From assembly GCF_009931435.1 (NCBI RefSeq), contig NZ_CP043414.1: a stretch of 64,000 nt of DNA; one strand, written 5' to 3'. This document shows, piece by piece, positions 1-64,000 of the stretch. The translations under genes were made by a program, and so were the position numbers. This DNA comes from Escherichia coli (GTDB lineage: Bacteria > Pseudomonadota > Gammaproteobacteria > Enterobacterales > Enterobacteriaceae). Within the stretch, counting starts at the first letter, position 1. Each line of letters begins with the position of its first letter. The notes under the pieces were generated by a model. The model was not told the DNA's origin. It saw nothing but the letters and a program-made list of their open reading frames with translations, and searched no databases.

Positions 1-532
1 AGGAATCCCAGTAGTAGGTTTCGCTAAAACGGCCCCCTGGAACAATGTAAGACTGTGGCAGCGCCAGCAGGGAAGACCACGGAATGTGATCTTGCGGTTC
101 GCGGGTAAGCACCGGCCACAGCTGGTCGATATGTTCTTTCAGGGAATTTTGCGGGTCCGATACATACTCGCTGGAGTAGGTCTCCGGCAGCCAGAAGTGA
201 TTTTCAACAAACTTGCGCAAGTCAAAATCACGATGACGGCGCACTTTACGATAGCGGATTAAAATATCCAGCGGGTCCATTTTGGGTGCGCAGTCGGGAA
301 AGGTTTTACTGTCGGGGAAAATTTTCGCCGACTGAACATGCTCGAACAGTTCGAGATAGCGATCGGCAGGCGTCAGCGCATCAGAGGCGGGCAGCCCTTC
401 AATCATCTCGGGTTCTGGTTCTGCCTCGATCATCTCATCCAGTTTTAATTCATACGGGTCCAGTTCATAGCAGAGATCGACCTCGATCATCAGTTCGTCT
501 GGATTAGAGTTTTGAATTTTCTGATTGAGCAT
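1..532 (-). CDS. treF: Cytoplasmic trehalase TreF, N-terminal portion; gene continues past the window start
   Basis: Minus-strand translation from ATG (complement of 530-532) reads [39 protein letters not shown]..., matching the TreF N-terminus as I remember it; frame open to position 1. Confidence 0.85.
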
Positions 533-936
533 AAGGATCCGACCTCCGAAATTCGTCGCTAATTATCGGGCTTTTCTTTAAGGGTAGTCATTCGCTCCGC
601 CTGGTGGGCGACAAAGCGTGCGGTGGATCACGTTTATTAACTTGTCAAAAAATATAACGCACTAATATCAATAGAATTTATAAAAATACGGATTCCGTGT
701 TGTTTTTCATTTTCAGAACATTCAATCCTGCTCTCGCCGCAATCATGATATGCCATTCCTGCTCTGTATAATAGGTACAGACTATCTTATTGATAGTTTA
801 TATTCATGTAATTGATTGATTCCTATCAAAAAGCGTATTTCCCTGTTTTTTATGATGGCTTTGTCTCGCAGAGACGTTTGCAGCATTCTGGAAAATTTTC
901 TGGGTCACAATAACTCACCACCGTGAGGGAAGAATA

Positions 937-2334
937 ATGAAAATGGTCTCACGTATTACCGCGATCGGCCTGGCTGGCGTCGCGATTTGCTATTTAGGGT
1001 TATCTGGTTATGTGTGGTACCACGATAATAAACGCAGTAAACAGGCCGATGTTCAGGCATCTGCTGTCAGTGAAAATAATCAGGTTTTAGGTTTTCTTCG
1101 CGAAAAAGGATGCGACTATTGTCATACGCCTTCGGCAGAATTACCCGCCTATTATTATATTCCTGGCGCGAAACAGTTGATGGATTACGACATTAAGCTT
1201 GGATATAAATCTTTTAACCTCGAGGCCGTGCGTGCGGCTCTGTTGGCAGATAAACCCGTTTCGCAAAGCGATCTGAATAAGATTGAATGGGTGATGCAGT
1301 ATGAAACTATGCCGCCAACGCGTTACACCGCGCTACACTGGGCGGGTAAGGTGAGTGATGAAGAGCGGGCGGAAATACTTGCCTGGATTGCAAAACAGCG
1401 CGCGGAATATTACGCCAGTAATGATACTGCTCCGGAGCATCGCAATGAACCGGTGCAGCCTATTCCGCAAAAACTGCCTACCGATGCGCAAAAAGTGGCG
1501 TTGGGTTTTACGCTGTATCATGATCCCCGTTTATCGGCTGATAGCACCATTTCATGTGCACATTGCCATGCGTTAAATGCGGGTGGCGTTGATGGCAGAA
1601 AAACGTCGATTGGTGTTGGTGGTGCCGTTGGACCGATTAACGCACCGACGGTATTTAACTCAGTATTTAACGTTGAGCAGTTCTGGGATGGTCGTGCGGC
1701 AACATTGCAGGATCAGGCGGGTGGACCGCCGTTGAACCCGATTGAAATGGCGTCGAAATCCTGGGACGAAATTATTGCTAAGCTGGAAAAAGATCCGCAG
1801 CTTAAAGCGCAGTTCCTCGAAGTCTATCCGCAAGGTTTCAGTGGCGAAAATATTACTGATGCTATTGCTGAATTTGAGAAAACATTAATTACGCCGGATT
1901 CCCCATTTGATAAATGGTTGCGTGGAGATGAGAATGCGCTGACGGCGCAACAGAAAAAAGGCTATCAATTATTTAAAGATAATAAATGTGCAACTTGTCA
2001 TGGTGGTATTATTCTCGGCGGACGTTCTTTCGAGCCGTTGGGGCTGAAAAAAGACTTTAACTTTGGGGAAATTACGGCGGCGGATATTGGTCGTATGAAT
2101 GTTACTAAAGAAGAGCGTGATAAATTGCGTCAGAAAGTACCCGGTTTACGTAACGTTGCTTTAACGGCACCGTACTTCCATCGCGGTGACGTGCCGACGC
2201 TGGACGGGGCGGTAAAACTGATGCTGCGCTATCAGGTAGGCAAAGAGCTGCCGCAGGAAGATGTGGATGATATCGTAGCTTTCCTGCACAGTCTGAACGG
2301 GGTATATACGCCGTATATGCAGGATAAACAATAA
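937..2334 (+). CDS. yhjA: Cytochrome c peroxidase, three heme c sites
   Basis: 465 aa ORF with an N-terminal membrane anchor and three CxxCH motifs (CDYCH, CAHCH, CATCH); position between treF and gadA matches E. coli synteny. Confidence 0.9.
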   Translation: MKMVSRITAIGLAGVAICYLGLSGYVWYHDNKRSKQADVQASAVSENNQVLGFLREKGCDYCHTPSAELPAYYYIPGAKQLMDYDIKLGYKSFNLEAVRAALLADKPVSQSDLNKIEWVMQYETMPPTRYTALHWAGKVSDEERAEILAWIAKQRAEYYASNDTAPEHRNEPVQPIPQKLPTDAQKVALGFTLYHDPRLSADSTISCAHCHALNAGGVDGRKTSIGVGGAVGPINAPTVFNSVFNVEQFWDGRAATLQDQAGGPPLNPIEMASKSWDEIIAKLEKDPQLKAQFLEVYPQGFSGENITDAIAEFEKTLITPDSPFDKWLRGDENALTAQQKKGYQLFKDNKCATCHGGIILGGRSFEPLGLKKDFNFGEITAADIGRMNVTKEERDKLRQKVPGLRNVALTAPYFHRGDVPTLDGAVKLMLRYQVGKELPQEDVDDIVAFLHSLNGVYTPYMQDKQ

Positions 2335-2342
2335 TTAATTTG

Positions 2343-2377
2343 ATCGCCCGAACAGGAATGTTTGGGCGATTTTTATT
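2343..2377 (+). terminator. Rho-independent terminator after yhjA
   Basis: Inverted repeat atcgcccgaac / gtttgggcgat followed by a T-run (ttttatt). Confidence 0.6.
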
Positions 2378-2445
2378 ACGACAATAAAGTCTGTTTTTAA
2401 TATTATCATGTTAAACGTTTATATTATAAAAAGTCCTTTTTCTGC

Positions 2446-2465
2446 TTAGGATTTTGTTATTTAAA
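2446..2465 (+). promoter_or_regulatory. GAD box (GadE/GadX binding site) upstream of gadA
   Basis: Sequence TTAGGATTTTGTTATTTAAA about 80 bp upstream of the gadA start matches the 20 bp GAD box consensus as I remember it. Confidence 0.7.
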
Positions 2466-2544
2466 TTAAGCCGGTAATGCCTTGCTTCCATTGCGGATAA
2501 ATCCTACTTTTTTATTGCCTTCAAATAAATTTAAGGAGTTCGAA

Positions 2545-3945
2545 ATGGACCAGAAGCTGTTAACGGATTTCCGCTCAGAACTACTCGATTCACGTTTTGG
2601 CGCAAAGGCCATTTCTACTATCGCGGAGTCAAAACGATTTCCGCTGCACGAAATGCGCGATGATGTCGCATTCCAGATTATCAATGATGAATTATATCTT
2701 GATGGCAACGCTCGTCAGAACCTGGCCACTTTCTGCCAGACCTGGGACGACGAAAACGTCCATAAATTGATGGATTTGTCGATCAACAAAAACTGGATCG
2801 ACAAAGAAGAATATCCGCAATCTGCAGCTATCGACCTGCGTTGCGTAAACATGGTTGCTGACCTGTGGCATGCGCCTGCGCCGAAAAATGGTCAGGCCGT
2901 TGGCACCAACACCATTGGCTCTTCCGAGGCCTGTATGCTCGGCGGGATGGCGATGAAATGGCGTTGGCGCAAGCGTATGGAAGCCGCAGGCAAGCCAACG
3001 GATAAACCTAATCTGGTGTGCGGCCCGGTACAAATCTGCTGGCATAAATTTGCCCGTTACTGGGATGTGGAGCTGCGTGAAATCCCTATGCGCCCCGGTC
3101 AGTTGTTTATGGATCCGAAACGCATGATTGAAGCCTGCGACGAAAACACCATCGGCGTGGTGCCGACTTTCGGCGTGACCTACACCGGTAACTATGAATT
3201 CCCGCAACCGCTGCATGATGCACTGGATAAATTCCAGGCCGACACCGGTATCGACATCGACATGCACATCGACGCCGCCAGCGGTGGCTTCCTGGCACCG
3301 TTCGTCGCCCCGGATATCGTCTGGGACTTCCGCCTGCCGCGTGTGAAATCGATCAGTGCTTCAGGCCATAAATTCGGTCTGGCTCCGCTGGGCTGCGGCT
3401 GGGTTATCTGGCGTGATGAAGAAGCGCTGCCGCAGGAACTGGTGTTCAACGTTGACTATCTCGGTGGTCAGATTGGGACTTTCGCCATCAACTTCTCCCG
3501 CCCGGCGGGTCAGGTGATTGCACAGTATTATGAATTCCTGCGCCTCGGTCGTGAAGGCTATACCAAAGTACAGAACGCTTCCTACCAGGTTGCCGCTTAT
3601 CTGGCGGATGAAATCGCCAAACTGGGGCCGTATGAGTTCATCTGTACCGGTCGCCCGGACGAAGGCATCCCGGCGGTTTGCTTCAAACTGAAAGATGGTG
3701 AAGACCCGGGATACACCCTCTACGACCTCTCTGAACGTCTGCGCCTGCGCGGCTGGCAGGTTCCGGCCTTCACTCTCGGCGGTGAAGCCACTGACATCGT
3801 GGTGATGCGCATTATGTGCCGTCGTGGCTTCGAAATGGACTTTGCTGAACTGTTACTGGAAGACTACAAAGCCTCCCTGAAATACCTCAGCGATCACCCG
3901 AAACTGCAGGGTATAGCCCAGCAGAACAGCTTTAAACACACCTGA
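2545..3945 (+). CDS. gadA: Glutamate decarboxylase A (PLP-dependent)
   Basis: 466 aa from ATG at 2545 ([19 protein letters not shown]...); contains the SGHKFG PLP-lysine motif; adjacent to gadX, which identifies it as gadA rather than gadB. The ORF track begins 21 codons upstream at a non-ATG start. Confidence 0.92.
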
Positions 3946-3964
3946 TAACATAATTTTGTAAAAA

Positions 3965-4003
3965 CCGAATGCCCCGACCTTAAAAAACAGGTGGGGCATT
4001 CGG
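3965..4003 (+). terminator. Hairpin after gadA, putative terminator
   Basis: Inverted repeat ccgaatgcccc ... ggggcattcgg just after the gadA stop; no clean T-run, so weaker. Confidence 0.4.
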
Positions 4004-4313
4004 TTACTTATTCATGCAATAATATATTGGCTGTTTATTCATCGTGTTGATAAGATATATGTTATATGAATGTTATTAAGGGTGGCGAGACCGTTTAATA
4101 TCACAATAAGGGATTATTTGCTTACTAATAATTTCCCTGCGTTTTTAACGCCTTTTTTTGTATTATAAATCCAGTTATCCAGCCCGACTATCATCACACA
4201 TCATCATCCTGTTTTCCCGCTTCGTTTAAATTTATTTATCAATCAATTTGACTTAAGAGGGCGGCGTGCTACATTAATAAACAGTAATATGTTTATGTAA
4301 TATTAAGCCGACT

Positions 4314-5138
4314 ATGCAATCACTACATGGTAATTGTCTAATTGCGTACGCAAGACATAAATATATTCTCACCATGGTTAATGGTGAATATCGCTATTTT
4401 AATGGCGGTGAACTGGTTTTTGCGGATGCAAGTCAAATTCAAGTGGATAAGTGTGTCGAGAATTTTGTATTAGTTTCAAGGGACACGCTTTCATTATTTC
4501 TCCCGATGCTCAAGGAGGAGGCATTAAATCTTCATGCACATAAAAAAGTTCCTTCGTTACTCGTTCATCACTGTACCAGAGATATTCCTGTTTTTCAGGA
4601 GGTTGCGCAACTATCGCAGAATAAGAATCTGCGCTATGCAGAAATGCTCCGTAAAAGAGCATTAATCTTTGCGTTGTTATCTGTTTTCCTGGAGGACGAG
4701 CAGTTTATACCGCTGCTTCTGAACGTTTTGCAACCGAACATGCGAACACGAGTTTGTACGGTCATCAATAATAATATCGCCCATGAGTGGACATTAGCCC
4801 AAATCGCCAGCGAGCTGTTGATGAGTTCAAGCCTGTTAAAGAAAAAATTGCGCGAAGAAGGTACGTCATATTCACAGTTGCTTACTGAGTGTAGAATGCA
4901 ACGTGCTTTACAACTTATTGTTATACATGGGTTTTCAATTAAAAGAGTCGCAGTGTCCTGTGGTTATCACAGCGTGTCGTATTTCATTTACGTTTTTCGA
5001 AATTATTATGGGATGACGCCCACAGAGTATCAGGAGCGATCGGCACAAGAATTGCCGAACCGTGACTCGGTGGCAAGTATTGTTGCACAAGGGAATTTTT
5101 ACGGCACTGACCGTTCTGCGGAAGGAATAAGATTATAG
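4314..5138 (+). CDS. gadX: AraC-family acid resistance regulator GadX
   Basis: 274 aa; C-terminal AraC-type helix-turn-helix region; position immediately downstream of gadA. Confidence 0.9.
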   Translation: MQSLHGNCLIAYARHKYILTMVNGEYRYFNGGELVFADASQIQVDKCVENFVLVSRDTLSLFLPMLKEEALNLHAHKKVPSLLVHHCTRDIPVFQEVAQLSQNKNLRYAEMLRKRALIFALLSVFLEDEQFIPLLLNVLQPNMRTRVCTVINNNIAHEWTLAQIASELLMSSSLLKKKLREEGTSYSQLLTECRMQRALQLIVIHGFSIKRVAVSCGYHSVSYFIYVFRNYYGMTPTEYQERSAQELPNRDSVASIVAQGNFYGTDRSAEGIRL

Positions 5139-5154
5139 AGTTTTACTCAGACAT

Positions 5155-5260
5155 AAAAAAAACCCGGCATAGGGGACCGGGAAGAGGATAGTCTGCCGTC
5201 TCCAGACTAATAAACCGTTATAACACTCCCTGTTGGCACGGGAAACTTTGTGCTCTCAGT
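5155..5260 (-). ncRNA. gadY: GadY small RNA, antisense to the gadX 3' UTR
   Basis: Minus-strand sequence ACTGAGAGCACAAAGTTTCCCGTGCCAACAGGGAGTG...CCCTATGCCGGGTTTTTTTT matches the GadY sequence as I remember it; ends in a hairpin plus U-run; sits in the gadX-gadW intergenic region. Confidence 0.65.
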
Positions 5261-5506
5261 AAGTTAAATATAACTTTTACTGGAAATAAGATCAGCCATT
5301 TTTTTATAAACATAAGCTATACGCTGTGTGAAAATATATTGGTGTTGCATTTACTTATTATCAATTAACTGTTATGCAAAACTACTTTGTGGATAAATTT
5401 TGGTCCTACCAAATATGGCAGTTTTTGCACTAAGAAACAGTCTGGCGTCATTTCATTAGTATACTGAAATTGAAATAATCGCAGTAATGAAATATAAGGG
5501 ATAGTC

Positions 5507-6235
5507 ATGACTCATGTCTGCTCGGTGATCCTCGTTCGTCGTTCATTGGATATTCATCATGAACAGCAAAAAATATCGTTGCACAACGAAAGTATTCTAC
5601 TGCTGGATAAAAATTTGGCAGATGATTTTGCGTTTTGTTCACCGGATACGCGACGGCTGGATATCGATGAGCTGACAATTTGCCATTACTTACAAAATAT
5701 TCGTCAGCTACCACGCAATTTAGGGTTACATAGCAAAGACCGTTTGTTAATTAACCAGTCCCCCCCCATGCCTCTGGTGACGGCGATTTTTGATAGTTTC
5801 AATGAATCCGGGGTAAATTCGCCGATAATGAGCAAGATGCTTTACCTTTCCTGTTTATCAATGTTTTCTCATAAGAAAGAACTTATCCCCTTACTTTTCA
5901 ATAGTATCAGTACTGTTTCAGGAAAAGTTGAACGCCTTATTAGCTTTGATATCGCTAAACGTTGGTATCTACGCGATATCGCGGAAAGAATGTATACCAG
6001 CGAGAGTCTCATCAAAAAAAAGTTGCAGGATGAAAATACCTGTTTCAGTAAAATATTACTCGCCTCCAGGATGTCGATGGCCAGACGATTACTCGAGTTA
6101 CGTCAAATTCCTCTACATACTATTGCAGAAAAATGTGGGTATAGCAGTACGTCGTACTTTATAAACACATTTCGACAATATTATGGTGTAACGCCACATC
6201 AGTTTGCGCAACATTCTCCGGGTACCTTCTCCTGA
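5507..6235 (+). CDS. gadW: AraC-family regulator GadW
   Basis: 242 aa AraC-type regulator, paralogous to gadX, at the expected position. Confidence 0.9.
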   Translation: MTHVCSVILVRRSLDIHHEQQKISLHNESILLLDKNLADDFAFCSPDTRRLDIDELTICHYLQNIRQLPRNLGLHSKDRLLINQSPPMPLVTAIFDSFNESGVNSPIMSKMLYLSCLSMFSHKKELIPLLFNSISTVSGKVERLISFDIAKRWYLRDIAERMYTSESLIKKKLQDENTCFSKILLASRMSMARRLLELRQIPLHTIAEKCGYSSTSYFINTFRQYYGVTPHQFAQHSPGTFS

Positions 6236-6597
6236 CCTATTTCGTATTTGAATATTGGTCAGGATCTCGCACCTGCTTCATGTGAAACTCTTTCCTGATG
6301 ATCTCTTCCGGGCTACCGGCAAGATCTCTTTCGTAGTTAGCCAGGCGGTATAGGTATTTTCAGGAGGAAAAGACTCGGCATGTTTGGGATTATTAAGCTG
6401 ACAATTCATACGATTACGGGAATGTGGGTCAGTATTGTGCTGTTCAAATTGATGACGAATGGCTGGAGTGGCTTCTACTTTCAGTGCTGTGTACTAAGCC
6501 TGGTATTCCTGACGGTCAGCTGGTTGTTGAGTGGTGAATGGTTAGCAGGAAAGAGTAAGGCTGAACCCTCACGTTCAACCTTACTCTCATTTACACG

Positions 6598-9500
6598 TTA
6601 CGCTTTTTTAAAGCGGGCAAAGAGATGTTCCACTACAACGAAAAAGACTGGAACGAAGTAAATGGCCAGCACTGTTGCGGCAAACATCCCGCCCATCACG
6701 CCGGTACCTACCGCGTTTTGCGCGCCGGAACCGGCACCATGACTGATTACCAGCGGCAGCACGCCGAGAATAAAGGCCAGAGAGGTCATCAGGATTGGGC
6801 GTAAACGCATTCGCGCCGCTTCGATGATCGCCTCTATCGGCGTTTTCCCTTCTTTCTGCATCATCTCAACGGCAAATTCGACGATCAGGATGGCGTTCTT
6901 GGCGGAAAGCCCGATGGTAGTCAGCAAACCAACCTGGAAGTAGACGTCATTACTTAAGCCGCGCAGATCGGTGGCCAGTAATGCGCCAACGACGCCTAAC
7001 GGTACAACCAACATCACCGAGAACGGAATTGACCAGCTCTCATAAAGTGCGGCAAGGGCGAGGAACACCACGACCAGTGAAATGGCATACAGCGCGGGAG
7101 CCTGGTTTGAGGATAACGCTTCCTGATAAGACAGTCCGGTCCATGAGTAGCCGACGCCTGCCGGAAGTTTAGCGACCAGGTCTGCCATAAATTTCATGGC
7201 GTCACCGGTACTTTTCCCGGCCGCCGCTTCTCCTAAAATCTCCATTGACGGGATACCGTTGTAGCGTTCCAGTCGCGGCGAACCATAGGTCCATTCGGTA
7301 GACGAATAGGCAGAAAGCGGTGCCATCGTGCCAGAGGCGTTGCGTACATACCACTGGTTGATGTTATCCGGCAACATACGGAACGGCGTGCCTGCCTGGA
7401 CATACACTTTTTTCACCCGTCCCTGGTTGAGGAAGTCGTTCACGTAGCTGCTGCCGAAGGCGGTGGAAATTGTCTGGTTGATATCGGACAGCGCCACGCC
7501 CATTGCCTCGGCTTTCGCGGCATTGACGTTAACTTTGAACATTGGCGTATCTTCCAGGCCGTTCGGGCGTACCCCGGTAACCTGGTTCGGCGATTGCGCA
7601 GCCAGTGATAACAGCTCGTTTCGCGCCTGGGTCAGTTTTTCGTGCCCCAGGTTACCGTTGTCCAGCAGTTCCATATCAAAACCTGATGCGGTACCCAGTT
7701 CAGCCACCGCGGGTAAGTTGAACGGGAAGACGACGGCTTTATTGATACTGCTTAGCGCAATCATTGCCCGCTGAATGATCGCGGTAACTGAGTTTTCCTC
7801 GCCGACACGTTCAGACCACGGCTTGAGGCTGATAAACGCCAGACCGTTGTTTTGCCCCTGGCCACTGAAGCCAAAGCCGCCAACGGTAAACACCGACTGA
7901 ACATTATCTTTCTCTTTTGTCAGATAATAATCAGTCACCTGTTGCAGCACTTTCGTGGTGTTAACCATGGTTGCACCGGAAGGTAACTGCGCGGTGGTCA
8001 TAAATACCCCCTGATCCTCTTCTGGTAAGAAAGAGGTCGGCGTACGCAGGAACAGCACCGCCATCCCGGCGCAAATCAGCAGGTAGACCACCATGTAGCG
8101 ACCGGTACAACGCAACAGTGAGCGGGTGCTATCGGTATAGTGCTGAGTTGATTTTTCAAACAGCGTGTTGAAGCGTGCGAACAGGGCGTTAGGTTTGTGA
8201 CCGCCTTCCGGCGCGGCTTTCAGAATGGTGGCGCACAGGGCAGGGGTCAGGCTCATTGCGACAAATACTGAAAGCAGCATCGAGGAGATCAGCGTGATGG
8301 AGAACTGTCGGTAGATCTCCCCGGTTGCACCGCTCATAAAGGCCATCGGCATAAACACTGCGGAAAGCACAACGGCAATCCCGACCAGCGCACGTTGGAT
8401 CTGCCCCATGGATTTATGCGTTGCTTCCTTCGGCGGTAGCTTATCTTCCGCAATGACACGCTCGACGTTCTCCACCACCACGATGGCGTCATCCACCAAC
8501 AACCCTATCGCCAGCACCATCCCGAACATGGTGAGGGTGTTGATGGTGAAACCGACCGCCGACAAGATCGCAAACGTCCCGAGAATAACCACCGGTACGG
8601 CAATCGTCGGGATGATTGTGGCTCGGAAATTCTGCAAAAACAGATACATGACCAGGAAGACGAGGATGATAGCCTCAACCAGCGTTTTGAAAACTTCCTG
8701 AATAGAAATTTTGATAAACGGTGTGGTGTCGTAAGGATAAACCGTCTTCAGGCTTGCGGGGAAATAAGCCGATAAACGGTTCAGCTCCTCTTTCACCGCT
8801 CGCGAGGTATCCAGGGCGTTTGCTCCGGTAGCCAGTTTGATGGCGATACCGGCAGCAGGTTTGCCGTTATAGCGCGCCACGGTGGAATAATCTTCCGCCC
8901 CAAGTTCGACGCGGGCGACATCACGCAGCAGCACTTGCGAGCCATCTTGCTGAACTTTCAACAGGATTTTGCCAAATTCTTCCGGCGTTTGCAGACGCGT
9001 CTGCACAATGATCGAGGCGTTCAGTTGCTGGTCTGCCGCCTGTGGCATGCCACCCAGTTGACCACCAGAAATCTGGTTGTTTTGCACCTTAATCTGGGAA
9101 ATAACATCGGAAGGTACCAGGTTGTATTTATTGAGTTTTTGCGGGTCCAGCCAGATACGCATGGCATACTCGGAACCAAAGAGTTGTACGCTACCAACGC
9201 CCGCGGTACGGCTTAGCGGGTCTTTGATATTAGACGCTACATAGTCCGCGATATCGTACTGGTTGAGACTGCCGTTATCAGAAATGAACGCCGCTACCAT
9301 CAGGATATTACTGCTCGACTTATCGACGCTAATACCCTGCTGCTGCACCGCTTCAGGTAATGAAGGCATAGCGAGTTGCAGTTTATTTTGCACCTGAACC
9401 TGCGCGATATCAGGCGATGTCCCCGTCTCAAAGGTCAGAGTGATGGAGGCATTACCCGCCGCATCGCTGGTTGAAGACATGTACATCAGGCCATCAAGCC

Positions 9501-9711
9501 CATTCATATTTTGCTCAATCACCTGAGTGACCGAGTCTTCTACCGTTTGCGCATCGGCACCCGGATAGGTTGCGCTGACGGTAATGGTTGGTGGCGCAAT
9601 CTGCGGATATTGCGCAACCGGTAAGTTCATGATCGCCAGACCACCTGCAAGCATCATAATAATGGCAAGTACCCAGGCAAAAACCGGGCGATCAATAAAA
9701 TAGTTAGCCAT
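6598..9711 (-). CDS. mdtF: RND multidrug efflux pump, inner membrane transporter MdtF
   Basis: 1037 aa AcrB-like protein ([24 protein letters not shown]...); large periplasmic loops and 12 predicted TM segments. Confidence 0.93.
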
Positions 9712-9735
9712 GAAAGTCCCCTTAAGCCTGCAACG

Positions 9736-10893
9736 TTATTGTTTCGATTCGGTGCTGGCGTTTTCCTGGCTGGAGGAAATTGCACGTGCTTTGATACCCG
9801 GATGAATACGTTGCAAACCGGAAACGATCACCCGATCGCCAGCCTGCAAGCCAGAGGTGACAACCCACTGGTCGCCGATGGCTTTGCTGGCTTCAATTTC
9901 GCGTAGCTGCACAACATCGTCTTTATCCAGAATGAGCGCCGTTGCTTTACCCTGGGCGTTGTGGGTGACGCCTTCCTGCGGCACCAGTAATACATTCTGG
10001 CGGCTACCTTCATCCACTAATGCCGTGACATACATACCTGGCAGCAAGTCACCATTTGGGTTGGGGAAAATCGCCCGTAACGTCACGGAGCCCGTGGTTT
10101 CATCCACCGTCGGGTCGGAGAATTTCAGCGTGCCGGTCTGGCTGTAACGTTTACCATTTTCCAGATTGAGCTGTACTGGCGTACTGCCCTGAACCTGTTT
10201 GATTTGTCCACTGGCGACCTCTTCTTTCATGCGCAAAAAATCCTGCACCGACTGCGTGAGATCGACATAAATCGGGTCCAGACGTTGCACGGTAACCAGT
10301 GAATCGGCTTGATTAGCGGTAACGAGTGCGCCGACGGTCACCGACGATTTCCCGCTGACGCCCGTAATCGGCGAGGTGACATTCGCGTATTGCAGATTGA
10401 TCGTCGCCTGTTCAACAGCCGCTTTGGCGACGGTGACATTGGCTTCTGCTTCATTCAGCTGGGTGCGCGCGGTGTCGTAATCCTGACGGCTAACGTAGTT
10501 GGTCTTCAGCAATGATGCCTGGCGGTTAAAGGTGATGCGGGCATTGCTGGCGGTTGAGAGTGCTTTCGCCAACGAGCCTTTGGCGGAGTTTAGATCGGCC
10601 TGTAAAGGCGCAGGATCAATCTGATACAGCGAATCGCCCTGGTTCACTTTATCGCCTTCGATAAAGTTGCGTTTAATGATAATACCGCCCACCTGAGGGC
10701 GTATCTCGGCAACTTCATAAGGAACGGTTCTACCAGGCAATTCGCTCAACACATTGACCGAACCGGGGGAGAGTGTGACGACACCGACCTCAGGCGTCAT
10801 GGCGGCGGCGTTTTCCGTCGATTTGTCATCGCAGGCGGTGAGCATCGCGCCGCAGAATAACAACGGTATTAACAGTTTTCTTCTTCTGTTCAT
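9736..10893 (-). CDS. mdtE: RND efflux membrane fusion protein MdtE
   Basis: 385 aa with lipoprotein signal (LLFCGAMLTAC); AcrA-like; immediately upstream of mdtF in the same orientation. Confidence 0.9.
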   Translation of the reverse strand: MNRRRKLLIPLLFCGAMLTACDDKSTENAAAMTPEVGVVTLSPGSVNVLSELPGRTVPYEVAEIRPQVGGIIIKRNFIEGDKVNQGDSLYQIDPAPLQADLNSAKGSLAKALSTASNARITFNRQASLLKTNYVSRQDYDTARTQLNEAEANVTVAKAAVEQATINLQYANVTSPITGVSGKSSVTVGALVTANQADSLVTVQRLDPIYVDLTQSVQDFLRMKEEVASGQIKQVQGSTPVQLNLENGKRYSQTGTLKFSDPTVDETTGSVTLRAIFPNPNGDLLPGMYVTALVDEGSRQNVLLVPQEGVTHNAQGKATALILDKDDVVQLREIEASKAIGDQWVVTSGLQAGDRVIVSGLQRIHPGIKARAISSSQENASTESKQ

Positions 10894-11231
10894 TTTAGTC
10901 CCTGAAAATTCTTGAGATATAACGGTTCTTTAAATTGCGCGCGAGGAGAGGTATGAGGGATTTACAGACCAGCGGCATAGTGGGGTTGTCAGCCAGTAAG
11001 ATGGGATGCAAGCACAGTGATCGACATGGTGAGGTCAACGACAAAAAAAATGTTGCCGTTCTGCCAACAGTTCCTGCCAGCATTCGGGCAACGAAGGGTT
11101 CTACTGGTGGATACACATACCAGGGGAATAAAGTCGTTTTCGCCTCTCCTTTAGTCATCACCGGGGATAATGAAATCAGCATCTGCATCCCTCTTCATGC
11201 CTGCCATCATTTTCAGTTAATTATGTCCTGA

Positions 11232-11759
11232 CTAAAAATAAGATGTGATACCCAGGGTGACGATGTCGCTCATACGTCTTAGTTTCAGCTTGTACATAAT
11301 GTTGAATTTCTGAATCTTTAATGTTTGTTGCGAAATATTGAGCGTTGACGTGATATTGCTTTCGTTTTTGTTTTTCAGAATCAGCTGCATAATTTTGAAC
11401 TGATTATGTGAAAAACATAATTGTGAATTCTTATGGGGCAAGTGTTTACCATAAGTAATCTCAAGAAGATTTTTGATACTTTCTTTGCGGCTGACAAAAT
11501 AAATAGGCGCTTTAGCTTTTAGTTTACTGATGTGATAAGGTGCCAAAACAATAATTCTCTCGGCGTCTAATTTCTCCAGAAATTTAATCGCTTCTTCATC
11601 AAGGATATGGTTGTGATAGGTATCAATGATAACCTTGAAGGGTTTATTACCTACTTTTTTGATCTCTGACAGGGAATTGATTTTTATCATTTCGTGATTA
11701 TCTTTCAACTGCCAAAAGCCCTGTAAAAGAAAAGAATCTTTCGTCATGAGAAAAATCAT
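11232..11759 (-). CDS. gadE: LuxR-family acid resistance activator GadE
   Basis: 175 aa from ATG (complement of 11757-11759), MIFLMTKDSFLLQGFWQL...; C-terminal LuxR-type HTH. The ORF track extends 26 codons further upstream; I prefer the shorter start. Confidence 0.85.
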   Translation of the reverse strand: MIFLMTKDSFLLQGFWQLKDNHEMIKINSLSEIKKVGNKPFKVIIDTYHNHILDEEAIKFLEKLDAERIIVLAPYHISKLKAKAPIYFVSRKESIKNLLEITYGKHLPHKNSQLCFSHNQFKIMQLILKNKNESNITSTLNISQQTLKIQKFNIMYKLKLRRMSDIVTLGITSYF

Positions 11760-12557
11760 AACTTGCTCCTTAGCCGTTATCGTTTCGAACATGTCATCCT
11801 TTTCATTATTTACATCCCTGTCCGAATCGTTGTTCAATATAGTAAACGCCTATAAGAACCTTGCCCTTCGTGAACTAATACGTCTATTAACACTAATCAA
11901 TACTTCAGATTTATCCATCACGCACTCCATATATTGATCCTAAGTAAAATTCCTGGTTGTTATCAGATTGTAAACTGCAAACAAAAAATTAACGTTTGCG
12001 GATTACTGCCCAAGAATAAGTTATCAATAACCAGTTTGTGATCTCTGAAGAATATTACTAAAGTTAAAATGTAATCCGATTTAAATATCGAGTCTCCTTG
12101 TTTCGACTTAAGCTGGCAATTGGATTGCCAGCTTTCTTTTAACGCATTGAAATTACCTGAGTAAATAACTCATTCATGTCTTCAGGTTTTTATATAGCGT
12201 CTGGAGACACGGATATTTATGCAATGTAATCAACGCCAGTTGCAAAAAAATGAACCCGGATTACTTATTTAACCGCCCATAGCATCAACGTTTACGGAAC
12301 TCTTTGTTCACTTTCCCACAGCACTTTTAAAACATTAAACCTGACTACGGAAAATATCAGCCATGATAATGTTTGAAATGGCTAATTTGCCATGCAATGA
12401 AAAAAATCAGATAAAATTCAGTAGGTTGAAATACTCATCAGCAGGTAATTATTTCAATGATAGCGCGCAATTGATCTAAAATGCTGTGTAGCGGAGAGAG
12501 TATTAATTGGATCATAGTCACATCAAGTGACTATGATCCAGGTGGCAATAGGGATAA
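11760..12557. promoter_or_regulatory. Long AT-rich gadE upstream control region (multiple promoters expected; an antisense sRNA arrS is reported here but I cannot delimit it)
   Basis: About 800 bp non-coding, AT-rich stretch between hdeD and gadE; established knowledge that gadE has an unusually large regulatory region. Exact sites not resolved. Confidence 0.4.
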
Positions 12558-13130
12558 TTATTGCTTTTTAACAAACAAACTGGCGAAGCTGAACAGGCTA
12601 GCGGCGCTAAATATCAGTTCAATTCCCACTAGTGTGGAAACCAGCGTTACAGAAACCATCGGCGTAGCACCAAGGAATATCCAGGCAATGACGATATCCA
12701 GCACACCAATAACGAGCTGTAGCCAACTGCCTTTCATTGAACGCTGACGATACCAACTCATCAGGCGAATAACCCCTGCCACACAGAACAAACCGGCAAT
12801 AAATGCCGCAATGGCAAAAATGCCCAGCTCTGGTGCGCGGATGAAGAAATAGCCGATCAATAAATAGGCGACTGCGACGAGGAAACCGGATAATACCGGC
12901 CAGAAATTATGACTGCGGTTGCTGAATAACCCGACAATAAGCGCAATACCCGAGCAGATTAATAATGCACCCACTACTGTGCTTAAAATATCGCCAGAGA
13001 CGAACGGAAAACTGATACACAGCAACCCGACGATAAACAGCAGCACGGCAATAAACTGGATTGCTCTGCGATGTTTTTTAAGCATCTCCAGATCAAACTT
13101 CAAAATTGTTGCCTTATCTATATATAACAT
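12558..13130 (-). CDS. hdeD: Acid resistance inner membrane protein HdeD
   Basis: 190 aa multi-TM protein, divergent from hdeAB. Confidence 0.9.
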   Translation of the reverse strand: MLYIDKATILKFDLEMLKKHRRAIQFIAVLLFIVGLLCISFPFVSGDILSTVVGALLICSGIALIVGLFSNRSHNFWPVLSGFLVAVAYLLIGYFFIRAPELGIFAIAAFIAGLFCVAGVIRLMSWYRQRSMKGSWLQLVIGVLDIVIAWIFLGATPMVSVTLVSTLVGIELIFSAASLFSFASLFVKKQ

Positions 13131-13384
13131 AGAACCACCCTATAAAATTAAGAAGAAAATCCCCTGCTATCAATCTATGCCAAAAACGCGTCTAAGAATG
13201 CAGTCGATTTAATAAAAATTTCCTAATTACAGTATCAGATGCATCTGTAACTCATTGTATTAAAATAAAAATATCTGATTTTGATATTTTCCATCAACAT
13301 GACATATACAGAAAACCAGGTTATAACCTCAGTGTCGAAATTAATTCGTGACGGCTCTTTCACTTTATAGTTGAGGATATTACG

Positions 13385-13717
13385 ATGAAAAAAGTATTAG
13401 GCGTTATTCTTGGTGGTCTGCTTCTTCTGCCAGTGGTGAGCAATGCAGCGGATGCACAAAAAGCAGCTGATAACAAAAAACCGGTCAACACCTGGACCTG
13501 TGAAGATTTTCTGGCTGTGGACGAATCCTTCCAGCCAACTGCAGTTGGTTTTGCTGAAGCACTGAACAATAAAGATAAACCAGAAGATGCGGTTTTAGAT
13601 GTTCAGGGTATTGCAACCGTAACCCCAGCGATCGTTCAGGCTTGTACTCAGGATAAACAAGCCAACTTTAAAGATAAAGTTAAAAGCGAATGGGACAAAG
13701 TTAAGAAAGATATGTAA
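13385..13717 (+). CDS. hdeA: Periplasmic acid stress chaperone HdeA
   Basis: 110 aa with signal peptide (MKKVLGVILGGLLLLPVVSNA); conserved WTCEDFL motif. Confidence 0.92.
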   Translation: MKKVLGVILGGLLLLPVVSNAADAQKAADNKKPVNTWTCEDFLAVDESFQPTAVGFAEALNNKDKPEDAVLDVQGIATVTPAIVQACTQDKQANFKDKVKSEWDKVKKDM

Positions 13718-13832
13718 TTCCGGGAATACGTTACATCGTACTTCCTTGCATATTGAACAGGTAGGAATACCTTCTTCAAAAGCAGCTATTCCTTCTGTTC
13801 ATATTTAATCTCTATATTGAATGGGTTACAAA

Positions 13833-14159
13833 ATGAATATTTCATCTCTCCGTAAAGCGTTTATTTTTATGGGCGCTGTAGCGGCTTTGTCACTGGTGAA
13901 CGCACAATCTGCGCTGGCAGCCAATGAATCCGCTAAAGATATGACTTGCCAGGAATTTATTGATCTGAATCCAAAAGCAATGACACCGGTTGCGTGGTGG
14001 ATGCTGCATGAAGAAACAGTTTATAAAGGTGGTGATACTGTTACTTTAAATGAAACCGATCTTACTCAAATTCCTAAAGTGATCGAATACTGCAAAAAAA
14101 ATCCGCAGAAAAATTTGTATACTTTCAAAAATCAAGCATCTAATGACTTGCCGAATTAA
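13833..14159 (+). CDS. hdeB: Periplasmic acid stress chaperone HdeB
   Basis: 108 aa from ATG at 13833 (MNISSLRKAF...); signal peptide; paralog of HdeA (TCQEFIDL). Confidence 0.88.
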   Translation: MNISSLRKAFIFMGAVAALSLVNAQSALAANESAKDMTCQEFIDLNPKAMTPVAWWMLHEETVYKGGDTVTLNETDLTQIPKVIEYCKKNPQKNLYTFKNQASNDLPN

Positions 14160-14172
14160 TGGGGCACAAGTA

Positions 14173-14219
14173 AAAAGGAGTAGCAAGTTGAGCCATCTTG
14201 CTGCTCCTTTTTGCATTTT
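14173..14219 (+). terminator. Hairpin plus T-run after hdeB
   Basis: aaaaggagtagcaag ... cttgctgctcctttt followed by ttgcattttt. Confidence 0.5.
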
Positions 14220-14222
14220 TAT

Positions 14223-14870
14223 ATGACAGCAGAATTTATTATACGTCTTATACTCGCAGCAATTGCCTGTGGCGCTATTGGCATGGAAAGGCAAATGCGC
14301 GGCAAAGGAGCAGGGTTACGCACACATGTATTAATTGGCATGGGAAGCGCCCTGTTTATGATTGTTTCGAAATATGGTTTTGCTGACGTGCTGTCTTTAG
14401 ATCACGTCGGACTGGACCCCAGCCGTATTGCTGCTCAGGTGGTGACGGGCGTCGGGTTTATCGGTGCAGGTAACATTCTCGTTCGTAACCAAAATATTGT
14501 AGGTCTGACGACGGCAGCGGATATCTGGGTGACCGCCGCCATTGGTATGGTTATTGGTAGCGGTATGTACGAACTGGGCATTTATGGTTCAGTGATGACC
14601 TTACTGGTGCTGGAAGTCTTCCATCAATTAACCTTCCGCCTGATGAATAAAAATTACCATTTACAGCTGACATTAGTGAACGGTAATACGGTATCAATGC
14701 TCGACTGGTTTAAGCAGCAAAAAATAAAAACGGATTTAGTTTCGTTGCAGGAAAATGAAGATCATGAAGTGGTCGCCATTGATATCCAGCTTCATGCCAC
14801 GACGTCGATAGAAGATCTGTTGCGATTATTAAAAGGTATGGCAGGGGTGAAAGGCGTTTCAATTAGCTAA
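14223..14870 (+). CDS. yhiD: MgtC-family inner membrane protein YhiD
   Basis: About 215 aa from MTAEFIIRLILAAIACGAIGMERQ (MgtC/SapB-like N-terminus); follows hdeB. Confidence 0.8.
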   Translation: MTAEFIIRLILAAIACGAIGMERQMRGKGAGLRTHVLIGMGSALFMIVSKYGFADVLSLDHVGLDPSRIAAQVVTGVGFIGAGNILVRNQNIVGLTTAADIWVTAAIGMVIGSGMYELGIYGSVMTLLVLEVFHQLTFRLMNKNYHLQLTLVNGNTVSMLDWFKQQKIKTDLVSLQENEDHEVVAIDIQLHATTSIEDLLRLLKGMAGVKGVSIS

Positions 14871-14890
14871 TCTATATAGTTATTTATTCG

Positions 14891-14921
14891 CAGGAGTACC
14901 AGAGCGGTACTCCTGTTGGTT
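14891..14921. terminator. Bidirectional hairpin between yhiD and chuV
   Basis: caggagtacc agag cggtactcctg followed by T-rich sequence; lies between convergent genes. Confidence 0.55.
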
Positions 14922-15692
14922 TTAATGATCGAGGACGATCAGTGGTGAATGGTTGGCAGGATCTTTAAGTACGGTAATATCCGCGCCGTAGAGCATTGTC
15001 AGCGCCTGCTGTGTCAATACGTCCTGCGGTTTACCATTTGCGATAACCTTTCCTTTTTGCATTAATACAACACGGTCTGCATAACGCGCGGCAAGATTTA
15101 GATCGTGCAATACGCAGCAAACATTGAACTGCCGTTCGTGAACTAGCTGGCGTAATAAACGAAACAAGTGCTGCTGATGGTGAATATCCAGCGCCGAAGT
15201 TGGTTCATCAAGAAATAACCATTTCGGTGAGGGAGTTGGTTCCCAGAGTTGCACCAGCAGGCGCGCTAATTGCACGCGCTGTTGTTCACCACCGGATAAT
15301 TGCCGATAGTCGCGGTTTGCTAACGCCTGACAGTCACATAACGCCATTATTTGTGCTGTTTCATTATCCTGATTACCAGTACGATGCGGATGCCGCCCCA
15401 TCTGGATAACTTCTTGTACGCTGAATGGAAACGCCATGTGGCTATTTTGACGCATCACGGCCCGGTGTTTCGCCAGTTCAGTAATCGACCATTCATTTAA
15501 TGGCTTATTAAACAACCGACATTCGCCGCTATCAGGTTGAAGATAGCCGGTTAACTGGCGAAGCAGCGTAGATTTTCCCGCACCATTAGGGCCGAGAATG
15601 GCAACAATTTCCCCACCGGGAAAAGTCAGCGAGACATTATCAGTCAGACGCCGCCCCTGAAGGCTATAAACCAGATTCTGGGCGCTGATCAT
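14922..15692 (-). CDS. chuV: Hemin ABC transporter ATP-binding protein
   Basis: ABC ATPase with Walker A (GPNGAGKST) and signature LSGGEQQR; start at [11 protein letters not shown] overlapping the chuU stop (ATGA). The ORF track start is 51 codons too far upstream. Confidence 0.85.
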
Positions 15693-16681
15693 GTGATCCT
15701 CCGGTTGCGCAGAATCAACCACATAAAATAAGGGCCACCAAGCAGGCTGGTTAATAATCCCACGGGCATTTCTGCTGGCTGTACCAGTGTGCGGGCAAGC
15801 GTGTCTGCCATCAGCAATAAACAGGCTCCGGCGAGGGCGGAGCAAGGGATTAGCCAGCGGTGATTTGCCCCGGTAGTCATACGAATCAGATGCGGGATCA
15901 CCAGGCCAATAAAGCCGATAATGCCGCTTACCGATACGGCGGCACCAACGAGCAGTGAGCTCACTAACAATAATTGCTGGCGTTTACGCTTAACGTTCAC
16001 GCCGAGGTAGTGGGCTTCTTCATCACCGAGCTGCAGTAAATTCAGCGTTCCGGCGAGACAAGTTGTTGCAATAATGGCCGGTAGGATGAATGAACTGGCA
16101 ACCAATAACGTCGGCCATTGCGCCTGTCCAAGATTGCCCATCATCCACAATGTGAGTTGTCGTAGCTGCTGCTCATCGCCGATATAGCTCAGGATGCCGA
16201 TCGCTGCGCCGCACAGGGCATTGATGGCGATACCGGCGAGTAATAATTGCATCATGCTGCCATCGCGATGGCGCTGCGTGATGAGAAAAATGATGGTGCA
16301 GACCACTAAACTTCCGGCAATGGCAAACACCATTTGCTCATAGAGCACCAGCACCACTGGGAAGGAAAAGGGCAGCACAATAGCAACGCCAACCATTAAT
16401 GCAGAACCGCTACTGACGCCGAGTAATCCAGGGTCAGCCATTGGGTTGCGAAAAAGCCCCTGCATAATTACCCCGGCGGTTGCCAACGCTGCACCTACCA
16501 GCACCGCCAGCAAAACCCGTGGTAGACGAATATTGAGCCAGATATCGCGGTATTCCTCATCAAAAAGGGCATCAAAACTGATCTTTAACGCTCCCTGACT
16601 GGCACCGAACAGCACCAGAGCTAGCAATAATAGTGATAGCCCCATAAAGACCCTGGCGGAAAAGAGTGAATCCTTGAGCAC
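15689..16681 (-). CDS. chuU: Hemin ABC transporter permease (FecCD family)
   Basis: 330 aa polytopic membrane protein, translationally coupled to chuV. Confidence 0.85.
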
Positions 16682-16729
16682 GCAAAACTCCGTTACGACA
16701 TTACGGCGCGGAGATTCCGCGCCGGGGGA

Positions 16730-17353
16730 TCACGCCGGTTTCAGGTCCGGTTCAATCAGACTGTAGACCTGCTGGTTAAGTGCTGGCGCATTTGCCAGTT
16801 CATGGATATGTGCGGCGACATCGGCGCGGTTAACAAAACCATGACACTCCTGATTTTGTATCCGTTGTGCTTTGCCCGTTGCCGCACCATCAAGCAGACC
16901 GCCAGGGCGGAGAATGGCGTAATCAAGTTGGCTGGTTTGCAACCAGCTTTCCGCCAGCGTTTTTTCCCGTACCGCCTGACCAAACGCAGCCTTTGCCCGC
17001 TCCGATAAAAACGGCCAGCTATCGCCACATCCCAAAGAGGTCACCAGAATCATGCGACTGATGCCGGCCTTTTCGGCCTCATCAATCACTGTTCTGTGTG
17101 CCAGATAATCCTGAGCTCCGCCCATTGTTGAGATGATAAGCGCATCCGGGCCAGCTGCGCGGCAAGCAGCCGCGACTACGCTGGCATCACAGGCGTCGCC
17201 TGTAAAAACCTGTACGCCTTGTTGCGCCAGTTTCGTGGCGGCATCAGCATGACGAATGACAGCAACGACCGGACGTTGTTCCGCCAGCGCCAGTTCAAGC
17301 GTTCTGGCACCCACACCTTTTCCGCCTGCGCCAAAGAGTAGCCACGGCGTCAT
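16730..17353 (-). CDS. chuY: ChuY, NAD(P)-binding Rossmann-fold protein of the heme utilisation operon
   Basis: 207 aa; N-terminal GxxGxxG-like motif (LLFGAGGKGVGA); position in the chu operon. Confidence 0.7.
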   Translation of the reverse strand: MTPWLLFGAGGKGVGARTLELALAEQRPVVAVIRHADAATKLAQQGVQVFTGDACDASVVAAACRAAGPDALIISTMGGAQDYLAHRTVIDEAEKAGISRMILVTSLGCGDSWPFLSERAKAAFGQAVREKTLAESWLQTSQLDYAILRPGGLLDGAATGKAQRIQNQECHGFVNRADVAAHIHELANAPALNQQVYSLIEPDLKPA

Positions 17354-17847
17354 CAGGCGTGTTCCTTTAACGATGCTGCCAGAGCATGGAAGGCGCTGAC
17401 TTGTTCGCTCAGGAGCTGACGATGGTCATCCCTGCCGAGGAAGATTTTCAGCATTGCGCTGCCTTCTTTGTTGAAAAAGAGAATGGATGCGGTGTCCATG
17501 CCCATAAATTTACGTTCGATCAAGGCAATATGTGTGCAGTTTTCTGCTTTGATATGCCCGGACATGCCGTGCTTTCCGCGTAGGTTGAAATAGCCGTGGC
17601 GATGGAAACCCGAAGGCAGTTCGCCGCTAAATTCGAGGATTACATCGGCAGTATGTACTAACGTGGTGACGTTGCCCCATTCGCAGACGGTATCCCAGAC
17701 AGTATCGAATTTATCGCCTGACACTACGGTAGAGGAGGGTAGATTTCTCACTACTTCCAGCAGTGTGGTGTTGTATTGTTCGGCTACCACCTCCAGCGTA
17801 CCGTCCGGCTCCGTTTTCAAAAATTCTTGTAACGAGACATGGCTCAT
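17353..17847 (-). CDS. chuX: ChuX heme-binding protein
   Basis: 164 aa; position between chuW and chuY in the operon. Confidence 0.7.
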   Translation of the reverse strand: MSHVSLQEFLKTEPDGTLEVVAEQYNTTLLEVVRNLPSSTVVSGDKFDTVWDTVCEWGNVTTLVHTADVILEFSGELPSGFHRHGYFNLRGKHGMSGHIKAENCTHIALIERKFMGMDTASILFFNKEGSAMLKIFLGRDDHRQLLSEQVSAFHALAASLKEHA

Positions 17848-17859
17848 AAATCACTCCTG

Positions 17860-19197
17860 TTATGGTTTTTCACGCACAATCGTTGGCGCATTAAGTACCT
17901 GAATTAGTTCATTAAGAGACTGCAAAATATTGCTTGCCCAGAAACGACCTTCATTAGTCAGCCGCAGGCAAGTTGAAGCATCGCGGCTTAAGCCTTTTTG
18001 GTGCCATTGAGCCAGTAACGGCGCGAGTTTTTCGGCATGTGGCGTAAGTTCATCCAGCGGTACACGCGCTGTTTCAACACCTGACTGCAAGGTATGACGC
18101 CATTGCGCATTACGTTCGGCGTTACGCATGATCATCATCAGCGGTTTTTTGCCTGCCGCGACGGATTCATGCCAGGTCTGAAGACTGCGTTCGTTCATCC
18201 AGGAGTAACCATTAATCGAACCGCCGGCTCCGGAACCAAAGGCCAGACAATCGGCACCTTGTTTAATCAGCAGGTTATAGAGATTGCGTTCGCGTGTGGT
18301 ACGGCCCCAGTGGCTGTTACTGATACAGCGCCAACCAGCTTCGTCCATGAAGTCACACCCTTGCAGATAAAGATCGCGTCGTTCTGCCGGAGAGGGCACG
18401 GTAGTACGCCCATTTTCCACGGCTTTGCCCAGCGGTGTATTGGGCAGGACATTGAGCGCATAGAGATCGACGCCGTCGAGACCGATATCGCGGGCAATAG
18501 TCAGATCTTCTCCCCAGGTTTGCGCATCCTGACCCGGCAGGCCAAACAGAAGGTCACAGACCACCGCAGCACGGTCGCGTTTGACCAGGCTTTCCATAAA
18601 CGCAATGGCGGTTGGGCCATCCGAGGTGCGGGCCATTTTCTTACGGATTTTGCTGTTAAACGACTGAATACCAATTGAGAAGCGGTTTGCTCCTGCATCA
18701 AGGCAAGCATCGATTCGCTCAGCGTCAAAATTCAGTACCCGGCCTTCGATAGTGATTTCACAATCAGGGGCCAGTGGCAGCTTTTCTCGTAATGTGGTGA
18801 TAATTCTGGCCAAATCGTGTGCCGAAAGCGCGGAAGGCGTGCCACCACCGAAATAGACCGCGTGGATGGGGGCAGACTGATGCAATACGCTGTCCGCTTC
18901 CATTTCTATTTCACGAATCAGGGCGTCGGTATAATGAGCACACGCATCTTCATTAAAACGGTTCTGATAAAAACCACAAAACGTGCAGTGTGTTGCACAA
19001 AAAGGAATGTGTAGATAAACCAGTCGCTTACGTGGTGATACCGTTTGATTGAGCATCTCTTGCCAGGTCTGTGCCAGTTGCTCTTTGGCAACTGGAATGG
19101 CCCCACGAAACGGCATCATGGCGCGCCTGTCTTTAAATGGCTGATCACCGTCTAAAGCAAAATGTGGCGTGAGATCCAGGGTGTTATTTGTGTTCAT
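17860..19197 (-). CDS. chuW: ChuW radical SAM enzyme (HemN-like, anaerobic heme degradation)
   Basis: 445 aa with the radical SAM CxxxCxxC motif (CATHCTFCGFY). Confidence 0.82.
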   Translation of the reverse strand: MNTNNTLDLTPHFALDGDQPFKDRRAMMPFRGAIPVAKEQLAQTWQEMLNQTVSPRKRLVYLHIPFCATHCTFCGFYQNRFNEDACAHYTDALIREIEMEADSVLHQSAPIHAVYFGGGTPSALSAHDLARIITTLREKLPLAPDCEITIEGRVLNFDAERIDACLDAGANRFSIGIQSFNSKIRKKMARTSDGPTAIAFMESLVKRDRAAVVCDLLFGLPGQDAQTWGEDLTIARDIGLDGVDLYALNVLPNTPLGKAVENGRTTVPSPAERRDLYLQGCDFMDEAGWRCISNSHWGRTTRERNLYNLLIKQGADCLAFGSGAGGSINGYSWMNERSLQTWHESVAAGKKPLMMIMRNAERNAQWRHTLQSGVETARVPLDELTPHAEKLAPLLAQWHQKGLSRDASTCLRLTNEGRFWASNILQSLNELIQVLNAPTIVREKP

Positions 19198-19216
19198 TCG
19201 TCTGATTTAAATCCAT

Positions 19217-20131
19217 TTATTGCGGCCAAAGCTGCTGGTGTAAAGACTCAACGACATCAGCAATACGCGGACCCATTCCCAGAATCAGGTTTTGATCAAC
19301 GGTGATAATGCGCTGGTTTTTCCATGCGGCAGTGTGGGTAATTCCGGCAATAGAACGTAGCCGGTTAATATCGCCATCGACCATTTGTGAGGTTACGACA
19401 ATCACTTCTGGATTAGCCGCAATCAGTGATTCTGCACTGTAGCTTTTGTACTGCTGGTGGGTTGCGACGTTTTCTGCTCCGGCAAGCGAAAGAATGGCGT
19501 CCGCGACGCTGCCTTTACCGGCAACCTGTGGCGCACTTCCGCCTGCGGAGAGAATAAACATGGCTTTAACCGGGGCTTTTTTGGCCGCCACGTTTTGCTG
19601 TACTCGCTCCAGGCGTTGGTTGATCTGTGTCACCAGCGCCTCGCCTTGTTCAGGAACCTGTAGCGTTTTTGCCAGTTGGCGAATGTTGGCGTACATCTGC
19701 TCAAGGGTGGCAGGCACACGCGGCAGGGTGACGACGTTGACTTTCTGCGCTCGTAGTTGGTCGAGCACAATTTGTGGCCCGGCATCCTGCCAGGTAATTA
19801 CGCTATCCGGGCGAAGTGACAAAATGCCTTCGCTGCTGAGTTGTTTCCAGTAGCCAATATGCGGCAGTTTGGCGGTTTCTGGTGGATAAGATGTCGTTTC
19901 ATCGACACCAACCACGCGTTCGCCAGCGCCCATCGCGTAGATTAGCTCCGTCAGCGATCCTCCTGCGACCACGATACGTTCGGCAGCCGTTACGCTAAAA
20001 GCCCAGCTAAGAGCCAGTACTGCCGTAAACAATTTTTTTCGTTTTACCGCGGTCTTCGCGGCAGAGGCCACGGCTGAAATACATAACGTCAGTGGGGAAA
20101 AAAGAAACGGCCTGGTGGTGATCCTTGGCAT
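19217..20131 (-). CDS. chuT: Periplasmic hemin-binding protein ChuT
   Basis: Periplasmic binding protein; I place the start at MPRITTRPFLF... (304 aa) because the longer call would cover a Fur-box-like site. Confidence 0.75.
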   Translation of the reverse strand: MPRITTRPFLFSPLTLCISAVASAAKTAVKRKKLFTAVLALSWAFSVTAAERIVVAGGSLTELIYAMGAGERVVGVDETTSYPPETAKLPHIGYWKQLSSEGILSLRPDSVITWQDAGPQIVLDQLRAQKVNVVTLPRVPATLEQMYANIRQLAKTLQVPEQGEALVTQINQRLERVQQNVAAKKAPVKAMFILSAGGSAPQVAGKGSVADAILSLAGAENVATHQQYKSYSAESLIAANPEVIVVTSQMVDGDINRLRSIAGITHTAAWKNQRIITVDQNLILGMGPRIADVVESLHQQLWPQ

Positions 20132-20156
20132 AATATGAGAACTCTTATCAAATTGA

Positions 20157-20177
20157 GAATGATCATGATTATCATTT
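20157..20177. promoter_or_regulatory. Fur-box-like operator upstream of chuT
   Basis: gaatgatcatgattatcatt resembles the Fur consensus GATAATGATAATCATTATC; lies in the chuT-chuA divergent region. Confidence 0.5.
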
Positions 20178-20814
20178 GAGTTATATATGAAATACAACCG
20201 TCGATTCAATACGCAAGGCGTTACAAGCGTATTTATTTTTGATTTTTATCAAGATACTTCGTCAGCTAACGTTCTTGTTACCGACTAAATTTCAGCGCGG
20301 GAAAAAGCTGAGAACCCAGAGATATCGCGGCTTGCAGAGCAAAGAGAAGAGAAAATTATCACTGTTAACGACAAAGTTTAGTGATGAGGTCATGGGGGAA
20401 TAACCATAAAAACAAAGTGGTTTCCAGGGCGCAGGATAGGTTTCATAACCCCCTGTTTATTGTGTTAATGGCGGTTAAAAAAAAGCTTGATCATAAAAAA
20501 TTGATCGATAATAATTCTCATTATCACGTTCGCGCTTAACAAAACACGACCATATGGATAACAAAACCATAGCATTTGCAAGGGATAACGCACAGCGCTC
20601 TTCACTCCTGATGGGGCATATCGTTTTGCCTGATAAAGAGGGCGTGCTTTTGCGTATTTGCCGAGATACCAGGCAATTTCATGGGATATAAACGCCTGTA
20701 AACTCACCCGGCGAATATTATCGCTCTGAATTTTAAATAAATTTATTTCTCGCAAGCCACCCCGGTATTAACCCAGGCAGCCAGCATTTTTTATTTTCCT
20801 CATGGAGAATCGCT

Positions 20815-22797
20815 ATGTCACGTCCGCAATTTACCTCGTTGCGTTTGAGTTTGTTGGCTTTGGCTGTTTCTGCCACCTTGCCAACGTTTGCTTTTGCTAC
20901 TGAAACCATGACCGTTACGGCAACGGGGAATGCCCGTAGTTCCTTCGAAGCGCCTATGATGGTCAGCGTCATCGACACTTCCGCTCCTGAAAATCAAACG
21001 GCTACTTCAGCCACCGATCTGCTGCGTCATGTTCCTGGAATTACTCTTGATGGTACCGGACGAACCAACGGTCAGGATGTAAATATGCGTGGCTATGATC
21101 ATCGCGGCGTGCTGGTTCTTGTCGATGGTGTTCGCCAGGGAACGGATACCGGACACCTGAATGGTACTTTTCTCGATCCGGCGCTGATCAAGCGTGTTGA
21201 GATTGTTCGCGGACCTTCAGCATTACTGTATGGCAGTGGCGCGCTGGGTGGGGTGATCTCCTACGATACGGTCGATGCAAAAGATTTATTGCAGGAAGGA
21301 CAAAGTAGTGGTTTTCGTGTCTTTGGTACTGGTGGCACGGGGGACCATAGCCTGGGATTAGGCGCGAGCGCGTTTGGGCGAACTGAAAATCTGGATGGTA
21401 TTGTGGCCTGGTCCAGTCGCGATCGGGGTGATTTACGCCAGAGCAATGGTGAAACCGCGCCGAATGACGAGTCCATTAATAACATGCTGGCGAAAGGGAC
21501 CTGGCAAATTGATTCAGCCCAGTCTCTGAGCGGATTAGTGCGTTATTACAACAACGACGCGCGTGAACCAAAAAATCCGCAGACCGTTGAGGCTTCTGAA
21601 AACAGCAACCCGATGGTTGATCGTTCAACAATTCAACGCGATGCGCAGCTTTCTTATAAACTCGCCCCGCAGGGCAACGACTGGTTAAATGCAGATGCAA
21701 AAATTTACTGGTCGGAAGTCCGTATTAATGCGCAAAACACGGGGAGTTCCGGCGAGTATCGTGAACAGATAACAAAAGGAGCCAGGCTGGAGAACCGTTC
21801 CACTCTATTTGCCGACAGTTTCGCTTCTCACTTACTGACATATGGCGGTGAGTATTATCGTCAGGAACAACATCCGGGCGGCGCGACGACGGGCTTCCCG
21901 CAAGCAAAAATCGATTTTAGCTCCGGCTGGCTACAGGATGAGATCACCTTACGCGATCTGCCGATTACTCTGCTTGGCGGAACCCGCTATGACAGTTATC
22001 GCGGTAGCAGCGACGGCTACAAAGATGTTGATGCCGACAAATGGTCATCTCGTGCGGGGATGACTATCAACCCGACCAACTGGCTGATGTTATTTGGCTC
22101 ATATGCCCAGGCATTCCGCGCCCCGACGATGGGCGAAATGTATAACGATTCTAAGCACTTCTCGATTGGTCGCTTCTATACCAACTATTGGGTGCCAAAC
22201 CCGAACTTACGTCCGGAAACTAACGAAACTCAGGAGTACGGTTTTGGGCTGCGTTTTGATGACCTGATGTTGTCCAATGATGCCCTGGAATTTAAAGCCA
22301 GCTACTTTGATACCAAAGCGAAGGATTACATCTCCACGACTGTCGATTTCGCGGCGGCGACAACTATGTCGTATAACGTCCCGAACGCCAAAATCTGGGG
22401 CTGGGATGTGATGACGAAATATACCACTGATCTGTTTAGCCTTGATGTGGCCTATAACCGTACCCGCGGCAAAGACACCGATACCGGGGAATATATTTCC
22501 AGTATTAACCCGGATACCGTTACCAGCACCCTGAATATTCCGATCGCTCACAGTGGCTTCTCTGTTGGTTGGGTCGGTACGTTTGCCGATCGCTCAACAC
22601 ATATCAGCAGCAGTTACAGCAAACAACCTGGCTATGGTGTGAATGATTTCTACGTCAGTTATCAAGGGCAGCAGGCGCTCAAAGGTATGACCACTACTCT
22701 GGTATTGGGCAACGCCTTCGACAAAGAGTACTGGTCGCCGCAAGGCATCCCACAGGATGGTCGTAACGGAAAAATTTTCGTGAGTTATCAATGGTAA
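20815..22797 (+). CDS. chuA: TonB-dependent outer membrane heme/hemoglobin receptor ChuA
   Basis: 660 aa with signal peptide, plug and barrel domains, C-terminal aromatic residue (...VSYQW). Confidence 0.9.
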   Translation: MSRPQFTSLRLSLLALAVSATLPTFAFATETMTVTATGNARSSFEAPMMVSVIDTSAPENQTATSATDLLRHVPGITLDGTGRTNGQDVNMRGYDHRGVLVLVDGVRQGTDTGHLNGTFLDPALIKRVEIVRGPSALLYGSGALGGVISYDTVDAKDLLQEGQSSGFRVFGTGGTGDHSLGLGASAFGRTENLDGIVAWSSRDRGDLRQSNGETAPNDESINNMLAKGTWQIDSAQSLSGLVRYYNNDAREPKNPQTVEASENSNPMVDRSTIQRDAQLSYKLAPQGNDWLNADAKIYWSEVRINAQNTGSSGEYREQITKGARLENRSTLFADSFASHLLTYGGEYYRQEQHPGGATTGFPQAKIDFSSGWLQDEITLRDLPITLLGGTRYDSYRGSSDGYKDVDADKWSSRAGMTINPTNWLMLFGSYAQAFRAPTMGEMYNDSKHFSIGRFYTNYWVPNPNLRPETNETQEYGFGLRFDDLMLSNDALEFKASYFDTKAKDYISTTVDFAAATTMSYNVPNAKIWGWDVMTKYTTDLFSLDVAYNRTRGKDTDTGEYISSINPDTVTSTLNIPIAHSGFSVGWVGTFADRSTHISSSYSKQPGYGVNDFYVSYQGQQALKGMTTTLVLGNAFDKEYWSPQGIPQDGRNGKIFVSYQW

Positions 22798-22845
22798 TCA
22801 TCTGCCCCGATATTTCGGGGCATTTATCTGGAAGGAAGAGAGACA

Positions 22846-23874
22846 ATGAACCACTACACACGCTGGCTTGAGTTAAAAGAACAAAATCCCGGAAAGTACG
22901 CGCGTGACATCGCAGGTTTAATGAATATTAGCGAAGCAGAACTGGCATTTGCGCGCGTCACGCACGATGCGTGGCGGATGTGCGGCGATATCCGTGACAT
23001 TCTGGCGGCGCTCGAAAGTGTTGGCGAGACCAAATGTATTTGTCGTAATGAATATGCAGTCCATGAGCAAGTTGGTGCGTTCACAAACCAGCATTTAAAC
23101 GGACATGCCGGATTGATCCTCAATCCGCGCGCGCTGGATTTGCGTCTGTTTCTCAATCAATGGGCCAGTGTTTTCCACATCAAAGAAAATACGACTCGTG
23201 GCGAACGCCAGAGTATTCAGTTCTTTGATCATCAGGGCGATGCATTACTAAAAGTTTATGCCACCGACAATACCGATATGGCGGCATGGAGTGAGCTTCT
23301 GGCACGGTTTATCACCGATGAGAATACGCCGCTTGAGTTAAAAGCCGTTGATGCGCCAGTTGTTCAAACGCGAGCCGATGCCAGTGTGGTCGAGCAAGAG
23401 TGGCGGGCGATGACCGACGTTCATCAGTTTTTTACGTTGCTCAAGCGCCACAACCTGACGCGCCAACAGGCGTTCAATTTGGTGGCAGATGATTTGGCCT
23501 GCAAAGTATCCAACAGTGCGTTGGCGCAAATTCTTGAATCTGCACAGCAGGATGGCAATGAAATCATGGTGTTTGTTGGCAACCGTGGCTGCGTACAGAT
23601 TTTCACTGGCGTGGTAGAAAAAGTGGTGCCAATGAAAGGTTGGCTGAATATTTTTAACCCGACGTTTACTCTTCATCTATTAGAAGAGAGCATTGCTGAA
23701 ACCTGGGTAACCCGTAAACCTGCTAGTGACGGTTATGTGACCAGTCTGGAATTGTTTGCCCATGATGGTACGCAGATAGCGCAACTTTATGGTCAACGTA
23801 CAGAAGGCGAACAGGAGCAAGCGCAATGGCGTAAGCAAATTGCTTCGCTGATACCGGAAGGCGTTACTGCATAA
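22846..23874 (+). CDS. chuS: Heme oxygenase / hemin-degrading protein ChuS
   Basis: 342 aa directly downstream of chuA. Confidence 0.85.
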   Translation: MNHYTRWLELKEQNPGKYARDIAGLMNISEAELAFARVTHDAWRMCGDIRDILAALESVGETKCICRNEYAVHEQVGAFTNQHLNGHAGLILNPRALDLRLFLNQWASVFHIKENTTRGERQSIQFFDHQGDALLKVYATDNTDMAAWSELLARFITDENTPLELKAVDAPVVQTRADASVVEQEWRAMTDVHQFFTLLKRHNLTRQQAFNLVADDLACKVSNSALAQILESAQQDGNEIMVFVGNRGCVQIFTGVVEKVVPMKGWLNIFNPTFTLHLLEESIAETWVTRKPASDGYVTSLELFAHDGTQIAQLYGQRTEGEQEQAQWRKQIASLIPEGVTA

Positions 23875-23934
23875 CGTATAATTAAAGGGAGGTCTGGCTA
23901 TTTATTGCTGGGCCTCTTTATATTAATCAATCGA

Positions 23935-24465
23935 TCACACCAGATAATCAATATGCTGATGGCGTACCAACTCATTGATCCGCTTAAGATTGAGGATCAT
24001 CATGATATTGTGTTTATGGCAGTAGAACGTTTTTAGCGATATTTTCAGTTTCTCCAGAATATCTTCCGTTGTCATTTGATTCGCAATGCAGCTCAGAACC
24101 TGATGCTGCTTGCGCGAAAGGGACACATCCGCTTCAGGCACAGAGCAGTAACTGCCATTGATGAGTGCGACAAAGTCGATGATGGTGATAGTTCGCGGAA
24201 CAAAGGTCACCGGTACTTTCCCCAGGCAGCGTTTAATATTAAAGGGAGAGAAAATAATCACATGGACAGGTTTTAATCGTTCAATCTGAGTGAGCAAATT
24301 AGAATGAAATACATTATTCATTAATGTATCAATAATGACGAAGGCATGCTGATGCAACATTACGTCGATCTCTTCTTCGTTCTGTATATGAACGACATTA
24401 CCTTTGCTCAGAATGTTTTTCATCGCAGTGAAGAACATCGTATCCCTGGTAATTATAAGAAACAT
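23935..24465 (-). CDS. dctR: LuxR-family regulator DctR (YhiF)
   Basis: 176 aa with C-terminal LuxR-type HTH; adjacent to slp. Confidence 0.8.
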   Translation of the reverse strand: MFLIITRDTMFFTAMKNILSKGNVVHIQNEEEIDVMLHQHAFVIIDTLMNNVFHSNLLTQIERLKPVHVIIFSPFNIKRCLGKVPVTFVPRTITIIDFVALINGSYCSVPEADVSLSRKQHQVLSCIANQMTTEDILEKLKISLKTFYCHKHNIMMILNLKRINELVRHQHIDYLV

Positions 24466-24620
24466 AACCGACTCCTGGTGCGGACATTAACTTTATAATC
24501 AGTTTGCCAAAGGTAATTAACAGGACAGGGCTTATAATAATAATAGTTAGCTGGCTGTGTATTAATTTAATGTAATGCATGATGCAGATGCTGAGAAAGC
24601 ATCTGCATCTCTCGGTGGTG

Positions 24621-25187
24621 TTATTTGACCAGCTCAGGTGTTACTTGACTCACCGCATTGGTGTAGTAAGGCGCGCCCCAGCCCGGTTCCGGCCAGAATG
24701 CACCATAGCCGTAATCCCACAGGTTATAGGTGGTATTAACCACTTCTCTCAAATGCCACACCTGGATTCCCTGCATATTCACTTCCAGGAAGTTATACGG
24801 GACTTTATTGATAAAGCCAGGTTGTTCACCCTGAATGGTACCGAGGATGGTAACAAAGTGATTACGATAGTTCACTGGATCAAGGAAGCCGCTTTGTCTG
24901 GCGAGCAGTCGGCCCTGATAGTTGGCTTCAATATCAGGCTTCGCATAGCTATCCAACGGTAATACAGCGATTTCTAACAACGTATCCGTTTTGCCATTGA
25001 TAACGTTGATAACCTTCCCGCCAAAGCGCGCTTGTTGACCAACATATAACCCCGGCTGGTTATGAACAGCAACAAAACTTTTTTGGATATCAGGTTGGTT
25101 ATTGCCTTTGATATTTTGCGGAATTGAACTACATGCGGCAAGCAAAAATGAAAGGCTGAGGATGAGTGCACCTTTTGTCATGTTCAT
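24621..25187 (-). CDS. slp: Outer membrane lipoprotein Slp
   Basis: 188 aa from MNMTKGALILSLSFLLAAC (lipobox LAAC). Confidence 0.82.
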   Translation of the reverse strand: MNMTKGALILSLSFLLAACSSIPQNIKGNNQPDIQKSFVAVHNQPGLYVGQQARFGGKVINVINGKTDTLLEIAVLPLDSYAKPDIEANYQGRLLARQSGFLDPVNYRNHFVTILGTIQGEQPGFINKVPYNFLEVNMQGIQVWHLREVVNTTYNLWDYGYGAFWPEPGWGAPYYTNAVSQVTPELVK

Positions 25188-25431
25188 GTTACTATCCTTA
25201 TCAACAAATATTAAAACCATAATAGATATTTCTTTATAGTTTTCATCTGATTCTGAGGCGATATGCCTGATAGTAACGTAAACCTGTCTGATGTTTATAT
25301 CCCTTCAATTCAATTTAGATAATTATGGGGCGTGACATGAGTATGACATCGCCCCATGATATTAGCGACATATTTTAAAAATACTTAAAATATATTTTTA
25401 TTCATTAGTTATAAAGTGCTAATGTTCAAAA

Positions 25432-26664
25432 TTATGGTATTATATTCTGGTAATGCTTCGATAAGCGAATTCTTTTACCAGTTGGTAATTTTATTTCCAC
25501 CCCGTAATTTATATCTTTTTCATTAGGTAGTGGCCTCTTTAAATAATGACTGTGCGATATTTTTTCGAGTTGAAGCGTCCTGTATTTAAAAGCATTGAAT
25601 TCATCTTTAGACATTGTTGCCCATTTTTTAATTTTATTGTATAGGTGGTCTGTCGTAACAATTTGAAGTTGCTCGTAACATTCCTTTTGGAATTCTTGCT
25701 GATATTTTAATATATCTTTAAATGTAAGGTTTTTTACCTTTGTCTTTAAAAGTTGTATTATCGTTGAAGCAATTTCAGATTTTGCTCGCAAAGATTCATC
25801 ATTTATAGTCAACAGTGTTGAAAACAATCCATCAATTTGTTTGTCAAGGTACTGATCATAGTTATGTAATTTTTGGATGGGATGTTTTTTATGTAAAAAA
25901 ATAGTATTTAATAAATTTGCGTCAGTGAAATCTATATTGAGCAAATCTTCATAATAAAATTTTGACAAGGTCAGAACGAGCCCTGACATGTCTTGTCCTG
26001 TCATATTGAAATTAATAAAGTCACATCCAGAAAATACATTCATCCTGTTTTCATTTTCACTATGCGCAACATACAATTTGGCCAGTTTCAGATACAAGCT
26101 TTGAATGTCTTTTATCTCAGATGGTAAGTCTGCTCGTTGCCCAGCGAAAATGTTATTATCTGAGCAAACAGTTTGGATGCTGAATGTTTTAGGGATTTCC
26201 TCTTCTATGAGAATTCTTGTTGTGATTGGTCTGTTGGGTGTTGGATTAACGACTACAATGATTTGACATTCAGAATCTTTATCTTCTTGGTATATAATTT
26301 TATTTATCTGATTAAATATTGTTTGCGTCTGTTGCGTGAGTGGCTTTGAATCTATCGATTCAATGTTATTAATAATATTCACAAGTTGATCTACAACTCG
26401 TGAATATTCTGCATCTGTAAATGGGGGGATTGTGTGGCACTCATTAATTTGTTGTGATTGTTTTTGCACAAAATATAATTGTTCAGGATGGTTTTCTTCA
26501 CCTGGGAATGAGAAATTAATGAGTTGTTTTTCGCTATTATCATAAGGGCGCTTTGAAGTCTCCGGGGCTTTAACATCATTAAATATTTTGTCAGTATTTA
26601 TAGTACAATTATAAATATCACCATTATATATATTTATTATACCAGGGGTAAAATCAATTGACAT
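25432..26664 (-). CDS. yhiS: Low-GC hypothetical protein (YhiS-like) with a pentapeptide-repeat-like segment
   Basis: 410 aa ORF, strongly AT-rich, flanked by long AT-rich intergenic regions; located between slp and arsC where yhiS lies in E. coli. Function unknown. Confidence 0.6.
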
Positions 26665-27185
26665 AACATTCCTTATTGATCATCTTTTTTGCAAAATTTT
26701 TAGTTAATATGATAATTAGAGATATGAAATGATTTCCTTCAATGCAGCTATAAATACGATGCGACATATCTTCCTGATATAATTATCTTTAACTTCCATT
26801 TTATTTCTATGTGGTAATGTTTGAGTATAAAAAGGCAGTGATAGTATCGTAAAATAATGCGCTAGCAACTATCAAAAAACGCTCATTTTAAAAGGTTATG
26901 ATATGCTTTGAAGGTGTATGAGGTGAAATTTTAGTGATCTTTTTTAAGTGTAGCAATAAAATTGGTTAAGCTGTATTGAAATTATTTAAAGAAGTGTTGC
27001 ATTAGTATCTGAAATTTTTCCTTTAAAAGGGAGGATGAGACAAAAATGCGCAGCTTCGGCGCTAAAAATTCTTTAGTTTGATTTTGTTAACTTTAAAATA
27101 GCATCTGAGTCATATAGCTATACCTAAAATAACCGTCATAAATGCCACTTAGCAAAACAGATGGCGAAGGAGCCACGAAGAACAA

Positions 27186-27209
27186 ATAAGGGGGCATATC
27201 CCCCTTTAG
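27186..27209 (-). terminator. Rho-independent terminator after arsC
   Basis: Minus-strand hairpin aagggggatatgccccctt followed by a U-rich tract. Confidence 0.6.
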
Positions 27210-27635
27210 TTATTTCAGGCGTTTACCCGCTTCATCAACCACTTTCTCGCCATCTTCCTTGGTGAACGCGCCTTGTTGCGCATCTGGCAGAATTTCCAGC
27301 ACGACTTCTGAAGGGCGGCACAGGCGAGTTCCCAGCGACGTCACTACAATCGGGCGATTAATCAGAATCGGGTGCTGAAGCATAAAGTCGATTAACCGAT
27401 CGTCAGTAAATTTATCTTCTGCAAGGCCCAGTTCCTCATACGGCTCAACGTTTTTACGCAACAGCGCACGAACGGAAATCCCCATATCGGCAATGAGCTT
27501 GACCAGTTCATCGCGCGTTGGCGGTGTTTCCAGATAATAGATAATGGTCGGTTCTGTACCGCTGTTGCGGATCATCTCCAGCGTATTACGCGACGTGCCG
27601 CAGGCCGGGTTGTGATAAATAGTAATGTTGCTCAT
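27210..27635 (-). CDS. arsC: Arsenate reductase (glutaredoxin-dependent)
   Basis: 141 aa, MSNITIYHNPACGTSRNTL (catalytic Cys12 motif). Confidence 0.92.
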   Translation of the reverse strand: MSNITIYHNPACGTSRNTLEMIRNSGTEPTIIYYLETPPTRDELVKLIADMGISVRALLRKNVEPYEELGLAEDKFTDDRLIDFMLQHPILINRPIVVTSLGTRLCRPSEVVLEILPDAQQGAFTKEDGEKVVDEAGKRLK

Positions 27636-27647
27636 ATCAGTATCTCA

Positions 27648-28937
27648 TTACGATGTGAAAGAGAGACGAAGCGCCAGCGCGGTAAGCGTCACAAACAGCA
27701 CCGGCAGGGTCATGATAATCCCTGTACGGAAGTAATATCCCCAGCTGATAGTCATATTCTTCTGCGAAAGTACGTGCAGCCAGAGTAGCGTTGCCAGGCT
27801 ACCAATCGGTGTAATTTTCGGCCCCAAATCGCAGCCAATCACGTTGGCATAAACCATCGCTTCTTTTATGACACCAGACGCCGTGCTGCCATCAATGGAC
27901 AACGCGCCAACCAGTACCGTCGGCATATTGTTCATAATAGAAGAGAGGAACGCAGTGAGGAATCCGGTACCGAGCGTCGCGGCCCACAGGCCGTTATCCG
28001 CCAGCACGTTGAGTACGTCAGAAAGATATTCCGTGAGTCCGGCATTGCGCAGGCCGTAAACCACCAGATACATGCCGAGCGAGAAGATGACAATCTGCCA
28101 GGGAGCACCGCGCAGCACTTTACCCGTATTAATCGCATGACCGCGTTTAGCGACGGCAAATAATATCAGCGCGCCTACTGCCGCAATGGCGCTTACCGGA
28201 ATGCCGAGCGGTTCCAGGACGAAAAATCCCACCAGCAGAAGCAGTAAAACAACCCAGCCAGTTTTGAACGTCGCAGGATCTTTAATCGCATCTGCGGGAG
28301 ATTTTAGCAGCGCCATGTCGTAGTTCTGCGGAATATCTTTGCGGAAATAGAGATGCAACATCACCAGGGTAGCCAGTATTGCAGCGATATCCACCGGCAC
28401 CATCACCGAGGCATATTCGCGAAAACCAAGGCCAAAGAAATCTGCTGAAACGATATTCACCAGGTTAGAGACAATAAGCGGCAGGCTGGCGGTATCGGCA
28501 ATGAATCCGGCCGCCATAACAAACGCCAGCGTAGTGCCTTTGCTGAACCCTAAAGCCAGCAGCATGGCGATGACAATCGGCGTCAAAATAAGCGCCGCGC
28601 CATCATTGGCAAACAGGGCCGCAACGGTAGCACCGAGCAGGACAATCCAGGTAAACAGCAAGCGACCGCGCCCATTGCCCCAGCGTGAGACGTGCAGCGC
28701 CGCCCATTCAAAAAAGCCGGACTCATCCAGCAGCAAGCTGATGATAATGACGGCTATAAACGCAGCCGTCGCGTTCCAGACGATATTCCACACCACCGGA
28801 ATATCGCCCGGATGGACCACGCCCGTCATTAATGCCAGTACCGCACCGAGCGTAGCACTCCAGCCGATACCTAAACCTTTCGGCTGCCAGATAACCAATA
28901 CGATGGTCAGGACAAAGATAGCGCCCGCCAGTAACAT
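27648..28937 (-). CDS. arsB: Arsenite/antimonite efflux pump ArsB
   Basis: About 429 aa polytopic membrane protein; start taken at [10 protein letters not shown]. Confidence 0.9.
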
Positions 28938-28991
28938 CATGCCTCCTGGATAAAACACATTCGAATATTCATATGTGTTTAGATAAATTTT

Positions 28992-29345
28992 TTAACTACA
29001 AATATTCTTACTGTCTGCGGAACAATTTTGTCTGGCGAGGTTACGGACAATCACCTGAACCTTTTCCTGTTCGCATCGCCAGGCCTGCTCAATAATTTTC
29101 GCCGCCCATGCTGGAATATGCGGCGATAAACGGTAATGAACCCACTTTCCTTGCTTGCGGTCCAGCAATAGCCCACTTTCACGCAGTAATGCCAGATGGC
29201 GGGAGATCTTGGGCTGCGACTGATCGAGGGCAGTGCAGAGATCGCAGACGCATAACTCACCCAGTTCGCTGAGCAGTAAAACGATGCCCAGACGGGTTTC
29301 ATCGGCAAGAATTTTGAAGAGTTGGATGGGTAACAGAAATGACAT
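28992..29345 (-). CDS. arsR: Arsenical resistance operon repressor ArsR
   Basis: 117 aa with the metal-binding ELCVCDLC motif and winged HTH. Confidence 0.92.
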   Translation of the reverse strand: MSFLLPIQLFKILADETRLGIVLLLSELGELCVCDLCTALDQSQPKISRHLALLRESGLLLDRKQGKWVHYRLSPHIPAWAAKIIEQAWRCEQEKVQVIVRNLARQNCSADSKNICS

Positions 29346-29496
29346 ATTACGCTCCTGATTGTTGCACTTAGTGTCTCTCTTCGAAGCGGATAAGTCAAAA
29401 ACATATATGACTTAACGAATATGTAAGTGTAGAGAAAGGTATAGGTGTGAATTAAGCGTTGGGTGTTCATTTGAAAGGAAGTCTGAATCAGGATGT

Positions 29497-29580
29497 AAAA
29501 AAACCGACTTTGCGTCGGTTTTTTACTCTTCAGCCAGAGTTGGTGGCTCTGGCTGGAGTGAGAATGCCCACATCTAACGG
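29497..29580 (-). ncRNA. agrA: agrA-like small RNA (dinQ-repeat unit 1)
   Basis: First copy of the repeated element ending, on the minus strand, in a hairpin (ccgacgcaaagtcgg) plus U-run; homologous to the dinQ leader. Boundaries and strand rest partly on remembered literature. Confidence 0.45.
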
Positions 29581-29729
29581 TTCAATACTATTAGCCAGTG
29601 GCTAACATTGCAAGCGTTAGCGATTTCTTCAGCTGGCGAAGGGACAGTTTGCTATACATGGTGGTGAAAGAGGATTGATATACTTTCATCGGGTCGCTGC
29701 CGTACCAAGCCTTGTCCGAATCCGGACGT

Positions 29730-29813
29730 AAAAAAACCGACTTCGCGTCGGTTTTTTTACTCTTCAGCCCAGAGTTGGTGGCTCTGGCTGGAGTGAGATA
29801 GCCATCATCTAAC
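29730..29813 (-). ncRNA. agrB: agrB-like antisense small RNA (dinQ-repeat unit 2)
   Basis: Second copy of the same repeat with a terminator hairpin (ccgacgcgaagtcgg) plus U-run on the minus strand. Confidence 0.45.
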
Positions 29814-30086
29814 ACATCAATGCTAATACCATACTGAAACCATTGCAAGGACATGCTGGTTTTATAACCCGCAAGTACTGTATGATTATCCAGTTGGCTC
29901 TGAGGCATTTTCACTCTGGCAATGCGCATAAACGCTTTCAAAGTCCTGATCAGTGGTACGGGTGGTGCCGTTAACTGATGCTCTGGCAGGAGTGAGATTG
30001 CCCACATCTAACAATGAGGCATGCGCCGTGACAGGCAGTGGATGAGTAAGCGGATGCATTCTCACTCCATCGCATGGAGAAAACGG

Positions 30087-30170
30087 GTGATTGATAAAGC
30101 AATCATCGTTCTTGGGGCGTTAATTGCGCTGCTGGAACTGATCCGCTTCCTGCTTCAGCTTCTGAACTGA
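30087..30170 (+). CDS. dinQ: DinQ, small hydrophobic type I toxin peptide
   Basis: 27-codon ORF encoding (V/M)IDKAIIVLGALIALLELIRFLLQLLN, single TM helix, in the arsR-gor intergenic region. Confidence 0.6.
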   Translation: MIDKAIIVLGALIALLELIRFLLQLLN

Positions 30171-30187
30171 TAGCGGAAACGTAACTA

Positions 30188-30220
30188 AGGGCAAAGAGCA
30201 CACCACTCTTTGCCCTTTAA
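30188..30220. terminator. Bidirectional hairpin between dinQ and gor
   Basis: agggcaaagag ... ctctttgccct followed by T-rich sequence; gor converges from the other side. Confidence 0.55.
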
Positions 30221-30223
30221 CAT

Positions 30224-31576
30224 TTAACGCATGGTAACGAACTCTTCTGCCGCCGTTGGGTGAATGGCGACGGTATTGTCGAAGTCTTTTTTGGTTGCGC
30301 CCATCTTCAGCGCCACTGCGAAGCCCTGCAACATTTCGTCCATACCAAAACCAATGCCGTGAATACCGACAATCTTCTCTTCTGGTCCAACGCACACCAG
30401 CTTCATGCGGCACGGCTGGCGGTGCGTGGTGACGGCGGTATACATCGCGGTGAAAGAGGATTTATACACTTTCACCTGATCGTCGCCGTACTGCTCGCGC
30501 GCCTGCGGCTCTGTTAAACCAACAGTACCAATCGGCGGATGACTGAAGACCACGGTCGGAATGTTGCTGTAATCCAGATGCTCATCCGGCTTGTTATTAA
30601 ACAGGCGTTCAGAGAGGCGGCGGCCTGCTGCAACTGCCACCGGTGTCAGTTCCACTGCGCCCGTGTTATCGCCCACCGCGTAAATACCTTCAACGTTGGT
30701 ATTTTGATATTTATCGACGACGATATAGCCTTTTTCGTTAGTTTTAACGCCAGCGGCTTCCAGGTTGATGTTGTCATTGGCAGGTTCGCGACCAATCGCC
30801 CAAATCAGGCAATCCACCGTTTCACTGCGACCATCTTCCAGCTCCAGCGTCAGGCTGCCATCGGCATTTTTCACTACCGCTTTCGGGATGGCGTTGGTGT
30901 GCAACTGCGGACCTTCGGCGTTCATCACTTCGACCAGCGTTTCAGAGAGCATCGGGTCGAAGCTGCGCAGCGGCGCATGTTTACGAACAAACAGATGCGT
31001 TTTCGCGCCGAGGCCGTTAATCACGCCCGCCAGTTCAACGGCAATGTAACCTGCGCCAACAACCGCCACGCGCTCTGGCAAAGCAGGCAGGGCGAAGAAG
31101 CCATCGGAATCAATACCGTATTCCACGCCCGGAATATCCGGGTGGCTCGGGCGACCGCCGGTGGCGATCAGGATATGATCGGCCGTGATGGTTTCGCCGT
31201 TTACTTCAATTGTTTTGGCATCAACGAAGCGGGCAAAGCCTTTGATTACATCAACGTTATTTTTACCGAGCACGTTTTCATAGGAGGTATGAATACGGTC
31301 GATATAGGCGGTACGGCTGGCGATCAACGTTTCCCAGTTGAACTTATTGATGGTGGTATCGAAACCATAATCCGGGCCGTACATGTGGATCGCTTCACGG
31401 ATTTGCGCCGCGTGCCACATCACTTTTTTCGGCACGCAGCCAACATTCACGCAGGTGCCGCCCAGTTCTTTGGCTTCAATCAGCGCGCATTTCTGACCGT
31501 ACATAGCCGCGCGGTTGATGGAGGCGATACCGCCGCTGCCGCCGCCGATGGCGATGTAATCATAGTGTTTAGTCAT
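30224..31576 (-). CDS. gor: Glutathione reductase
   Basis: 450 aa; redox-active disulfide motif [16 protein letters not shown] and NADPH Rossmann motifs. Confidence 0.95.
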
Positions 31577-31647
31577 GACATATTGTCCTTATCGTTGATT
31601 ACCGCGATTGTAGCGCGAGACGTAATAGGTGCCAGCGATGGCTGCAA

Positions 31648-32490
31648 TTACTCTGGCACGATCCAGCTTACGGTGGCATGCCCGGTGCCAGCCGGAACCA
31701 GTTTGCTGTGCAACCACGGCAACACGTTATTCATCTGCTGTTCCAGCTTCCACGGCGGGTTAATCACAATCATGCCGGAAGCGGTCATGCCACGGCGATC
31801 GCTGTCTGGCAGTACCGCCAGTTCAATTTGCATAATCTTGCGAATACCGGTCGCTTCCAGATCGTGGATCATGCGCTTGATTTGCTGACGCAGCACCACT
31901 GGATACCACAGCGCGTAGACGCCTGTGGCAAAACGTTTATACCCCTCGTTAATGCCGCTGACCACCGCCTGATAGTCGGTTTTCATTTCATACGGCGGGT
32001 CGATAAGGATTAAACCACGGCGAGAAACCGGCGGCAGCTTGGCTTTAAGCTGCTGGAAACCGTCGGCTTTTTCCACGCGCGCACGGCTGTCTTTCTGAAA
32101 TTCAGCACGCAGCAACGGGAAATCGCTCGGGTGCAGCTCGGTCAGTTGCAGACTGTCCTGTTCACGCAGTAACTGACGGGCAATCAACGGTGAACCGGGG
32201 TAGTAACGCAACTGACCGCTACGGTTGAAGTGTTTTACCACATTGATGTACGCCTCCAGCTCCGCAGGCAGATCGTCCTGCTGCCAGATACGGGCGATAC
32301 CTTCGAGATATTCGCCGGTACGCTCGGCATGTTCACTGCCTAACTGATAACGCCCCGCACCCGCGTGGGTATCCAGATAGAGAAACGGTTTATCTTTCTC
32401 TTTCAGTGACTCGATGATCAGGCTCTGAACGGTATGTTTAAGGACGTCGGCGTGGTTGCCAGCGTGAAAGCTGTGGCGATAACTGAGCAT
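31648..32490 (-). CDS. rlmJ: 23S rRNA m6A2030 methyltransferase RlmJ (YhiR)
   Basis: 280 aa from MLSYRHSFHAGNHADVLKH; conserved DPPY motif (LILIDPPYE). Confidence 0.82.
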   Translation of the reverse strand: MLSYRHSFHAGNHADVLKHTVQSLIIESLKEKDKPFLYLDTHAGAGRYQLGSEHAERTGEYLEGIARIWQQDDLPAELEAYINVVKHFNRSGQLRYYPGSPLIARQLLREQDSLQLTELHPSDFPLLRAEFQKDSRARVEKADGFQQLKAKLPPVSRRGLILIDPPYEMKTDYQAVVSGINEGYKRFATGVYALWYPVVLRQQIKRMIHDLEATGIRKIMQIELAVLPDSDRRGMTASGMIVINPPWKLEQQMNNVLPWLHSKLVPAGTGHATVSWIVPE

Positions 32491-32692
32491 GGGTAAAGGT
32501 GTTCCGGTAAGTAAAAATCGGCCCGTATTCGGGGCGCACAAAAGCCTATCAGGACAGTATACCGAAAAGAGGCCGTCGCCGCGAAAGCGTAACGTTTCTC
32601 ATTGAAATTCACTACACTTAACCCCATGCTACACACATTATGTAAAGCGCCTGTTGAGCGCTTCCTTAACCTCTTTAACCAGGACTGCGCTA

Positions 32693-34735
32693 ATGACGAA
32701 TCCGTTACTGACTCCCTTTGAATTGCCTCCGTTTTCTAAAATTCTCCCGGAACATGTCGTTCCAGCCGTGACGAAGGCATTGAATGACTGCCGCGAAAAT
32801 GTGGAGCGCGTAGTAGCGCAAGGGGCACCGTACACCTGGGAAAATCTCTGCCAGCCGCTGGCGGAAGTGGACGATGTGTTGGGGCGTATCTTCTCCCCGG
32901 TCAGCCACCTGAACTCGGTGAAAAATAGCCCGGAACTGCGTGAAGCGTACGAACAAACCCTGCCGCTGCTGTCGGAATACAGCACCTGGGTAGGGCAACA
33001 TGAGGGGCTGTATAAAGCGTACCGCGACCTGCGCGATGGCGATCATTACGCCACGCTGAATACGGCGCAGAAGAAAGCGGTTGATAACGCCCTGCGTGAT
33101 TTTGAACTCTCTGGCATCGGTCTGCCGAAAGAGAAACAGCAACGCTACGGCGAAATTGCTACCCGTCTTTCCGAGTTGGGCAACCAGTACAGCAACAACG
33201 TCCTTGATGCGACAATGGGCTGGACCAAACTCGTTACCGACGAAGCGGAACTGGCGGGTATGCCAGAAAGCGCGCTGGCGGCGGCAAAAGCCCAGGCCGA
33301 AGCGAAAGAACTGGAAGGCTACTTGCTGACGCTGGATATCCCAAGCTATTTGCCGGTAATGACCTACTGCGACAACCAGGCCTTGCGTGAAGAGATGTAT
33401 CGCGCTTACAGCACCCGCGCTTCCGATCAAGGCCCGAACGCCGGTAAGTGGGACAATAGCAAGGTGATGGAAGAGATCCTCGCTCTGCGTCACGAACTGG
33501 CGCAACTGCTGGGCTTTGAAAACTACGCCTTTAAATCTCTGGCTACCAAAATGGCGGAGAACCCGCAGCAGGTGCTTGATTTCTTAACCGATCTGGCAAA
33601 ACGCGCCCGTCCGCAGGGCGAAAAAGAGCTGGCGCAACTGCGCACTTTCGCCAAAGCCGAATTTGACGTCGATGAGTTGCAGCCGTGGGATATCGCATAC
33701 TACAGCGAAAAACAGAAACAGCACCTCTACAGCATCAGCGACGAACAGCTGCGTCCGTACTTCCCGGAAAACAAAGCGGTTAACGGCTTGTTTGAAGTGG
33801 TGAAACGTATTTACGGCATCACCGCTAAAGAGCGTAAAGATGTTGATGTCTGGCATCCGGATGTCCGTTTCTTCGAACTGTATGACGAGAACAACGAACT
33901 GCGCGGCAGCTTCTACCTCGACCTGTATGCCCGTGAAAACAAGCGCGGCGGGGCGTGGATGGATGACTGCGTAGGCCAGATGCGTAAAGCCGACGGTTCG
34001 CTGCAAAAACCGGTCGCGTACCTGACCTGTAACTTCAACCGCCCGGTGAATGGTAAACCAGCGCTGTTTACGCATGACGAAGTAATCACCCTGTTCCACG
34101 AGTTCGGTCATGGTCTGCATCATATGCTGACCCGCATCGAAACCGCCGGTGTGTCTGGTATCAGCGGGGTGCCGTGGGATGCGGTCGAACTGCCGAGCCA
34201 GTTTATGGAAAACTGGTGCTGGGAGCCGGAGGCGCTGGCGTTTATCTCCGGTCACTATGAAACCGGCGAACCGCTGCCGAAAGAGTTGCTGGATAAAATG
34301 CTGGCGGCGAAGAACTACCAGGCGGCGCTGTTTATTCTGCGCCAGCTGGAGTTCGGCCTGTTCGATTTCCGCCTCCATGCCGAGTTCCGCCCGGATCAGG
34401 GAGCGAAAATCCTCGAAACTCTGGCAGAAATCAAGAAACTGGTTGCCGTAGTACCGTCTCCATCCTGGGGCCGTTTCCCGCACGCTTTCAGCCATATTTT
34501 CGCCGGTGGTTATGCCGCAGGTTACTACAGCTACCTGTGGGCTGACGTACTGGCGGCAGATGCCTTCTCGCGCTTTGAGGAAGAGGGCATTTTCAACCGT
34601 GAAACCGGACAGTCGTTCCTCGACAACATTCTGAGCCGTGGCGGTTCAGAAGAGCCGATGGATCTGTTCAAACGCTTCCGTGGGCGTGAACCGCAACTGG
34701 ATGCGATGCTGGAGCATTACGGCATTAAGGGCTGA
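32693..34735 (+). CDS. prlC: Oligopeptidase A (M3 family zinc metallopeptidase)
   Basis: 680 aa from [19 protein letters not shown] zinc-binding motif ([11 protein letters not shown]). Confidence 0.92.
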
Positions 34736-34742
34736 TCATTCA

Positions 34743-35495
34743 GTGAAAATCTGTTTAATTGATGAAACAGGCGCCGGAGACGGCGCCTTATCTGTTCTGG
34801 CGGCCCGCTGGGGGCTGGAGCACGATGAAGACAACCTGATGGCGCTGGTGTTAACACCGGAGCATCTGGAACTGCGCAAGCGTGATGAGCCGAAGCTTGG
34901 TGGCATCTTTGTTGATTTTGTTGGCGGAGCGATGGCGCACCGTCGCAAATTCGGCGGTGGTCGCGGTGAGGCGGTGGCAAAAGCGGTGGGCATTAAAGGC
35001 GATTATTTGCCGGACGTAGTAGACGCTACCGCAGGCTTAGGTCGCGATGCCTTTGTGCTGGCTTCAGTCGGCTGCCGCGTGCGGATGCTGGAGCGTAATC
35101 CGGTGGTTGCTGCATTGCTCGACGACGGCCTGGCGCGTGGTTATGCGGATGCGGAAATCGGCGGCTGGTTGCAGGAGCGTTTGCAATTAATTCACGCTTC
35201 CAGCCTGACGGCGCTGACTGATATTACCCCGCGCCCGCAGGTGGTCTATCTCGACCCGATGTTCCCGCATAAGCAGAAAAGCGCGCTGGTGAAAAAAGAG
35301 ATGCGCGTGTTCCAGTCGCTGGTGGGGCCGGATCTCGACGCTGATGGATTGCTGGAGCCTGCACGCTTGCTGGCGACCAAACGCGTGGTGGTAAAGCGCC
35401 CGGACTACGCGCCGCCGCTGGCGAATGTCGCCACGCCAAACGCGGTTGTCACCAAAGGGCATCGCTTTGATATTTATGCAGGTACGCCGGTGTGA
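34743..35495 (+). CDS. rsmJ: 16S rRNA m2G1516 methyltransferase RsmJ (YhiQ)
   Basis: About 250 aa from GTG ([16 protein letters not shown]...), downstream of prlC. The ORF track's longer call overlaps the prlC 3' end. Confidence 0.8.
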
Positions 35496-35499
35496 AAGT

Positions 35500-35535
35500 A
35501 AAGCAGGGTAGTGTTATTGCTACCCTGTGTTCTGC
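35500..35535. terminator. Bidirectional hairpin between rsmJ and dtpB
   Basis: cagggtag tgttattg ctaccctg between convergent genes. Confidence 0.5.
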
Positions 35536-35543
35536 AAGAATAA

Positions 35544-37013
35544 TTAATGGCTTTCCGGCGTCGCAATCATGCGTTTCAGCCACGGCACCATCAGCAGCAT
35601 CACCACCGCAACGCCCAGCGTAACCAGGCCAATTTTACCAAACACGCTGGTATAGACGGGCAACGTCTCAAGCGGATCGGTAATGTTGTCTGGTACTGCG
35701 GTAAATGTTGCCACATAGCCGCCAAGCAAGAACGCGGCAGCTTGCGTCAGGAACCACATCCCGAGAATAAAGCCCATCAAATGCTGCGGCACCAGGGCAG
35801 CAATCATCGCCAGGCCAAGGGCACTAATAAACAGTTCACCTAAACTCTGGAATAAGTAAACCAGCACGATAAACCATGGTGATGTCAGCCCTTGTGCATC
35901 AGCAAACCACATTCCCGCAGCTGCAGCCGTCAAAAAGCCCAGCGAGCACATAAACATACCGAGAGTAAATTTCATCGGCATCGAGAGGTCTTTGCCTTTG
36001 TTACCCAAATGCGTGTAGATACCTGCCAGTATTGGGCTGGCGAGTACCACCCAGAACGGGTTAAGCGCCTGGAAGCTGACCGGGTTGATGGAAAAGCCGA
36101 GAATTTCATGATGCACGTTGTTGATGGCAAAGAAGTTCAGCGACGTTGGCATCTGGGCGTAGAGAATGTAAAACACCACCGCTTCGAGCATCAGAACAAA
36201 GGCGACAAACATTTTATTACGCCCGGTTTTATCCAGCTTGAATGCCTGACGAAAGAAGATGATGGTGACGACGATGGAGAGAACAATCAGCACTAGATTG
36301 GCGACTTCTACGTTGTGCATCAGCCATGCACAGACGAAGATCATCACCACGCTGCCAAGTAACACGTACAACAGTTTGCTGAAGCTCATCGGCTTGAAGT
36401 CGGGTTCAGAACCAATGTCTTTCACCATTCCGCGACAGGCGATGTAAACCAATAGCGCGATAATTAATCCCGCACCGCACAGGTTGTAGGTGACTGAATA
36501 GCCGAATCTATCAGCGATCACAGGGGCCAACGATAACGCTATCAACGAGCCGATATTGATCGACATATAGAACAGGGTGAATGCGCCATCAAGCCGTGGA
36601 TCTTTCGGCGGATAGCACTTCGAAAGCAAGCTGGCGGGGTTAGCTTTAAACAGGCCGTTACCGACAGCGATAGTGCCCAGGGCGATGAAAATCAGGTCAG
36701 GCTTAAGTAGCGACATCCCGGTCATGAAGTAGCCAATCGCCAGCACAAGCGCTCCAAGAACAATGGTGCGTTTGGTCCCCAGTAGGTGGTCGCCGACATA
36801 GCCGCCAATGGAGATGAGGCCATAGACCAGCGCAGCAAACGCACCAAAGGTGACAAAAGCCTGTTCTTGCGAGAATCCAAGCTGTTTAACGAAGAAAACC
36901 GCCAGTACGCCCTGCACGCCGTAGTAGCCGAATCGCTCCCATAACTCGACAAAAAAGATCATGAAAAATGGGCGAGGTTGCTGCAGCATCCCCATGGGTG
37001 TTGTTGTATTCAT
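35544..37013 (-). CDS. dtpB: Di/tripeptide:proton symporter DtpB (POT family)
   Basis: 489 aa polytopic MFS/POT transporter. Confidence 0.9.
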
Positions 37014-37271
37014 ATTTATTAACCTTCCAATACCATCCTGAAAAGTATGAACGCGTAAGGGATAACGCGCGAAAAAGTTTACATCTGTCAGAGATTCTTA
37101 ATATTGATGCGGTGAATAGATTAATACACTATTACAACAGAAAATAACCAGCTGATCACACTAATGATGGAAAATATGATGGTGTTAAATGTTGTATTGG
37201 CTGGGGATTTTGATTGCGTACGCAGATCGTAGGCCAGATAAGGCGTATACGCTGCATCAGGTAACAAGGCG

Positions 37272-37306
37272 CGCCAAAAAGCAAAACGCCCGCATATGCG
37301 GGCGTT
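37272..37306 (-). terminator. Rho-independent terminator of uspA
   Basis: Minus-strand hairpin aacgcccgcatatgcgggcgtt followed by ttgcttttt. Confidence 0.65.
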
Positions 37307-37330
37307 CAGGCACACGTCGTGGAGGGAAGA

Positions 37331-37765
37331 TTATTCTTCTTCGTCGCGCAGCGGAACAATCAGCATATCAACGTGAACGGTGTTGATCAGCTGACGTGCG
37401 GAAGACATTAGTTTGCTCCAGAAGTCCTGGTGGTGACCACAAACCACCAGATCCATATCGTATTTCTTGATTGCATCGACCAGAACCTGGCCCAGATCGC
37501 CGCTGCCGCTCAGGGTTTCAGTGATTGGGTAGCCTGCATTAGTGGAAAGCTCGGTCAGCGCATGATGTGTCTCTTCAGAGATGCGTTTCTGCATATCACC
37601 CAGATTCACATCAATAAGCCCGGTGTATAGGTCAGAGTAGTTTACATCTACGTGGATCAGAGAAACTTTCGCATTGTAGGGGCGAGCCATAGAGACTGCT
37701 TTCTCTACCAGAACTTTGCTTTCCGGGGAGAGATCGACCGCGATGAGAATGTGTTTATAAGCCAT
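37331..37765 (-). CDS. uspA: Universal stress protein A
   Basis: 144 aa, [24 protein letters not shown]... Confidence 0.92.
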
Positions 37766-38155
37766 AGTGTTACTCCTTCCATAAAGTTGTCGATGACTGG
37801 CCAGCTAGCGTTTCTTGTGCCGTTACGTCACCCGCGTCCTGCGAACTACGTGCGCGGGGCTAACCCAGCCGTAAAGATTCAGTGTTAAGACCATCCTTAC
37901 CTTATAGCGACCCGGATGATCCGTCAATCCGCCTTGCTTACCCGTTAGATAAACAAATTTTCGGCATGAATATATTGATAGTGGTTAACCTTCTGGAAAA
38001 AAAACAACCTGATCTCCTACACTATCTATAGAGCCGCTCGGATGTTGGTCACCACAAAAGCGGTTTCTCCAGGACCTGGTGTTAACTGATTGGCAGCGTA
38101 TCGGGAGCGGTAGCCCCGGGGTGGAACTCCGCGGGCAGGTCGCCGGGGAGGAGGT

Positions 38156-38491
38156 ATGATAAGCACCGTCGCATTATTTTGGGCTTTATGTGTCGTTTGC
38201 ATTGTTAACATGGCGCGCTATTTCTCATCACTACGCGCGTTGTTAGTGGTACTGCGTAACTGCGATCCATTGCTCTATCAATATGTTGATGGAGGGGGCT
38301 TTTTTACCTCACATGGCCAACCCAACAAACAGGTGCGTCTCGTTTGGTATATCTATGCCCAACGTTATCGCGATCATCACGATGATGAGTTTATTCGCCG
38401 CTGTGAGCGGGTGCGTCGGCAGTTTATTCTGACCAGCGCATTGTGTGGTCTGGTGGTGGTCAGTCTGATTGCATTGATGATTTGGCATTAA
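38156..38491 (+). CDS. uspB: Universal stress protein B (small inner membrane protein)
   Basis: 111 aa with two TM segments, divergent from uspA. Confidence 0.88.
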
Positions 38492-38565
38492 GCACTTCAG
38501 AAAAAATAACGCATAAAAAAAGCGGGCCAGCAAACTGACCCGCTCGAGACTGATTACAAACGCAA

Positions 38566-38690
38566 AATTGCCTGATGCGCTACGCTTATCAGGCCTACAT
38601 AATCTCTGCAATCTATTGAATTTGCATGTTTTTGTAGGCTGGATAAGGCGTTCACGCCGCATCCGGCATGAACAAAGCGCACTATGTCAA
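38566..38690. repeat. REP/BIME-type extragenic palindromic element
   Basis: gcctgatgcgctacgcttatcaggcctac ... gtaggctggataaggcgttcacgccgcatccggcatg are classic E. coli REP palindromes. Confidence 0.7.
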
Positions 38691-38735
38691 CAATCTGAAG
38701 CGGGCCAGCTGACCCGCTCGTTTTGGTGCGTGCGA

Positions 38736-40235
38736 TTACAGGAACTGCAAGGAGAGCCAGTAAAGCCCGCCGGAAAGCAGTACCGCAGCCGGAAGGGTAA
38801 ACACCCAGGCCATCAGAATACTGGTCACGGTTTTACGCTGTAAGCCGCCGCCATCTACCACCATCGTCCCCGCGACAGAAGAGGAGAGTACGTGGGTAGT
38901 GGAAACCGGCATCCCGGTATAACTCGCCAGGCCGATAGACACTGCCGCAGTCATCTGGGCAGACATCCCCTGAGCGTAGGTCATGCCTTTCTTACCGATT
39001 TTCTCACCGATAGTCGTTGCCACACGACGCCAGCCAATCATCGTACCGATACCTAACGCCAGCGCGACCGCCATGATGATCCACACCGGCGCATACTCGA
39101 TGGTGCTAAGCATGTCGGACTTCAGTTTCTTCAACAGGCGCTGATCGTCTGCACTCACGCCAGGCATCTTCACCACTTTGTCGATAGTGTCAGAAACGCA
39201 CAGCATAATGCGGCGCATCTGGCTACGTTGATCAAGCGACAGCTTGTCGTAGCTTTCCACATCGGTAGTCAACATGCCTTTCAGGCGGTTGAGCGCGTTA
39301 ATGGTATTCGATGGATGGCAATGGAACTCCGCAGGTTGCGTTGCGCCAGCTTCCGGAGCCGGTACTAACTGATCAGCACCGGTAGCCTGTTTCAGCAGCG
39401 CAGGGTGCTGCTCAAAGTAAGCTTCCACGTTGTTGATGGCATCACGGGTACGGGTGATTTCGTAGCCAGTGGCATTCATATTCACCACGAAGCCTGCTGG
39501 CGCGACGCCAATCAGTACCAACATAACCAGACCAATGCCTTTCTGACCATCATTTGCGCCGTGAGAAAACGCCACACCGATAGCGGAAAGGATCAGCGCG
39601 ATACGCGTCCAGAACGGCGGCTTTTTCTTGCCGTCTTTCTTTTCACGCTCCGCTGGGGTCAGGTGGATACGGGCGCGTTTCTTGGTGCCGCTCCAGTAGC
39701 GACGCAGCAAGAAAATCAGACCGCCAGCAAACACCAGGCCGACAATAGGGGAAACGATCAGAGAACCGAAAATACTTAATACTTTCGGGATATTGAGTGC
39801 ATCCACCACTGACGTCCCGGTCATCAACGCATTGGTTAAACCAATCCCGATGATCGCGCCAATCAGCGTATGAGAGCTGGATGCAGGTAAACCAAAGTAC
39901 CAGGTACCCAGGTTCCAGATAATCGCCGCTAATAACATAGAGAACACCATGGCAAGGCCATGAGACGATCCCATATTAAGCAGCAGATCCGTCGGCAGCA
40001 TATGCACAATGGCATAGGCAACACTCAGACCACCCAGCAAAACACCCAGAAAGTTGAACACCGCCGCCATAACCACGGCGAGCTGAGAACGCATCGCGCG
40101 GGTATAGATAACGGTTGCCACGGCGTTGGCTGTGTCATGGAAACCATTGATGGCTTCGTAGAACAGCACAAAAGCCAGTGCAAGCAATAATAACAGCCCG
40201 GTATGCAAATCCAGGCCAGCAAACAAATGTAGCAT
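38736..40235 (-). CDS. pitA: Low-affinity inorganic phosphate transporter PitA
   Basis: 499 aa polytopic transporter with the duplicated GANDGQKG / GxNDxxN Pit motif. Confidence 0.92.
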
Positions 40236-40466
40236 AGGACGTTACGCCATTTTGAGGACATGAACGCGGCGCATTATCAGTGACTTTCGCGGCGCGGGCA
40301 AAGTGAAATATAGACTTTTTTTGATTTGCCTCCTGTATAGATTGCACTCAAAAAATAATTATCTTATATAATTCAGGCAAATACTTCCTTTTAGTAATAT
40401 TGATGCTGGTGCGACCACTGAGGAATCTTTACAATTCACGCCCGTTTTTTCTTAGAGGAGCGCAAC

Positions 40467-41669
40467 GTGGAAAGGTTTGATGCCATTATTATAGGCGCTG
40501 GTGCGGCGGGTATGTTCTGTTCTGCGCTGGCAGGTCAGGCAGGACGCCGGGTTCTGCTGATCGATAATGGTAAAAAACCAGGGCGCAAAATCCTCATGTC
40601 TGGCGGTGGGCGCTGCAACTTTACCAACCTTTATGTCGAACCGGGCGCTTATCTGAGCCAGAATCCGCATTTTTGTAAGTCTGCACTCGCGCGTTTTACC
40701 CAGTGGGATTTCATTGATCTGGTCAATAAACACGGCATTGCCTGGCACGAGAAAACGTTAGGGCAACTCTTCTGCGATGACTCCGCGCAGCAGATTGTCG
40801 ACATGCTGGTGGATGAGTGCGAGAAGGGCAATGTGACCTTCAGATTGCGAAGCGAAGTGCTGAGTGTGGCGAAGGATGAAACAGGCTTCACGCTTGAACT
40901 GAATGGCATGACCGTCGGTTGCGAAAAGCTGGTCATCGCGACCGGTGGACTGTCAATGCCAGGGCTGGGCGCGTCGCCGTTTGGTTATAAGATTGCCGAA
41001 CAATTTGGCCTCAACGTGCTGCCGACCCGCGCGGGTCTGGTGCCATTCACTCTGCATAAACCGTTGCTCGAAGAGTTACAGGTACTGGCAGGCGTGGCGG
41101 TGCCTTCCGTGATTACCGCTGAAAACGGCACCGTTTTCCGTGAGAACTTACTCTTCACCCACCGCGGCTTATCTGGACCGGCGGTGTTGCAGATTTCCAG
41201 CTACTGGCAACCGGGGGAATTTGTCAGCATCAATCTGCTACCGGATGTAGACCTCGAAACCTTCCTGAATGAGCAGCGTAACGCACATCCGAATCAGAGC
41301 CTGAAAAACACACTGGCGGTTCATCTACCGAAGCGGTTGGTTGAACGCTTACAGCAACTTGGGCAAATCCCGGATGTTTCGCTAAAACAGCTCAACGTGC
41401 GTGACCAACAGGCACTGATTAGCACATTGACCGACTGGCGCGTACAACCCAACGGCACTGAAGGCTATCGCACTGCCGAAGTGACGCTCGGCGGCGTGGA
41501 CACCAACGAACTCTCTTCACGGACGATGGAAGCGCGCAAAGTGCCTGGGCTGTACTTTATCGGCGAAGTGATGGACGTTACCGGCTGGCTGGGGGGCTAT
41601 AACTTCCAGTGGGCGTGGTCGAGTGCGTGGGCTTGTGCGCAGGATTTGATTGCAGCGAAGTCGTCCTGA
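40467..41669 (+). CDS. yhiN: FAD-dependent flavoprotein YhiN (HI0933 family)
   Basis: 400 aa; N-terminal dinucleotide-binding motif IIGAGAAGMFCS. Confidence 0.82.
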   Translation: MERFDAIIIGAGAAGMFCSALAGQAGRRVLLIDNGKKPGRKILMSGGGRCNFTNLYVEPGAYLSQNPHFCKSALARFTQWDFIDLVNKHGIAWHEKTLGQLFCDDSAQQIVDMLVDECEKGNVTFRLRSEVLSVAKDETGFTLELNGMTVGCEKLVIATGGLSMPGLGASPFGYKIAEQFGLNVLPTRAGLVPFTLHKPLLEELQVLAGVAVPSVITAENGTVFRENLLFTHRGLSGPAVLQISSYWQPGEFVSINLLPDVDLETFLNEQRNAHPNQSLKNTLAVHLPKRLVERLQQLGQIPDVSLKQLNVRDQQALISTLTDWRVQPNGTEGYRTAEVTLGGVDTNELSSRTMEARKVPGLYFIGEVMDVTGWLGGYNFQWAWSSAWACAQDLIAAKSS

Positions 41670-41975
41670 CCTATTACCTAAAGATGAAAATTATTAGAGC
41701 CGCATTAAAAATGAGCTAATTTTGATAGTGGCTATCTTGTGATTATTTTCTAATAAGCCCGTGAACTGAAACCCTCCATGCTTAAAATAAGGTGGGGGAA
41801 TGGTGATTAAAAATCGACCGAAGTCCAGATCTTTATAAAATATGAACAGGTTGAAAAAAGACAGTAACTTTACTGTTTTTTATACTTAACCATCAATGTT
41901 AAGTTATTTCATGATACCTAAGAAAAACCAGCGTTACGCAATTGGTCGACGCTGGTTTTATCCGGTACGTTGCAA

Positions 41976-43028
41976 TTATTTTTTAGCAGAACCTGCTTCT
42001 AATATTGAAACGATTGAGAACAACGTAAAGCATACCGCTCCCAAACCGACAAGAACCCGCGAAGGAATAAAATATCCCATGTCGGTCTGCGCCATTTCCG
42101 CAAGAAACGATGCCAGGAAAAGGCAAAACAGGCAGGTGAAGACGGGAATCATCGGAATTCTGTTGGCTAACGAACAGGTACGTCTCCAGACCAGTGCCAG
42201 TAGCCAGACTTTTGAGAATATGCTGTAACAGATCATTCCAAGGCAAATGAGAATAATGCCGGGAGCCAGCCGAGCGCTTGCATCGGAACTGACTAAGACG
42301 TATATGCCCTGCAGCACCGTGATTGAGCCGAGAAAAATAACCCAATAACACCACAGCCAGTGCTCTTTGGATGAGAACGTATTACGTGTTTGATGGACGA
42401 TTGTGGCTACAAGGCCAATGAGACAGGCACAGATTGCGGTTAACCCAAGCAATACGTGACCGGCGACATAATGTGGGGTTATGTCGGCACTGCGTAACAG
42501 CGTTATCGACCAAATGAAACCGAGCAGGGTGAGTAATACGGGAACGGCAATGAGGCAATTACCGATTAATGAAGAATAAGCCTGTACCGGCGTTCCGTCG
42601 CTTTTGCTCCCCGATGCATTTTTGGGAATGAGCAGAAAGTGACCGGATGACGCTGCCACTGTCGATACACAGGCGGCAATCATACCAACGCCGAAAATCA
42701 CATGACCGGCGACAAACTCGTCTGCCATCACATCATTGCCTGCTAACAGTGCCCAACCCCATATCATGGTGATAATTGACCCCGCATAGCCAATAATGGG
42801 GAACAGTGTATTGTAAAACGTATTAACGCCGCGCGTGAGCTGCGAAATGATAATAAATGCGGTAGTGAATAATGCCAGGCATATGGCTGCCAGAGAAATC
42901 AGCACATGACCCGCGACGAAATACTCGCTTTGCCCTGAACTTTCCAGCACAAAGCCACCTAACGCGATACAAATTAACCCCATAATCAAGGGGATTAATT
43001 TGAAAAGCCACCCGATATATATGTTCAC
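41976..43028 (-). CDS. yhiM: Inner membrane protein YhiM with four internal repeats
   Basis: About 350 aa from GTG preceded by GAGGAG (VNIYIGWLFKLIP...); four repeats each containing an (Y/F)VAGHV-like motif. Confidence 0.75.
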   Translation of the reverse strand: MNIYIGWLFKLIPLIMGLICIALGGFVLESSGQSEYFVAGHVLISLAAICLALFTTAFIIISQLTRGVNTFYNTLFPIIGYAGSIITMIWGWALLAGNDVMADEFVAGHVIFGVGMIAACVSTVAASSGHFLLIPKNASGSKSDGTPVQAYSSLIGNCLIAVPVLLTLLGFIWSITLLRSADITPHYVAGHVLLGLTAICACLIGLVATIVHQTRNTFSSKEHWLWCYWVIFLGSITVLQGIYVLVSSDASARLAPGIILICLGMICYSIFSKVWLLALVWRRTCSLANRIPMIPVFTCLFCLFLASFLAEMAQTDMGYFIPSRVLVGLGAVCFTLFSIVSILEAGSAKK

Positions 43029-43409
43029 TTTAAACTCCTCAGGTATCCCTGCTAATATCGAAATGTGCATTAATGATAATTTCAGCCTGTTAATAAAATG
43101 ACGAGATATCATTAAAGACAAATGCATAGCATAACTATAGCTGGGTTTACTTTGCCGAGTGCCACTTTTCAGCGTTCAAAAGGCCATGGTAAATAAATAT
43201 TTATCCTAAGATTAATTCTTATTCTGTAGTTCTTTACAATTATCTTCCAGGGAGGGATTATTTTTCATTATTGGTAAAAGACCGGATAGTCTCGGTGTTT
43301 AAAATCAGCGAACATATAATTATTATTGTTTTATATCGTCGTAAATATGTCTTTCAGACATGTATCGTTTATTTTGTAACAAACAATTCAAAAATATCAT
43401 AGGTTATTT

Positions 43410-45017
43410 ATGAAAGCAATTCATAATCTGATTGGAAACAACTCCTTAAGCCATGAATATAAGCATTCAGATAAAGTTAACAATCATCAACACCATGGCG
43501 AGGTTGATAAAAAACATCTTTCAAAGACAGTTGAAGTTAATATACTGGATAAATTTTCGCAAATAGGTAACAATGCAGGCCTGCATATCATCTATTTCCT
43601 GCAATATGGTCACTGGAATGTAAATGACTATTTTCATCAGACGGTGAAAACATCGCTTTACAATAGTGAACCTTCTATAGATATCCAAGAATATAATAGT
43701 TTCGCCAACATGGATACTGACACGTTTATCTTTACAATTATACCAGACAATAACCATGTGTTAAAATTATCATCTCCCATAACCGTTACGATTGAGCGTA
43801 GGGATGGTTATTATTTTATTAATTTCTCCGGAGATAAATCAGACATAATTTATAAAGTTGATGGGCTTTCTATCATATCTGAAAATTTCTTTACTCTTCT
43901 TAGCGGTAATTTTAAACCTGACTGGCGTTGGGATGTCTCTACTGAGATGCTCACTAAGGAAAAGTTTGATAACTATGTTAAATCTGTGTTTTCAGAAATA
44001 GATTTTTATAAACACTGTGGTGTGATTAACCCACAAAATATGAACACGGCTTATTTTGGCGATACAGATGGAAGAGTAGGCGCTATACTTTATGCATTGC
44101 TCGTTTCAGGGCATATAGGCATCCGGGAAGAGGGGTGGAGTTTAATATGTGAATTATTAAATCACGAAAATATGGCTTCATCTGCATACGAAAAGAAAAA
44201 AATGGGAGAGCTCTACGCTTTATTAAATGCAAGAGACATGATCTTGAATAAGTTGCATAATCATGTTTTTTTAAAAGGCGATGCGATTACTCCTTGTATT
44301 TTCCTTGGAGATCATACAGGCGACAGGTTTAGTACTATTTTTGGAGATCAATATATCCTTACTTTGCTAAATTCTATGCAAAATATGGAGGGTAATAAAG
44401 ATAGTCGTATAAATAAAAATGTCGTCGTTCTGGCTGGAAATCATGAAATCAATTTTAATGGTAACTATAGTGCACGACTAGCAAATCATAGACTCTCCGC
44501 CGGTGATACATATAACTTAATTAAAACGCTTGATGTTTGTAATTATGACCCAGAAAGGAAAGTTTTAACCAGTCATCACGGAATAATAAGAAATGAAGAA
44601 AGTAAATGTTATTGTCTCGGTGCTTTGCAGGTTCCATTTAAACAGATGAAAAATCCTACTGATCCTGAGGAATTAGCTAATATATTTAATAAAAAACATA
44701 AAGAACATATGGATGATCCTCTATTCCATCTAATCCGAAGCAATATTATGAAACCCACAGATTTATATGCTGATTATTTTAATAACACTACTGATTTCAG
44801 ACCAGCACGTAAACATATCTTCATATGTGGAGAGAAACTCAAATGTGAAGACCCCAGAAAATACATTAGACAAAAATATGGCCATCATGGGCTCGGGGTA
44901 GATCAGAATCAACAATTTGATAATGGTATTATGGGCCTAAATTCCCGGAAGAAAGTACGTGATAAAAATAATGAAATAATTTATTTATCAGGGCTTAGTT
45001 GTTTTCAATCTCATTAA
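43410..45017 (+). CDS. yhiL: YhiL-like protein with PPP-type metallophosphatase motifs
   Basis: 535 aa, AT-rich. Motifs in order: GDTDG (nt 44058-44072), GDHTGDR (44307-44327), GNHE (44436-44447), HHG (44574-44582). Tandem paralog of the next gene. Confidence 0.7.
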   Translation: MKAIHNLIGNNSLSHEYKHSDKVNNHQHHGEVDKKHLSKTVEVNILDKFSQIGNNAGLHIIYFLQYGHWNVNDYFHQTVKTSLYNSEPSIDIQEYNSFANMDTDTFIFTIIPDNNHVLKLSSPITVTIERRDGYYFINFSGDKSDIIYKVDGLSIISENFFTLLSGNFKPDWRWDVSTEMLTKEKFDNYVKSVFSEIDFYKHCGVINPQNMNTAYFGDTDGRVGAILYALLVSGHIGIREEGWSLICELLNHENMASSAYEKKKMGELYALLNARDMILNKLHNHVFLKGDAITPCIFLGDHTGDRFSTIFGDQYILTLLNSMQNMEGNKDSRINKNVVVLAGNHEINFNGNYSARLANHRLSAGDTYNLIKTLDVCNYDPERKVLTSHHGIIRNEESKCYCLGALQVPFKQMKNPTDPEELANIFNKKHKEHMDDPLFHLIRSNIMKPTDLYADYFNNTTDFRPARKHIFICGEKLKCEDPRKYIRQKYGHHGLGVDQNQQFDNGIMGLNSRKKVRDKNNEIIYLSGLSCFQSH

Positions 45018-45278
45018 AACTCCATGAATACTGTGGTATGTCTTATTAATCCTGAAAGTATTTCATAGGTTTTCTTAATCGATTGTAGAGGTATGTTCTG
45101 ATAACGCCTCTACAATCTCTAGGGATTTTGTCTACTTTGAGATAAGAAATTTCATATTATGCCTTAAGGCTGAATGATTTGTGCAAAATATAATTGTTTT
45201 TCCATCGAACATGAGGTGTATGTCATAAGATTAAATATTAACTACGTATTCCTCGCGGTGAATAGCATGAGGTAAAAA

Positions 45279-64000: not shown

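Follow-up and report, generated by a model that had tools for sequence, protein, structure and literature searches.

Positions 5155–5260 of the minus strand almost certainly carry gadY, the small RNA gene of an E. coli-type acid fitness island, with its own promoter, a Rho-independent terminator and a cis-antisense action on gadX-gadW. Positions are those of the window, the 64,000-nucleotide stretch of DNA analysed here. The analysis itself establishes what the gene is, where and on which strand it lies, its terminator and -10 element, and how well it is conserved.

Identity, boundaries and setting of gadY

A search of the whole window against Rfam 15 with cmscan returned GadY (RF00122) as the best match, at 5150–5263 on the minus strand, with 150 bits (E = 8.3e-32) against a gathering score of 45 bits for this family. 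The match covers model positions 1–114 of 114, and all residues are those of the consensus. I also compared the segment to the curated record of K-12 MG1655 (NC_000913.3), where the ncRNA gadY (b4452) is annotated at 3664864–3664969, between gadW and gadX, with a length of 106 nt. The two genes are identical at 106/106 positions, and alignment of 5120–5300 (minus strand) to the gadY regions of K-12 and CFT073 gave 181/181 identical positions. The K-12 gene thus has the same sequence, position, orientation, terminator and -10 element, with at least 40 nt identical on each side. The first-pass annotation had recognised GadY on the minus strand between gadX and gadW, and had proposed the covariance model as the check; the full-length RF00122 match, well above the gathering score, bears this out, together with the identity to K-12 and the same gadX-gadY-gadW order.

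The gene and its two neighbours are given below, with gadX and gadW taken from the open reading frame (ORF) list and the annotation of matching genomes.

4314–5138, plus strand: gadX, AraC-family acid-resistance activator, 274 aa, with its stop codon TAG at 5136–5138
5155–5260, minus strand: gadY small RNA gene, from the full-model RF00122 match and the identity to b4452; 106 nt in the K-12 RefSeq annotation
5507–6235, plus strand: gadW, 242 aa

With this arrangement gadY is antisense to both neighbours, and the gadX-gadW spacer of 368 nt contains the GadY match. Between the 3' end of gadY (5155) and the gadX stop codon there are 16 nt (5139–5154) that do not belong to gadY; the overlap is therefore with the gadX 3' UTR, or gadX-gadW intercistronic RNA, only, and the gadX coding sequence is untouched. 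The interval of 5139–5260 proposed in the first-pass annotation has an exact 5' end, but its 3' limit runs 16 nt too far, position 5139 being the first base past the gadX stop codon. Likewise, the overlap with the 3' end of gadX on the opposite strand described there holds for the 3' UTR, but does not reach the coding sequence.

An ORF search found no reading frame of at least 20 aa wholly inside the gadY transcript. A 31-aa minus-strand ORF at 5218–5313 was considered as a hidden small ORF in gadY and rejected, as it begins upstream of the gadY 5' end.

The window corresponds to an E. coli-type chromosome segment with the acid fitness island (gadA, gadX, gadW, mdtFE, gadE, hdeD, hdeAB and yhiD). 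The gene order gadA-gadX-(gadY)-gadW-mdtF is the same as in K-12; gadA precedes gadX, and mdtF, encoded on the opposite strand, follows gadW. The mechanically called gadA ORF (2482–3945, plus strand) opens at an upstream TTG and encodes 487 aa; in related annotated genomes gadA starts at an internal ATG (2545 in locus L003) and encodes 466 aa, so that the extra length of the called ORF is an artefact, produced by taking the first possible start. Compared to the K-12 locus, the island also has a chu/shu heme-uptake cluster at ~14900–23900, between yhiD and dctR, comprising an ATPase, chuU, chuY, hutX, hutW, shuT, chuA and chuS; K-12 presumably has no such insertion in its acid fitness island. 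Among 5,426 complete E. coli genomes, ~2231 cover at least 80% of positions 1–24000, and the best 24-kb matches show 99.2% identity for 1–24000 and 98.4% for 24001–48000. The source genome is either outside this collection or from a sparsely sampled lineage.

Several other Rfam families matched elsewhere in the window. An ES205 sRNA match at 11043–11114 (minus strand; 105 bits, gathering score 86) is located downstream of gadE (11230–11757, minus strand), in the gadE-mdtE spacer, and ends in a hairpin and U-run. It looks like a gadE 3'-UTR-derived sRNA, and may be the RNA called GadF. One RefSeq record places a "hypothetical protein" on the opposite strand (locus L003, 10951–11229), which is probably spurious. 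Two tandem AgrB matches, at 29495–29577 and 29728–29812 (both minus strand; ~90 bits each, gathering score 40), presumably represent agrA/agrB, the two antisense RNAs encoded in the arsR-gor region, a pair that acts by pairing with the dinQ toxin mRNA. The shuA/chuA 5' UTR thermoregulator was matched at 20786–20817 (plus strand; 60.1 bits, gathering score 58), directly ahead of chuA, which starts at ~20812 in the annotated locus that matches here. Finally, an ES036 (CssrF) sRNA match at 38591–38631 (minus strand) is barely above its gathering score (42 versus 37.6).

Promoter, terminator and predicted fold

The control and structural elements assigned to gadY are listed in the direction of its transcription.

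5290–5295, minus strand: weak -35-like hexamer CTGATC, with 3/6 matches to TTGACA and a 17-nt spacer
5267–5272, minus strand: -10 element TATATT, at -12 to -7 from the annotated 5' end, read from the sequence
5214–5260, minus strand: predicted 5' stem-loop region (RNA positions 1–47), for which the minimum free energy (MFE) fold and the Rfam consensus agree
5189–5209, minus strand: predicted central hairpin (RNA positions 52–72) with a UAGUCUG/CAGACUA stem, identical in the MFE fold, the Rfam consensus and RNAalifold
5155–5181, minus strand: intrinsic terminator of gadY, with a stem-loop at 5181–5163 and U8 at 5162–5155, from the terminator scan, MFE fold, Rfam consensus and RNAalifold

Both promoter hexamers are invariant in six Escherichia copies, and K-12 has the same -10 element and the same 68 nt ahead of the gadY start. 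A generic sigma-70 scan did not flag the gadY promoter, because the poor -35 (3/6) leaves it below the 9-of-12 rule of that scan; with a good -10 element present, this miss is not counted against a promoter. A poor -35 is indeed expected, since the promoter is reported to be sigma-S- and activator-dependent, and the combination of a good -10 and a poor -35 would fit this dependence. An AppY-bound motif has been reported to overlap the gadY -35 (PMC10057817), and may correspond to the hexamer at 5290–5295.

At the other end of the gene, the stem-loop identified by the terminator scan possesses 6 pairs, 5 of which are G-C, and a loop of 7, and is followed on the minus strand by T8, in agreement with the terminal hairpin and U-run of the first-pass annotation. 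This hairpin lies 25 nt past the end of gadX, and most RefSeq/PGAP records of other E. coli genomes show gadX only, with no ncRNA, as one would expect if the hairpin and its flanks were merely the 3' UTR and terminator of gadX, with no independent antisense RNA. Such an explanation is hardly conceivable. The T-run is found on the minus strand only, and on the plus strand A8 comes before the hairpin and AAGAGG after it, so that the hairpin cannot serve gadX as an intrinsic terminator and was rejected in that role. The terminator scan found no plus-strand terminator between the gadX stop codon and gadW. In addition, a conserved -10 element is present at the right distance from the annotated gadY 5' end, the segment is identical to the experimentally characterised and curated gadY of K-12, and the missing ncRNA in the PGAP records is a matter of annotation practice.

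For the independent gadY transcript, folding of the single sequence gave three hairpins, the same as in the Rfam consensus structure. RNAalifold, applied to six Escherichia copies, prefers a 5' fold that differs from both the MFE and the Rfam structures; the 5' part of the predicted structure is therefore uncertain, and only the terminator and the central hairpin are robustly predicted across methods. The MFE of GadY is no better than that of shuffled sequence (z = -0.64), and with this non-significant value the overall fold energy provides no evidence here. No compensatory base changes were found among the six Escherichia copies (3 variable positions, RNAalifold covariation term of 0), the family being narrow and highly conserved; covariation support is absent because GadY is almost invariant. 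Two substitutions, in E. whittamii and in Escherichia sp. E1V33, break predicted 5'-stem pairs. GadY possesses two GGA motifs, at RNA positions 32 and 58, the second of which (58–60) lies in the central hairpin, running from the final base of the stem into the loop.

Conservation of gadY and its possible causes

Of the 5426 complete E. coli genomes, 5412 contain the 221-nt segment 5100–5320, in every case in the chromosome, and 5355 have it at an identity of at least 99%. Comparison to K-12 over the 1922-nt stretch from gadX to gadW revealed 86 differences (4.5%), of which 45 are in gadX, 33 in gadW and the remaining 8 in the part of the spacer that separates gadW from the start of gadY. In contrast to these diverged flanks, gadY itself has none. 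The differences amount to 5.5% of nucleotides and 12 amino acid changes in gadX, and to 4.5% and 7 changes in gadW; for core-like genes both are unusually diverged from K-12, and the gadY block between them is identical. The longest identical run, of 241 nt (5088–5328), is centred on gadY; it reaches 68 nt past the gadY start on the upstream side, and at its other end takes in 51 nt of gadX. If differences occurred at the local rate, 106 nt would be free of them with a probability of ~0.008, and 241 nt with one of ~2e-5.

When one genome of each species was scanned with a sequence pattern, only five records showed the central part of GadY. All five belong to Escherichia (E. whittamii, two E. 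coli and two other Escherichia sp.) and match RF00122 at 123–150 bits; as 30 bases of the central hairpin region were constant in the pattern itself, conservation there is biased upwards. In the alignment of six Escherichia copies, the gadY transcribed segment and the -10/-35 elements are almost invariant, with 3 variable positions, and similarity breaks off abruptly right after the U-run, within the 16 nt that separate gadY from the gadX stop codon.

A cis-antisense RNA is complementary to its target whatever mutates, and pairing with gadX-gadW alone therefore cannot explain the invariance of gadY. The constraint would rather come from RNA structure, from recognition by proteins or nucleases, from trans targets or from regulatory sites at the DNA level. 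One can tentatively envisage that a factor other than pairing (Hfq, CsrA, nuclease recognition or trans targets) imposes this invariance, in which case the cis role could be the lesser part of what GadY does.

A stronger proposal along these lines is that both the conservation and the main role of GadY derive from trans activities, namely CsrA titration, Hfq-dependent base-pairing to unlinked mRNAs (for example sdiA) and effects on pgaABCD and biofilm formation, with the cis effect being secondary. Cis pairing cannot account for 0/106 differences against a background of 4.5%, and the two GGA motifs are consistent with such a role, as are several published observations: CsrA binds GadY with high affinity (PMC5694010), a trans effect on sdiA has been reported (PMC11300174), and a GadY-dependent biofilm effect has been linked to the pgaABCD operon (PMC10057817). 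However, no activity of GadY is better documented than its cis effect on gadX-gadW, and the structure of the terminator and hairpins, Hfq binding, nuclease recognition or DNA-level sites could equally explain the conservation. Cis and trans roles are, moreover, not mutually exclusive, and I consider it unlikely that the trans activities are the principal ones.

Less probable still is that the conserved block reflects not selection on an RNA but DNA-level sites in the control region from which gadY and gadW diverge (for GadX/GadW or AppY, or sigma-S promoter elements), or else a tract that recombined recently. The identical run does reach beyond the transcript, both upstream of the gadY start and into gadX, and AppY binds the gadY promoter (PMC10057817). 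In the six Escherichia genomes, however, conservation spans the whole transcribed segment and stops sharply past the U-run, and an edge at this position fits an RNA unit, not a protein-binding site. Sites of this kind, or recombination, may account for the upstream part only.

Action on the gadX-gadW transcript

The proposed target of GadY is the strand opposite to the gene:

5155–5260, plus strand: target segment in the gadX 3' UTR / gadX-gadW intercistronic RNA, perfectly complementary to GadY because it is the opposite strand

A bicistronic gadX-gadW mRNA has been described (PMC10783499; PMC3919570; PMC5694010), and GadY pairs over its entire length with the gadX-gadW intergenic target (PMC5694010). 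The absence of a plus-strand terminator between gadX and gadW fits such a read-through mRNA, in which the gadX transcript would cross gadY in this strain as well. GadY has been reported to occur as three RNAs that share their 3' end, the longest of 105 nt and the others of 90 and 59 nt (PMC3050690). If the 3' end is indeed shared, the 59-nt form would begin at about RNA position 47 (~5214 in the window), in the AU-rich linker right after the 5' stem-loop, and this shortest form would not possess the 5' stem-loop region.

As it is cited in PMC3050690 and PMC10057817, the 2004 description (Opdyke 2004) is that GadY stabilises gadX mRNA. The first-pass annotation had adopted this role, which is broadly correct; later work, referred to in PMC3919570 and PMC5694010, adds that the bicistronic gadX-gadW mRNA is cut inside the region of pairing, in a GadY-dependent manner. 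In the account given in PMC3919570, RNase III participates but is not solely responsible, as cleavage persists in its absence, suggesting another double-strand nuclease. A further source (PMC10783499) names RNase E in the text and RNase III in a figure legend. The nuclease that cuts gadX-gadW is thus not cleanly settled, with secondary sources disagreeing between RNase E and RNase III.

Based on these reports, gadY would be transcribed antisense to the gadX-gadW intercistronic region, which makes it complementary to the gadX 3' UTR at every position. The resulting duplex would lead to endonucleolytic cleavage of the gadX-gadW transcript, by RNase III and at least one other nuclease, and the cleaved gadX (and gadW) mRNAs would accumulate, increasing GadX. 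More GadX would in turn increase the expression of the glutamate-dependent acid-resistance genes. This mechanism of cleavage and stabilisation rests on the literature for the identical K-12 sequence. Because of that identity, the expression of gadY, its sigma-S dependence, its binding to Hfq and CsrA and its size forms are carried over from K-12 along with it.

The antisense transcription of GadY, resulting in a perfect duplex, is shared with the OOP RNA/cII-O system of lambda and with the type I antitoxins Sok/hok and OrzO/zorO. In these systems, as for GadY, RNase III takes part in cutting the paired region, with residual cleavage in its absence (PMC3919570). The outcome is nonetheless different, since cleavage represses the target in OOP/cII-O, Sok/hok and OrzO/zorO, whereas the products of GadY-dependent cleavage accumulate and the effect on gadX is positive. 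GadY also pairs with the 3' UTR/intercistronic region of its target, and not with the 5' region as in these other systems, and it additionally binds Hfq (PMC11300174) and CsrA (PMC5694010).

The gadY gene described here is an ordinary, previously described E. coli feature, whose identification is not contested by any evidence, and no new biology follows from it. Its value lies in correct annotation, as the RefSeq/PGAP records of most E. coli genomes show only gadX at this location and omit gadY, a real and functional regulator of glutamate-dependent acid resistance that the scan recovers correctly. The argument for constraint is an interpretation rather than a new finding, and leaves the identification unchanged. 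The locus is nevertheless mildly instructive, in that gadY forms a conserved island amid the rapidly diverging gadX and gadW, a pattern that cis pairing alone would not explain.

Follow-up and report, generated by a model that had tools for sequence, protein, structure and literature searches.

The Chu/Shu heme-uptake locus between yhiD and dctR of an Escherichia coli strain, probably a long-established allele in the acid fitness island

The chu locus and related heme-uptake systems

The heme transport locus known as chu in E. coli O157:H7 and as shu in Shigella dysenteriae was described by Torres and Payne (1997) and Wyckoff et al. (1998), as these papers are cited in PMC5799925 and PMC4746246. 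Its placement in the acid fitness island is also already published (Wyckoff 1998; xenoGI 2018). The locus lies within this island in O157:H7 and in E. albertii, and gene conversion has been proposed (xenoGI 2018, PMC5799925). The island spans 22 kb with chu in EDL933 versus 13.6 kb in K-12 (PMC9144400).

The copy studied here shares with O157:H7 chu and S. dysenteriae shu the same eight genes, their order and orientation, the yhiD-dctR site, the Fur boxes and the RNA thermometer. No structural difference separates it from these loci, of which it is a slightly divergent allele.

The hemPRSTUV and hmuRSTUV loci of Yersinia likewise encode a TonB-dependent receptor, a HemS-type cytoplasmic protein, a periplasmic binding protein and an ABC transporter. 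For example, ChuS matches HemS of Y. enterocolitica (PDB 2J0R, E = 3e-150) and ChuT matches HmuT (3MD9, E = 6e-43). However, the Yersinia loci so named have another gene order and genomic context and list no counterparts of chuW, chuX or chuY, and, unlike Yersinia hemPRSTUV, the RefSeq reference locus has no annotated small gene of the HemP type ahead of chuA. As for hutWXZ, the anaerobic heme utilisation genes of Vibrio cholerae, HutW has its equivalog in ChuW and HutX in ChuX (TIGR04107, TIGR04108). Vibrio uses HutZ in place of E. coli ChuY, which is an NAD(P)H-binding reductase, and the V. cholerae receptor genes are located elsewhere.

The stretch of DNA analysed here (the window) comprises 64,000 nucleotides. 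Its list of open reading frames with translations includes eight intact chu genes, six on the minus strand and two on the plus strand:

14922-15692, minus strand: chuV, heme ABC transporter ATPase, 256 aa (NCBIfam NF010068, 395 bits, cut-off 261; RefSeq annotation of a 99.5% identical locus)
15689-16681, minus strand: chuU, heme ABC transporter permease, 330 aa (Pfam FecCD, 320 bits; RefSeq name ShuU/ChuU)
16730-17353, minus strand: chuY, anaerobilin reductase, 207 aa (PDB 5GUY and 5FFQ, ChuY / ShuY-like, E = 1e-134; Pfam NAD_binding_10)
17353-17847, minus strand: chuX, cytoplasmic heme-binding protein, 164 aa (TIGR04108 HutX, 209 bits; PDB 2OVI ChuX, E = 3e-108)
17860-19197, minus strand: chuW, radical-SAM methyltransferase of anaerobic heme degradation, 445 aa (TIGR04107 rSAM_HutW, 571 bits, cut-off 400)
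19217-20131, minus strand: chuT, periplasmic heme-binding protein, 304 aa (PDB 2R7A ShuT, E = 2e-162; Pfam Peripla_BP_2)
20815-22797, plus strand: chuA, TonB-dependent outer-membrane heme/hemoglobin receptor, 660 aa (TIGR01785, 587 bits; PDB 9DIR, 9DHE and 3FHH, ChuA/ShuA, >1,430 bits)
22846-23874, plus strand: chuS, HemS-family protein that degrades heme in the cytoplasm, 342 aa (PDB 1U9T and 4CDP, ChuS, E = 1e-227; two Pfam HemS domains)

Each of the eight proteins was matched by family or structure searches to chu/shu homologues, including the solved structures of ShuA/ChuA, ChuS, ShuT, ChuX and ChuY; the chuA matches to PDB 9DIR and 3FHH span residues 29-660. The gene chuS lies directly downstream of chuA (intergenic gap of 48 nt), and this pair is divergent from chuT-W-X-Y-U-V. 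A first, sequence-only reading of this DNA had described the same eight-gene cluster between yhiD and dctR inside the acid fitness island. Coordinates, searches and RefSeq annotation agree with it on the cluster, and its position is borne out by annotation and by comparison with K-12. Gene order and all gene lengths equal those annotated by RefSeq in the 99.5% identical locus, so that no chu gene is truncated. Judged by homology, positions 14922-23874 hold the complete canonical Chu/Shu locus for acquiring and using heme, which is ordinary and already known.

Regulatory sites and proposed function

Three regulatory elements were found around the divergent promoters:

20155-20173: Fur box of the chuT promoter, with 3 mismatches to GATAATGATAATCATTATC
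20507-20525: Fur box overlapping the chuA promoter, with 2-3 mismatches to the Fur consensus
20786-20817, plus strand: shuA/chuA 5'-UTR FourU RNA thermometer, covering the Shine-Dalgarno sequence and the start codon (Rfam RF02597, 60.1 bits, gathering score 58)

The 64 kb contain no further site of this kind besides the two Fur boxes, and 0.05 would be expected by chance. That of chuT is conserved across four Escherichia species, while that of chuA, which overlaps a promoter-like site with -35 and -10 elements at 20487-20515, is invariant across the five aligned sequences. The shuA/chuA thermometer has been described (PMC3660397); here, all 32 of its 32 positions equal the Rfam RF02597 consensus and it is invariant in 5/5 aligned sequences. 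A permissive Rfam search for further RNA elements across the locus returned only sub-threshold chance matches (snoRNA and hammerhead models, E = 0.4-0.7). Upstream of the chuA promoter, a poly-A run is longer by one A in this copy.

The mechanism of heme uptake is taken from the published literature and applied here by homology. Under iron limitation, Fur would leave the two divergent promoters. Translation of ChuA would also be gated by temperature, the FourU hairpin hiding the ribosome-binding site. ChuA, powered by TonB, would take heme from hemoproteins of the host and bring it through the outer membrane, ChuT would ferry it through the periplasm and ChuUV would pump it into the cytoplasm. 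There, ChuS would degrade heme aerobically, while ChuW (radical SAM), ChuX and ChuY would open the ring and reduce it anaerobically, leading to iron release.

The locus is apparently functional, expression and heme use being deduced from the intact genes and regulatory sites. It could be objected that this strain has no close relative among the 5,426 complete E. coli genomes, its best matches being a few human, goat and dog isolates (98.4-99.5%), and that identity alone would let lineage-specific defects of a decaying or non-functional copy pass. However, the eight open reading frames are full-length and match the reference lengths, dN is far below dS for every chu gene, and both the Fur boxes and the thermometer are intact, which makes decay extremely improbable.

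The junctions with the acid fitness island

The locus is bordered by two genes of the island and by two hairpins:

14223-14870, plus strand: yhiD, left flank, acid fitness island (NF007431, 402 bits; annotated)
14890-14916, plus strand: hairpin with an 11-pair stem and the U-rich tail TGGTTTTAAT, predicted intrinsic terminator for yhiD
23886-23918, plus strand: strand-specific hairpin with G-U pairs followed by UUUAUAUU, likely chuS terminator (from its folding energy)
23935-24465, minus strand: dctR (yhiF), right flank, acid fitness island (annotated)

Compared base by base with K-12 MG1655 (L016) and a chu-less E. coli (L002), the window contains a chu-specific segment at 14874-23934 (9,061 bp, GC 0.503), which stands in place of the 38-nt K-12 spacer GTGTGGCAGCGTAGCCAGACTCACCGTAAGCCTGAAAT. 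In MG1655, dctR and yhiD are adjacent, with a 41-nt spacer and no chu, in agreement with the claimed absence of the locus from K-12. The left breakpoint (14873/14874) lies 3 nt past the yhiD stop codon relative to K-12, and up to 9 nt past it when other chu+ species serve as reference; in chu-less genomes, homology stops at query position 874. The right breakpoint (23934/23935) falls exactly at the dctR stop codon.

The sequence-only reading had rightly announced tight junctions, and both of its boundaries have to be moved. It had placed the right one within about 60 bp of the dctR stop, and the left one directly after the "yhiD terminator" hairpin. This hairpin is absent from the K-12 junction and belongs to sequence seen only in chu+ genomes; the breakpoint precedes it, so the earlier left boundary was about 48 bp off.

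The hairpin at 14890-14916 (-19.4 kcal/mol, z = -3.9) stands 5 nt from the chuV stop codon and is conserved in L003 and L006, two further Escherichia species. E. albertii, which is without yhiD, has at the same position beside chuV a hairpin with a different stem and a similar 3' flank. The empty-site spacer lacks this hairpin and folds no better than shuffled sequence. The hairpin was also considered as a diverged homologue of the K-12 spacer, and rejected as such (not significant, p = 0.13-0.29). The hairpin at 23886-23918 reaches -20 kcal/mol (z = -4.2) on the plus strand versus -8.7 kcal/mol on the minus strand, and is conserved in L003, L004, L006 and L007 (E. albertii).

The chu segment has a GC of 0.503, versus 0.397 and 0.355 in the flanks and 0.486 in the whole window, with sharp steps at both junctions; its GC3 (0.47-0.58) lies between that of hdeAB (0.34) and that of neighbouring core genes (0.62-0.65). 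Such steps, a GC3 under the core-gene level, and the absence of chu from K-12 and from 59% of complete E. coli genomes speak for the view, implied by the sequence-only reading, of chu as a recent, horizontally acquired pathogenicity islet inserted into the island of pathogenic E. coli and Shigella lineages. Base composition speaks both ways, as the GC of the segment is close to that of the window and its overall GC is therefore not atypical, the AT-rich flanks being the atypical part.

Furthermore, no direct or inverted terminal repeats bracket 14874-23934, where only chance-level matches are scattered through the segment. The alignment with K-12, proposed as a way to find a target-site duplication, reveals none, the 38 nt of the K-12-type spacer having been replaced instead. 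The segment holds no integrase or mobility gene, its open reading frames beyond the eight heme-related genes overlapping the latter, and ARAGORN found no tRNA or tmRNA gene in the whole 64,000-nt window. Like tRNA-linked pathogenicity islands such as LEE at selC, chu is variable among strains and linked to virulence in the literature. Unlike LEE at selC, it is only 9 kb long, has no tRNA, integrase, direct repeats or mobility genes, and behaves as a homologously exchanged allele. In E. coli genomes with and without chu, the flanking sequences share 97-98% identity, a pattern that allelic exchange would produce.

Distribution and age of the locus

The locus is present in 2,234 of the 5,426 complete E. 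coli genomes (41%). Its identity to annotated chu loci is 98-99.5%, and does not exceed 99.5% to any of these genomes. According to published work, the presence of chu follows phylogroup, not pathotype.

Beyond E. coli, chu lies between dctR and yhiD in L003 and L006, and between dctR and hdeB in E. albertii L007, where it adjoins hdeB because yhiD is absent; the right junction, with the hairpin of the chuS-dctR spacer, is the same in all three. Among the Escherichia loci sampled by a genome scan that did not return the E. coli species representative, and whose species sampling is thus incomplete, chu is complete in these three, partial in one (L004) and missing from two (L005 and L008). The dS values of chu genes are 0.37-0.75 against E. 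albertii and 0.32-0.52 against L003, versus 0.30-0.37 and 0.24-0.38, respectively, for gor, rlmJ, prlC and rsmJ, the only four core genes in the comparison, with chuS standing apart as an outlier at 0.75 against E. albertii. The chu dS is similar to or somewhat above that of the core, which suggests that chu genes are at least as diverged as core genes.

These cross-species junction and dS data count against a recent islet, which appears largely refuted and very improbable. The earlier claim that the insertion is characteristic of pathogenic lineages keeps its part on K-12 and overstates recency, given that chu occupies this site in E. albertii and in two more species, its core-like dS and its presence in 41% of complete E. 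coli genomes. Judged from these comparisons, chu has long been present in the genus Escherichia and is no recent insertion in pathogens.

The empty sites seem to be old as well. The spacers of E. coli, Escherichia sp. E1V33 and E. whittamii are mutually homologous (local alignment p = 0.0005); because of this homology, the shared site across species and the core-like dS, the chu+ and empty states can be regarded as old alleles. The preferred reading, to which a probability of about 70% is given, is that of a canonical functional locus forming one of two old yhiD-dctR alleles, which would result from a single old insertion followed by vertical inheritance, loss or homologous exchange, with no mobile-element machinery. 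Most likely, an acid fitness island originally devoid of chu would have received the locus in a single insertion that predates the split between E. coli and E. albertii. The locus would then have been inherited vertically, lost, or exchanged for the empty allele through homologous recombination within the island genes on either side. In E. fergusonii, the island is located elsewhere on the chromosome, dctR adjoins yhiD and chu is missing, which would favour a single ancient insertion. The 73-nt dctR-yhiD spacer of this species, tried for polarising the event, shows no detectable homology to either the chu+ or the empty allele.

Conversely, the empty allele could have originated by deletion. 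The xenoGI analysis assigns chu to the same branch as the island (PMC5799925), and most sampled loci carry chu, at least in part. Furthermore, when the chuS terminator region is reverse-complemented, the empty-site spacer of E. coli shows a weak resemblance to it (nominal p = 0.003-0.0075), with a 9-nt exact match, TAGCCAGAC, and 18/21 positions matching L003, which could point to such a deletion. However, this resemblance is inverted, absent from the E. whittamii and E1V33 spacers and weak after multiple testing. The chu-less island of E. fergusonii and the gap in composition between chu (0.50) and the island flanks (0.36-0.40 GC) also argue against it, and L004, with the only clear deletion observed, presents another picture, chuA-chuS being retained and ERIC elements present. 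A deletion origin is thus considered unlikely.

An extension of the two-allele reading can be put forward tentatively, as a doubtful though conceivable scenario: a trans-species presence/absence polymorphism at yhiD-dctR, whose two alleles would predate the splits between Escherichia species. Balancing or niche-dependent selection would maintain both alleles, homologous recombination would move them between lineages, and the K-12-type spacer would be a rearranged remnant of the chuS terminator. This idea is partly anticipated by the gene conversion proposed by the authors of xenoGI (PMC5799925).

The presence of chu in this strain shows only that it belongs to a chuA-positive lineage. Among iron-acquisition systems associated with virulence, chu is a textbook case, and Clermont phylotyping uses chuA as a marker. 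The result obtained at the level of the junctions, of modest value, is that chu appears to be an old acid fitness island allele common to Escherichia species, and not a mobile island. This status as an old allele would be relevant wherever the presence of chuA is taken as evidence of acquired virulence.

Gene content and placement of the chu locus

Eight ORFs in two divergent groups occupy 14922-23874:

14922-15692, minus strand, chuV
15689-16681, minus strand, chuU
16730-17353, minus strand, chuY
17353-17847, minus strand, chuX
17860-19197, minus strand, chuW
19217-20131, minus strand, chuT
20815-22797, plus strand, chuA
22846-23874, plus strand, chuS

ChuV matches the NCBIfam heme ABC ATPase equivalog (395 bits for a cut-off of 261), ChuW TIGR04107 (571 bits) and ChuA TIGR01785 (587 bits), and ChuX meets TIGR04108. 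ChuU belongs to the FecCD family of permeases and ChuT to Peripla_BP_2; the fold of ChuY is of the NAD(P)H-binding type, and ChuS contains two HemS domains. Furthermore, a search of solved structures found near-identity of ChuA to ChuA/ShuA (9DIR, 9DHE, 3FHH), ChuS to ChuS (1U9T, 4CDP), ChuY to ChuY (5GUY, 5FFQ), ChuX to ChuX (2OVI) and ChuT to ShuT (2R7A); ChuW has no close relative among these structures, the nearest being HemN.

When window 13500-25500 was compared by megablast with 5,426 complete RefSeq E. coli genomes, the flanks matched in 5,421, and 2,234 reached at least 80% query coverage, which requires that chu is present. The annotated genes under the match are chuA, chuS, shuT, hutW, hutX, chuY, shuU and a heme ABC ATPase, and all eight are intact in the window, being as long as their annotated reference counterparts. 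The locus lies between gadA-gadX-gadW-mdtFE-gadE-hdeD-hdeAB-yhiD on the left and dctR-slp on the right, surroundings that are the acid fitness island. The earlier observation of a chu locus inside this island is thus confirmed, its eight genes between yhiD and dctR being borne out by protein families, structures, annotated match and gene order.

None of the 5,426 genomes is closely related to the source genome. Identity to one and the same set of strains is 99.5% across the chu region and falls to 97.3-98.4% across the adjacent 13-24 kb, which indicates a recombination mosaic around the island. Next to slp lies a 410-aa ORF of very low GC (25432-26664, minus strand; GC 0.316, GC3 0.275); it has no Pfam match, and the corresponding protein of a chu-less E. 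coli is only 66% identical. Compared with strain E200086 (NZ_CM128605), about 1.8 kb carrying a permease gene and an ArsR/SmtB-family regulator gene is missing at ~26981-27210, between an AT-rich yhiS-like gene and arsC.

Small RNAs of the window (Rfam matches above gathering scores)
5150-5263, minus strand, GadY
11043-11114, minus strand, ES205, near the gadE upstream region
29495-29577, minus strand, AgrB-type antisense RNA, dinQ locus
29728-29812, minus strand, AgrB-type antisense RNA, dinQ locus
38591-38631, minus strand, ES036

Regulatory elements of the chuT-chuA spacer

The 683-nt spacer between chuT and chuA holds the only two Fur-consensus sites of the whole 64-kb window, for a chance expectation of 0.05:

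20155-20173, Fur consensus match 1
20507-20525, Fur consensus match 2, overlapping a promoter-like site at 20487-20515
20786-20817, shuA/chuA thermoregulator (Rfam, above gathering score, identical to the consensus)

This RNA thermometer and its role have been described (PMC3660397). Aligning the window with one partial locus and three further Escherichia species shows conservation of both Fur boxes, of the promoter and of the final ~90 nt of the 5' UTR, against a variable middle part of the spacer. The chuA -35 element is directly preceded by a poly-A run (20478-20485) of 8 A in the window and E. albertii, and of 7 A in E200086 and in two divergent lineages (L003, L006). Between chuA and chuS, a GC-rich stem-loop of 8 bp followed by a T-rich tail (22803-22822, plus strand) could attenuate chuA read-through into chuS.

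Junctions with the empty site

A nucleotide-level comparison of the junctions used a chu-less E. coli (L002) and K-12 MG1655, whose dctR-yhiD spacers are identical and without chu, so that the absence of the locus from K-12 holds. On the left, homology stops after 14873 (yhiD TAA plus TCT); other chu-positive species share TCTGTRT, which places the breakpoint somewhere within 14874-14880. On the right, the match picks up again precisely at the dctR stop codon (23935). The chu-specific segment, 14874-23934 (9,061 bp, GC 0.503), replaces 38 nt of K-12-type spacer. A target-site duplication had been raised as a point to check; neither direct nor inverted repeats bracketing this segment were found, the whole window yielded no tRNA, and no mobility gene is present.

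Strong hairpins sit just within both ends of the segment:

14890-14916, -19.4 kcal/mol, z = -3.9, U-rich tail on the plus strand, predicted yhiD terminator
23886-23918, -20 kcal/mol, z = -4.2, plus strand only and hence predicted chuS terminator

The sequence-only reading set the left boundary immediately after the first of these. The hairpin is real, but the boundary is slightly off, homology ending before it. Because it lies inside the segment, and because folding found no significant structure in the K-12 dctR-yhiD spacer, this "yhiD terminator" is assigned to the chu-positive allele. E. albertii, which lacks yhiD, has a hairpin at the same position beside chuV, with a different stem and a similar 3' flank (CTCCTTTTGTATTTAA versus CTCCTGTTGGTTTTAA). 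In strain NBRC 107761 (locus ~19560-19626), hdeB is followed by the hairpin and directly by chuV, and the U-rich tails are on both strands, whereas the E. coli hairpin is one-directional.

The GC step at the junctions is real (50.3% in the segment, 39.7% and 35.5% in the flanks, 48.6% in the window), and the atypical part is the AT-rich flanks. GC3 of the chu genes (0.47-0.58) is below that of neighbouring core genes (0.62-0.65), above that of hdeAB (0.34) and similar to that of yhiD, dctR and slp.

Distribution and history in Escherichia

A DctR scan with one genome per species gave six Escherichia loci, mapped with tblastn and blastn:

L003, divergent Escherichia lineage (labelled "E. coli"), chu complete, dctR to yhiD
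L006, divergent Escherichia lineage (labelled "E. coli"), chu complete, dctR to yhiD
L007, E. albertii, chu complete, dctR to hdeB, without yhiD
L004, Escherichia sp. MOD1-EC7003, only chuS-chuA
L005, Escherichia sp. E1V33, empty
L008, E. whittamii, empty

The left junction is kept in L003 and L006, and the chuS-dctR spacer with its hairpin in L003, L004, L006 and L007. The insertion had been called characteristic of pathogens; its identity and location were right, but this framing is too narrow. In MOD1-EC7003 (locus ~13648-14296), dctR-chuS-chuA is retained and chuTWXYUV lost; after the yhiD stop come an ERIC repeat and next the chuT-chuA spacer, which begins at the equivalent of about window position 20395, and the chuA 5' UTR contains another ERIC copy, inverted with respect to the first. 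In Logan assemblies (L013-L015), a DctR homologue 52% identical to that of the window adjoins genes for a urea transporter, a complete urease cluster and an ammonium transporter as well as hdeB-hdeA, so that a different acid-resistance cargo takes the slot filled by chu in Escherichia.

The arrangement itself is already published, the junction and dS analyses adding detail and no new kind of object. The island is 22 kb with chu in EDL933 versus 13.6 kb in K-12 (PMC9144400), and cryptic-clade-specific chuA alleles serve PCR typing (PMC13118800). The xenoGI paper (PMC5799925, 2018) describes the Wyckoff et al. heme transport locus inside the island in O157:H7 and E. albertii; it also notes that the E. 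fergusonii island is without heme genes at a non-syntenic site, and the authors suggest that the distribution needs clean deletion or gene conversion.

dS speaks against recent import, the chu genes being at least as diverged as core genes. Between the window and E. albertii, dS is 0.37-0.75 for chu genes, 0.30-0.37 for the core genes gor, rlmJ, prlC and rsmJ, and 0.83-0.99 for the island flanks hdeB, dctR and slp; against L003, it is 0.32-0.52 for chu and 0.24-0.38 for the same core genes. The island genes dctR, slp, hdeB and yhiD (23935-25187 and 13833-14870, against L005-L008) reach between-species dS of 0.6-1.3, two to three times the values of chu and neighbouring core genes.

In E. fergusonii, the island lies elsewhere, beside uxuAB, with dctR and yhiD adjacent and without chu; their spacer is too diverged to be aligned to either allele. 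Together with the composition contrast, this chu-less island favours an island that would originally have been without chu, followed by a single old insertion. One weak contrary hint comes from the E. coli empty spacer, which is similar to the chuS terminator region in reverse complement (nominal p = 0.003-0.0075), a similarity absent from the empty spacers of L005 and L008. Spacers at the empty sites of E. coli, L005 and L008 are mutually homologous (p = 0.0005), and within E. coli the flanks of chu-positive and chu-negative genomes are 97-98% identical. Since chu-positive and empty alleles both span species, homologous recombination in the flanks would be the simplest route by which both have moved.

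Follow-up and report, generated by a model that had tools for sequence, protein, structure and literature searches.

At which codon does the heme transporter gene chuT begin, and does the Fur operator at its 5' end lie within the coding sequence or ahead of it? In the 64,000-nucleotide stretch of Escherichia coli DNA analyzed here (the window), chuT (shuT) is divergent from chuA (660 aa), with chuS downstream of chuA and chuW downstream of chuT; the RefSeq gene names at the locus are shuT/chuT, chuA, and hutW. The longest open reading frame (ORF) for chuT runs on the minus strand from a TTG codon at 20209 to 19217 and encodes 330 aa, and an in-frame ATG at 20131 opens a 304-aa protein that begins with MPRITTRPFLF. 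A sequence-only reading of this DNA had preferred the ATG and had placed the operator inside the longest ORF call but outside the gene. Both points were borne out: RefSeq, the transcript mapping of Wei, Kouse & Murphy (2017), and the comparative pattern agree on ATG 20131, and the operator is contained in the 330-aa ORF but not in the 304-aa ORF. This finding is correct but already known. The same reading had expected an annotation correction and no new biology; the longest-ORF call is indeed corrected, whereas public annotation already uses 304 aa, and both the start and the Fur site are public (RefSeq; Wei et al., 2017). The minus-strand segment 20129–20209 very probably comprises the promoter, Fur operator, 42-nt leader, and start codon of chuT (Table 1).

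Table 1. Features at the 5' end of chuT/shuT (coordinates refer to the window)
Feature	Coordinates	Strand	Remarks
−35 hexamer TTGAAT	20204..20209	−	Begins with the TTG called as "start" of the 330-aa ORF; hexamer conserved in L008, L010, and L012
Likely −10 TATAAC (−12 to −7), 18-nt spacer	20180..20185	−	Inside the published active fragment 20235–20174; exact hexamer probable
Transcription start (+1), G	20173	−	5'-RACE in S. dysenteriae; identical leader here
Fur operator	20155..20173	both	16/19 to consensus, +1 to +19; invariant core 20157–20176
42-nt 5' UTR, single-hairpin RNA thermometer	20132..20173	−	Anti-SD AUUCU 20156–20160; SD AAGAG 20142–20146
Spurious 26-codon 5' extension of the longest ORF	20132..20209	−	Promoter, operator, and leader DNA; frame unconserved
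Start codon ATG of 304-aa ChuT/ShuT	20129..20131	−	RefSeq start; reporters of Wei et al. translated from ATG
chuT/shuT CDS	19217..20131	−	304 aa plus stop; heme ABC-transporter periplasmic binding protein
Lineage-specific N-terminal extension, codons 1–30, MPRITTRPFLFSPLTLCISAVASAAKTAVK	20042..20131	−	Not in the 274–279-aa homologs of other genera
Lost ancestral start site	20038..20041	−	CGA/AAA here versus CGA-AGTTCC-ATG-AAA in L012, a 9-nt difference
Ancestral signal-peptide segment R31KKLFTAVLALSWAFSVTA49	19985..20041	−	Aligns with the MKKL... signal peptides of homologs

The encoded protein matched PF01497 (Peripla_BP_2) with 119.6 bits against a cut-off of 27.5. Tyr94, which we take to be the heme ligand, fits the Y of HIGYW in the 304-aa form. 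All 256 residues of crystallized ShuT (2R7A) aligned with a single E/D substitution (E = 2.7e-162), and the crystallized construct starts at AAERIVV, which is residue 49 of the 304-aa form. The product would be a 304-aa pre-protein with a mature heme-binding domain from about residue 49–50, and chuT would be the first gene of a chuTWXY(UV) heme-utilization operon divergent from chuA. RefSeq/PGAP annotated a 915-nt gene from ATG 20131 in all three E. coli genomes inspected, which cover both allele classes (coordinates checked by alignment). The exact 304-aa protein is present in public collections as ShuT, and the 330-aa version of the window sequence was not found in public protein collections. 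Stray start calls gave 330 aa in one PGAP-annotated protein from a metagenome-assembled genome (MAG; P0012) and 271 aa in P0019.

For chuT, the start of transcription, the binding of Fur, and the function of the leader as a thermometer are known from the literature on an identical sequence, as the supplementary oligonucleotides of Wei et al. (2017) matched the window base for base over 20235–20129 (leader plus ATG, 20173–20129; promoter fragment, 20235–20174; F3, 20209–20189). In that work, 5'-RACE in Shigella dysenteriae showed that the shuT transcript begins 42 nt before the ATG, and RT-PCR gave a product with F2 but none with F3 or F4 (Wei et al., 2017; PMC5458455). The published 62-nt promoter fragment starts 26 nt before the promoter, and the promoter start at −36 therefore corresponds to position 20209 of the window. 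RNA polymerase would use the −35 hexamer TTGAAT and a −10 element around TATAAC and start at G 20173. A generic promoter scan missed the published promoter, as the −10 element lacks the final T; the scan's 9/12 call at 20159–20130, inside the leader, was regarded as noise, with three sites found against 2.3 expected.

The shuT leader alone gives both iron and temperature control, and its function as a thermometer was established with reporters at 25 versus 37°C, a U15A/U16C mutant, and RNase T1 probing; in these reporters, shuT's own ATG was placed ahead of a start-less gfp and was translated (Wei et al., 2017; PMC5458455). The transcribed 42 nt would form one weak hairpin in which the Shine-Dalgarno (SD) sequence AAGAG pairs with AUUCU, and melting of this hairpin near 37°C would allow initiation at ATG 20131. 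The minimum free energy (MFE) fold of the leader paired AUUCU (14–18) with AGAGU (29–33), including two G-C pairs, at −5.8 kcal/mol, and the U15A/U16C mutant was weaker in silico (−3.5 versus −5.8 kcal/mol). Compared with shuffled sequence, the hairpin had no extra stability (z = +0.14; 102 of 200 shuffles fold as well). Folding is thus unsupportive by itself, and it is the published experiments that carry the case for the thermometer. The inner SD/anti-SD stem was invariant in five lineages and therefore offered no scorable covariation; the outer stem differed among lineages, where predicted folds were weak (−1.3 to −5.0 kcal/mol; z, +0.1 to +1.4). The SD itself is weak and lies 10 nt from the ATG. 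An Rfam search of 19800–21000 returned no model for the shuT leader and recovered the chuA thermometer RF02597. A Hammerhead_HH9 match in the coding sequence (20003–20078), at 20 bits against a threshold of 52, was taken as chance.

A scan of species-representative genomes with the 20-nt operator core yielded only five loci. Two of these were diverged Escherichia lineages that could be used, another was an E. coli contig contaminating a "Collinsella" MAG, and the remaining two were chance matches. Comparative power was accordingly limited to four lineages, namely the window, L012, L010, and L008, which share the divergent architecture. The −35 and −10 elements, the operator core, the anti-SD/SD pair, and a nearby ATG were kept in all four, with the ATG 6–10 nt after the SD stem in all lineages, and the frame from ATG 20131 was open into the mature domain in each despite 9-nt and 33-nt indels.

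These data bear on the possibility that the true start is internal, at GTG 20071 (284 aa) or TTG 20032 (271 aa), so that the signal peptide would be short and conventional; this would make the leader 100–140 nt long, and the frame from ATG 20131 would be a fortuitous open stretch or a leader ORF. Homologs of other genera do begin with MKKL, aligned to R31KKL, and the near-neutral dN/dS of the N-terminal extension is what untranslated DNA would also show. Moreover, MASAAKTAVKRKKLFTAVLALSWAFSVTA before AE, as read from GTG 20071, resembles a textbook signal peptide, and 160 sequences in the databases start at TTG 20032 (cluster P0019; older O157 annotations). However, neither codon is preceded by an SD sequence; GTG 20071 is missing in L010 and L008, and TTG 20032 is CTG or CTT in L010, L012, and L008, whereas the SD and ATG module at 20131 occurs in every lineage, with the frame kept open by in-frame indels only. 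In addition, the context of ATG 20131 drove thermoregulated gfp translation (Wei et al., 2017), and a thermometer 60–100 nt before the real ribosome-binding site would not gate translation. We therefore consider an internal start improbable and retain ATG 20131. That the native protein, and not just a reporter, initiates there is what we infer from experiments in S. dysenteriae and reporter fusions; no report of N-terminal sequencing of native pre-ShuT was found. The ancestral ATG survives in the sister lineages L010 and L012, and codon 28 of the E. coli chuT-type allele is also ATG. Initiation at these codons might conceivably occur, but only in the alleles carrying them; the window carries neither.

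Far less probable is a genuine start at TTG 20209, which would place the Fur site within a 330-aa coding sequence. The frame is open from 20209 and is used by the MAG protein P0012, and intragenic Fur sites have been described in the literature for a few E. coli genes. Against this, the TTG belongs to the −35 hexamer, 36 nt ahead of the mapped transcription start, and is not transcribed: F3 begins exactly there and gave no cDNA product on the identical sequence. The TTG has no SD, and the 26 residues that it would add are hydrophilic and stand ahead of an already long pre-sequence. In L008 an in-frame TGA within the operator also interrupts the frame, and in L012 the frame is shifted. The sequence-only reading had named conservation of these 26 residues in homologs as the observation that would speak against ATG 20131; in the N-terminal alignment, they were conserved in no homolog. 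A 330-aa product is already refuted for aerobic, iron-poor growth, and the longer ORF is probably an accident, an open frame crossing regulatory DNA. The homolog comparison would, however, cast doubt on the first 30 residues of the 304-aa form as well, since these are unconserved outside the lineage; other evidence rescues them.

The Fur consensus GATAATGATAATCATTATC matched the operator with three mismatches on either strand, and a second, overlapping register at 20161–20179 (15/19) reached about −6. The interval first proposed for the operator, 20157–20177 (AAATGATAATCATGATCATTC, self-complementary at 16 of 21 positions), is the same element in a slightly shifted register: it is nearly coextensive with the invariant block AATGATAATCATGATCATTC (20157–20176), whereas both the best match and the published 19-mer occupy 20155–20173. 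The operator had also been assigned to the promoter, and it does lie upstream of the ATG, but at the transcription start and in the early leader rather than over the −35 and −10 elements. The S. dysenteriae shuT Fur site likewise spans +1 to +19 with three mismatches; Fur binding was demonstrated by EMSA, a fur deletion was analyzed, and a 5-nt operator truncation abolished regulation (Wei et al., 2017; PMC5458455). Its position, downstream of the −10 instead of over the −35, was called atypical by the authors (Wei et al., 2017; PMC5458455). With iron, Fur would bind at +1 to +19 (20173–20155), with a footprint probably covering −10-proximal bases, and bound Fur would block initiation or promoter escape.

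The sole other Fur site in the window (20507–20525) lies in the same intergenic region, toward chuA, and the AATGATAATCATGATCATTC block was unchanged across all diverged relatives, with the conserved core extending to −4. It is hardly credible that the palindrome is a chance match without a regulatory role: the intergenic region is AT-rich and three of 19 positions are off consensus, but the two sites in 64 kb amount to four strand-matches against 0.05 expected, a number equaled in none of 100 shuffles; the operator block is 89.5% identical to that of L008, with the 20-nt core invariant, versus 54–74% in adjoining DNA; the published EMSA, fur deletion, and operator truncation concern the identical sequence; and chuTWXYU is a direct member of the Fur ChIP-seq regulon in E. 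coli CFT073.

The 30 residues that follow ATG 20131 and precede the ancestral signal segment have their own history. The 9-nt stretch that includes the ancestral ATG is absent in E. coli and Shigella and is retained by two sister lineages. dN/dS was 0.57–0.78 in the extension, 0.07–0.31 in the signal segment, and 0.02–0.05 in the mature part. Mismatches in the extension were flat across codon positions (0.33/0.30/0.43), and the extension was always open, with indels of 9 and 33 nt. These observations largely show that the extension is nearly neutral and kept only open and in frame. It has likewise largely been shown that chuT was uncoupled from an upstream receptor gene and that the start of translation shifted upstream by about 30 codons, to an ATG gated by the thermometer. 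A forced MAFFT alignment had raised the idea that the E. coli extension derives from the 3' end of the ancestral upstream receptor gene; this was rejected, as blastn gave no match below E = 0.1, and 33, 974, 377, and 240 of 1000 shuffles scored as well when local alignments were tested. The resulting pre-sequence of the 304-aa form is unusual, with 48–49 residues and two hydrophobic stretches: the 30 extra residues carry the second hydrophobic stretch and an ASA/AK motif, and the signal segment ends in SVTA/AE. The accepted N-terminus of ChuT/ShuT is thus a young, barely constrained extension that arose when the gene gained its own promoter, which raises the question of how a two-segment pre-sequence of this length is exported.

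Upstream of the promoter, we also observed a candidate FNR site, TTGATAAAAATCAA, a perfect TTGAT-N4-ATCAA at 20239–20252 centered at −72.5 from the shuT transcription start (−73.5 in L008). Canonical class I FNR/CRP sites are centered near −61.5, −71.5, −82.5, and −92.5, and the candidate is one base off the canonical −71.5. The perfect consensus occurred twice in 64 kb against 0.14 expected, and the candidate was conserved in L001–L003, L010, L012, and L008, although flanking DNA is just 54% identical to L008. The published promoter fragment (20235–20174) leaves this site outside, and no report of an FNR site at the chuT promoter was found in the literature searched. If the site is true, FNR would co-activate the operon for anaerobic heme degradation (ChuW/ChuY), as a counterpart to the known repression of ChuS, the aerobic heme oxygenase, by FnrS, and the conserved box would tie anaerobic heme degradation to oxygen sensing. 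We suggest only tentatively that the chuT 5' end is a recently assembled, lineage-specific control cassette, to which the FNR part possibly adds oxygen control.

Since RefSeq already holds the correct start, and the 2017 paper covers operator, transcription start, and leader function, little is gained for the gene itself. The locus does serve as a caution that "longest ORF" calls take in promoters, and the circulating 330-aa and 271-aa versions would mislead predictions of signal peptides or operators.

Among known systems, the closest is the S. dysenteriae shuT element (Wei, Kouse & Murphy, 2017, MicrobiologyOpen 6:e00442, PMC5458455), which is identical to the window over at least 20235–20129 and has the same Fur site, hairpin, U15/U16 anti-SD, and 304-aa product; it is the same element in another host. 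The window differs from it in being an E. coli shuT-type allele with one E/D substitution (best genome match, E. coli at 99.6%), and direct experiments in E. coli comprise Fur ChIP-seq and RNA-seq only. The shuA/chuA promoter and FourU thermometer (Kouse et al., 2013; RF02597) share the intergenic region and the same logic of a Fur box with an SD-occluding thermometer; in the window, RF02597 lies at 20786–20817 (60.1 bits). For chuA, however, the Fur box overlaps the promoter, and the leader is about 300 nt long and carries the FourU hairpin at the 3' end, whereas chuT has a 42-nt leader with a single non-FourU hairpin, a Fur box at +1 to +19, and no Rfam model. Wei et al. assigned shuT to the class of the Synechocystis hsp17 thermometer (Kortmann et al., 2011), in which the whole short 5' UTR is one hairpin; the likeness is functional and architectural only, with no sequence homology.

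The hemT/hmuT-type genes of Citrobacter, Raoultella, Klebsiella, Kluyvera, and "E. alba" (274–279 aa) are orthologous in the mature domain (78–84% identity) and in the signal peptide from KKL on, and they have the radical-SAM gene chuW/hutW downstream, as in the window. These genes start with MKKL, 0–2 nt behind a same-strand gene for a 710–717-aa TonB-dependent receptor, and have no promoter, Fur box, or leader of their own. In contrast, chuT of the window is divergent from chuA, has its own promoter, operator, and thermometer, starts 30 codons upstream, and lacks the ancestral ATG.

The chu/shu heme-utilisation locus is present in the window (table). As the sequence-only reading had proposed, a Fur-box-like palindrome lies inside the longest chuT ORF: a scan of the 64-kb window found, at 20155-20173, matches to the Fur consensus on both strands, each with three mismatches. 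The sole other match in the 64 kb fell within the same intergenic region, towards chuA; 0.05 matches were expected, and 0/100 shuffles equalled the observed number. The interval originally proposed, 20157-20177, is the same element and coincides with a 20-nt block invariant across all relatives, although its register is shifted. The Fur operator inside the longest chuT ORF is thereby confirmed, and chuTWXYU is among the direct Fur targets identified by ChIP-seq in E. coli CFT073. The chuA side also carries a predicted sigma-70 promoter and a FourU thermometer; the implied chuA leader of about 290-300 nt agrees with the published length.

Features of the chuT-chuA region, in window coordinates
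Feature	Position	Strand	Details
chuA	20815-22797	+	transcribed rightward, as is chuS
chuT, then chuW and further genes		-	transcribed leftward
Longest chuT ORF	TTG 20209 (start)	-	330 aa
In-frame ATG of chuT	20131	-	304 aa, MPRITTRPFLF...
Leader plus ATG	20173-20129		oligonucleotide match (PMC5458455)
Active promoter fragment, 62 nt	20235-20174		oligonucleotide match (PMC5458455)
RT-PCR primer F2	20159-20137		cDNA product obtained; oligonucleotide match (PMC5458455)
RT-PCR primer F3	20209-20189		without cDNA product; oligonucleotide match (PMC5458455)
Candidate FNR site TTGATAAAAATCAA	20239-20252		perfect consensus TTGAT-N4-ATCAA; centre -72.5 from mapped chuT/shuT transcription start
Predicted sigma-70 promoter	20487-20515	+	overlapped by second Fur box
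Second Fur box	20507-20525	+	2 mismatches
shuA/chuA FourU thermometer	20786-20817	+	Rfam RF02597, 60.1 bits; ends at chuA ATG (20815)

In S. dysenteriae, 5'-RACE placed the shuT transcription start 42 nt 5' of the start codon (Wei, Kouse & Murphy 2017, PMC5458455). The same study reported a Fur site at +1 to +19 with three mismatches and Fur binding by EMSA, showed that iron regulation was abolished once the first five bases of the site were removed, and found that the 42-nt leader by itself is a thermometer. Because every supplementary oligonucleotide of that paper matches the window perfectly, the published features could be mapped onto it exactly. Primer F3 starts at the TTG from which the 330-aa ORF is read. 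The figures given in the paper (62 - 26 = 36) put the first base of the promoter at -36, or window 20209, so what looks like a start codon in the long ORF is in fact the TTG that opens the -35 hexamer TTGAAT. The reporters carried a start-less gfp behind shuT's own ATG, indicating that this ATG initiates in vivo. The earlier placement of the operator in the promoter held in part: it lies outside the 304-aa coding sequence, but on the transcription start and early leader rather than over -35/-10, a position termed unusual by the authors of that study (PMC5458455). Folding of the window leader reproduced the published hairpin, with SD AGAGU opposite anti-SD AUUCU and two G-C pairs; U15/U16 are located in the stem, and the published U15A/U16C mutant gave a weaker fold in silico. 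The operator DNA doubles as an RNA thermometer, and an operator outside a coding sequence that begins at ATG 20131 is supported.

In all three genomes inspected, RefSeq/PGAP has a shuT or chuT gene of 915 nt that begins at the base corresponding to window 20131; these genomes represent both allele classes (95-99% and about 91% identity). Public collections include the exact 304-aa protein; the 330-aa version of the window sequence was not found there. Other public start calls comprise one MAG-derived 330-aa call and one cluster of 271-aa calls. The start at ATG 20131 is thus borne out by RefSeq and by the published shuT mapping (PMC5458455), whereas its presentation as an annotation correction is not, since public annotation already gives 304 aa and none needs correcting. 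Both the element and its correct annotation were already on record. E. coli chuT sequences also occur in MAGs named Bacteroides heparinolyticus (P0012, the sole 330-aa call) and Collinsella sp. (L014, 98.7% identical to the window); both are probably binning contaminants.

By RefSeq name, E. coli alleles fall into shuT (95-99% identical to the window) and chuT (about 91%) classes. A chuT-type allele (L002) has an ATG at window GCG 20048-20050, codon 28, giving MVKRKKLF..., an SD of AAGGG (AAGAG in the window, 20143) and a different leader MFE fold; because of these differences, start usage and thermoregulation could differ between the classes.

ChuT is a Peripla_BP_2 binding protein, and crystallised S. 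dysenteriae ShuT (2R7A) aligned with the window protein over 256/256 residues with 1 substitution. The 2R7A construct opens with AAERIVV, which begins at residue 75 when counted from TTG 20209 and at residue 49 when counted from ATG 20131, so the disputed N-terminus is entirely pre-sequence. This 48-49-residue pre-sequence contains hydrophobic segments at residues 8-24 (ending ASA/AK) and 34-49 (ending VTA/AE), divided by KTAVKRKK, and is thus an unusual, bipartite leader. These two hydrophobic stretches count against ATG 20131 as the start, as do the near-neutral evolution of codons 1-30 (dN/dS 0.57-0.78, compared with 0.07-0.31 in the ancestral signal peptide and 0.02-0.05 in the mature domain) and their codon-position mismatches against L008, a diverged lineage with the same divergent architecture (0.33/0.30/0.43, versus 0.08/0.05/0.52 in the mature domain). 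However, no lineage has lost the SD/anti-SD pairing or the ATG 6-10 nt past the stem, and reading from this ATG stays open in each, with indels of 9 and 33 nt only; the candidate alternatives, GTG 20071 and TTG 20032, are unconserved and have no SD in front of them. Moreover, the ancestral ATG and the codon-28 ATG of chuT-type alleles are both missing from the window allele, and the context of ATG 20131 drives thermoregulated translation (PMC5458455). ATG 20131 is very probably the start codon; selection acts to keep this start and an unbroken frame, rather than the sequence of the peptide. A Hammerhead_HH9 match in the coding region (20003-20078, minus strand; E = 0.044) was judged to be chance, as its 20.3 bits fall below the gathering threshold of 52.

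Upstream of the chuT promoter, we hypothesize an FNR site. The window holds 2 perfect FNR-consensus matches versus 0.14 expected, and the one at chuT is kept in each of the five lineages, even though its surroundings are just 54% identical to L008. The other (816-829), an informal positive control for the pattern, lies about 110 nt 5' of ORF 937-2334 (+), a 465-aa MauG/di-heme cytochrome c peroxidase-like gene that we take to be probably yhjA/ccp, a known FNR-regulated gene. ChuW and ChuY, which degrade heme anaerobically, are products of the chuT operon. The literature searched contained no report of the chuT site; it describes just the action of the sRNA FnrS on chuS and another FNR site, weak and predicted, in the vicinity of chuA. 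The candidate lies outside the shuT promoter fragment used in the published work. The FNR box and the lineage-specific N-terminal extension are modest leads.

In the homolog alignment, the extra 26 residues of the 330-aa ORF were conserved in no homolog, which leaves the shorter form proposed earlier unrefuted; the long frame meets a TGA within the operator in L008 and is shifted in L012. The divergent architecture is common to L012 (88% identical) and L010 (86%), both labelled E. coli, and to L008 (about 75%). L012 and L010 retain the ancestral ATG AAA AAA CTG and carry, in the same frame, ATGATG right after the SD; a 9-nt stretch that includes the ancestral ATG is missing from E. coli and Shigella, and L008 has CAG in place of this ATG plus an in-frame 33-nt insertion. 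Derivation of the extension from the 3' end of the ancestral receptor gene, considered after a forced alignment, was rejected, as BLAST and shuffle tests gave no significant similarity.

The nearest homologs outside E. coli and Shigella (Citrobacter, Raoultella, Klebsiella, Kluyvera, Dryocola and "E. alba"; 274-279 aa, 78-84% identity) begin MKKL, aligned with R31-K-K-L of the 304-aa form. In Citrobacter, Raoultella, Kluyvera, Klebsiella and "E. alba", the receptor (710-717 aa), T and W genes lie on one strand, with T 0-2 nt 3' of the TonB-dependent receptor gene and without its own promoter, whereas in Escherichia (window 19217-22797) chuA (660 aa)-chuS is divergent from chuT-W. This comparison marks the E. 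coli chuT 5' end as a rearrangement junction: everything from the promoter to codon 30, with the operator, leader and ATG between them, is lineage-specific, and the receptor length difference between genera suggests that the receptor was replaced, not just inverted.

Follow-up and report, generated by a model that had tools for sequence, protein, structure and literature searches.

yhiS, a fast-evolving orphan gene of Escherichia: an intact cryptic clade I allele with a pentapeptide-repeat segment in its constrained core

The AT-rich gene between arsC and slp in the window (the whole 64,000-nt stretch of Escherichia coli contig NZ_CP043414.1, assembly GCF_009931435.1, that was analysed) is probably best read as the cryptic clade I allele of yhiS, a fast-evolving orphan that is silenced and conditionally useful and whose fixed chromosomal position is flanked by the ars operon and the acid fitness island. 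For a gene that has stayed uncharacterised in E. coli, it can now be recorded that it is genuine, held by selection, confined to Escherichia and Shigella, and equipped with a repeat segment in its most constrained core. Current understanding is not overturned by these results; the gene is rather a tidy case for how silenced orphan genes are retained or discarded.

The yhiS locus

The gene is an open reading frame of 410 codons on the minus strand (25432-26664) that runs from an ATG to a TAA stop. Its GC content is about 0.30 against about 0.50 in its neighbours; locally, values of 0.26-0.35 extend over 25250-27199, and slp, arsC and arsB lie at about 0.45-0.58. The description of a strongly AT-rich and intact gene in an earlier, sequence-only reading is therefore accurate.

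25432-26664, minus strand: yhiS coding sequence, 410-aa cryptic clade I allele, intact (open reading frame list, homologues, dN/dS)
26670-26674, minus strand: Shine-Dalgarno sequence AAGGA, 5 nt upstream of the yhiS ATG, unchanged in all alleles aligned

The same reading had called the gene yhiS-like, and position, similarity and name all bear this out. It lies between arsC and slp as in K-12, which makes it the positional orthologue of yhiS, and the order arsC (or an arsP module)-yhiS-slp is kept at every locus examined with enough flank, including a K-12-type strain. The window protein shares 60-72% amino acid identity with other YhiS alleles over 100% of its length (E = 1e-150 to 1e-182), and one of these relatives (P0022) bears the UniRef name YhiS. 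K-12 yhiS (b3504, UniProt P37635) and EDL933 Z4907 occupy the same arsC/slp site, fall in the same length class and align with the window allele from end to end. The K-12 copy is split by IS5 and the O157:H7 copy is frameshifted to 371 aa, whereas the cryptic clade I allele of the window is intact at 410 aa, with 76-79% identity to other alleles at the DNA level. Both reference genes have been described only as uncharacterised or as an "unknown gene" (PMC8170033, PMC9729726), and in the literature searched yhiS is mentioned in IS5-mediated deletions or as an "uncharacterised protein".

The exact 410-aa protein is recorded as "MULTISPECIES [Escherichia]", and all named homologues (60-98% identity) come from Escherichia or Shigella. 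A HMMER profile run against 1.84 billion representative proteins recovers a single full-length cluster together with fragments. Scans of 100,044 species-representative genomes with a peptide pattern and with a conserved 26-nt start pattern returned no match, the latter scan detecting exact patterns only. It is valid within that limit because the pattern matched nine of the ten loci retrieved by then, the exception being a B2/UPEC remnant (L005). Judged by these searches, YhiS is an orphan family restricted to Escherichia/Shigella. The gene lies in the chromosomal backbone, with the ars operon on one side and slp-dctR on the other; no integrase, tRNA or phage gene is adjacent, and it lies outside any prophage, pathogenicity island or type III locus.

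Selective constraint and recurrent loss

Substitution patterns indicate that yhiS is a real gene kept open by selection. The intact alleles differ from one another at 122-280 sites, all indels between them are in frame, and none contains a premature stop, where a neutral simulation placing the observed substitutions at random predicts 5-10. The chance of zero stops was 0 to 0.0002 in the three deepest comparisons (5000 trials) and 0.004 for the shallowest pair. The Shine-Dalgarno sequence and the upstream blocks have changed less than the coding sequence itself. Overall dN/dS is 0.25-0.58, and within clade I it is 0.05-0.29. Constraint is unevenly spread along the gene. A core of about codons 150-300 has sliding-window values of 0.08-0.38 (0.08-0.27 in the two comparisons with the window allele), and values of 0.6-1.7 are found in codons 40-80, 110-150 and 320-370, the last of these reaching 1.1-1.7 locally and the other two about 1. 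The rate of change is high: against other alleles dS is about 0.6, which may partly reflect mutation-rate or codon-bias effects, and dN about 0.2, compared with a dS of 0.19 and dN of 0.001 in gor and a dS of 0.01-0.07 in slp and 0.09-0.19 in arsC.

25765-26217, minus strand: constrained core, about codons 150-300 (sliding-window dN/dS)
25895-25901, minus strand: T7 homopolymer and slippage site, where T7 to T6 inactivates yhiS in other lineages; intact in the window
25560-25565, minus strand: A6 tract at the O157:H7 frameshift site (alignment; A7 to A6 in the O157:H7 allele)

At the same time yhiS is dispensable and has been lost repeatedly. It is inactivated in about 60% (approximately 57-67%) of an evenly spaced sample of complete genomes, and 13 of 40 evenly sampled genomes were shown to carry an intact copy. 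Inactivation takes at least six forms (IS5 insertion, a large deletion, T7 to T6, A7 to A6, a +1 insertion and a nonsense codon), further mutations build up after the first, and in the one B2/UPEC genome examined the gene is deleted. Loss has often come by slippage at homopolymer tracts, with the 1-bp deletion at the T7 tract present in 8 of 27 aligned alleles. Because some 60% of complete genomes carry a dead copy, any benefit of the gene must be weak or niche-specific. Being a pseudogene in most lineages, which the sequence-only reading had named as speaking against it, is thus partly what is found, but the copy in the window is intact.

This attrition, with its independent inactivation events and its minority of intact copies, is what a functionless relic would produce, that is, an old horizontal acquisition that was silenced, is slowly decaying and by chance is still open here. 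The dN/dS of yhiS is high for a bacterial gene, and in a K-12 chlorhexidine study the chlorhexidine MIC stayed the same whether yhiS was deleted or provided from a plasmid; in the other K-12 papers the gene figures only as uncharacterised or as the endpoint of a deletion. A relic is nevertheless unlikely, given the missing stops among deeply diverged intact alleles, the low dN/dS of the core and of clade I, and the conservation of promoter-like blocks and of the Shine-Dalgarno sequence. A conditional benefit of YhiS would mean that purifying selection maintains the gene in some lineages and that it decays in others.

The pentapeptide-repeat segment

25888-26040, minus strand: pentapeptide-repeat block, residues 209-259, ten repeats, about 2.5 coils (profile matches, hhalign, AF2 segment)

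The peptide quoted in the sequence-only reading for its pentapeptide-repeat periodicity is found at residues 211-255, and the block to which it belongs is real. In the window allele ten successive repeat centres (211, 216, ... 256) are all F, M or L. Across all 14 aligned alleles nine of these centres keep F, L or M, seven of them without any variation; centre 211 varies only between F and L and centre 226 only between M and L. At residue 221 one allele has V and the other 13 have M. This period-5 pattern exceeds chance. A profile of the YhiS family matches, outside the family itself, only genuine pentapeptide-repeat proteins, and does so solely at positions of about 204-277. More than 20 such repeat proteins were recovered at E < 1e-3 among 1.84 billion proteins, and all ten of those scanned carry Pfam Pentapeptide domains. 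Alignment of profiles with hhalign against two pentapeptide-repeat proteins gives 92% probability (E of about 6e-7), and a profile search of the PDB finds Rfr32 (2f3l) at E = 0.007. The Pfam Pentapeptide model itself scores 14.1 bits (E = 0.037), below its gathering cut-off of 20.2 bits, and the same sub-threshold match occurs in 13 of 14 alleles. Other weak Pfam matches (DUF3212, DUF2624, PyrI and others) are each confined to 1-4 of the 14 alleles and were set aside as noise.

Structure prediction depends on which sequences are aligned. A full-length AF2 run on the family-only alignment (14 alleles) shows no beta-helix, and the model is unusable because its mean pLDDT is 40; a Foldseek search with it gave meaningless TM-scores of about 0.1. 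When sequences of repeat proteins are added to the alignment of the segment, AF2 assigns a pLDDT of at least 90 to 41 residues and places beta-bridges every five residues. Residues 209-259 are thus modelled as a quadrilateral beta-helix when repeat-protein relatives are included, a result that is partly circular. The top Foldseek matches of this segment model are all repeat beta-helices, at E-values of 0.46 or worse and with a model that the repeat-protein sequences have steered.

With its ten tandem repeats and F/L/M centres, YhiS resembles the pentapeptide-repeat proteins (PF00805; Rfr32 2f3l, NP275, HetL), and in six of the ten the centre is preceded, as in those proteins, by D or N. Unlike them, its block is short, degenerate at the i-2 positions and below the Pfam threshold, and the rest of the 410-aa protein around it has no detectable relatives. 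The dN/dS of the block is 0.10-0.27, among the lowest of the gene in six comparisons involving the window allele or a second allele (L002). The repeat segment is what the most constrained part of YhiS contains, and Pfam does not annotate it.

The unlikely reading as a type III effector or host-interaction factor

The sequence-only reading had likened this architecture to that of some type III secreted effectors, a likeness that gains no specific support here: no homology to effector families was found by NCBIfam, PDB or hhalign searches. On this reading YhiS would be an effector of the LEE or ETT2 system whose beta-helix binds a host protein, as in PipB2, EspX and NleL/SopA. The EspX/YjcF-like, PipB2 and NleL/SopA proteins likewise carry a repeat beta-helix within a larger protein, and YhiS joins its repeat module to AT-richness, probable H-NS silencing, the lack of a Sec signal and an N-terminal region of about 80 residues that is modelled as disordered, with its first 19 residues conserved and rich in Ile, Asn and Thr. 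K-12 yjcF likewise stands alone in the backbone as a single-gene island with a GC content of about 31%; we take YjcF to be an EspX-type backbone protein. The deletion in the B2/UPEC genome and the widespread attrition elsewhere resemble the reported pattern of ETT2. Geometrically the segment model fits the beta-helix of NleL best (3naw_A; rmsd 1.5 A over 46 columns, 28% identity), but this Foldseek match is non-significant (E = 1.2) and was obtained with the steered model.

Against these likenesses, YhiS shows no sequence relation to EspX, PipB2, NleL or SopA and no HECT-like or other effector domain. NCBIfam assigns it to no family, PADLOC returns no match and PHROGs nothing meaningful. The PDB sequence search lists generic repeat proteins only, with SopA, NleL and PipB2 absent from its matches, and hhalign against K-12 YjcF, itself a pentapeptide-repeat protein, gives a probability of 2.9%. 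YjcF passes the Pfam model at E = 2e-22, which YhiS does not. The gene sits in the backbone and is present in commensal lineages that lack LEE, and the literature searched holds no report of YhiS secretion. A type III effector is quite unlikely on this evidence. It is very unlikely that YhiS is an unrecognised backbone-encoded substrate of ETT2 or LEE, or some other host-interaction factor, with a beta-helix that binds a eukaryotic target. Were it such a factor, the decay of yhiS and the deletion in the one B2/UPEC genome would mirror the attrition of ETT2, and the fast codons 40-80, 110-150 and 320-370 would reflect host-driven diversification.

Clade I origin and exchange of the yhiS cassette

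25200-27209, no strand assigned: hypervariable exchangeable cassette of yhiS and its leader (comparison with 2020CK-00188; same pattern against other E. coli)

Among 5426 complete E. coli genomes the window allele of yhiS is found in one, and its 76-79% DNA identity to other alleles compares with 95-100% in the flanks. It belongs to cryptic clade I. In carriers of the 410-aa allele, gor is 97.7-100% identical to that of the window but only about 96% identical to that of mainstream E. coli; one carrier, HH41S, has been typed as clade I (PMC6968650). Long-term balancing selection behind the rare allele was considered and downgraded, because the carriers have a clade I-like background and gor itself is about 4% diverged.

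Strain 2020CK-00188 shows how the locus can change as a unit. It is 99.5-100% identical to the window in the flank at 22781-25180 and averages 99.5% over 27210-40577, but the block between (25200-27209) is only 73-83% identical, and this strain also has arsP and a second arsR. Its yhiS is 99% identical to a mainstream allele (L016). Since near-identical flanks here carry a mainstream allele, yhiS and its leader move jointly as one cassette. The gene with about 400 bp upstream is a hyper-divergent cassette that is swapped between lineages, cryptic clade I and mainstream E. coli among them, by homologous recombination in the conserved flanks, and the 25200-27209 block is accordingly a clade-informative locus.

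Divergence far above that of the flanks, mosaic alleles and a cassette that is replaceable as a whole would also suit a conflict gene, an anti-phage or anti-competitor sensor in which diversifying selection underlies the deep alleles and their exchange. Accessory defence genes typically have such a layout, a single AT-rich gene under silencing, and local dN/dS exceeds 1 in codons 320-370 and approaches it in the two other fast regions. The windows above 1, however, span only 40 codons and are noisy, and the signal over the whole gene is one of purifying selection. A rate some 3-4 times that of gor, combined with a deep clade I, accounts for most of the divergence. The gene at the locus is always this one and never an alternative system, and the PADLOC and PHROGs searches lend no support. 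A conflict gene is distinctly unlikely.

Proposed role of the product

The product favoured here, that of a silenced and conditionally useful orphan, would be a soluble cytoplasmic protein of about 47 kDa with neither signal peptide nor membrane segment; its maximum 19-residue hydropathy is 0.84. The 2.5-coil beta-helix, lying between a central alpha/beta region and a C-terminal region of helices, would present a rigid face for protein binding, and the repeat core may bind a partner protein. A DNA-mimicking protein that shields gyrase or topoisomerase like Qnr, MfpA, McbG or AlbG is extremely improbable even though the segment model superimposes on the Qnr, MfpA and AlbG folds among others: DNA mimics of this kind function as dimers and are nearly all beta-helix, with at least eight coils, the roughly ten repeats of residues 209-259 would make a helix too short for mimicry, and the other 360 residues are unrelated to Qnr/MfpA-type proteins.

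The AT-rich leader, its candidate promoter and proposed silencing

26665-27209, minus strand: AT-rich intergenic leader, 545 bp, GC 0.31, composite (sequence, alignment of 12 loci)
27188-27206, minus strand: arsC intrinsic terminator at the distal leader end (terminator scan; 7-bp stem with 5 GC pairs, then a T-rich tail)
26846-26875, minus strand: candidate yhiS promoter, -35 TTGATA, 18-nt spacer, -10 TACGAT (consensus scan)
26769-26785, minus strand: 17-nt block TAATTATATCAGGAAGA, invariant across all allele classes (alignments)

The 545 bp between yhiS and the arsC stop codon at 27210 are made up of the arsC terminator, about 130 bp that are lineage-specific and the conserved yhiS upstream region of about 340-400 bp. 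This proximal part is homologous in all alleles, and the distal part occurs in three configurations among 12 loci. The candidate promoter falls in the best-conserved upstream block of the 12-locus alignment, TTGATAGTTG...TTTACGATACTATC, and the 17-nt block TAATTATATCAGGAAGA is probably the site of a regulatory protein. The leader is 69% AT and holds 21 promoter-like sites, against 12 +/- 4 in shuffled sequences, with a minus-strand cluster at 26956-26782.

The proposal that this region is a target of H-NS silencing fits what has been published on its K-12 counterpart. In K-12 the arsC/yhiS intergenic region belongs to a set of 78 "promoter islands" that H-NS occupies in every ChIP dataset (Panyukov and Ozoline 2013, PMC3661553), and yhiS is listed among high-affinity StpA sites (2026 preprint, 10.64898/2026.02.10.705075). 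The window leader is like these islands (PMC3661553) in its AT content and its excess of promoter-like hexamers; occupancy is known for K-12 only, where the island measures 470 bp, the leader is only about 75% identical to that of the window and yhiS is disrupted. The distal 150-200 bp also differ from K-12, in which a REP-like element is present. The high-affinity H-NS nucleation motif TCGATAAATT, allowing up to two mismatches, is absent from 26665-27209, and window-wide its 92 matches against 79 +/- 8 expected amount to no enrichment. H-NS and StpA, bound to the promoter-island leader and to the gene body, would normally silence yhiS, and once silencing is relieved the gene may be expressed from the conserved promoter-like block about 180 nt upstream.

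Several other features of the leader were considered and dropped. Rfam has no match within 25200-27260 and no RNA structure is supported at the 17-nt block. A structured leader RNA was rejected, with a positive covariation term in RNAalifold and a 5′ region in the window that folds worse than shuffled sequences (z = +1.9). A 37-codon upstream reading frame overlapping the start codon, read by eye, loses its start in K-12-type alleles and is cut to 8 codons in others, and a 50-aa frame with a TTG start at 26716-26868 was dismissed likewise.

25325-25357, minus strand: candidate terminator hairpin (fold of the downstream stretch; without a U-tract)

Beyond the other end of the gene a stable hairpin lies about 75 nt past the yhiS stop, its role as a terminator being putative because it has no U-tract; the downstream stretch of 141 nt has a folding energy of -29.8 kcal/mol (z = -3.4 relative to shuffled sequences).

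The yhiS locus and its distribution

The 410-aa ORF between arsC and slp is the positional orthologue of yhiS, and its neighbourhood is the E. coli acid-fitness-island region in reverse orientation. The reading frame opens with ATG and closes with TAA, and a Shine-Dalgarno sequence, AAGGA, lies 5 nt ahead of the start codon. GC content is 0.26-0.35 over 25250-27199 and about 0.45-0.58 in the genes on either side. The ORF list, GC scan and sequence bear out the sequence-only reading, which had described an intact, AT-rich, yhiS-like ORF, a 545-bp gap and a peptide now placed at residues 211-255.

Genes of the yhiS region (ORF list)
22846-23874, plus strand, chuS
23935-24465, minus strand, dctR
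24621-25220, minus strand, slp ORF
25432-26664, minus strand, yhiS (410-aa ORF)
Between the 410-aa ORF and arsC, gap of 545 bp
27210-27635, minus strand, arsC, then arsB and arsR

A K-12-type genome holds yhiS at the same site as two pseudogene halves split by IS5, and K-12 papers treat the gene (b3504, P37635) only ever as an uncharacterised pseudogene (PMC8170033). The EDL933 copy, Z4907, is named an "unknown gene" at the island border in a paper on STEC O121 (PMC9729726). The window ORF is an intact clade I allele of this known, uncharacterised orphan gene.

Protein searches with the window YhiS matched solely Escherichia and Shigella, at 60-98% identity. A HMMER profile run against 1.84 billion representative proteins returned one full-length cluster and gene fragments, and two exact-pattern scans for yhiS in 100,044 species-representative genomes gave no match. 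Judged by these searches, the YhiS family is a genus-restricted orphan.

Selection and loss

Overall dN/dS of yhiS is 0.25-0.58. Within codons 150-300, where the repeat block lies, comparisons involving the window allele give 0.08-0.27, and codons 40-80, 110-150 and 320-370 reach 0.6-1.7 in noisy 40-codon windows. Random placement of the observed substitutions would create 5-10 premature stops; the intact alleles have 0, the chance of which is 0 to 0.0002 in the three deepest comparisons and 0.004 in the shallowest. Indels between intact alleles are all in frame. Together with dN/dS, the lack of stops and the in-frame indels show that yhiS has been maintained as a coding sequence.

State of yhiS in 40 genomes sampled at even steps down the ranking of complete E. 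coli genomes
Full-length, intact: 13/40
Full-length, frameshifted or nonsense: 12/40
Solely IS-split or deleted remnants: 11/40
Full-length, left outside intact/broken scoring: 4/40

These counts place intact yhiS in roughly 33-43% of a collection biased to clinical and laboratory strains. Broken copies often gain second hits.

Inactivating changes in yhiS
IS5 insertion: K-12
Deletion leaving about 130 codons: one B2/UPEC genome
T7 to T6 slippage: 8/27 aligned alleles, in two allele groups
A7 to A6 slippage: O157:H7, product of 371 aa
+1 insertion
Nonsense codon

Probable clade I origin and cassette exchange

Among 5426 complete E. coli genomes, strain N96 alone carries the window allele (99% identity); in the remainder, yhiS DNA is 76-79% identical to the window.

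Identity of the window to other E. coli
slp: 98.5-99.8%
dctR: 97-99.8%
chuS: 97-98.6%
arsC: 95-97%
yhiS: 74-79%
Leader, proximal 325-413 bp: 74-78%

Divergence of the window from mainstream alleles (E. coli outside cryptic clade I)
yhiS: dS about 0.6, dN about 0.2
gor: dS 0.19, dN 0.001
slp: dS 0.01-0.07, dN 0

The window gor (30224-31576) has about 96% identity to 5417 of the 5426 complete genomes and is 100% identical in one, 2020CK-00188. Carriers of the 410-aa allele have a gor 97.7-100% identical to that of the window but only about 96% identical to mainstream E. coli, and one carrier, HH41S, has been typed as cryptic clade I (PMC6968650). Taken together, this suggests that the window most likely comes from a strain of Escherichia cryptic clade I, not E. 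coli sensu stricto. The 410-aa allele is most likely the clade I version of a gene whose rate of evolution is several-fold that of the genes around it.

The clearest case is strain 2020CK-00188: its identity to the window is 99.5-100% across 22781-25180 and averages 99.5% in the alignment at 27210-40577, but falls to 73-83% across 25200-27209. Its yhiS matches the mainstream allele L016 at 99% identity, and relative to the window the strain also has a gene for an arsP permease and another copy of arsR. Such near-identical flanks around a divergent segment indicate that yhiS and its leader are exchanged as a unit through recombination within the conserved DNA on either side. The allele classes are also mosaic relative to one another, in agreement with exchange.

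In many E. coli genomes (loci L002, L004, L006-L009 and L022, e.g. L022:4448-5853), two further genes separate arsC from yhiS, one for an ArsP-type permease and one for a second ArsR/SmtB regulator. The window (at about 27060-27209), N96, O157:H7 and K-12 have neither. Weak similarity of window 27092-27149 to the arsP 3'-end region (72% over 71 bp) hints at a deletion scar.

Leader and proposed silencing

The leader, earlier described as long and AT-rich, is indeed AT-rich over its 545 bp but composite: it comprises the arsC terminator, about 130 bp of lineage-specific sequence and about 340-400 bp common to all alleles. Several blocks of the shared part are better conserved than the yhiS coding sequence. 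No sign of structured RNA was found in the leader, and its alignment holds no conserved upstream ORF.

Features flanking yhiS
27206-27188, arsC terminator (terminator scan)
26875-26846, minus strand, promoter-like pair (TTGATA, 18 nt, TACGAT) in a conserved block of the shared leader part
26785-26769, minus strand, invariant 17-mer TAATTATATCAGGAAGA
26662-26723, minus strand, conserved start region, together with the first 60 nt of yhiS
25325-25357, minus strand, GC-rich stable hairpin, about 75 nt past the yhiS stop (region z = -3.4)

Just 9 positions vary within the first 60 nt of yhiS in alleles that elsewhere differ by 21-24%, and most of residues 1-19 are conserved (14/19 invariant); this might reflect translation initiation or an N-terminal signal. 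The downstream hairpin is without a U-tract and could serve as terminator for yhiS or belong to the control region of slp.

The leader had also been proposed as an H-NS target. The orthologous arsC/yhiS region of K-12 is one of 78 "promoter islands" and is H-NS-bound in all ChIP studies (PMC3661553), and yhiS is on a list of high-affinity StpA sites (preprint 10.64898/2026.02.10.705075), but the canonical H-NS motif has no match within the window leader. From AT-richness and orthology, we infer that the window allele is probably subject to H-NS-type silencing. yhiS is not induced upon YdeO overexpression (PMC4222967).

The pentapeptide-repeat block

The pentapeptide-repeat periodicity first noticed from the sequence is genuine. 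Outside the family, all significant matches of the YhiS profile are genuine pentapeptide-repeat proteins, confined to profile positions of about 204-277, and hhalign against two of them gives 92% probability (E ~6e-7) over residues 207-263. Each of ten consecutive repeat centres (211 to 256) is occupied by F, M or L, and F/L/M is kept at 9/10 of them across all 14 alleles. A PDB profile search returned Rfr32 (2f3l) at E = 0.007, and also TL15 (3n90), a thylakoid protein. The Pfam Pentapeptide model scores 14.1 bits, below its threshold of 20.2, and is the sole family matched consistently (sub-threshold, in 13/14 alleles).

Structure prediction, the suggested check, gave a divided answer. AF2 failed on full-length YhiS with a family-only alignment, reaching a mean pLDDT of just 40. 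A second run, on residues 196-272 with the alignment supplemented with matched repeat-protein segments, gave an alignment-guided beta-helix with pLDDT of at least 90 for 41 residues and beta-bridges each five residues. The best 50 Foldseek matches of this model in the PDB are all repeat beta-helices, none statistically significant; the tightest fit, also not significant, is NleL (3naw_A; 1.5 A over 46 columns). Because added repeat sequences guided the model, a beta-helix fold is counted as likely rather than as independently shown. At about 2.5 coils, the block falls far below the length needed for DNA mimicry of the Qnr/MfpA type.

The link to type III effectors drawn from this architecture found no specific support and is an unlikely reading. 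NCBIfam, PADLOC and PHROGs gave nothing useful on YhiS, and SopA, NleL and PipB2 are not among its PDB sequence-search matches. No report of YhiS secretion was found in the papers searched, and the protein has no membrane segment (maximum hydropathy 0.84). Against K-12 YjcF, which we take to be the EspX-type protein, hhalign gives 2.9% probability. YjcF, a repeat protein encoded by an AT-rich gene in the backbone, clears the Pfam threshold with E = 2e-22, whereas YhiS stays below it; the two genes share a genomic style but no detectable sequence relationship. In K-12 (L021), yjcF (35784-37076) stands alone as a single-gene island with a GC content of about 31% and encodes a 430-aa pentapeptide-repeat protein, and a yjbI pseudogene lies at 4704-6284. 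The text of the promoter-island paper also mentions yjcF and yjbI (PMC3661553).

Proposed role and other window features

YhiS is most likely an accessory protein that is useful under some conditions and is kept under xenogeneic silencing. Its short beta-helix would act as a binding surface. Its gene evolves quickly, is swapped between lineages and is lost frequently.

Elsewhere in the window, the AgrB antisense RNA family has two full-length matches of 90 bits each (29495-29577 and 29728-29812, minus strand). They lie beside the dinQ region, in the interval from arsR to gor, and are the expected agrA/agrB pair.

Other Rfam matches at gathering level
20786-20817, plus strand, shuA/chuA 5'-UTR thermoregulator ahead of chuA
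5150-5263, minus strand, GadY
11043-11114, minus strand, sRNA ES205
38591-38631, minus strand, sRNA ES036

At 56149-60348 (minus strand), a 1399-aa ORF followed by short ORFs may, judged by position, be an Rhs-type element.

Follow-up and report, generated by a model that had tools for sequence, protein, structure and literature searches.

The spacer between arsR and gor in Escherichia coli contains a decayed piece of gor, the gene for glutathione reductase. This piece, which derives from gor codons ~362–389, is a genuine relic that no longer codes for protein, and it is found immediately beyond the right-hand end of the proximal dinQ+agr module. The spacer itself is the known dinQ/agrA/agrB type I toxin–antitoxin locus. 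We analysed the locus in a 64,000-nucleotide stretch of E. coli DNA (hereafter the window) that is in the reverse orientation relative to K-12. To account for the relic and the two antitoxin genes we favour, with confidence evenly balanced by doubt, an old tandem duplication followed by a deletion. The duplication would have comprised 786 bp, namely gor from codon 362 onwards, including the stop, together with dinQ and agr. The deletion, of ~550 bp, would have taken the second toxin gene and left agrB. In the open-access literature searched, including PMC3567139 and PMC5066626, the gor fragment is not mentioned; the relic thus appears to be unreported in those papers.

The dinQ/agrA/agrB locus of the window

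The dinQ/agrA/agrB locus of E. coli K-12 was described by Weel-Sneve et al. (2013; PMC3567139) and Kristiansen et al. (2016; PMC5066626). Expression of dinQ is SOS-controlled, via a LexA box, and the product is a 27 amino acid inner-membrane toxin (PMC3567139). The agrA and agrB genes encode divergently transcribed small RNAs. Through their 5′ ends these RNAs base-pair with 33 nt of the dinQ 5′ UTR and block its expression (PMC3567139). A 31–34 nt ‘agrAB repeat’ is common to dinQ, agrA and agrB (PMC3567139, PMC5066626). Both the toxicity of the peptide and its neutralisation by small RNA were demonstrated experimentally, for K-12 (PMC3567139) and for the plasmid-borne dqlB/agrB system (PMC12365149).

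The features of the window are listed in Table 1. The C-terminal part of the gor product matches Pfam Pyr_redox_dim. The arsR–gor spacer is 100% identical to that of E. coli strain 2020CK-00188. Identity to the K-12 spacer is 90.7% and, hence, the window strain carries a divergent haplotype.

Table 1. Features of the arsR–gor region, numbered from the first nucleotide of the window.
Feature	Position	Strand	Basis or remark
arsB	27648–28958	minus	ORF list
arsR	28992–29345	minus	left flank of spacer; ORF list; annotated ArsR in 100%-identical RefSeq DNA
arsR–gor spacer	29346–30223		878 nt
agrB unit (distal antitoxin copy)	29481–29614	minus	82% identity over 136 nt to 29714–29849, E = 2e-31
agrB unit end palindrome ‘t’	29481–29494
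agrB bidirectional terminator	29495–29524
agrB small RNA gene, arsR-adjacent	29495–29577	minus	Rfam RF02891 AgrB, 90.0 bits, full length
33-nt ‘agrAB repeat’ core, agrB copy	29546–29578		2 mismatches to dinQ copy (repeat search)
Putative agrB promoter	−10, 29586–29591; −35 (TTGCAA), 29608–29613	minus	read from sequence; layout fits PMC3567139
Pseudo-gor relic (G′), decayed copy of gor codons ~362–389	29628–29706	minus, same orientation as gor	core 29653–29705
8-nt filler (CAAGCCTT) between module right end and G′	29706–29713		homologous to neither side
agrA unit (proximal antitoxin copy)	29714–29849	minus	paralogue of agrB unit; −35 TTGCAA at 29843–29848
agrA small RNA gene	29728–29812	minus	Rfam RF02891 AgrB, 90.7 bits, full length
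agrA terminator hairpin	29728–29760	minus
33-nt core, agrA copy	29781–29813		4 mismatches to dinQ copy
Predicted LexA box of dinQ promoter (CTGTATGATTATCCAG)	29878–29893	plus	CTG-N10-CAG pattern match; position agrees with PMC3567139
33-nt core in dinQ 5′ UTR (antisense RNA target)	29980–30012	plus	94% to agrB copy
dinQ ORF, GTG start, 27 codons and stop (VIDKAIIVLGALIALLELIRFLLQLLN)	30087–30170	plus	sequence, ORF list, RefSeq WP_001295215.1
Bidirectional terminator common to dinQ (plus) and gor (minus) (AAGGGCAAAGAG..CTCTTTGCCCTT)	30187–30217		terminator scan, 14-pair stem
gor (glutathione reductase), intact, 450 codons	30224–31576	minus	ORF list; annotated gorA
Parent segment in gor, codons ~362–389	30415–30492	minus	786 nt from relic (repeat search, alignment)

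Several lines of evidence identify the locus. Two full-length matches to the Rfam AgrB family (gathering score 40 for RF02891) mark a pair of antisense RNA genes, divergent from dinQ and on the opposite strand. The two near-identical minus-strand terminator hairpins of the original prediction fall inside these matches and are correct. Its 27-codon dinQ ORF was also right; the DinQ annotation (WP_001295215.1) sits in RefSeq DNA that is 100% identical to the window. DinQ homologues carry Pfam PF28061, the mark of the small hydrophobic DinQ-family toxins, and the product of the window haplotype is a putative toxin. Upstream of dinQ there is a predicted LexA operator. Finally, complementarity of ~30 nt between the small RNA 5′ ends and the dinQ 5′ UTR is provided by the 33-nt core, and the calculated duplex energies are −66.4 kcal/mol for agrB and −55.8 kcal/mol for agrA. 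Since its core has only two mismatches to the dinQ copy, agrB is the better predicted antisense partner of dinQ in the window strain. The window shares with K-12 the arsR–gor location, the gene order, the LexA box, a 27 amino acid DinQ and two AgrB-family RNAs with a ~33 nt repeat also found in the dinQ 5′ UTR. In its variable part, of 15 nt, the core is unlike that of K-12, yet agrB is still the best match.

The agrB unit consists, in order, of the palindrome ‘t’, the terminator, a stem-loop, the 33-nt core, the −10 element and the −35 element. Homology between the agrB and agrA units is confined to 136 nt. That the two small RNAs were ‘presumably’ tandemly duplicated was already proposed by Weel-Sneve et al. 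(2013; PMC3567139). E. albertii has a single agr, to which the agrA unit is 94% identical. The original prediction had divided the spacer into three tandem repeat units of ~230–250 bp. This description fails. Tandem Repeats Finder gives no rows for the spacer, 136 nt are alike in two of the supposed units and the third, containing dinQ, shares the 33-nt core only. Furthermore, the agr terminators (AAAAAAACCGAC..GTCGGTTTTTTT) have no similarity to the gor/dinQ terminator (AAGGGCAAAGAG..CTCTTTGCCCTT, 30187–30217). The locus and its repeats are already textbook type I toxin–antitoxin material and, hence, the earlier finding as it was written adds little.

A decayed copy of gor codons beside agrA

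Between the two agr units, positions 29653–29705 align with gor positions 30439–30491 (83% identity over 53 nt, ungapped). The best local score of the spacer against gor was 35. In 300 dinucleotide shuffles the score was 12.8 ± 1.1, with a maximum of 18 (z = 19.4). The gor-like stretch noticed in the original prediction is thus real. The stretch is in frame with gor, and its translation, YGSDPMKVYQSSFTTMY, aligns with the corresponding 17 residues of Gor. What needed correction was the position within gor, which had been placed at 30421–30480. A chance match scarcely merits consideration. Its one attraction is that the stretch is short (53–80 nt), and it is opposed by the shuffles, which never exceeded 18, by colinearity and reading frame, and by the allele and E. 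albertii comparisons described below.

The limits of the relic were extended by a gapped alignment with the K-12 allele, in which homology goes on to ~29628 (..TATACCG..CCGCCAGC). For this reason we give the relic a span of ~29628–29706. The parent stretch comprises gor codons ~362–389 of 450, which lie 183–267 nt upstream of the gor stop codon. The relic consequently excludes both the extreme 3′ end of gor and the gor terminator; it is not, as had been supposed, the 3′ coding end of the gene. A 21-nt similarity between positions 29627–29647 and the end of the dinQ ORF was considered as the remnant of a second dinQ and rejected. The seed is at chance level and gor homology (..CGCCAGC..) explains the stretch.

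The relic is widespread. It is present, with a short flank, in 3841 of 5426 complete E. coli genomes, where it occurs as two deep alleles. A 4-nt deletion characterises the commoner, K-12 type. The rarer is found in the window, in O157:H7 Sakai and in one contig source-labelled E. fergusonii. Preservation is better in the window than in K-12. The two alleles retain different gor bases and, taken together, restore all but ~1 of 56 gor positions. Such complementary retention is expected if the alleles descend from a real gor copy and decayed independently. Hence, the stretch has above-chance, colinear and same-orientation similarity to gor, and orthologues that have decayed independently, as expected of a gene relic. 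It probably has no role other than as spacer DNA lying upstream of the agrB promoter. In some RefSeq records a ‘hypothetical protein’ is called across the relic. The call is spurious and worth the attention of annotators; no Pfam matches were obtained with the spurious 138 amino acid ORF that spans the relic.

The same junction is found in E. albertii. There, the agr terminator is followed by the palindrome (GTCC.GATTCGGAC), an 8-nt filler and GTACGG. The filler sequence has diverged, such that K-12 and E. albertii both differ from the window. Beyond the junction, E. albertii has gor nt 1084–1103, a deletion, and then gor nt 1323–1353 including the stop codon. For each of these two pieces, none of 500 shuffles reached the observed score. 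The layout was the same in all ten E. albertii genomes examined. E. albertii therefore keeps the first nine and the last ten pseudo-gor codons, together with the stop, and the relic must once have been a longer gor 3′ copy, running from codon 362 to the stop. Furthermore, because the junction is common to both species, the relic predates the split between E. coli and E. albertii. The DNA distal to the E. albertii pseudo-stop was considered as the native gor downstream flank. This was rejected; the DNA is a 1.38-kb fragment of a P1-like phage-plasmid that carries higBA.

The dinQ+agr module in other genera and on plasmids

Among 80 Enterobacteriaceae gor loci, dinQ+agr was found only in E. coli, E. 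albertii, two Citrobacter genomes and Kosakonia sacchari. In Kosakonia the module is a clean insertion/deletion of 536 nt between a phosphatase-family gene and lysR. In the two Citrobacter genomes (L014 and L016) the insertion/deletion, also clean, separates the gor stop codon from the convergent yhjA gene, and there is no relic. A metagenome contig (L088) has the order gor, module, yhjA, treF, again with no relic. No second gor piece was found in the Kosakonia, Citrobacter or L088 loci. A stretch following the agr terminator in Citrobacter youngae was considered as pseudo-gor and rejected; comparison with Citrobacter lacking the module identified it as the 3′ end of the convergent yhjA. In Winslowiella toletana and Serratia fonticola the module is far from gor.

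Related modules, known as dqlB/agrB, are present on many conjugative plasmids and are 65–73% identical across the whole 0.5 kb. This agrees with the work of Kristiansen et al. (2016; PMC5066626) and with a study of pOXA-48 (PMC12365149). Like the window locus, plasmid dqlB/agrB (e.g. that of pOXA-48; PMC12365149) pairs a homologous toxin with a divergent, trans-acting antisense RNA. Unlike the window locus, it is plasmid-borne and accompanied by no gor-like DNA. Some plasmids carry two or three tandem agr copies, 115–175 nt apart, that match Rfam AgrB. Going by these comparisons, dinQ+agr is a discrete and portable 0.5-kb unit shared with conjugative plasmids.

The ends of the unit are well defined. 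The left end, according to the Kosakonia and Citrobacter insertion/deletion comparisons, is the terminator at 30187–30217. The right end is the palindrome ‘t’ in every context, and the Escherichia relic begins 8 nt beyond it. Inspection of the Kosakonia and Citrobacter insertion/deletion sites revealed no target-site duplication and no terminal inverted repeats. The only ORF within the module is dinQ. The module thus lacks the marks of an IS, an integron cassette or an integrative element with a recombinase gene, and the phage collection contained no copy of it.

In the original prediction, the toxin module owed its origin to repeated rounds of duplication involving the gor 3′ end and terminator. 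We regard this as very improbable. One gor-like piece within the spacer, and the presence of repeats there, is all that speaks for it. Beyond the 53–80 nt relic the spacer has no gor resemblance, and the terminators of agr and gor share no sequence similarity. The relic is outside the module, exactly at its right-hand boundary. Given that the module end is constant and that the relic starts 8 nt further on, the relic is a boundary scar and not a building block of the module. Moreover, the module is found without gor-like DNA in Citrobacter, Kosakonia, Serratia, Winslowiella and on plasmids, which argues that it did not arise from gor. What survives of the earlier interpretation is the notion of duplication. 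A duplication carrying part of the gor 3′ region is the best explanation of the relic and the two agr copies; the birth of the module from gor does not hold.

Possible histories of the relic and of agrB

The history that we favour would begin with the order gor-[dinQ+agr]-yhjA, an arrangement kept in Citrobacter and L088. Before E. coli and E. albertii split, a 786-bp tandem duplication would have generated gor-dinQ-agrA-[pseudo-gor 362–450]-dinQ2-agrB. In the E. coli line, a single deletion of ~550 bp may then have removed DNA from pseudo-gor codon ~390 to a point just upstream of the agr −35 box. Such a deletion would lose the redundant toxin gene and spare agrB, an antitoxin gene bearing its own promoter, beside the relic. 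In the E. albertii line, the distal DNA would have been lost to the P1-like phage-plasmid fragment. The deleted form, with the relic beside agrB, is also present in one contig source-labelled E. fergusonii.

The spacing of the elements is consistent with these steps. The relic is 786 nt from its parent segment in gor, and the stretch between gor codon 362 and the module's right end is equally long. The second agr is distal to the relic, where a second unit would place it. Its period is 235 nt, as against 786 nt for the gor piece, and a deletion of ~550 bp would be needed to reconcile the two. The dinQ/agr repeats demonstrably recombine in natural genomes. Thus, in SJ7-type genomes agrA and agrB are fused into one hybrid agr and the relic is lost. 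In UPEC26/ST131-type genomes and in L088 the agr core is fused to the dinQ core, with deletion of both promoters. In the contig L141 a 426-nt unit is duplicated and there are two relics.

Other observations count against the duplication or fit it less well. The intermediate, in which a complete pseudo-gor would precede a second dinQ, was found in none of 5418 E. coli genomes, 29 metagenome loci and 10 E. albertii genomes, nor among the examined contigs source-labelled E. fergusonii. No longer second copy of gor was found in the 5418 E. coli genomes and no remnant of a second dinQ was found in the spacer. The duplicated segment and the module itself, the latter as delimited in other genera, have right ends within 8 nt of each other. 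With random duplication such a coincidence is expected in only a few percent of cases, and this counts against the model. So too does the 8-nt filler, which duplication does not explain. In addition, agrA is no closer to agrB than it is to Citrobacter agr. Therefore, either the duplication is old or agrB is possibly foreign. The tandem agr copies on plasmids that lack gor DNA similarly mean that agrB need not stem from duplication of a whole unit.

The main and serious rival, to which we give a smaller but appreciable share of belief, is horizontal insertion anchored in gor. A donor fragment or circle, comprising gor from codon 362 to the stop plus dinQ and agr, would have entered an Escherichia ancestor that had no module. 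The native gor 3′ end would have been displaced, decaying to the relic, and agrB would have been acquired later and separately. Displaced 3′ end fragments follow insertions that restore their target gene; the icd 3′ pseudo-fragment beside prophage e14 is an example. Scars of the icd/e14 type resemble the gor relic in having an intact gene, cargo and then a decaying direct-repeat copy of the 3′ part of the gene. The gor relic differs in that there is no integrase or att site and the cargo is only 0.5 kb. It also differs in that it may be a tandem-duplication copy rather than a displaced original. A closer parallel involves gor itself. In Phytobacter ursingii (L027), 1.38 kb of cargo separates intact gor from a second, 98%-identical gor 3′ end of 205 nt. 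This distal copy retains the native downstream flank, as in P. diazotrophicus. The module is also discrete, occurs in several unrelated contexts and on plasmids, and so moves horizontally.

Nevertheless, insertion requires extra events to put agrB just distal to the relic. The Citrobacter and L088 arrangement, gor-module-yhjA with no relic, would call either for independent clean insertion at the same spot or for loss of the relic. Third-codon-position identity to the Citrobacter youngae group is 0.69–0.76 in the 3′ part of gor and 0.62 in the 5′ part, a difference in the direction expected of insertion that is within noise. Similarity profiles of the 5′ and 3′ parts over 58 species, examined for a foreign gor 3′ end, contain no significant break at codon 362. 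These profiles do not separate duplication from insertion. Evidence that could have separated duplication in situ from insertion was erased in E. albertii by the P1-like replacement.

An improbable alternative is that the relic came with the downstream islands. Here, the ars/acid-fitness-island DNA between the module and yhjA would have borne a donor gor 3′ end at its edge. Consistent with this, the Escherichia DNA between the module and yhjA-treF is all island, absent from Citrobacter and L088, and the relic is at the boundary between module and island. However, agrB separates the relic from ars in E. coli. Furthermore, the junction between module and relic is the same in the two species despite different distal DNA (ars in E. 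coli, the P1-like fragment in E. albertii). The islands also leave agrB unexplained.

A broader proposal, which we consider speculative and rather unlikely, concerns the module as a whole. It may be a selfish element of 0.5 kb that moves among the chromosomes and plasmids of enterobacteria through recombination anchored in adjacent genes, gor being one, with gene fragments left behind as scars. On this view, selection would maintain the deep E. coli haplotypes as specificity types, which might be likened to plasmid incompatibility groups; in some of these haplotypes the dinQ core matches the distal agr and in others, such as that of E69-type strains, the proximal agr. If true, the description of agrA as a degenerate, non-functional copy would hold for K-12-like strains only.

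Local duplication is a means by which type I toxin–antitoxin loci multiply, with divergence in antisense specificity between the copies. Tandemly duplicated chromosomal examples include ldr/rdl in the LDR repeats, sib/ibs and zor/orz, which are also listed in T1TAdb. The dinQ/agr locus is unlike these because the second toxin has been lost, on the duplication reading, and an extra antitoxin gene remains with a fragment of a housekeeping gene. The evolutionary insight offered by the relic is modest. It corrects the idea of a toxin system built from gor, and it provides a handy neutral marker with which to trace two old haplotypes of the dinQ/agr locus. As a scar older than the split between E. 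coli and E. albertii, it also suggests a route to an extra antitoxin gene, in which a whole unit, together with part of a housekeeping gene, would be duplicated and the second toxin then lost.

Matching of agr and dinQ cores

We compared the 33-nt core in its three positions in the window (see table) with the cores of loci L001, L004, L010, L014 and L101-L105. Across E. coli, at least four types of the 15-nt variable part occur within the core. In K-12-type genomes the distal agr, at the agrB position, fits the dinQ core; there are no mismatches in the 15-nt part, compared with five for the proximal agr. The distal copy also fits in the window (one mismatch distal, three proximal). Conversely, the proximal agr, at the agrA position, is the one that fits in E69 and loci L101-L103 (one mismatch proximal, five distal) and in L104 and L105 (one and four). 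The description of agrA as a degenerate copy may therefore be true of K-12-like haplotypes only. From these patterns, gene conversion looks to be what shuffles the dinQ and agr cores in E. coli. In Kosakonia sacchari (L044) both partners have switched, dinQ target and agr core alike, to GTTAGTCAGAGACAGTTC... Toxin mRNA and antitoxin RNA thus covary across genera.

Positions of features in the window and in related loci
Sequence	Position	Strand	Feature
Window	29346-30223		arsR-gor spacer
Window	29546-29578		distal core (agrB)
Window	29591-30007	minus	138-aa ORF spanning gor relic, agrA and dinQ promoter
Window	29608-29613		TTGCAA, same hexamer as at 29843; heads agrB (sequence reading)
Window	29640-29706		gor relic segment compared with K-12
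Window	29781-29813		proximal core (agrA)
Window	29843-29848		TTGCAA, palindromic; candidate -35 box of agrA (minus) and dinQ (plus)
Window	29980-30012		dinQ core
L044	6080-6615		dinQ and agr module with switched target and core
L088	2893-3000		collapsed form
L141	3836-5132		expanded locus
L027	5151-6939		gor, 324-aa ORF, second gor 3' end
L004	5931-7312		P1-like fragment
L085	1484-2712		dqlB and AgrB-family genes

The gor relic and neighbouring elements

The gor relic exists as two E. coli alleles, that of the window and that of K-12 (L001), which diverge by ~30%. The entire arsR-gor spacer diverges by just ~9%, and the agrB promoter spacer adjoining the relic does not differ between the alleles. 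Within each allele conservation is strong, despite 5% divergence of gor between lineages (K-12 and E69). The alleles look like two very old haplotypes, spread around by recombination.

The divergent agrA and dinQ promoters appear, from their sequence, to have one -35 box in common, the hexamer TTGCAA. The 138-aa ORF is annotated in part by RefSeq as hypothetical protein WP_162754263.1. A Pfam search with this ORF gave no match, and it is almost certainly spurious.

Rearranged forms of the locus

The locus of UPEC 26-1 (L003) is collapsed; an agr terminator and stem are fused straight to the dinQ core. The agr promoter, dinQ promoter and LexA box are all deleted, and the dinQ ORF, still intact, is apparently promoterless. 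The same form is found in ST131 matches H26-H29. It is known from B2/ST131-type E. coli and from a metagenome relative (L088), where it apparently arose independently.

The L141 locus (GCA_910593955.1) is expanded. A 426-nt unit, running from dinQ promoter through agrA, gor relic and agrB promoter to core, is present twice, giving five cores and two gor relics. This duplication came from a crossover of the agrB core with the dinQ core, in a frameshifted assembly where an artefact is possible.

Inserted cargo and antitoxin multiplication

In Phytobacter ursingii (L027) gor is intact, and after it come a 324-aa ORF, presumably fimbrial-like from its sequence, and then a second gor 3' end (205 nt, 98% identity) that retains the native downstream flank. 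It is a further case of cargo insertion in which the gor 3' end was duplicated. The E. albertii chromosome (L004) carries 1.38 kb of DNA that shares 94% identity with P1-like phage-plasmids and comprises a tail gene end and a higB/higA toxin-antitoxin pair. This fragment is inserted exactly at the pseudo-gor stop codon, with short microhomology (CGTT..AA) at the joint.

The Salmonella IncFII plasmid NZ_CP022492.1 (L085) has two dqlB toxin genes. AgrB-family RNA genes lie in tandem ahead of them, two before one and three before the other, spaced by 115-175 nt. Multiplication of the antitoxin gene is recurrent in the DinQ/AgrB family.

Follow-up and report, generated by a model that had tools for sequence, protein, structure and literature searches.

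Two near-identical hairpins bracket a complete BIME-1 element between the convergent genes uspB and pitA of Escherichia coli, and we consider it highly probable that they are two copies of a bidirectional terminator that the genes once shared, which was duplicated and split when BIME-1 inserted. Where the element is absent, in E. coli as in other genera, there is a single hairpin, and the pair therefore has the character of a target-site duplication of the terminator. In K-12, the mRNAs of uspB and pitA each end at the hairpin copy on the far side of the element. The uspB-pitA locus itself is ordinary biology. The interesting part is the wider pattern, in which entire hairpins are duplicated at BIME-1 insertions, and this may be a clue to how these repeats move.

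Two hairpin copies around a BIME-1 element

The DNA analysed here (the window) is a stretch of 64 kb from E. coli. The coding sequences of uspB (38156-38491, plus strand) and pitA (38736-40235, minus strand), identified from their open reading frames and from the annotation of matching E. coli genomes, converge on a gap of 244 bp. An initial annotation of this DNA had described two near-identical hairpins flanking a REP/BIME element in the gap, with a T-run after the second. The description was accurate, with positions within 2 nt of ours. Copy 1 (the left duplicate, 38521-38546; located by repeat search, terminator scan and folding) is a 26-nt repeat, AGCGGGCCAG-CAAA-CTGACCCGCTCG, in which the parts of the hairpin are AGCGGGCCAG-CAAA-CTGACCCGCT-CG. 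Copy 2 (the right duplicate, 38699-38720; located by repeat search, alignment and folding) is a 22-nt repeat, AGCGGGCCAG-CTGACCCGCTCG, with the parts AGCGGGCCAG-CTGACCCGCT-CG and the 4-nt loop lost. All 22 aligned positions are identical, including a C/A mismatch and an unpaired CTCG tail, and the 4-nt loop is the sole difference. Each copy is an inverted repeat with 10-nt arms that are 90% complementary, with one C/A mismatch on the plus strand. The motif GCGGGCCAGC-N(0-6)-TGACCCGC has exactly two matches in the 64-kb window (38522-38543 and 38700-38717), against 0.00 expected from shuffled sequences.

The two copies have different flanks. Directly 5' of copy 1 on the plus strand is a run of seven A residues (38515-38521), overlooked by the initial annotation, which is a U7 tail on the pitA-sense strand. 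Directly 3' of copy 2 is CG+TTTT, with the T4 tract of a uspB-sense terminator at 38721-38724 (plus strand). Both tracts were assigned by the terminator scan and by transcript ends transferred by homology (see below). On the minus strand, the scan picked out copy 1 (11 pairs, U7); on the plus strand, it picked out copy 2. A promoter scan gave no sigma-70-like sites in the region, and we rejected promoter elements as an account of the hairpins on these grounds.

Judged on its sequence, the segment between the copies (38547-38698, plus strand, 152 bp) is a complete BIME-1; its limits are those of full-length paralogues and of the segment that is precisely absent from short alleles. It consists of an imperfect terminal inverted repeat with a flank motif (38547-38569), a Z1-type REP (38570-38598), the L linker (38599-38633), a Y-type REP (38634-38667), and a further flank motif with the other terminal inverted repeat (38668-38698). 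The type names Y and Z1 follow the usage of the BIME literature. BIME-1 is defined by Y and Z1 REPs with an L linker (PMC3333891); at uspB-pitA there is one copy, its REP arms are inverted and its linker aligns with those of the paralogues. These paralogues, of which those at entD-fepA and mog-satP are examples, are present in all E. coli genomes; they are about 91% identical over the full length, and the similarity extends about 20-30 nt beyond the REPs on each side. Over its whole length, the element is about 70% self-complementary. It has imperfect terminal inverted repeats of the MITE type, 16 nt long, T[G/C]AGA[C/T]TG[A/T]TGACAAA, with 13 of 16 positions matching when the consensus ends are counted by eye on an alignment of the element with its own reverse complement. 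We dropped the idea that the orientation of BIME-1 follows the direction of replication; going by map positions, two loci agree with it and one does not.

Two Rfam families match the BIME itself, and we rejected them as an explanation of the flanking hairpins: ES036/CssrF on the L linker (38591-38631, minus strand; 42 bits, above the gathering score of 37.6) and naRNA4 on the Y REP (below threshold). Matches to the L20 leader, suhB and other families were below threshold and were taken as chance. Since the ES036/CssrF model matches a repeated BIME-1 linker, the family appears to be derived from BIME-1 rather than to represent a unique sRNA gene. The linker also contains a one-mismatch match to the IHF consensus WATCARNNNNTTR (38609-38621, minus strand), one of 166 such matches in the window, and the consensus is too unspecific to single out a site. 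Two more REP-like sequences lie in the window, at about 37229-37272 and 52197-52278, with 75-77% identity to parts of BIME-1.

The empty site and the age of the insertion

Amongst complete E. coli genomes with a match, 1939 of 5425 (about 36%) have the long allele. The other alleles (about 64%) do not have the BIME, and all 18 of those sampled are 174-175 bp shorter. In the alignment, the short allele reads AAAAAAAGCGGGCCAGTAAACTGACCCGCTCGTTTTGG, in which copy 1 runs straight into the flank of copy 2, and the long allele equals the short allele plus BIME-1 and a second hairpin copy. The short allele has one hairpin (...CATAAAAAAAGCGGGCCAGTAAACTGACCCGCTCGTTTTGGTGCG...) between an A-run to the left and a T-run to the right, in the form A7-GCGGGCCAG-loop-CTGACCCGC-T-run, from which copy 1 differs by a C/T variant in the loop. 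This is the arrangement of a target duplication: host direct repeats abut both ends of the element and are present in a single copy at the empty site. The initial annotation missed both the duplication and the polymorphism of the site, and 'minor structural observation', as it called the pair, undersells the locus.

For the outgroups we used UspB as an anchor and one genome per species, which gave 80 species loci and 58 distinct sequences. The gap has a single hairpin, A(6-9)-[G/A]CGGG[C/T]CAG-TTTC-CTG[A/G]CCCG[C/T]-T-rich, in about 60 enterobacterial species, including Salmonella, Citrobacter, Klebsiella, Kluyvera, Lelliottia, Trabulsiella, Kosakonia and Pluralibacter; none of the 58 distinct sequences has a BIME-1 in the gap. 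In an alignment of 28 Enterobacteriaceae sequences, 93% of cells are paired. The basal pair is GC in 16 sequences and AU in 12, a compensatory change, and the internal C/A position also occurs as U-A, C-G and U.G. From these comparisons, a single hairpin is the deep ancestral state at uspB-pitA. An A-tract 5' and a T-tract 3' of one hairpin, the anatomy of a bidirectional terminator, is found in the empty allele and in the outgroups and in neither of the window copies.

Independent REP insertions lie downstream of the conserved hairpin, which is unduplicated, in Citrobacter, S. arizonae and other Enterobacteriaceae (L012, L013, L015, L024, L028 and L040). REPs of different families have therefore settled repeatedly at this one intergenic position, and duplication of the hairpin is not a general consequence of a REP landing nearby.

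The single hairpin at empty sites bears directly on other accounts of the pair. It is very improbable that uspB and pitA had independent terminators between which the BIME landed, the similarity being due to convergence or gene conversion. Each copy does serve as the terminator of one gene, but convergence or conversion would have to account for an identity that extends to the mismatch and the CTCG tail; moreover, the empty alleles and the outgroup species have exactly one hairpin with both tracts, and the same flank duplication is seen at other BIME-1 sites with unrelated hairpin sequences. We give even less credence to the idea that the hairpins are terminal repeats that travel with the mobile element. 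Like such repeats, they lie exactly against its two ends, but the hairpins at BIME-1 paralogues are locus-specific and each matches its own empty site, the uspB-pitA hairpin sequence occurs only twice in the window, and one hairpin copy remains where the BIME is absent. We also considered whether the whole insert, including hairpin 2, was copied from a donor locus, and rejected this as the paralogous BIME-1 copies carry other hairpins.

Under the preferred reading, duplication of a shared terminator, the locus would have started with one intrinsic terminator common to uspB and pitA, with an A-run and a T-run on either side that gave a hairpin and U-tract in both directions. The 152-bp BIME-1 would then have inserted at the 3' foot of the terminator hairpin, with the whole hairpin (26 bp) being duplicated to give A7-hairpin 1, BIME-1 and hairpin 2-T4 in that order. 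One bidirectional terminator would have become two one-way terminators, each on the far side of the BIME for its gene.

The insertion appears to be single and old. E. albertii (L006) and one further Escherichia lineage (L009) have BIME-1 with two hairpins, and the uspB-pitA elements of E. albertii and E. coli have private linker variants in common, A[T/C]AATCTCTGCAAT, with about 7% divergence (our own count). Given this age, a later precise deletion could have produced the short allele of E. coli, which would then not be the untouched ancestral state. Alternatively, the short allele may be the uninterrupted ancestral allele, either kept segregating or re-imported. That the long allele is original in Escherichia and the short alleles arose by precise deletion, through slippage or recombination between the 22-26-bp direct repeats, is quite possible, although we lean against it. 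In its favour, besides the presence of the same old insertion in E. albertii and L009, the flank haplotypes CAGCAAAAAT and CAGCAATAAT are each found with both the long and the short allele, and it is established that direct repeats this long and 150 bp apart are good substrates for deletion. Against it, the hairpin is single and the BIME missing in four further Escherichia lineages and in all of the other genera, and crossovers in the left half of the repeats should have left a single loopless hairpin, which was not seen: when a synthetic loopless allele was used as the query, every single-piece match among the alleles sampled spans 267 bp and not 263 bp. The lack of a single loopless hairpin in this sample weakly favours an ancestral short allele. 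A deletion would alter the direction of the polymorphism within E. coli; the pair would still originate from a target duplication, earlier in the genus.

The orientation of the loop does not polarise the event, since the loop has evidently been inverted or lost repeatedly. Other genera have TTTC, and Escherichia has TAAA or AAAA, with CAAA in copy 1 of the window (38531-38534). In copy 2 it is TTTA in E. albertii, the exact reverse complement of TAAA, and it is deleted in E. coli.

Transcript ends at the two hairpin copies

The initial annotation had proposed RNA folding and 3'-end mapping as checks. In the pitA sense, copy 1 folds into an 11-bp stem (-19.6 kcal/mol) with U7 directly behind it. 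The stem has no unpaired position in this sense because the C/A mismatch of the plus strand is a G.U pair on the minus strand. In the uspB sense, copy 2 folds with -11.8 kcal/mol as a 6-bp stem with a mismatch, a 2-nt spacer and four U's. The order of hairpins and tracts differs with the direction of reading. A uspB transcript meets copy 1 followed by CUCGAGAC, which has no U-tract, and then copy 2 followed by CGUUUU. A pitA transcript meets copy 2 followed by UUCAGAUU, again with no U-tract, and then copy 1 followed by U7. As copy 1 has kept the A-run and copy 2 the T-run, each gene should terminate at its far copy.

Published 3' ends agree with this expectation. K-12 has the long allele with the same two copies, and the region is 98% identical to the window, so we transferred the K-12 ends to the window by homology (via L212); the data are those of K-12 and not of the window strain. 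In the Term-seq data of Adams et al. 2021 (PMC7815308, Supplementary file 1), there is a strong 3' end at MG1655 3639154 (minus strand) with scores of 130524 and 25150. This corresponds to window position 38723, the third T of the TTTT after copy 2, and is the 3' end of uspB. The same list has no other minus-strand 3' end between the uspB leader and pitA, and copy 2 therefore looks like the main uspB terminator. The suggestion in the initial annotation that copy 2 could terminate uspB read-through was thus right as to the gene and the place, but a backstop is not what the data point to. For pitA, the SMRT-Cappable-seq data of Yan et al. 2018 (PMC6131387, Supplementary Data 1) list a transcript at 3637611-3639360 (forward) with 11 reads ending there. 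The end at MG1655 3639360 (plus strand) corresponds to window position 38516, the sixth U after copy 1; it is an end seen in 11 long reads of one study and is not called in the Term-seq list (PMC7815308). The initial annotation had also suggested that copy 2 might act bidirectionally. This does not fit a copy that has no U-tract in the pitA sense, nor a pitA end that lies in the U7 after copy 1; the bidirectional form belongs solely to the ancestral hairpin before it was divided.

Both copies thus look like intrinsic terminators, with a GC-rich RNA hairpin, a 3' U-tract (the weaker one at copy 2) and a mapped end within the U-tract. The K-12 data list no 3' end at the near copy for either uspB or pitA, and the TERMITe supplements have no entry for the uspB-pitA locus. 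We would picture the uspB transcript running past copy 1 and across the BIME to stop at copy 2, and the pitA transcript running past copy 2 and across the BIME to stop at copy 1. Both mRNAs would have gained a 3' UTR about 175 nt longer, with the REP pair included, which may alter the expression of uspB and pitA. With ends at 38516 and 38723, the two mRNAs overlap by 208 nt, including both hairpins and BIME-1. In strains with the short allele, the two mRNAs would share the single hairpin only.

Termination at copy 2 is probably incomplete, given its weak hairpin and a Rho-dependent termination region further on, at MG1655 3638792 (minus strand), antisense within pitA and about 360 nt beyond copy 2 (PMC7815308, Supplementary file 2). 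The location of this region within pitA is consistent with it halting uspB-sense read-through of copy 2. Because the copies are palindromic duplicates, cross-pairing between them is also possible: the 5' half of copy 1 is predicted to pair with the 3' half of copy 2, enclosing the BIME in one long stem.

A separate 3' end was noted upstream, in the uspB leader (window positions of about 38094-38153). It is very strong, lies at MG1655 3639733 (minus strand), 13 nt upstream of the start codon (PMC7815308, Supplementary files 1 and 3), and falls in an extremely GC-rich and structured sequence, GGGAGCGGTAGCCCCGGGGTGGAACTCCGCGGGCAGGTCGCCGGGGAGGAG. An attenuator, or a small RNA made from the 5' UTR, could account for it.

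Hairpin duplication at other BIME-1 sites

We compared filled and empty alleles at five sites (uspB-pitA, mog-satP, metE-ysgA, yjbR-uvrA and narP-ccmH), and the empty site has one hairpin in five out of five. At mog-satP, also between convergent genes, the filled allele (467 genomes) reads AAAAAAATCCCCCCAAGCGGGGGGATC, BIME-1, TCCCTTCGAGCGGGGGGAGC..., and the empty allele, which is 170 bp shorter, reads AAAAAAATCCCCCCGAGCGGGGGGATC-TCAAAAC. The single hairpins of the other empty sites are AAACCGGGTGGTAATACCACCCGGTCTTTTCTC (metE-ysgA), AAGGCCGCTCTGAAAGCGGCCTTAACG (yjbR-uvrA) and AGCCCGATGGCATCACCATCGGGCCTCTTTTT (narP-ccmH, where the filled allele is found in 1504 genomes). The filled yjbR-uvrA allele (89 E. 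coli genomes; L200:2193-2540) has two tandem BIME-1 copies in the order hairpin, BIME-1, hairpin, BIME-1, hairpin, which would follow either from a repeated hit on the same target or from unequal exchange between hairpin copies. The duplicated segment is the whole stem-loop in all five pairs. Its length is 26, about 20, about 20, about 20 and about 24 bp (18-26 bp overall) and tracks the hairpin; the duplications do not have the one fixed length of the transposase type. This suggests that the length is set by structure and not by a fixed stagger.

A wider sample was obtained by searching metagenome contigs with a BIME-1-internal pattern, which gave 120 loci at 16 distinct genomic sites. The 45 nt to the left of the element was aligned with the 45 nt to the right, with 240 mismatched left/right pairs as controls. 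Eight of the 16 independent sites scored 12-25, whilst the control maximum was 11 (mean 6.0), and a ninth site (yacH/lpd) scored 10. In all nine, the flank alignment begins 0-2 nt from the element on both sides. Each flanking repeat is a locus-specific GC-rich hairpin, with A-rich sequence before copy 1 and usually T-rich sequence after copy 2. Most of the genes beside these elements form convergent pairs: metE/ysgA, PBP4B/Dyp peroxidase, narP/ccmH, yjbR/uvrA, lpd and mgtA, the last named from its protein tail. No clear flank duplication was found in this alignment at the remaining 7 of 16 sites; at some of them a hairpin stands on just one side, and at entD-fepA there is no hairpin. These sites include ones that resemble cueO-gcd, rhlE and glpD, going by the flanking protein tails. 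Consequently, either the rule is not universal or the copies decay.

We tentatively propose, as a reading that stands close to evenly balanced, that BIME-1 behaves like a MITE: it would insert at the 3' foot of an intrinsic-terminator hairpin and duplicate that hairpin in full, with a structure-defined length of 18-26 bp. In the route we prefer, the hairpin or cruciform would be extruded and each strand nicked once, at opposite feet; the element would then be joined in and the gaps filled. Such a geometry would make the duplication equal to the palindrome. The cleaving enzyme could be a hairpin-recognising HUH nuclease, with the REP-associated transposase as the obvious candidate, or a host nuclease. 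What the REP-associated enzyme recognises is a hairpin in single-stranded DNA, which it cuts at the foot (PMC3333891), and the hairpin of a terminator could mimic such a substrate; the known relatives of this enzyme make no target duplication (PMC3333891).

That last property is one reason to weigh a replication or repair accident at fork-stalling hairpins, in which a template switch copies BIME-1 and then re-copies the hairpin with no element-specific nuclease being involved. We think this unlikely, though by no means negligible. It would account for a duplication whose length follows the hairpin (18-26 bp) in place of a fixed stagger, the IS200/IS605-type transposition proposed for REPs makes no target duplication (PMC3333891), and the tandem BIME-1 copies and three hairpins of yjbR-uvrA are producible by unequal exchange or repeated copying. 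However, the junctions are sharp and the element has the same ends (T[G/C]AGA...TCTGA) at every site, which is more like defined cleavage, and microhomology between the hairpins and the element ends is not evident.

To our knowledge, the spread of REP/BIME elements has been an open question for about 40 years, and the transposase proposed for them is not known to move them in vivo. We found no description of the whole-hairpin insertion signature in the accessible literature; papers from the 1990s may mention flanking repeats. A reproducible signature of defined ends, a hairpin target and duplication of the whole hairpin offers a concrete, testable model of REP/BIME movement. The association of REPs with terminators also takes on a different meaning. 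If BIME-1 does target terminators, this would explain why REPs are concentrated between convergent genes and inside 'bidirectional terminators', and each insertion would create two distal one-way terminators and overlapping antisense 3' UTRs that contain REPs. Both uspB-pitA alleles occur naturally, in about 36% and 64% of complete E. coli genomes. What sets them apart is about 175 nt of 3' UTR and the 208-nt antisense overlap, and they form a natural experiment on the effect of BIME-1 on mRNA stability or convergent interference.

The locus has the features of several known systems without matching any of them fully. Like bidirectional intrinsic terminators, the short allele and all outgroups show one hairpin with an A-tract and a T-tract; in the window, in contrast, this unit is split, and each copy has one tract, works in one direction and lies on the far side of a 152-bp insert. 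In a 2026 preprint (10.64898/2026.03.23.713779), convergent genes flank about 60% of REPs and predicted bidirectional terminators contain 78 of them, and REPs are read as terminators or mRNA stabilisers in 3' UTRs. Our results suggest instead that BIME-1 inserts into pre-existing terminators, and that at uspB-pitA it is the duplicated host hairpins, and not the REPs, that mark the mapped 3' ends.

As with other BIME-1 (RIP/RIB) elements, whose presence or absence among strains has been reported (PMC1187871), the 152-bp insert is extragenic, lies between convergent genes and is present in some strains and absent from others. REP/BIME elements have been described as having neither MITE signatures nor target duplications, with their route of insertion unknown (PMC3184786, PMC3333891), whereas here we see terminal inverted repeats and a long duplication of the target hairpin. 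BIME-1 resembles MITEs such as ERIC/IRU and Correia in its small size, its terminal inverted repeats, the target repeats that abut it and its filled and empty sites among strains, but the duplications made by MITEs are short, of a fixed 2-10 bp set by a DDE transposase, and those at BIME-1 are 18-26 bp and correspond to the target hairpin. Finally, REP hairpins resemble the subterminal hairpins of IS200/IS605, whose single-strand type of transposition is the one proposed for the REP-associated tyrosine transposases (RAYT/TnpA-REP). IS200/IS605-type transposition makes no target duplication, however, and to obtain the one seen here both strands would have to be cut, each at a different foot of the hairpin, unless another mechanism is at work.
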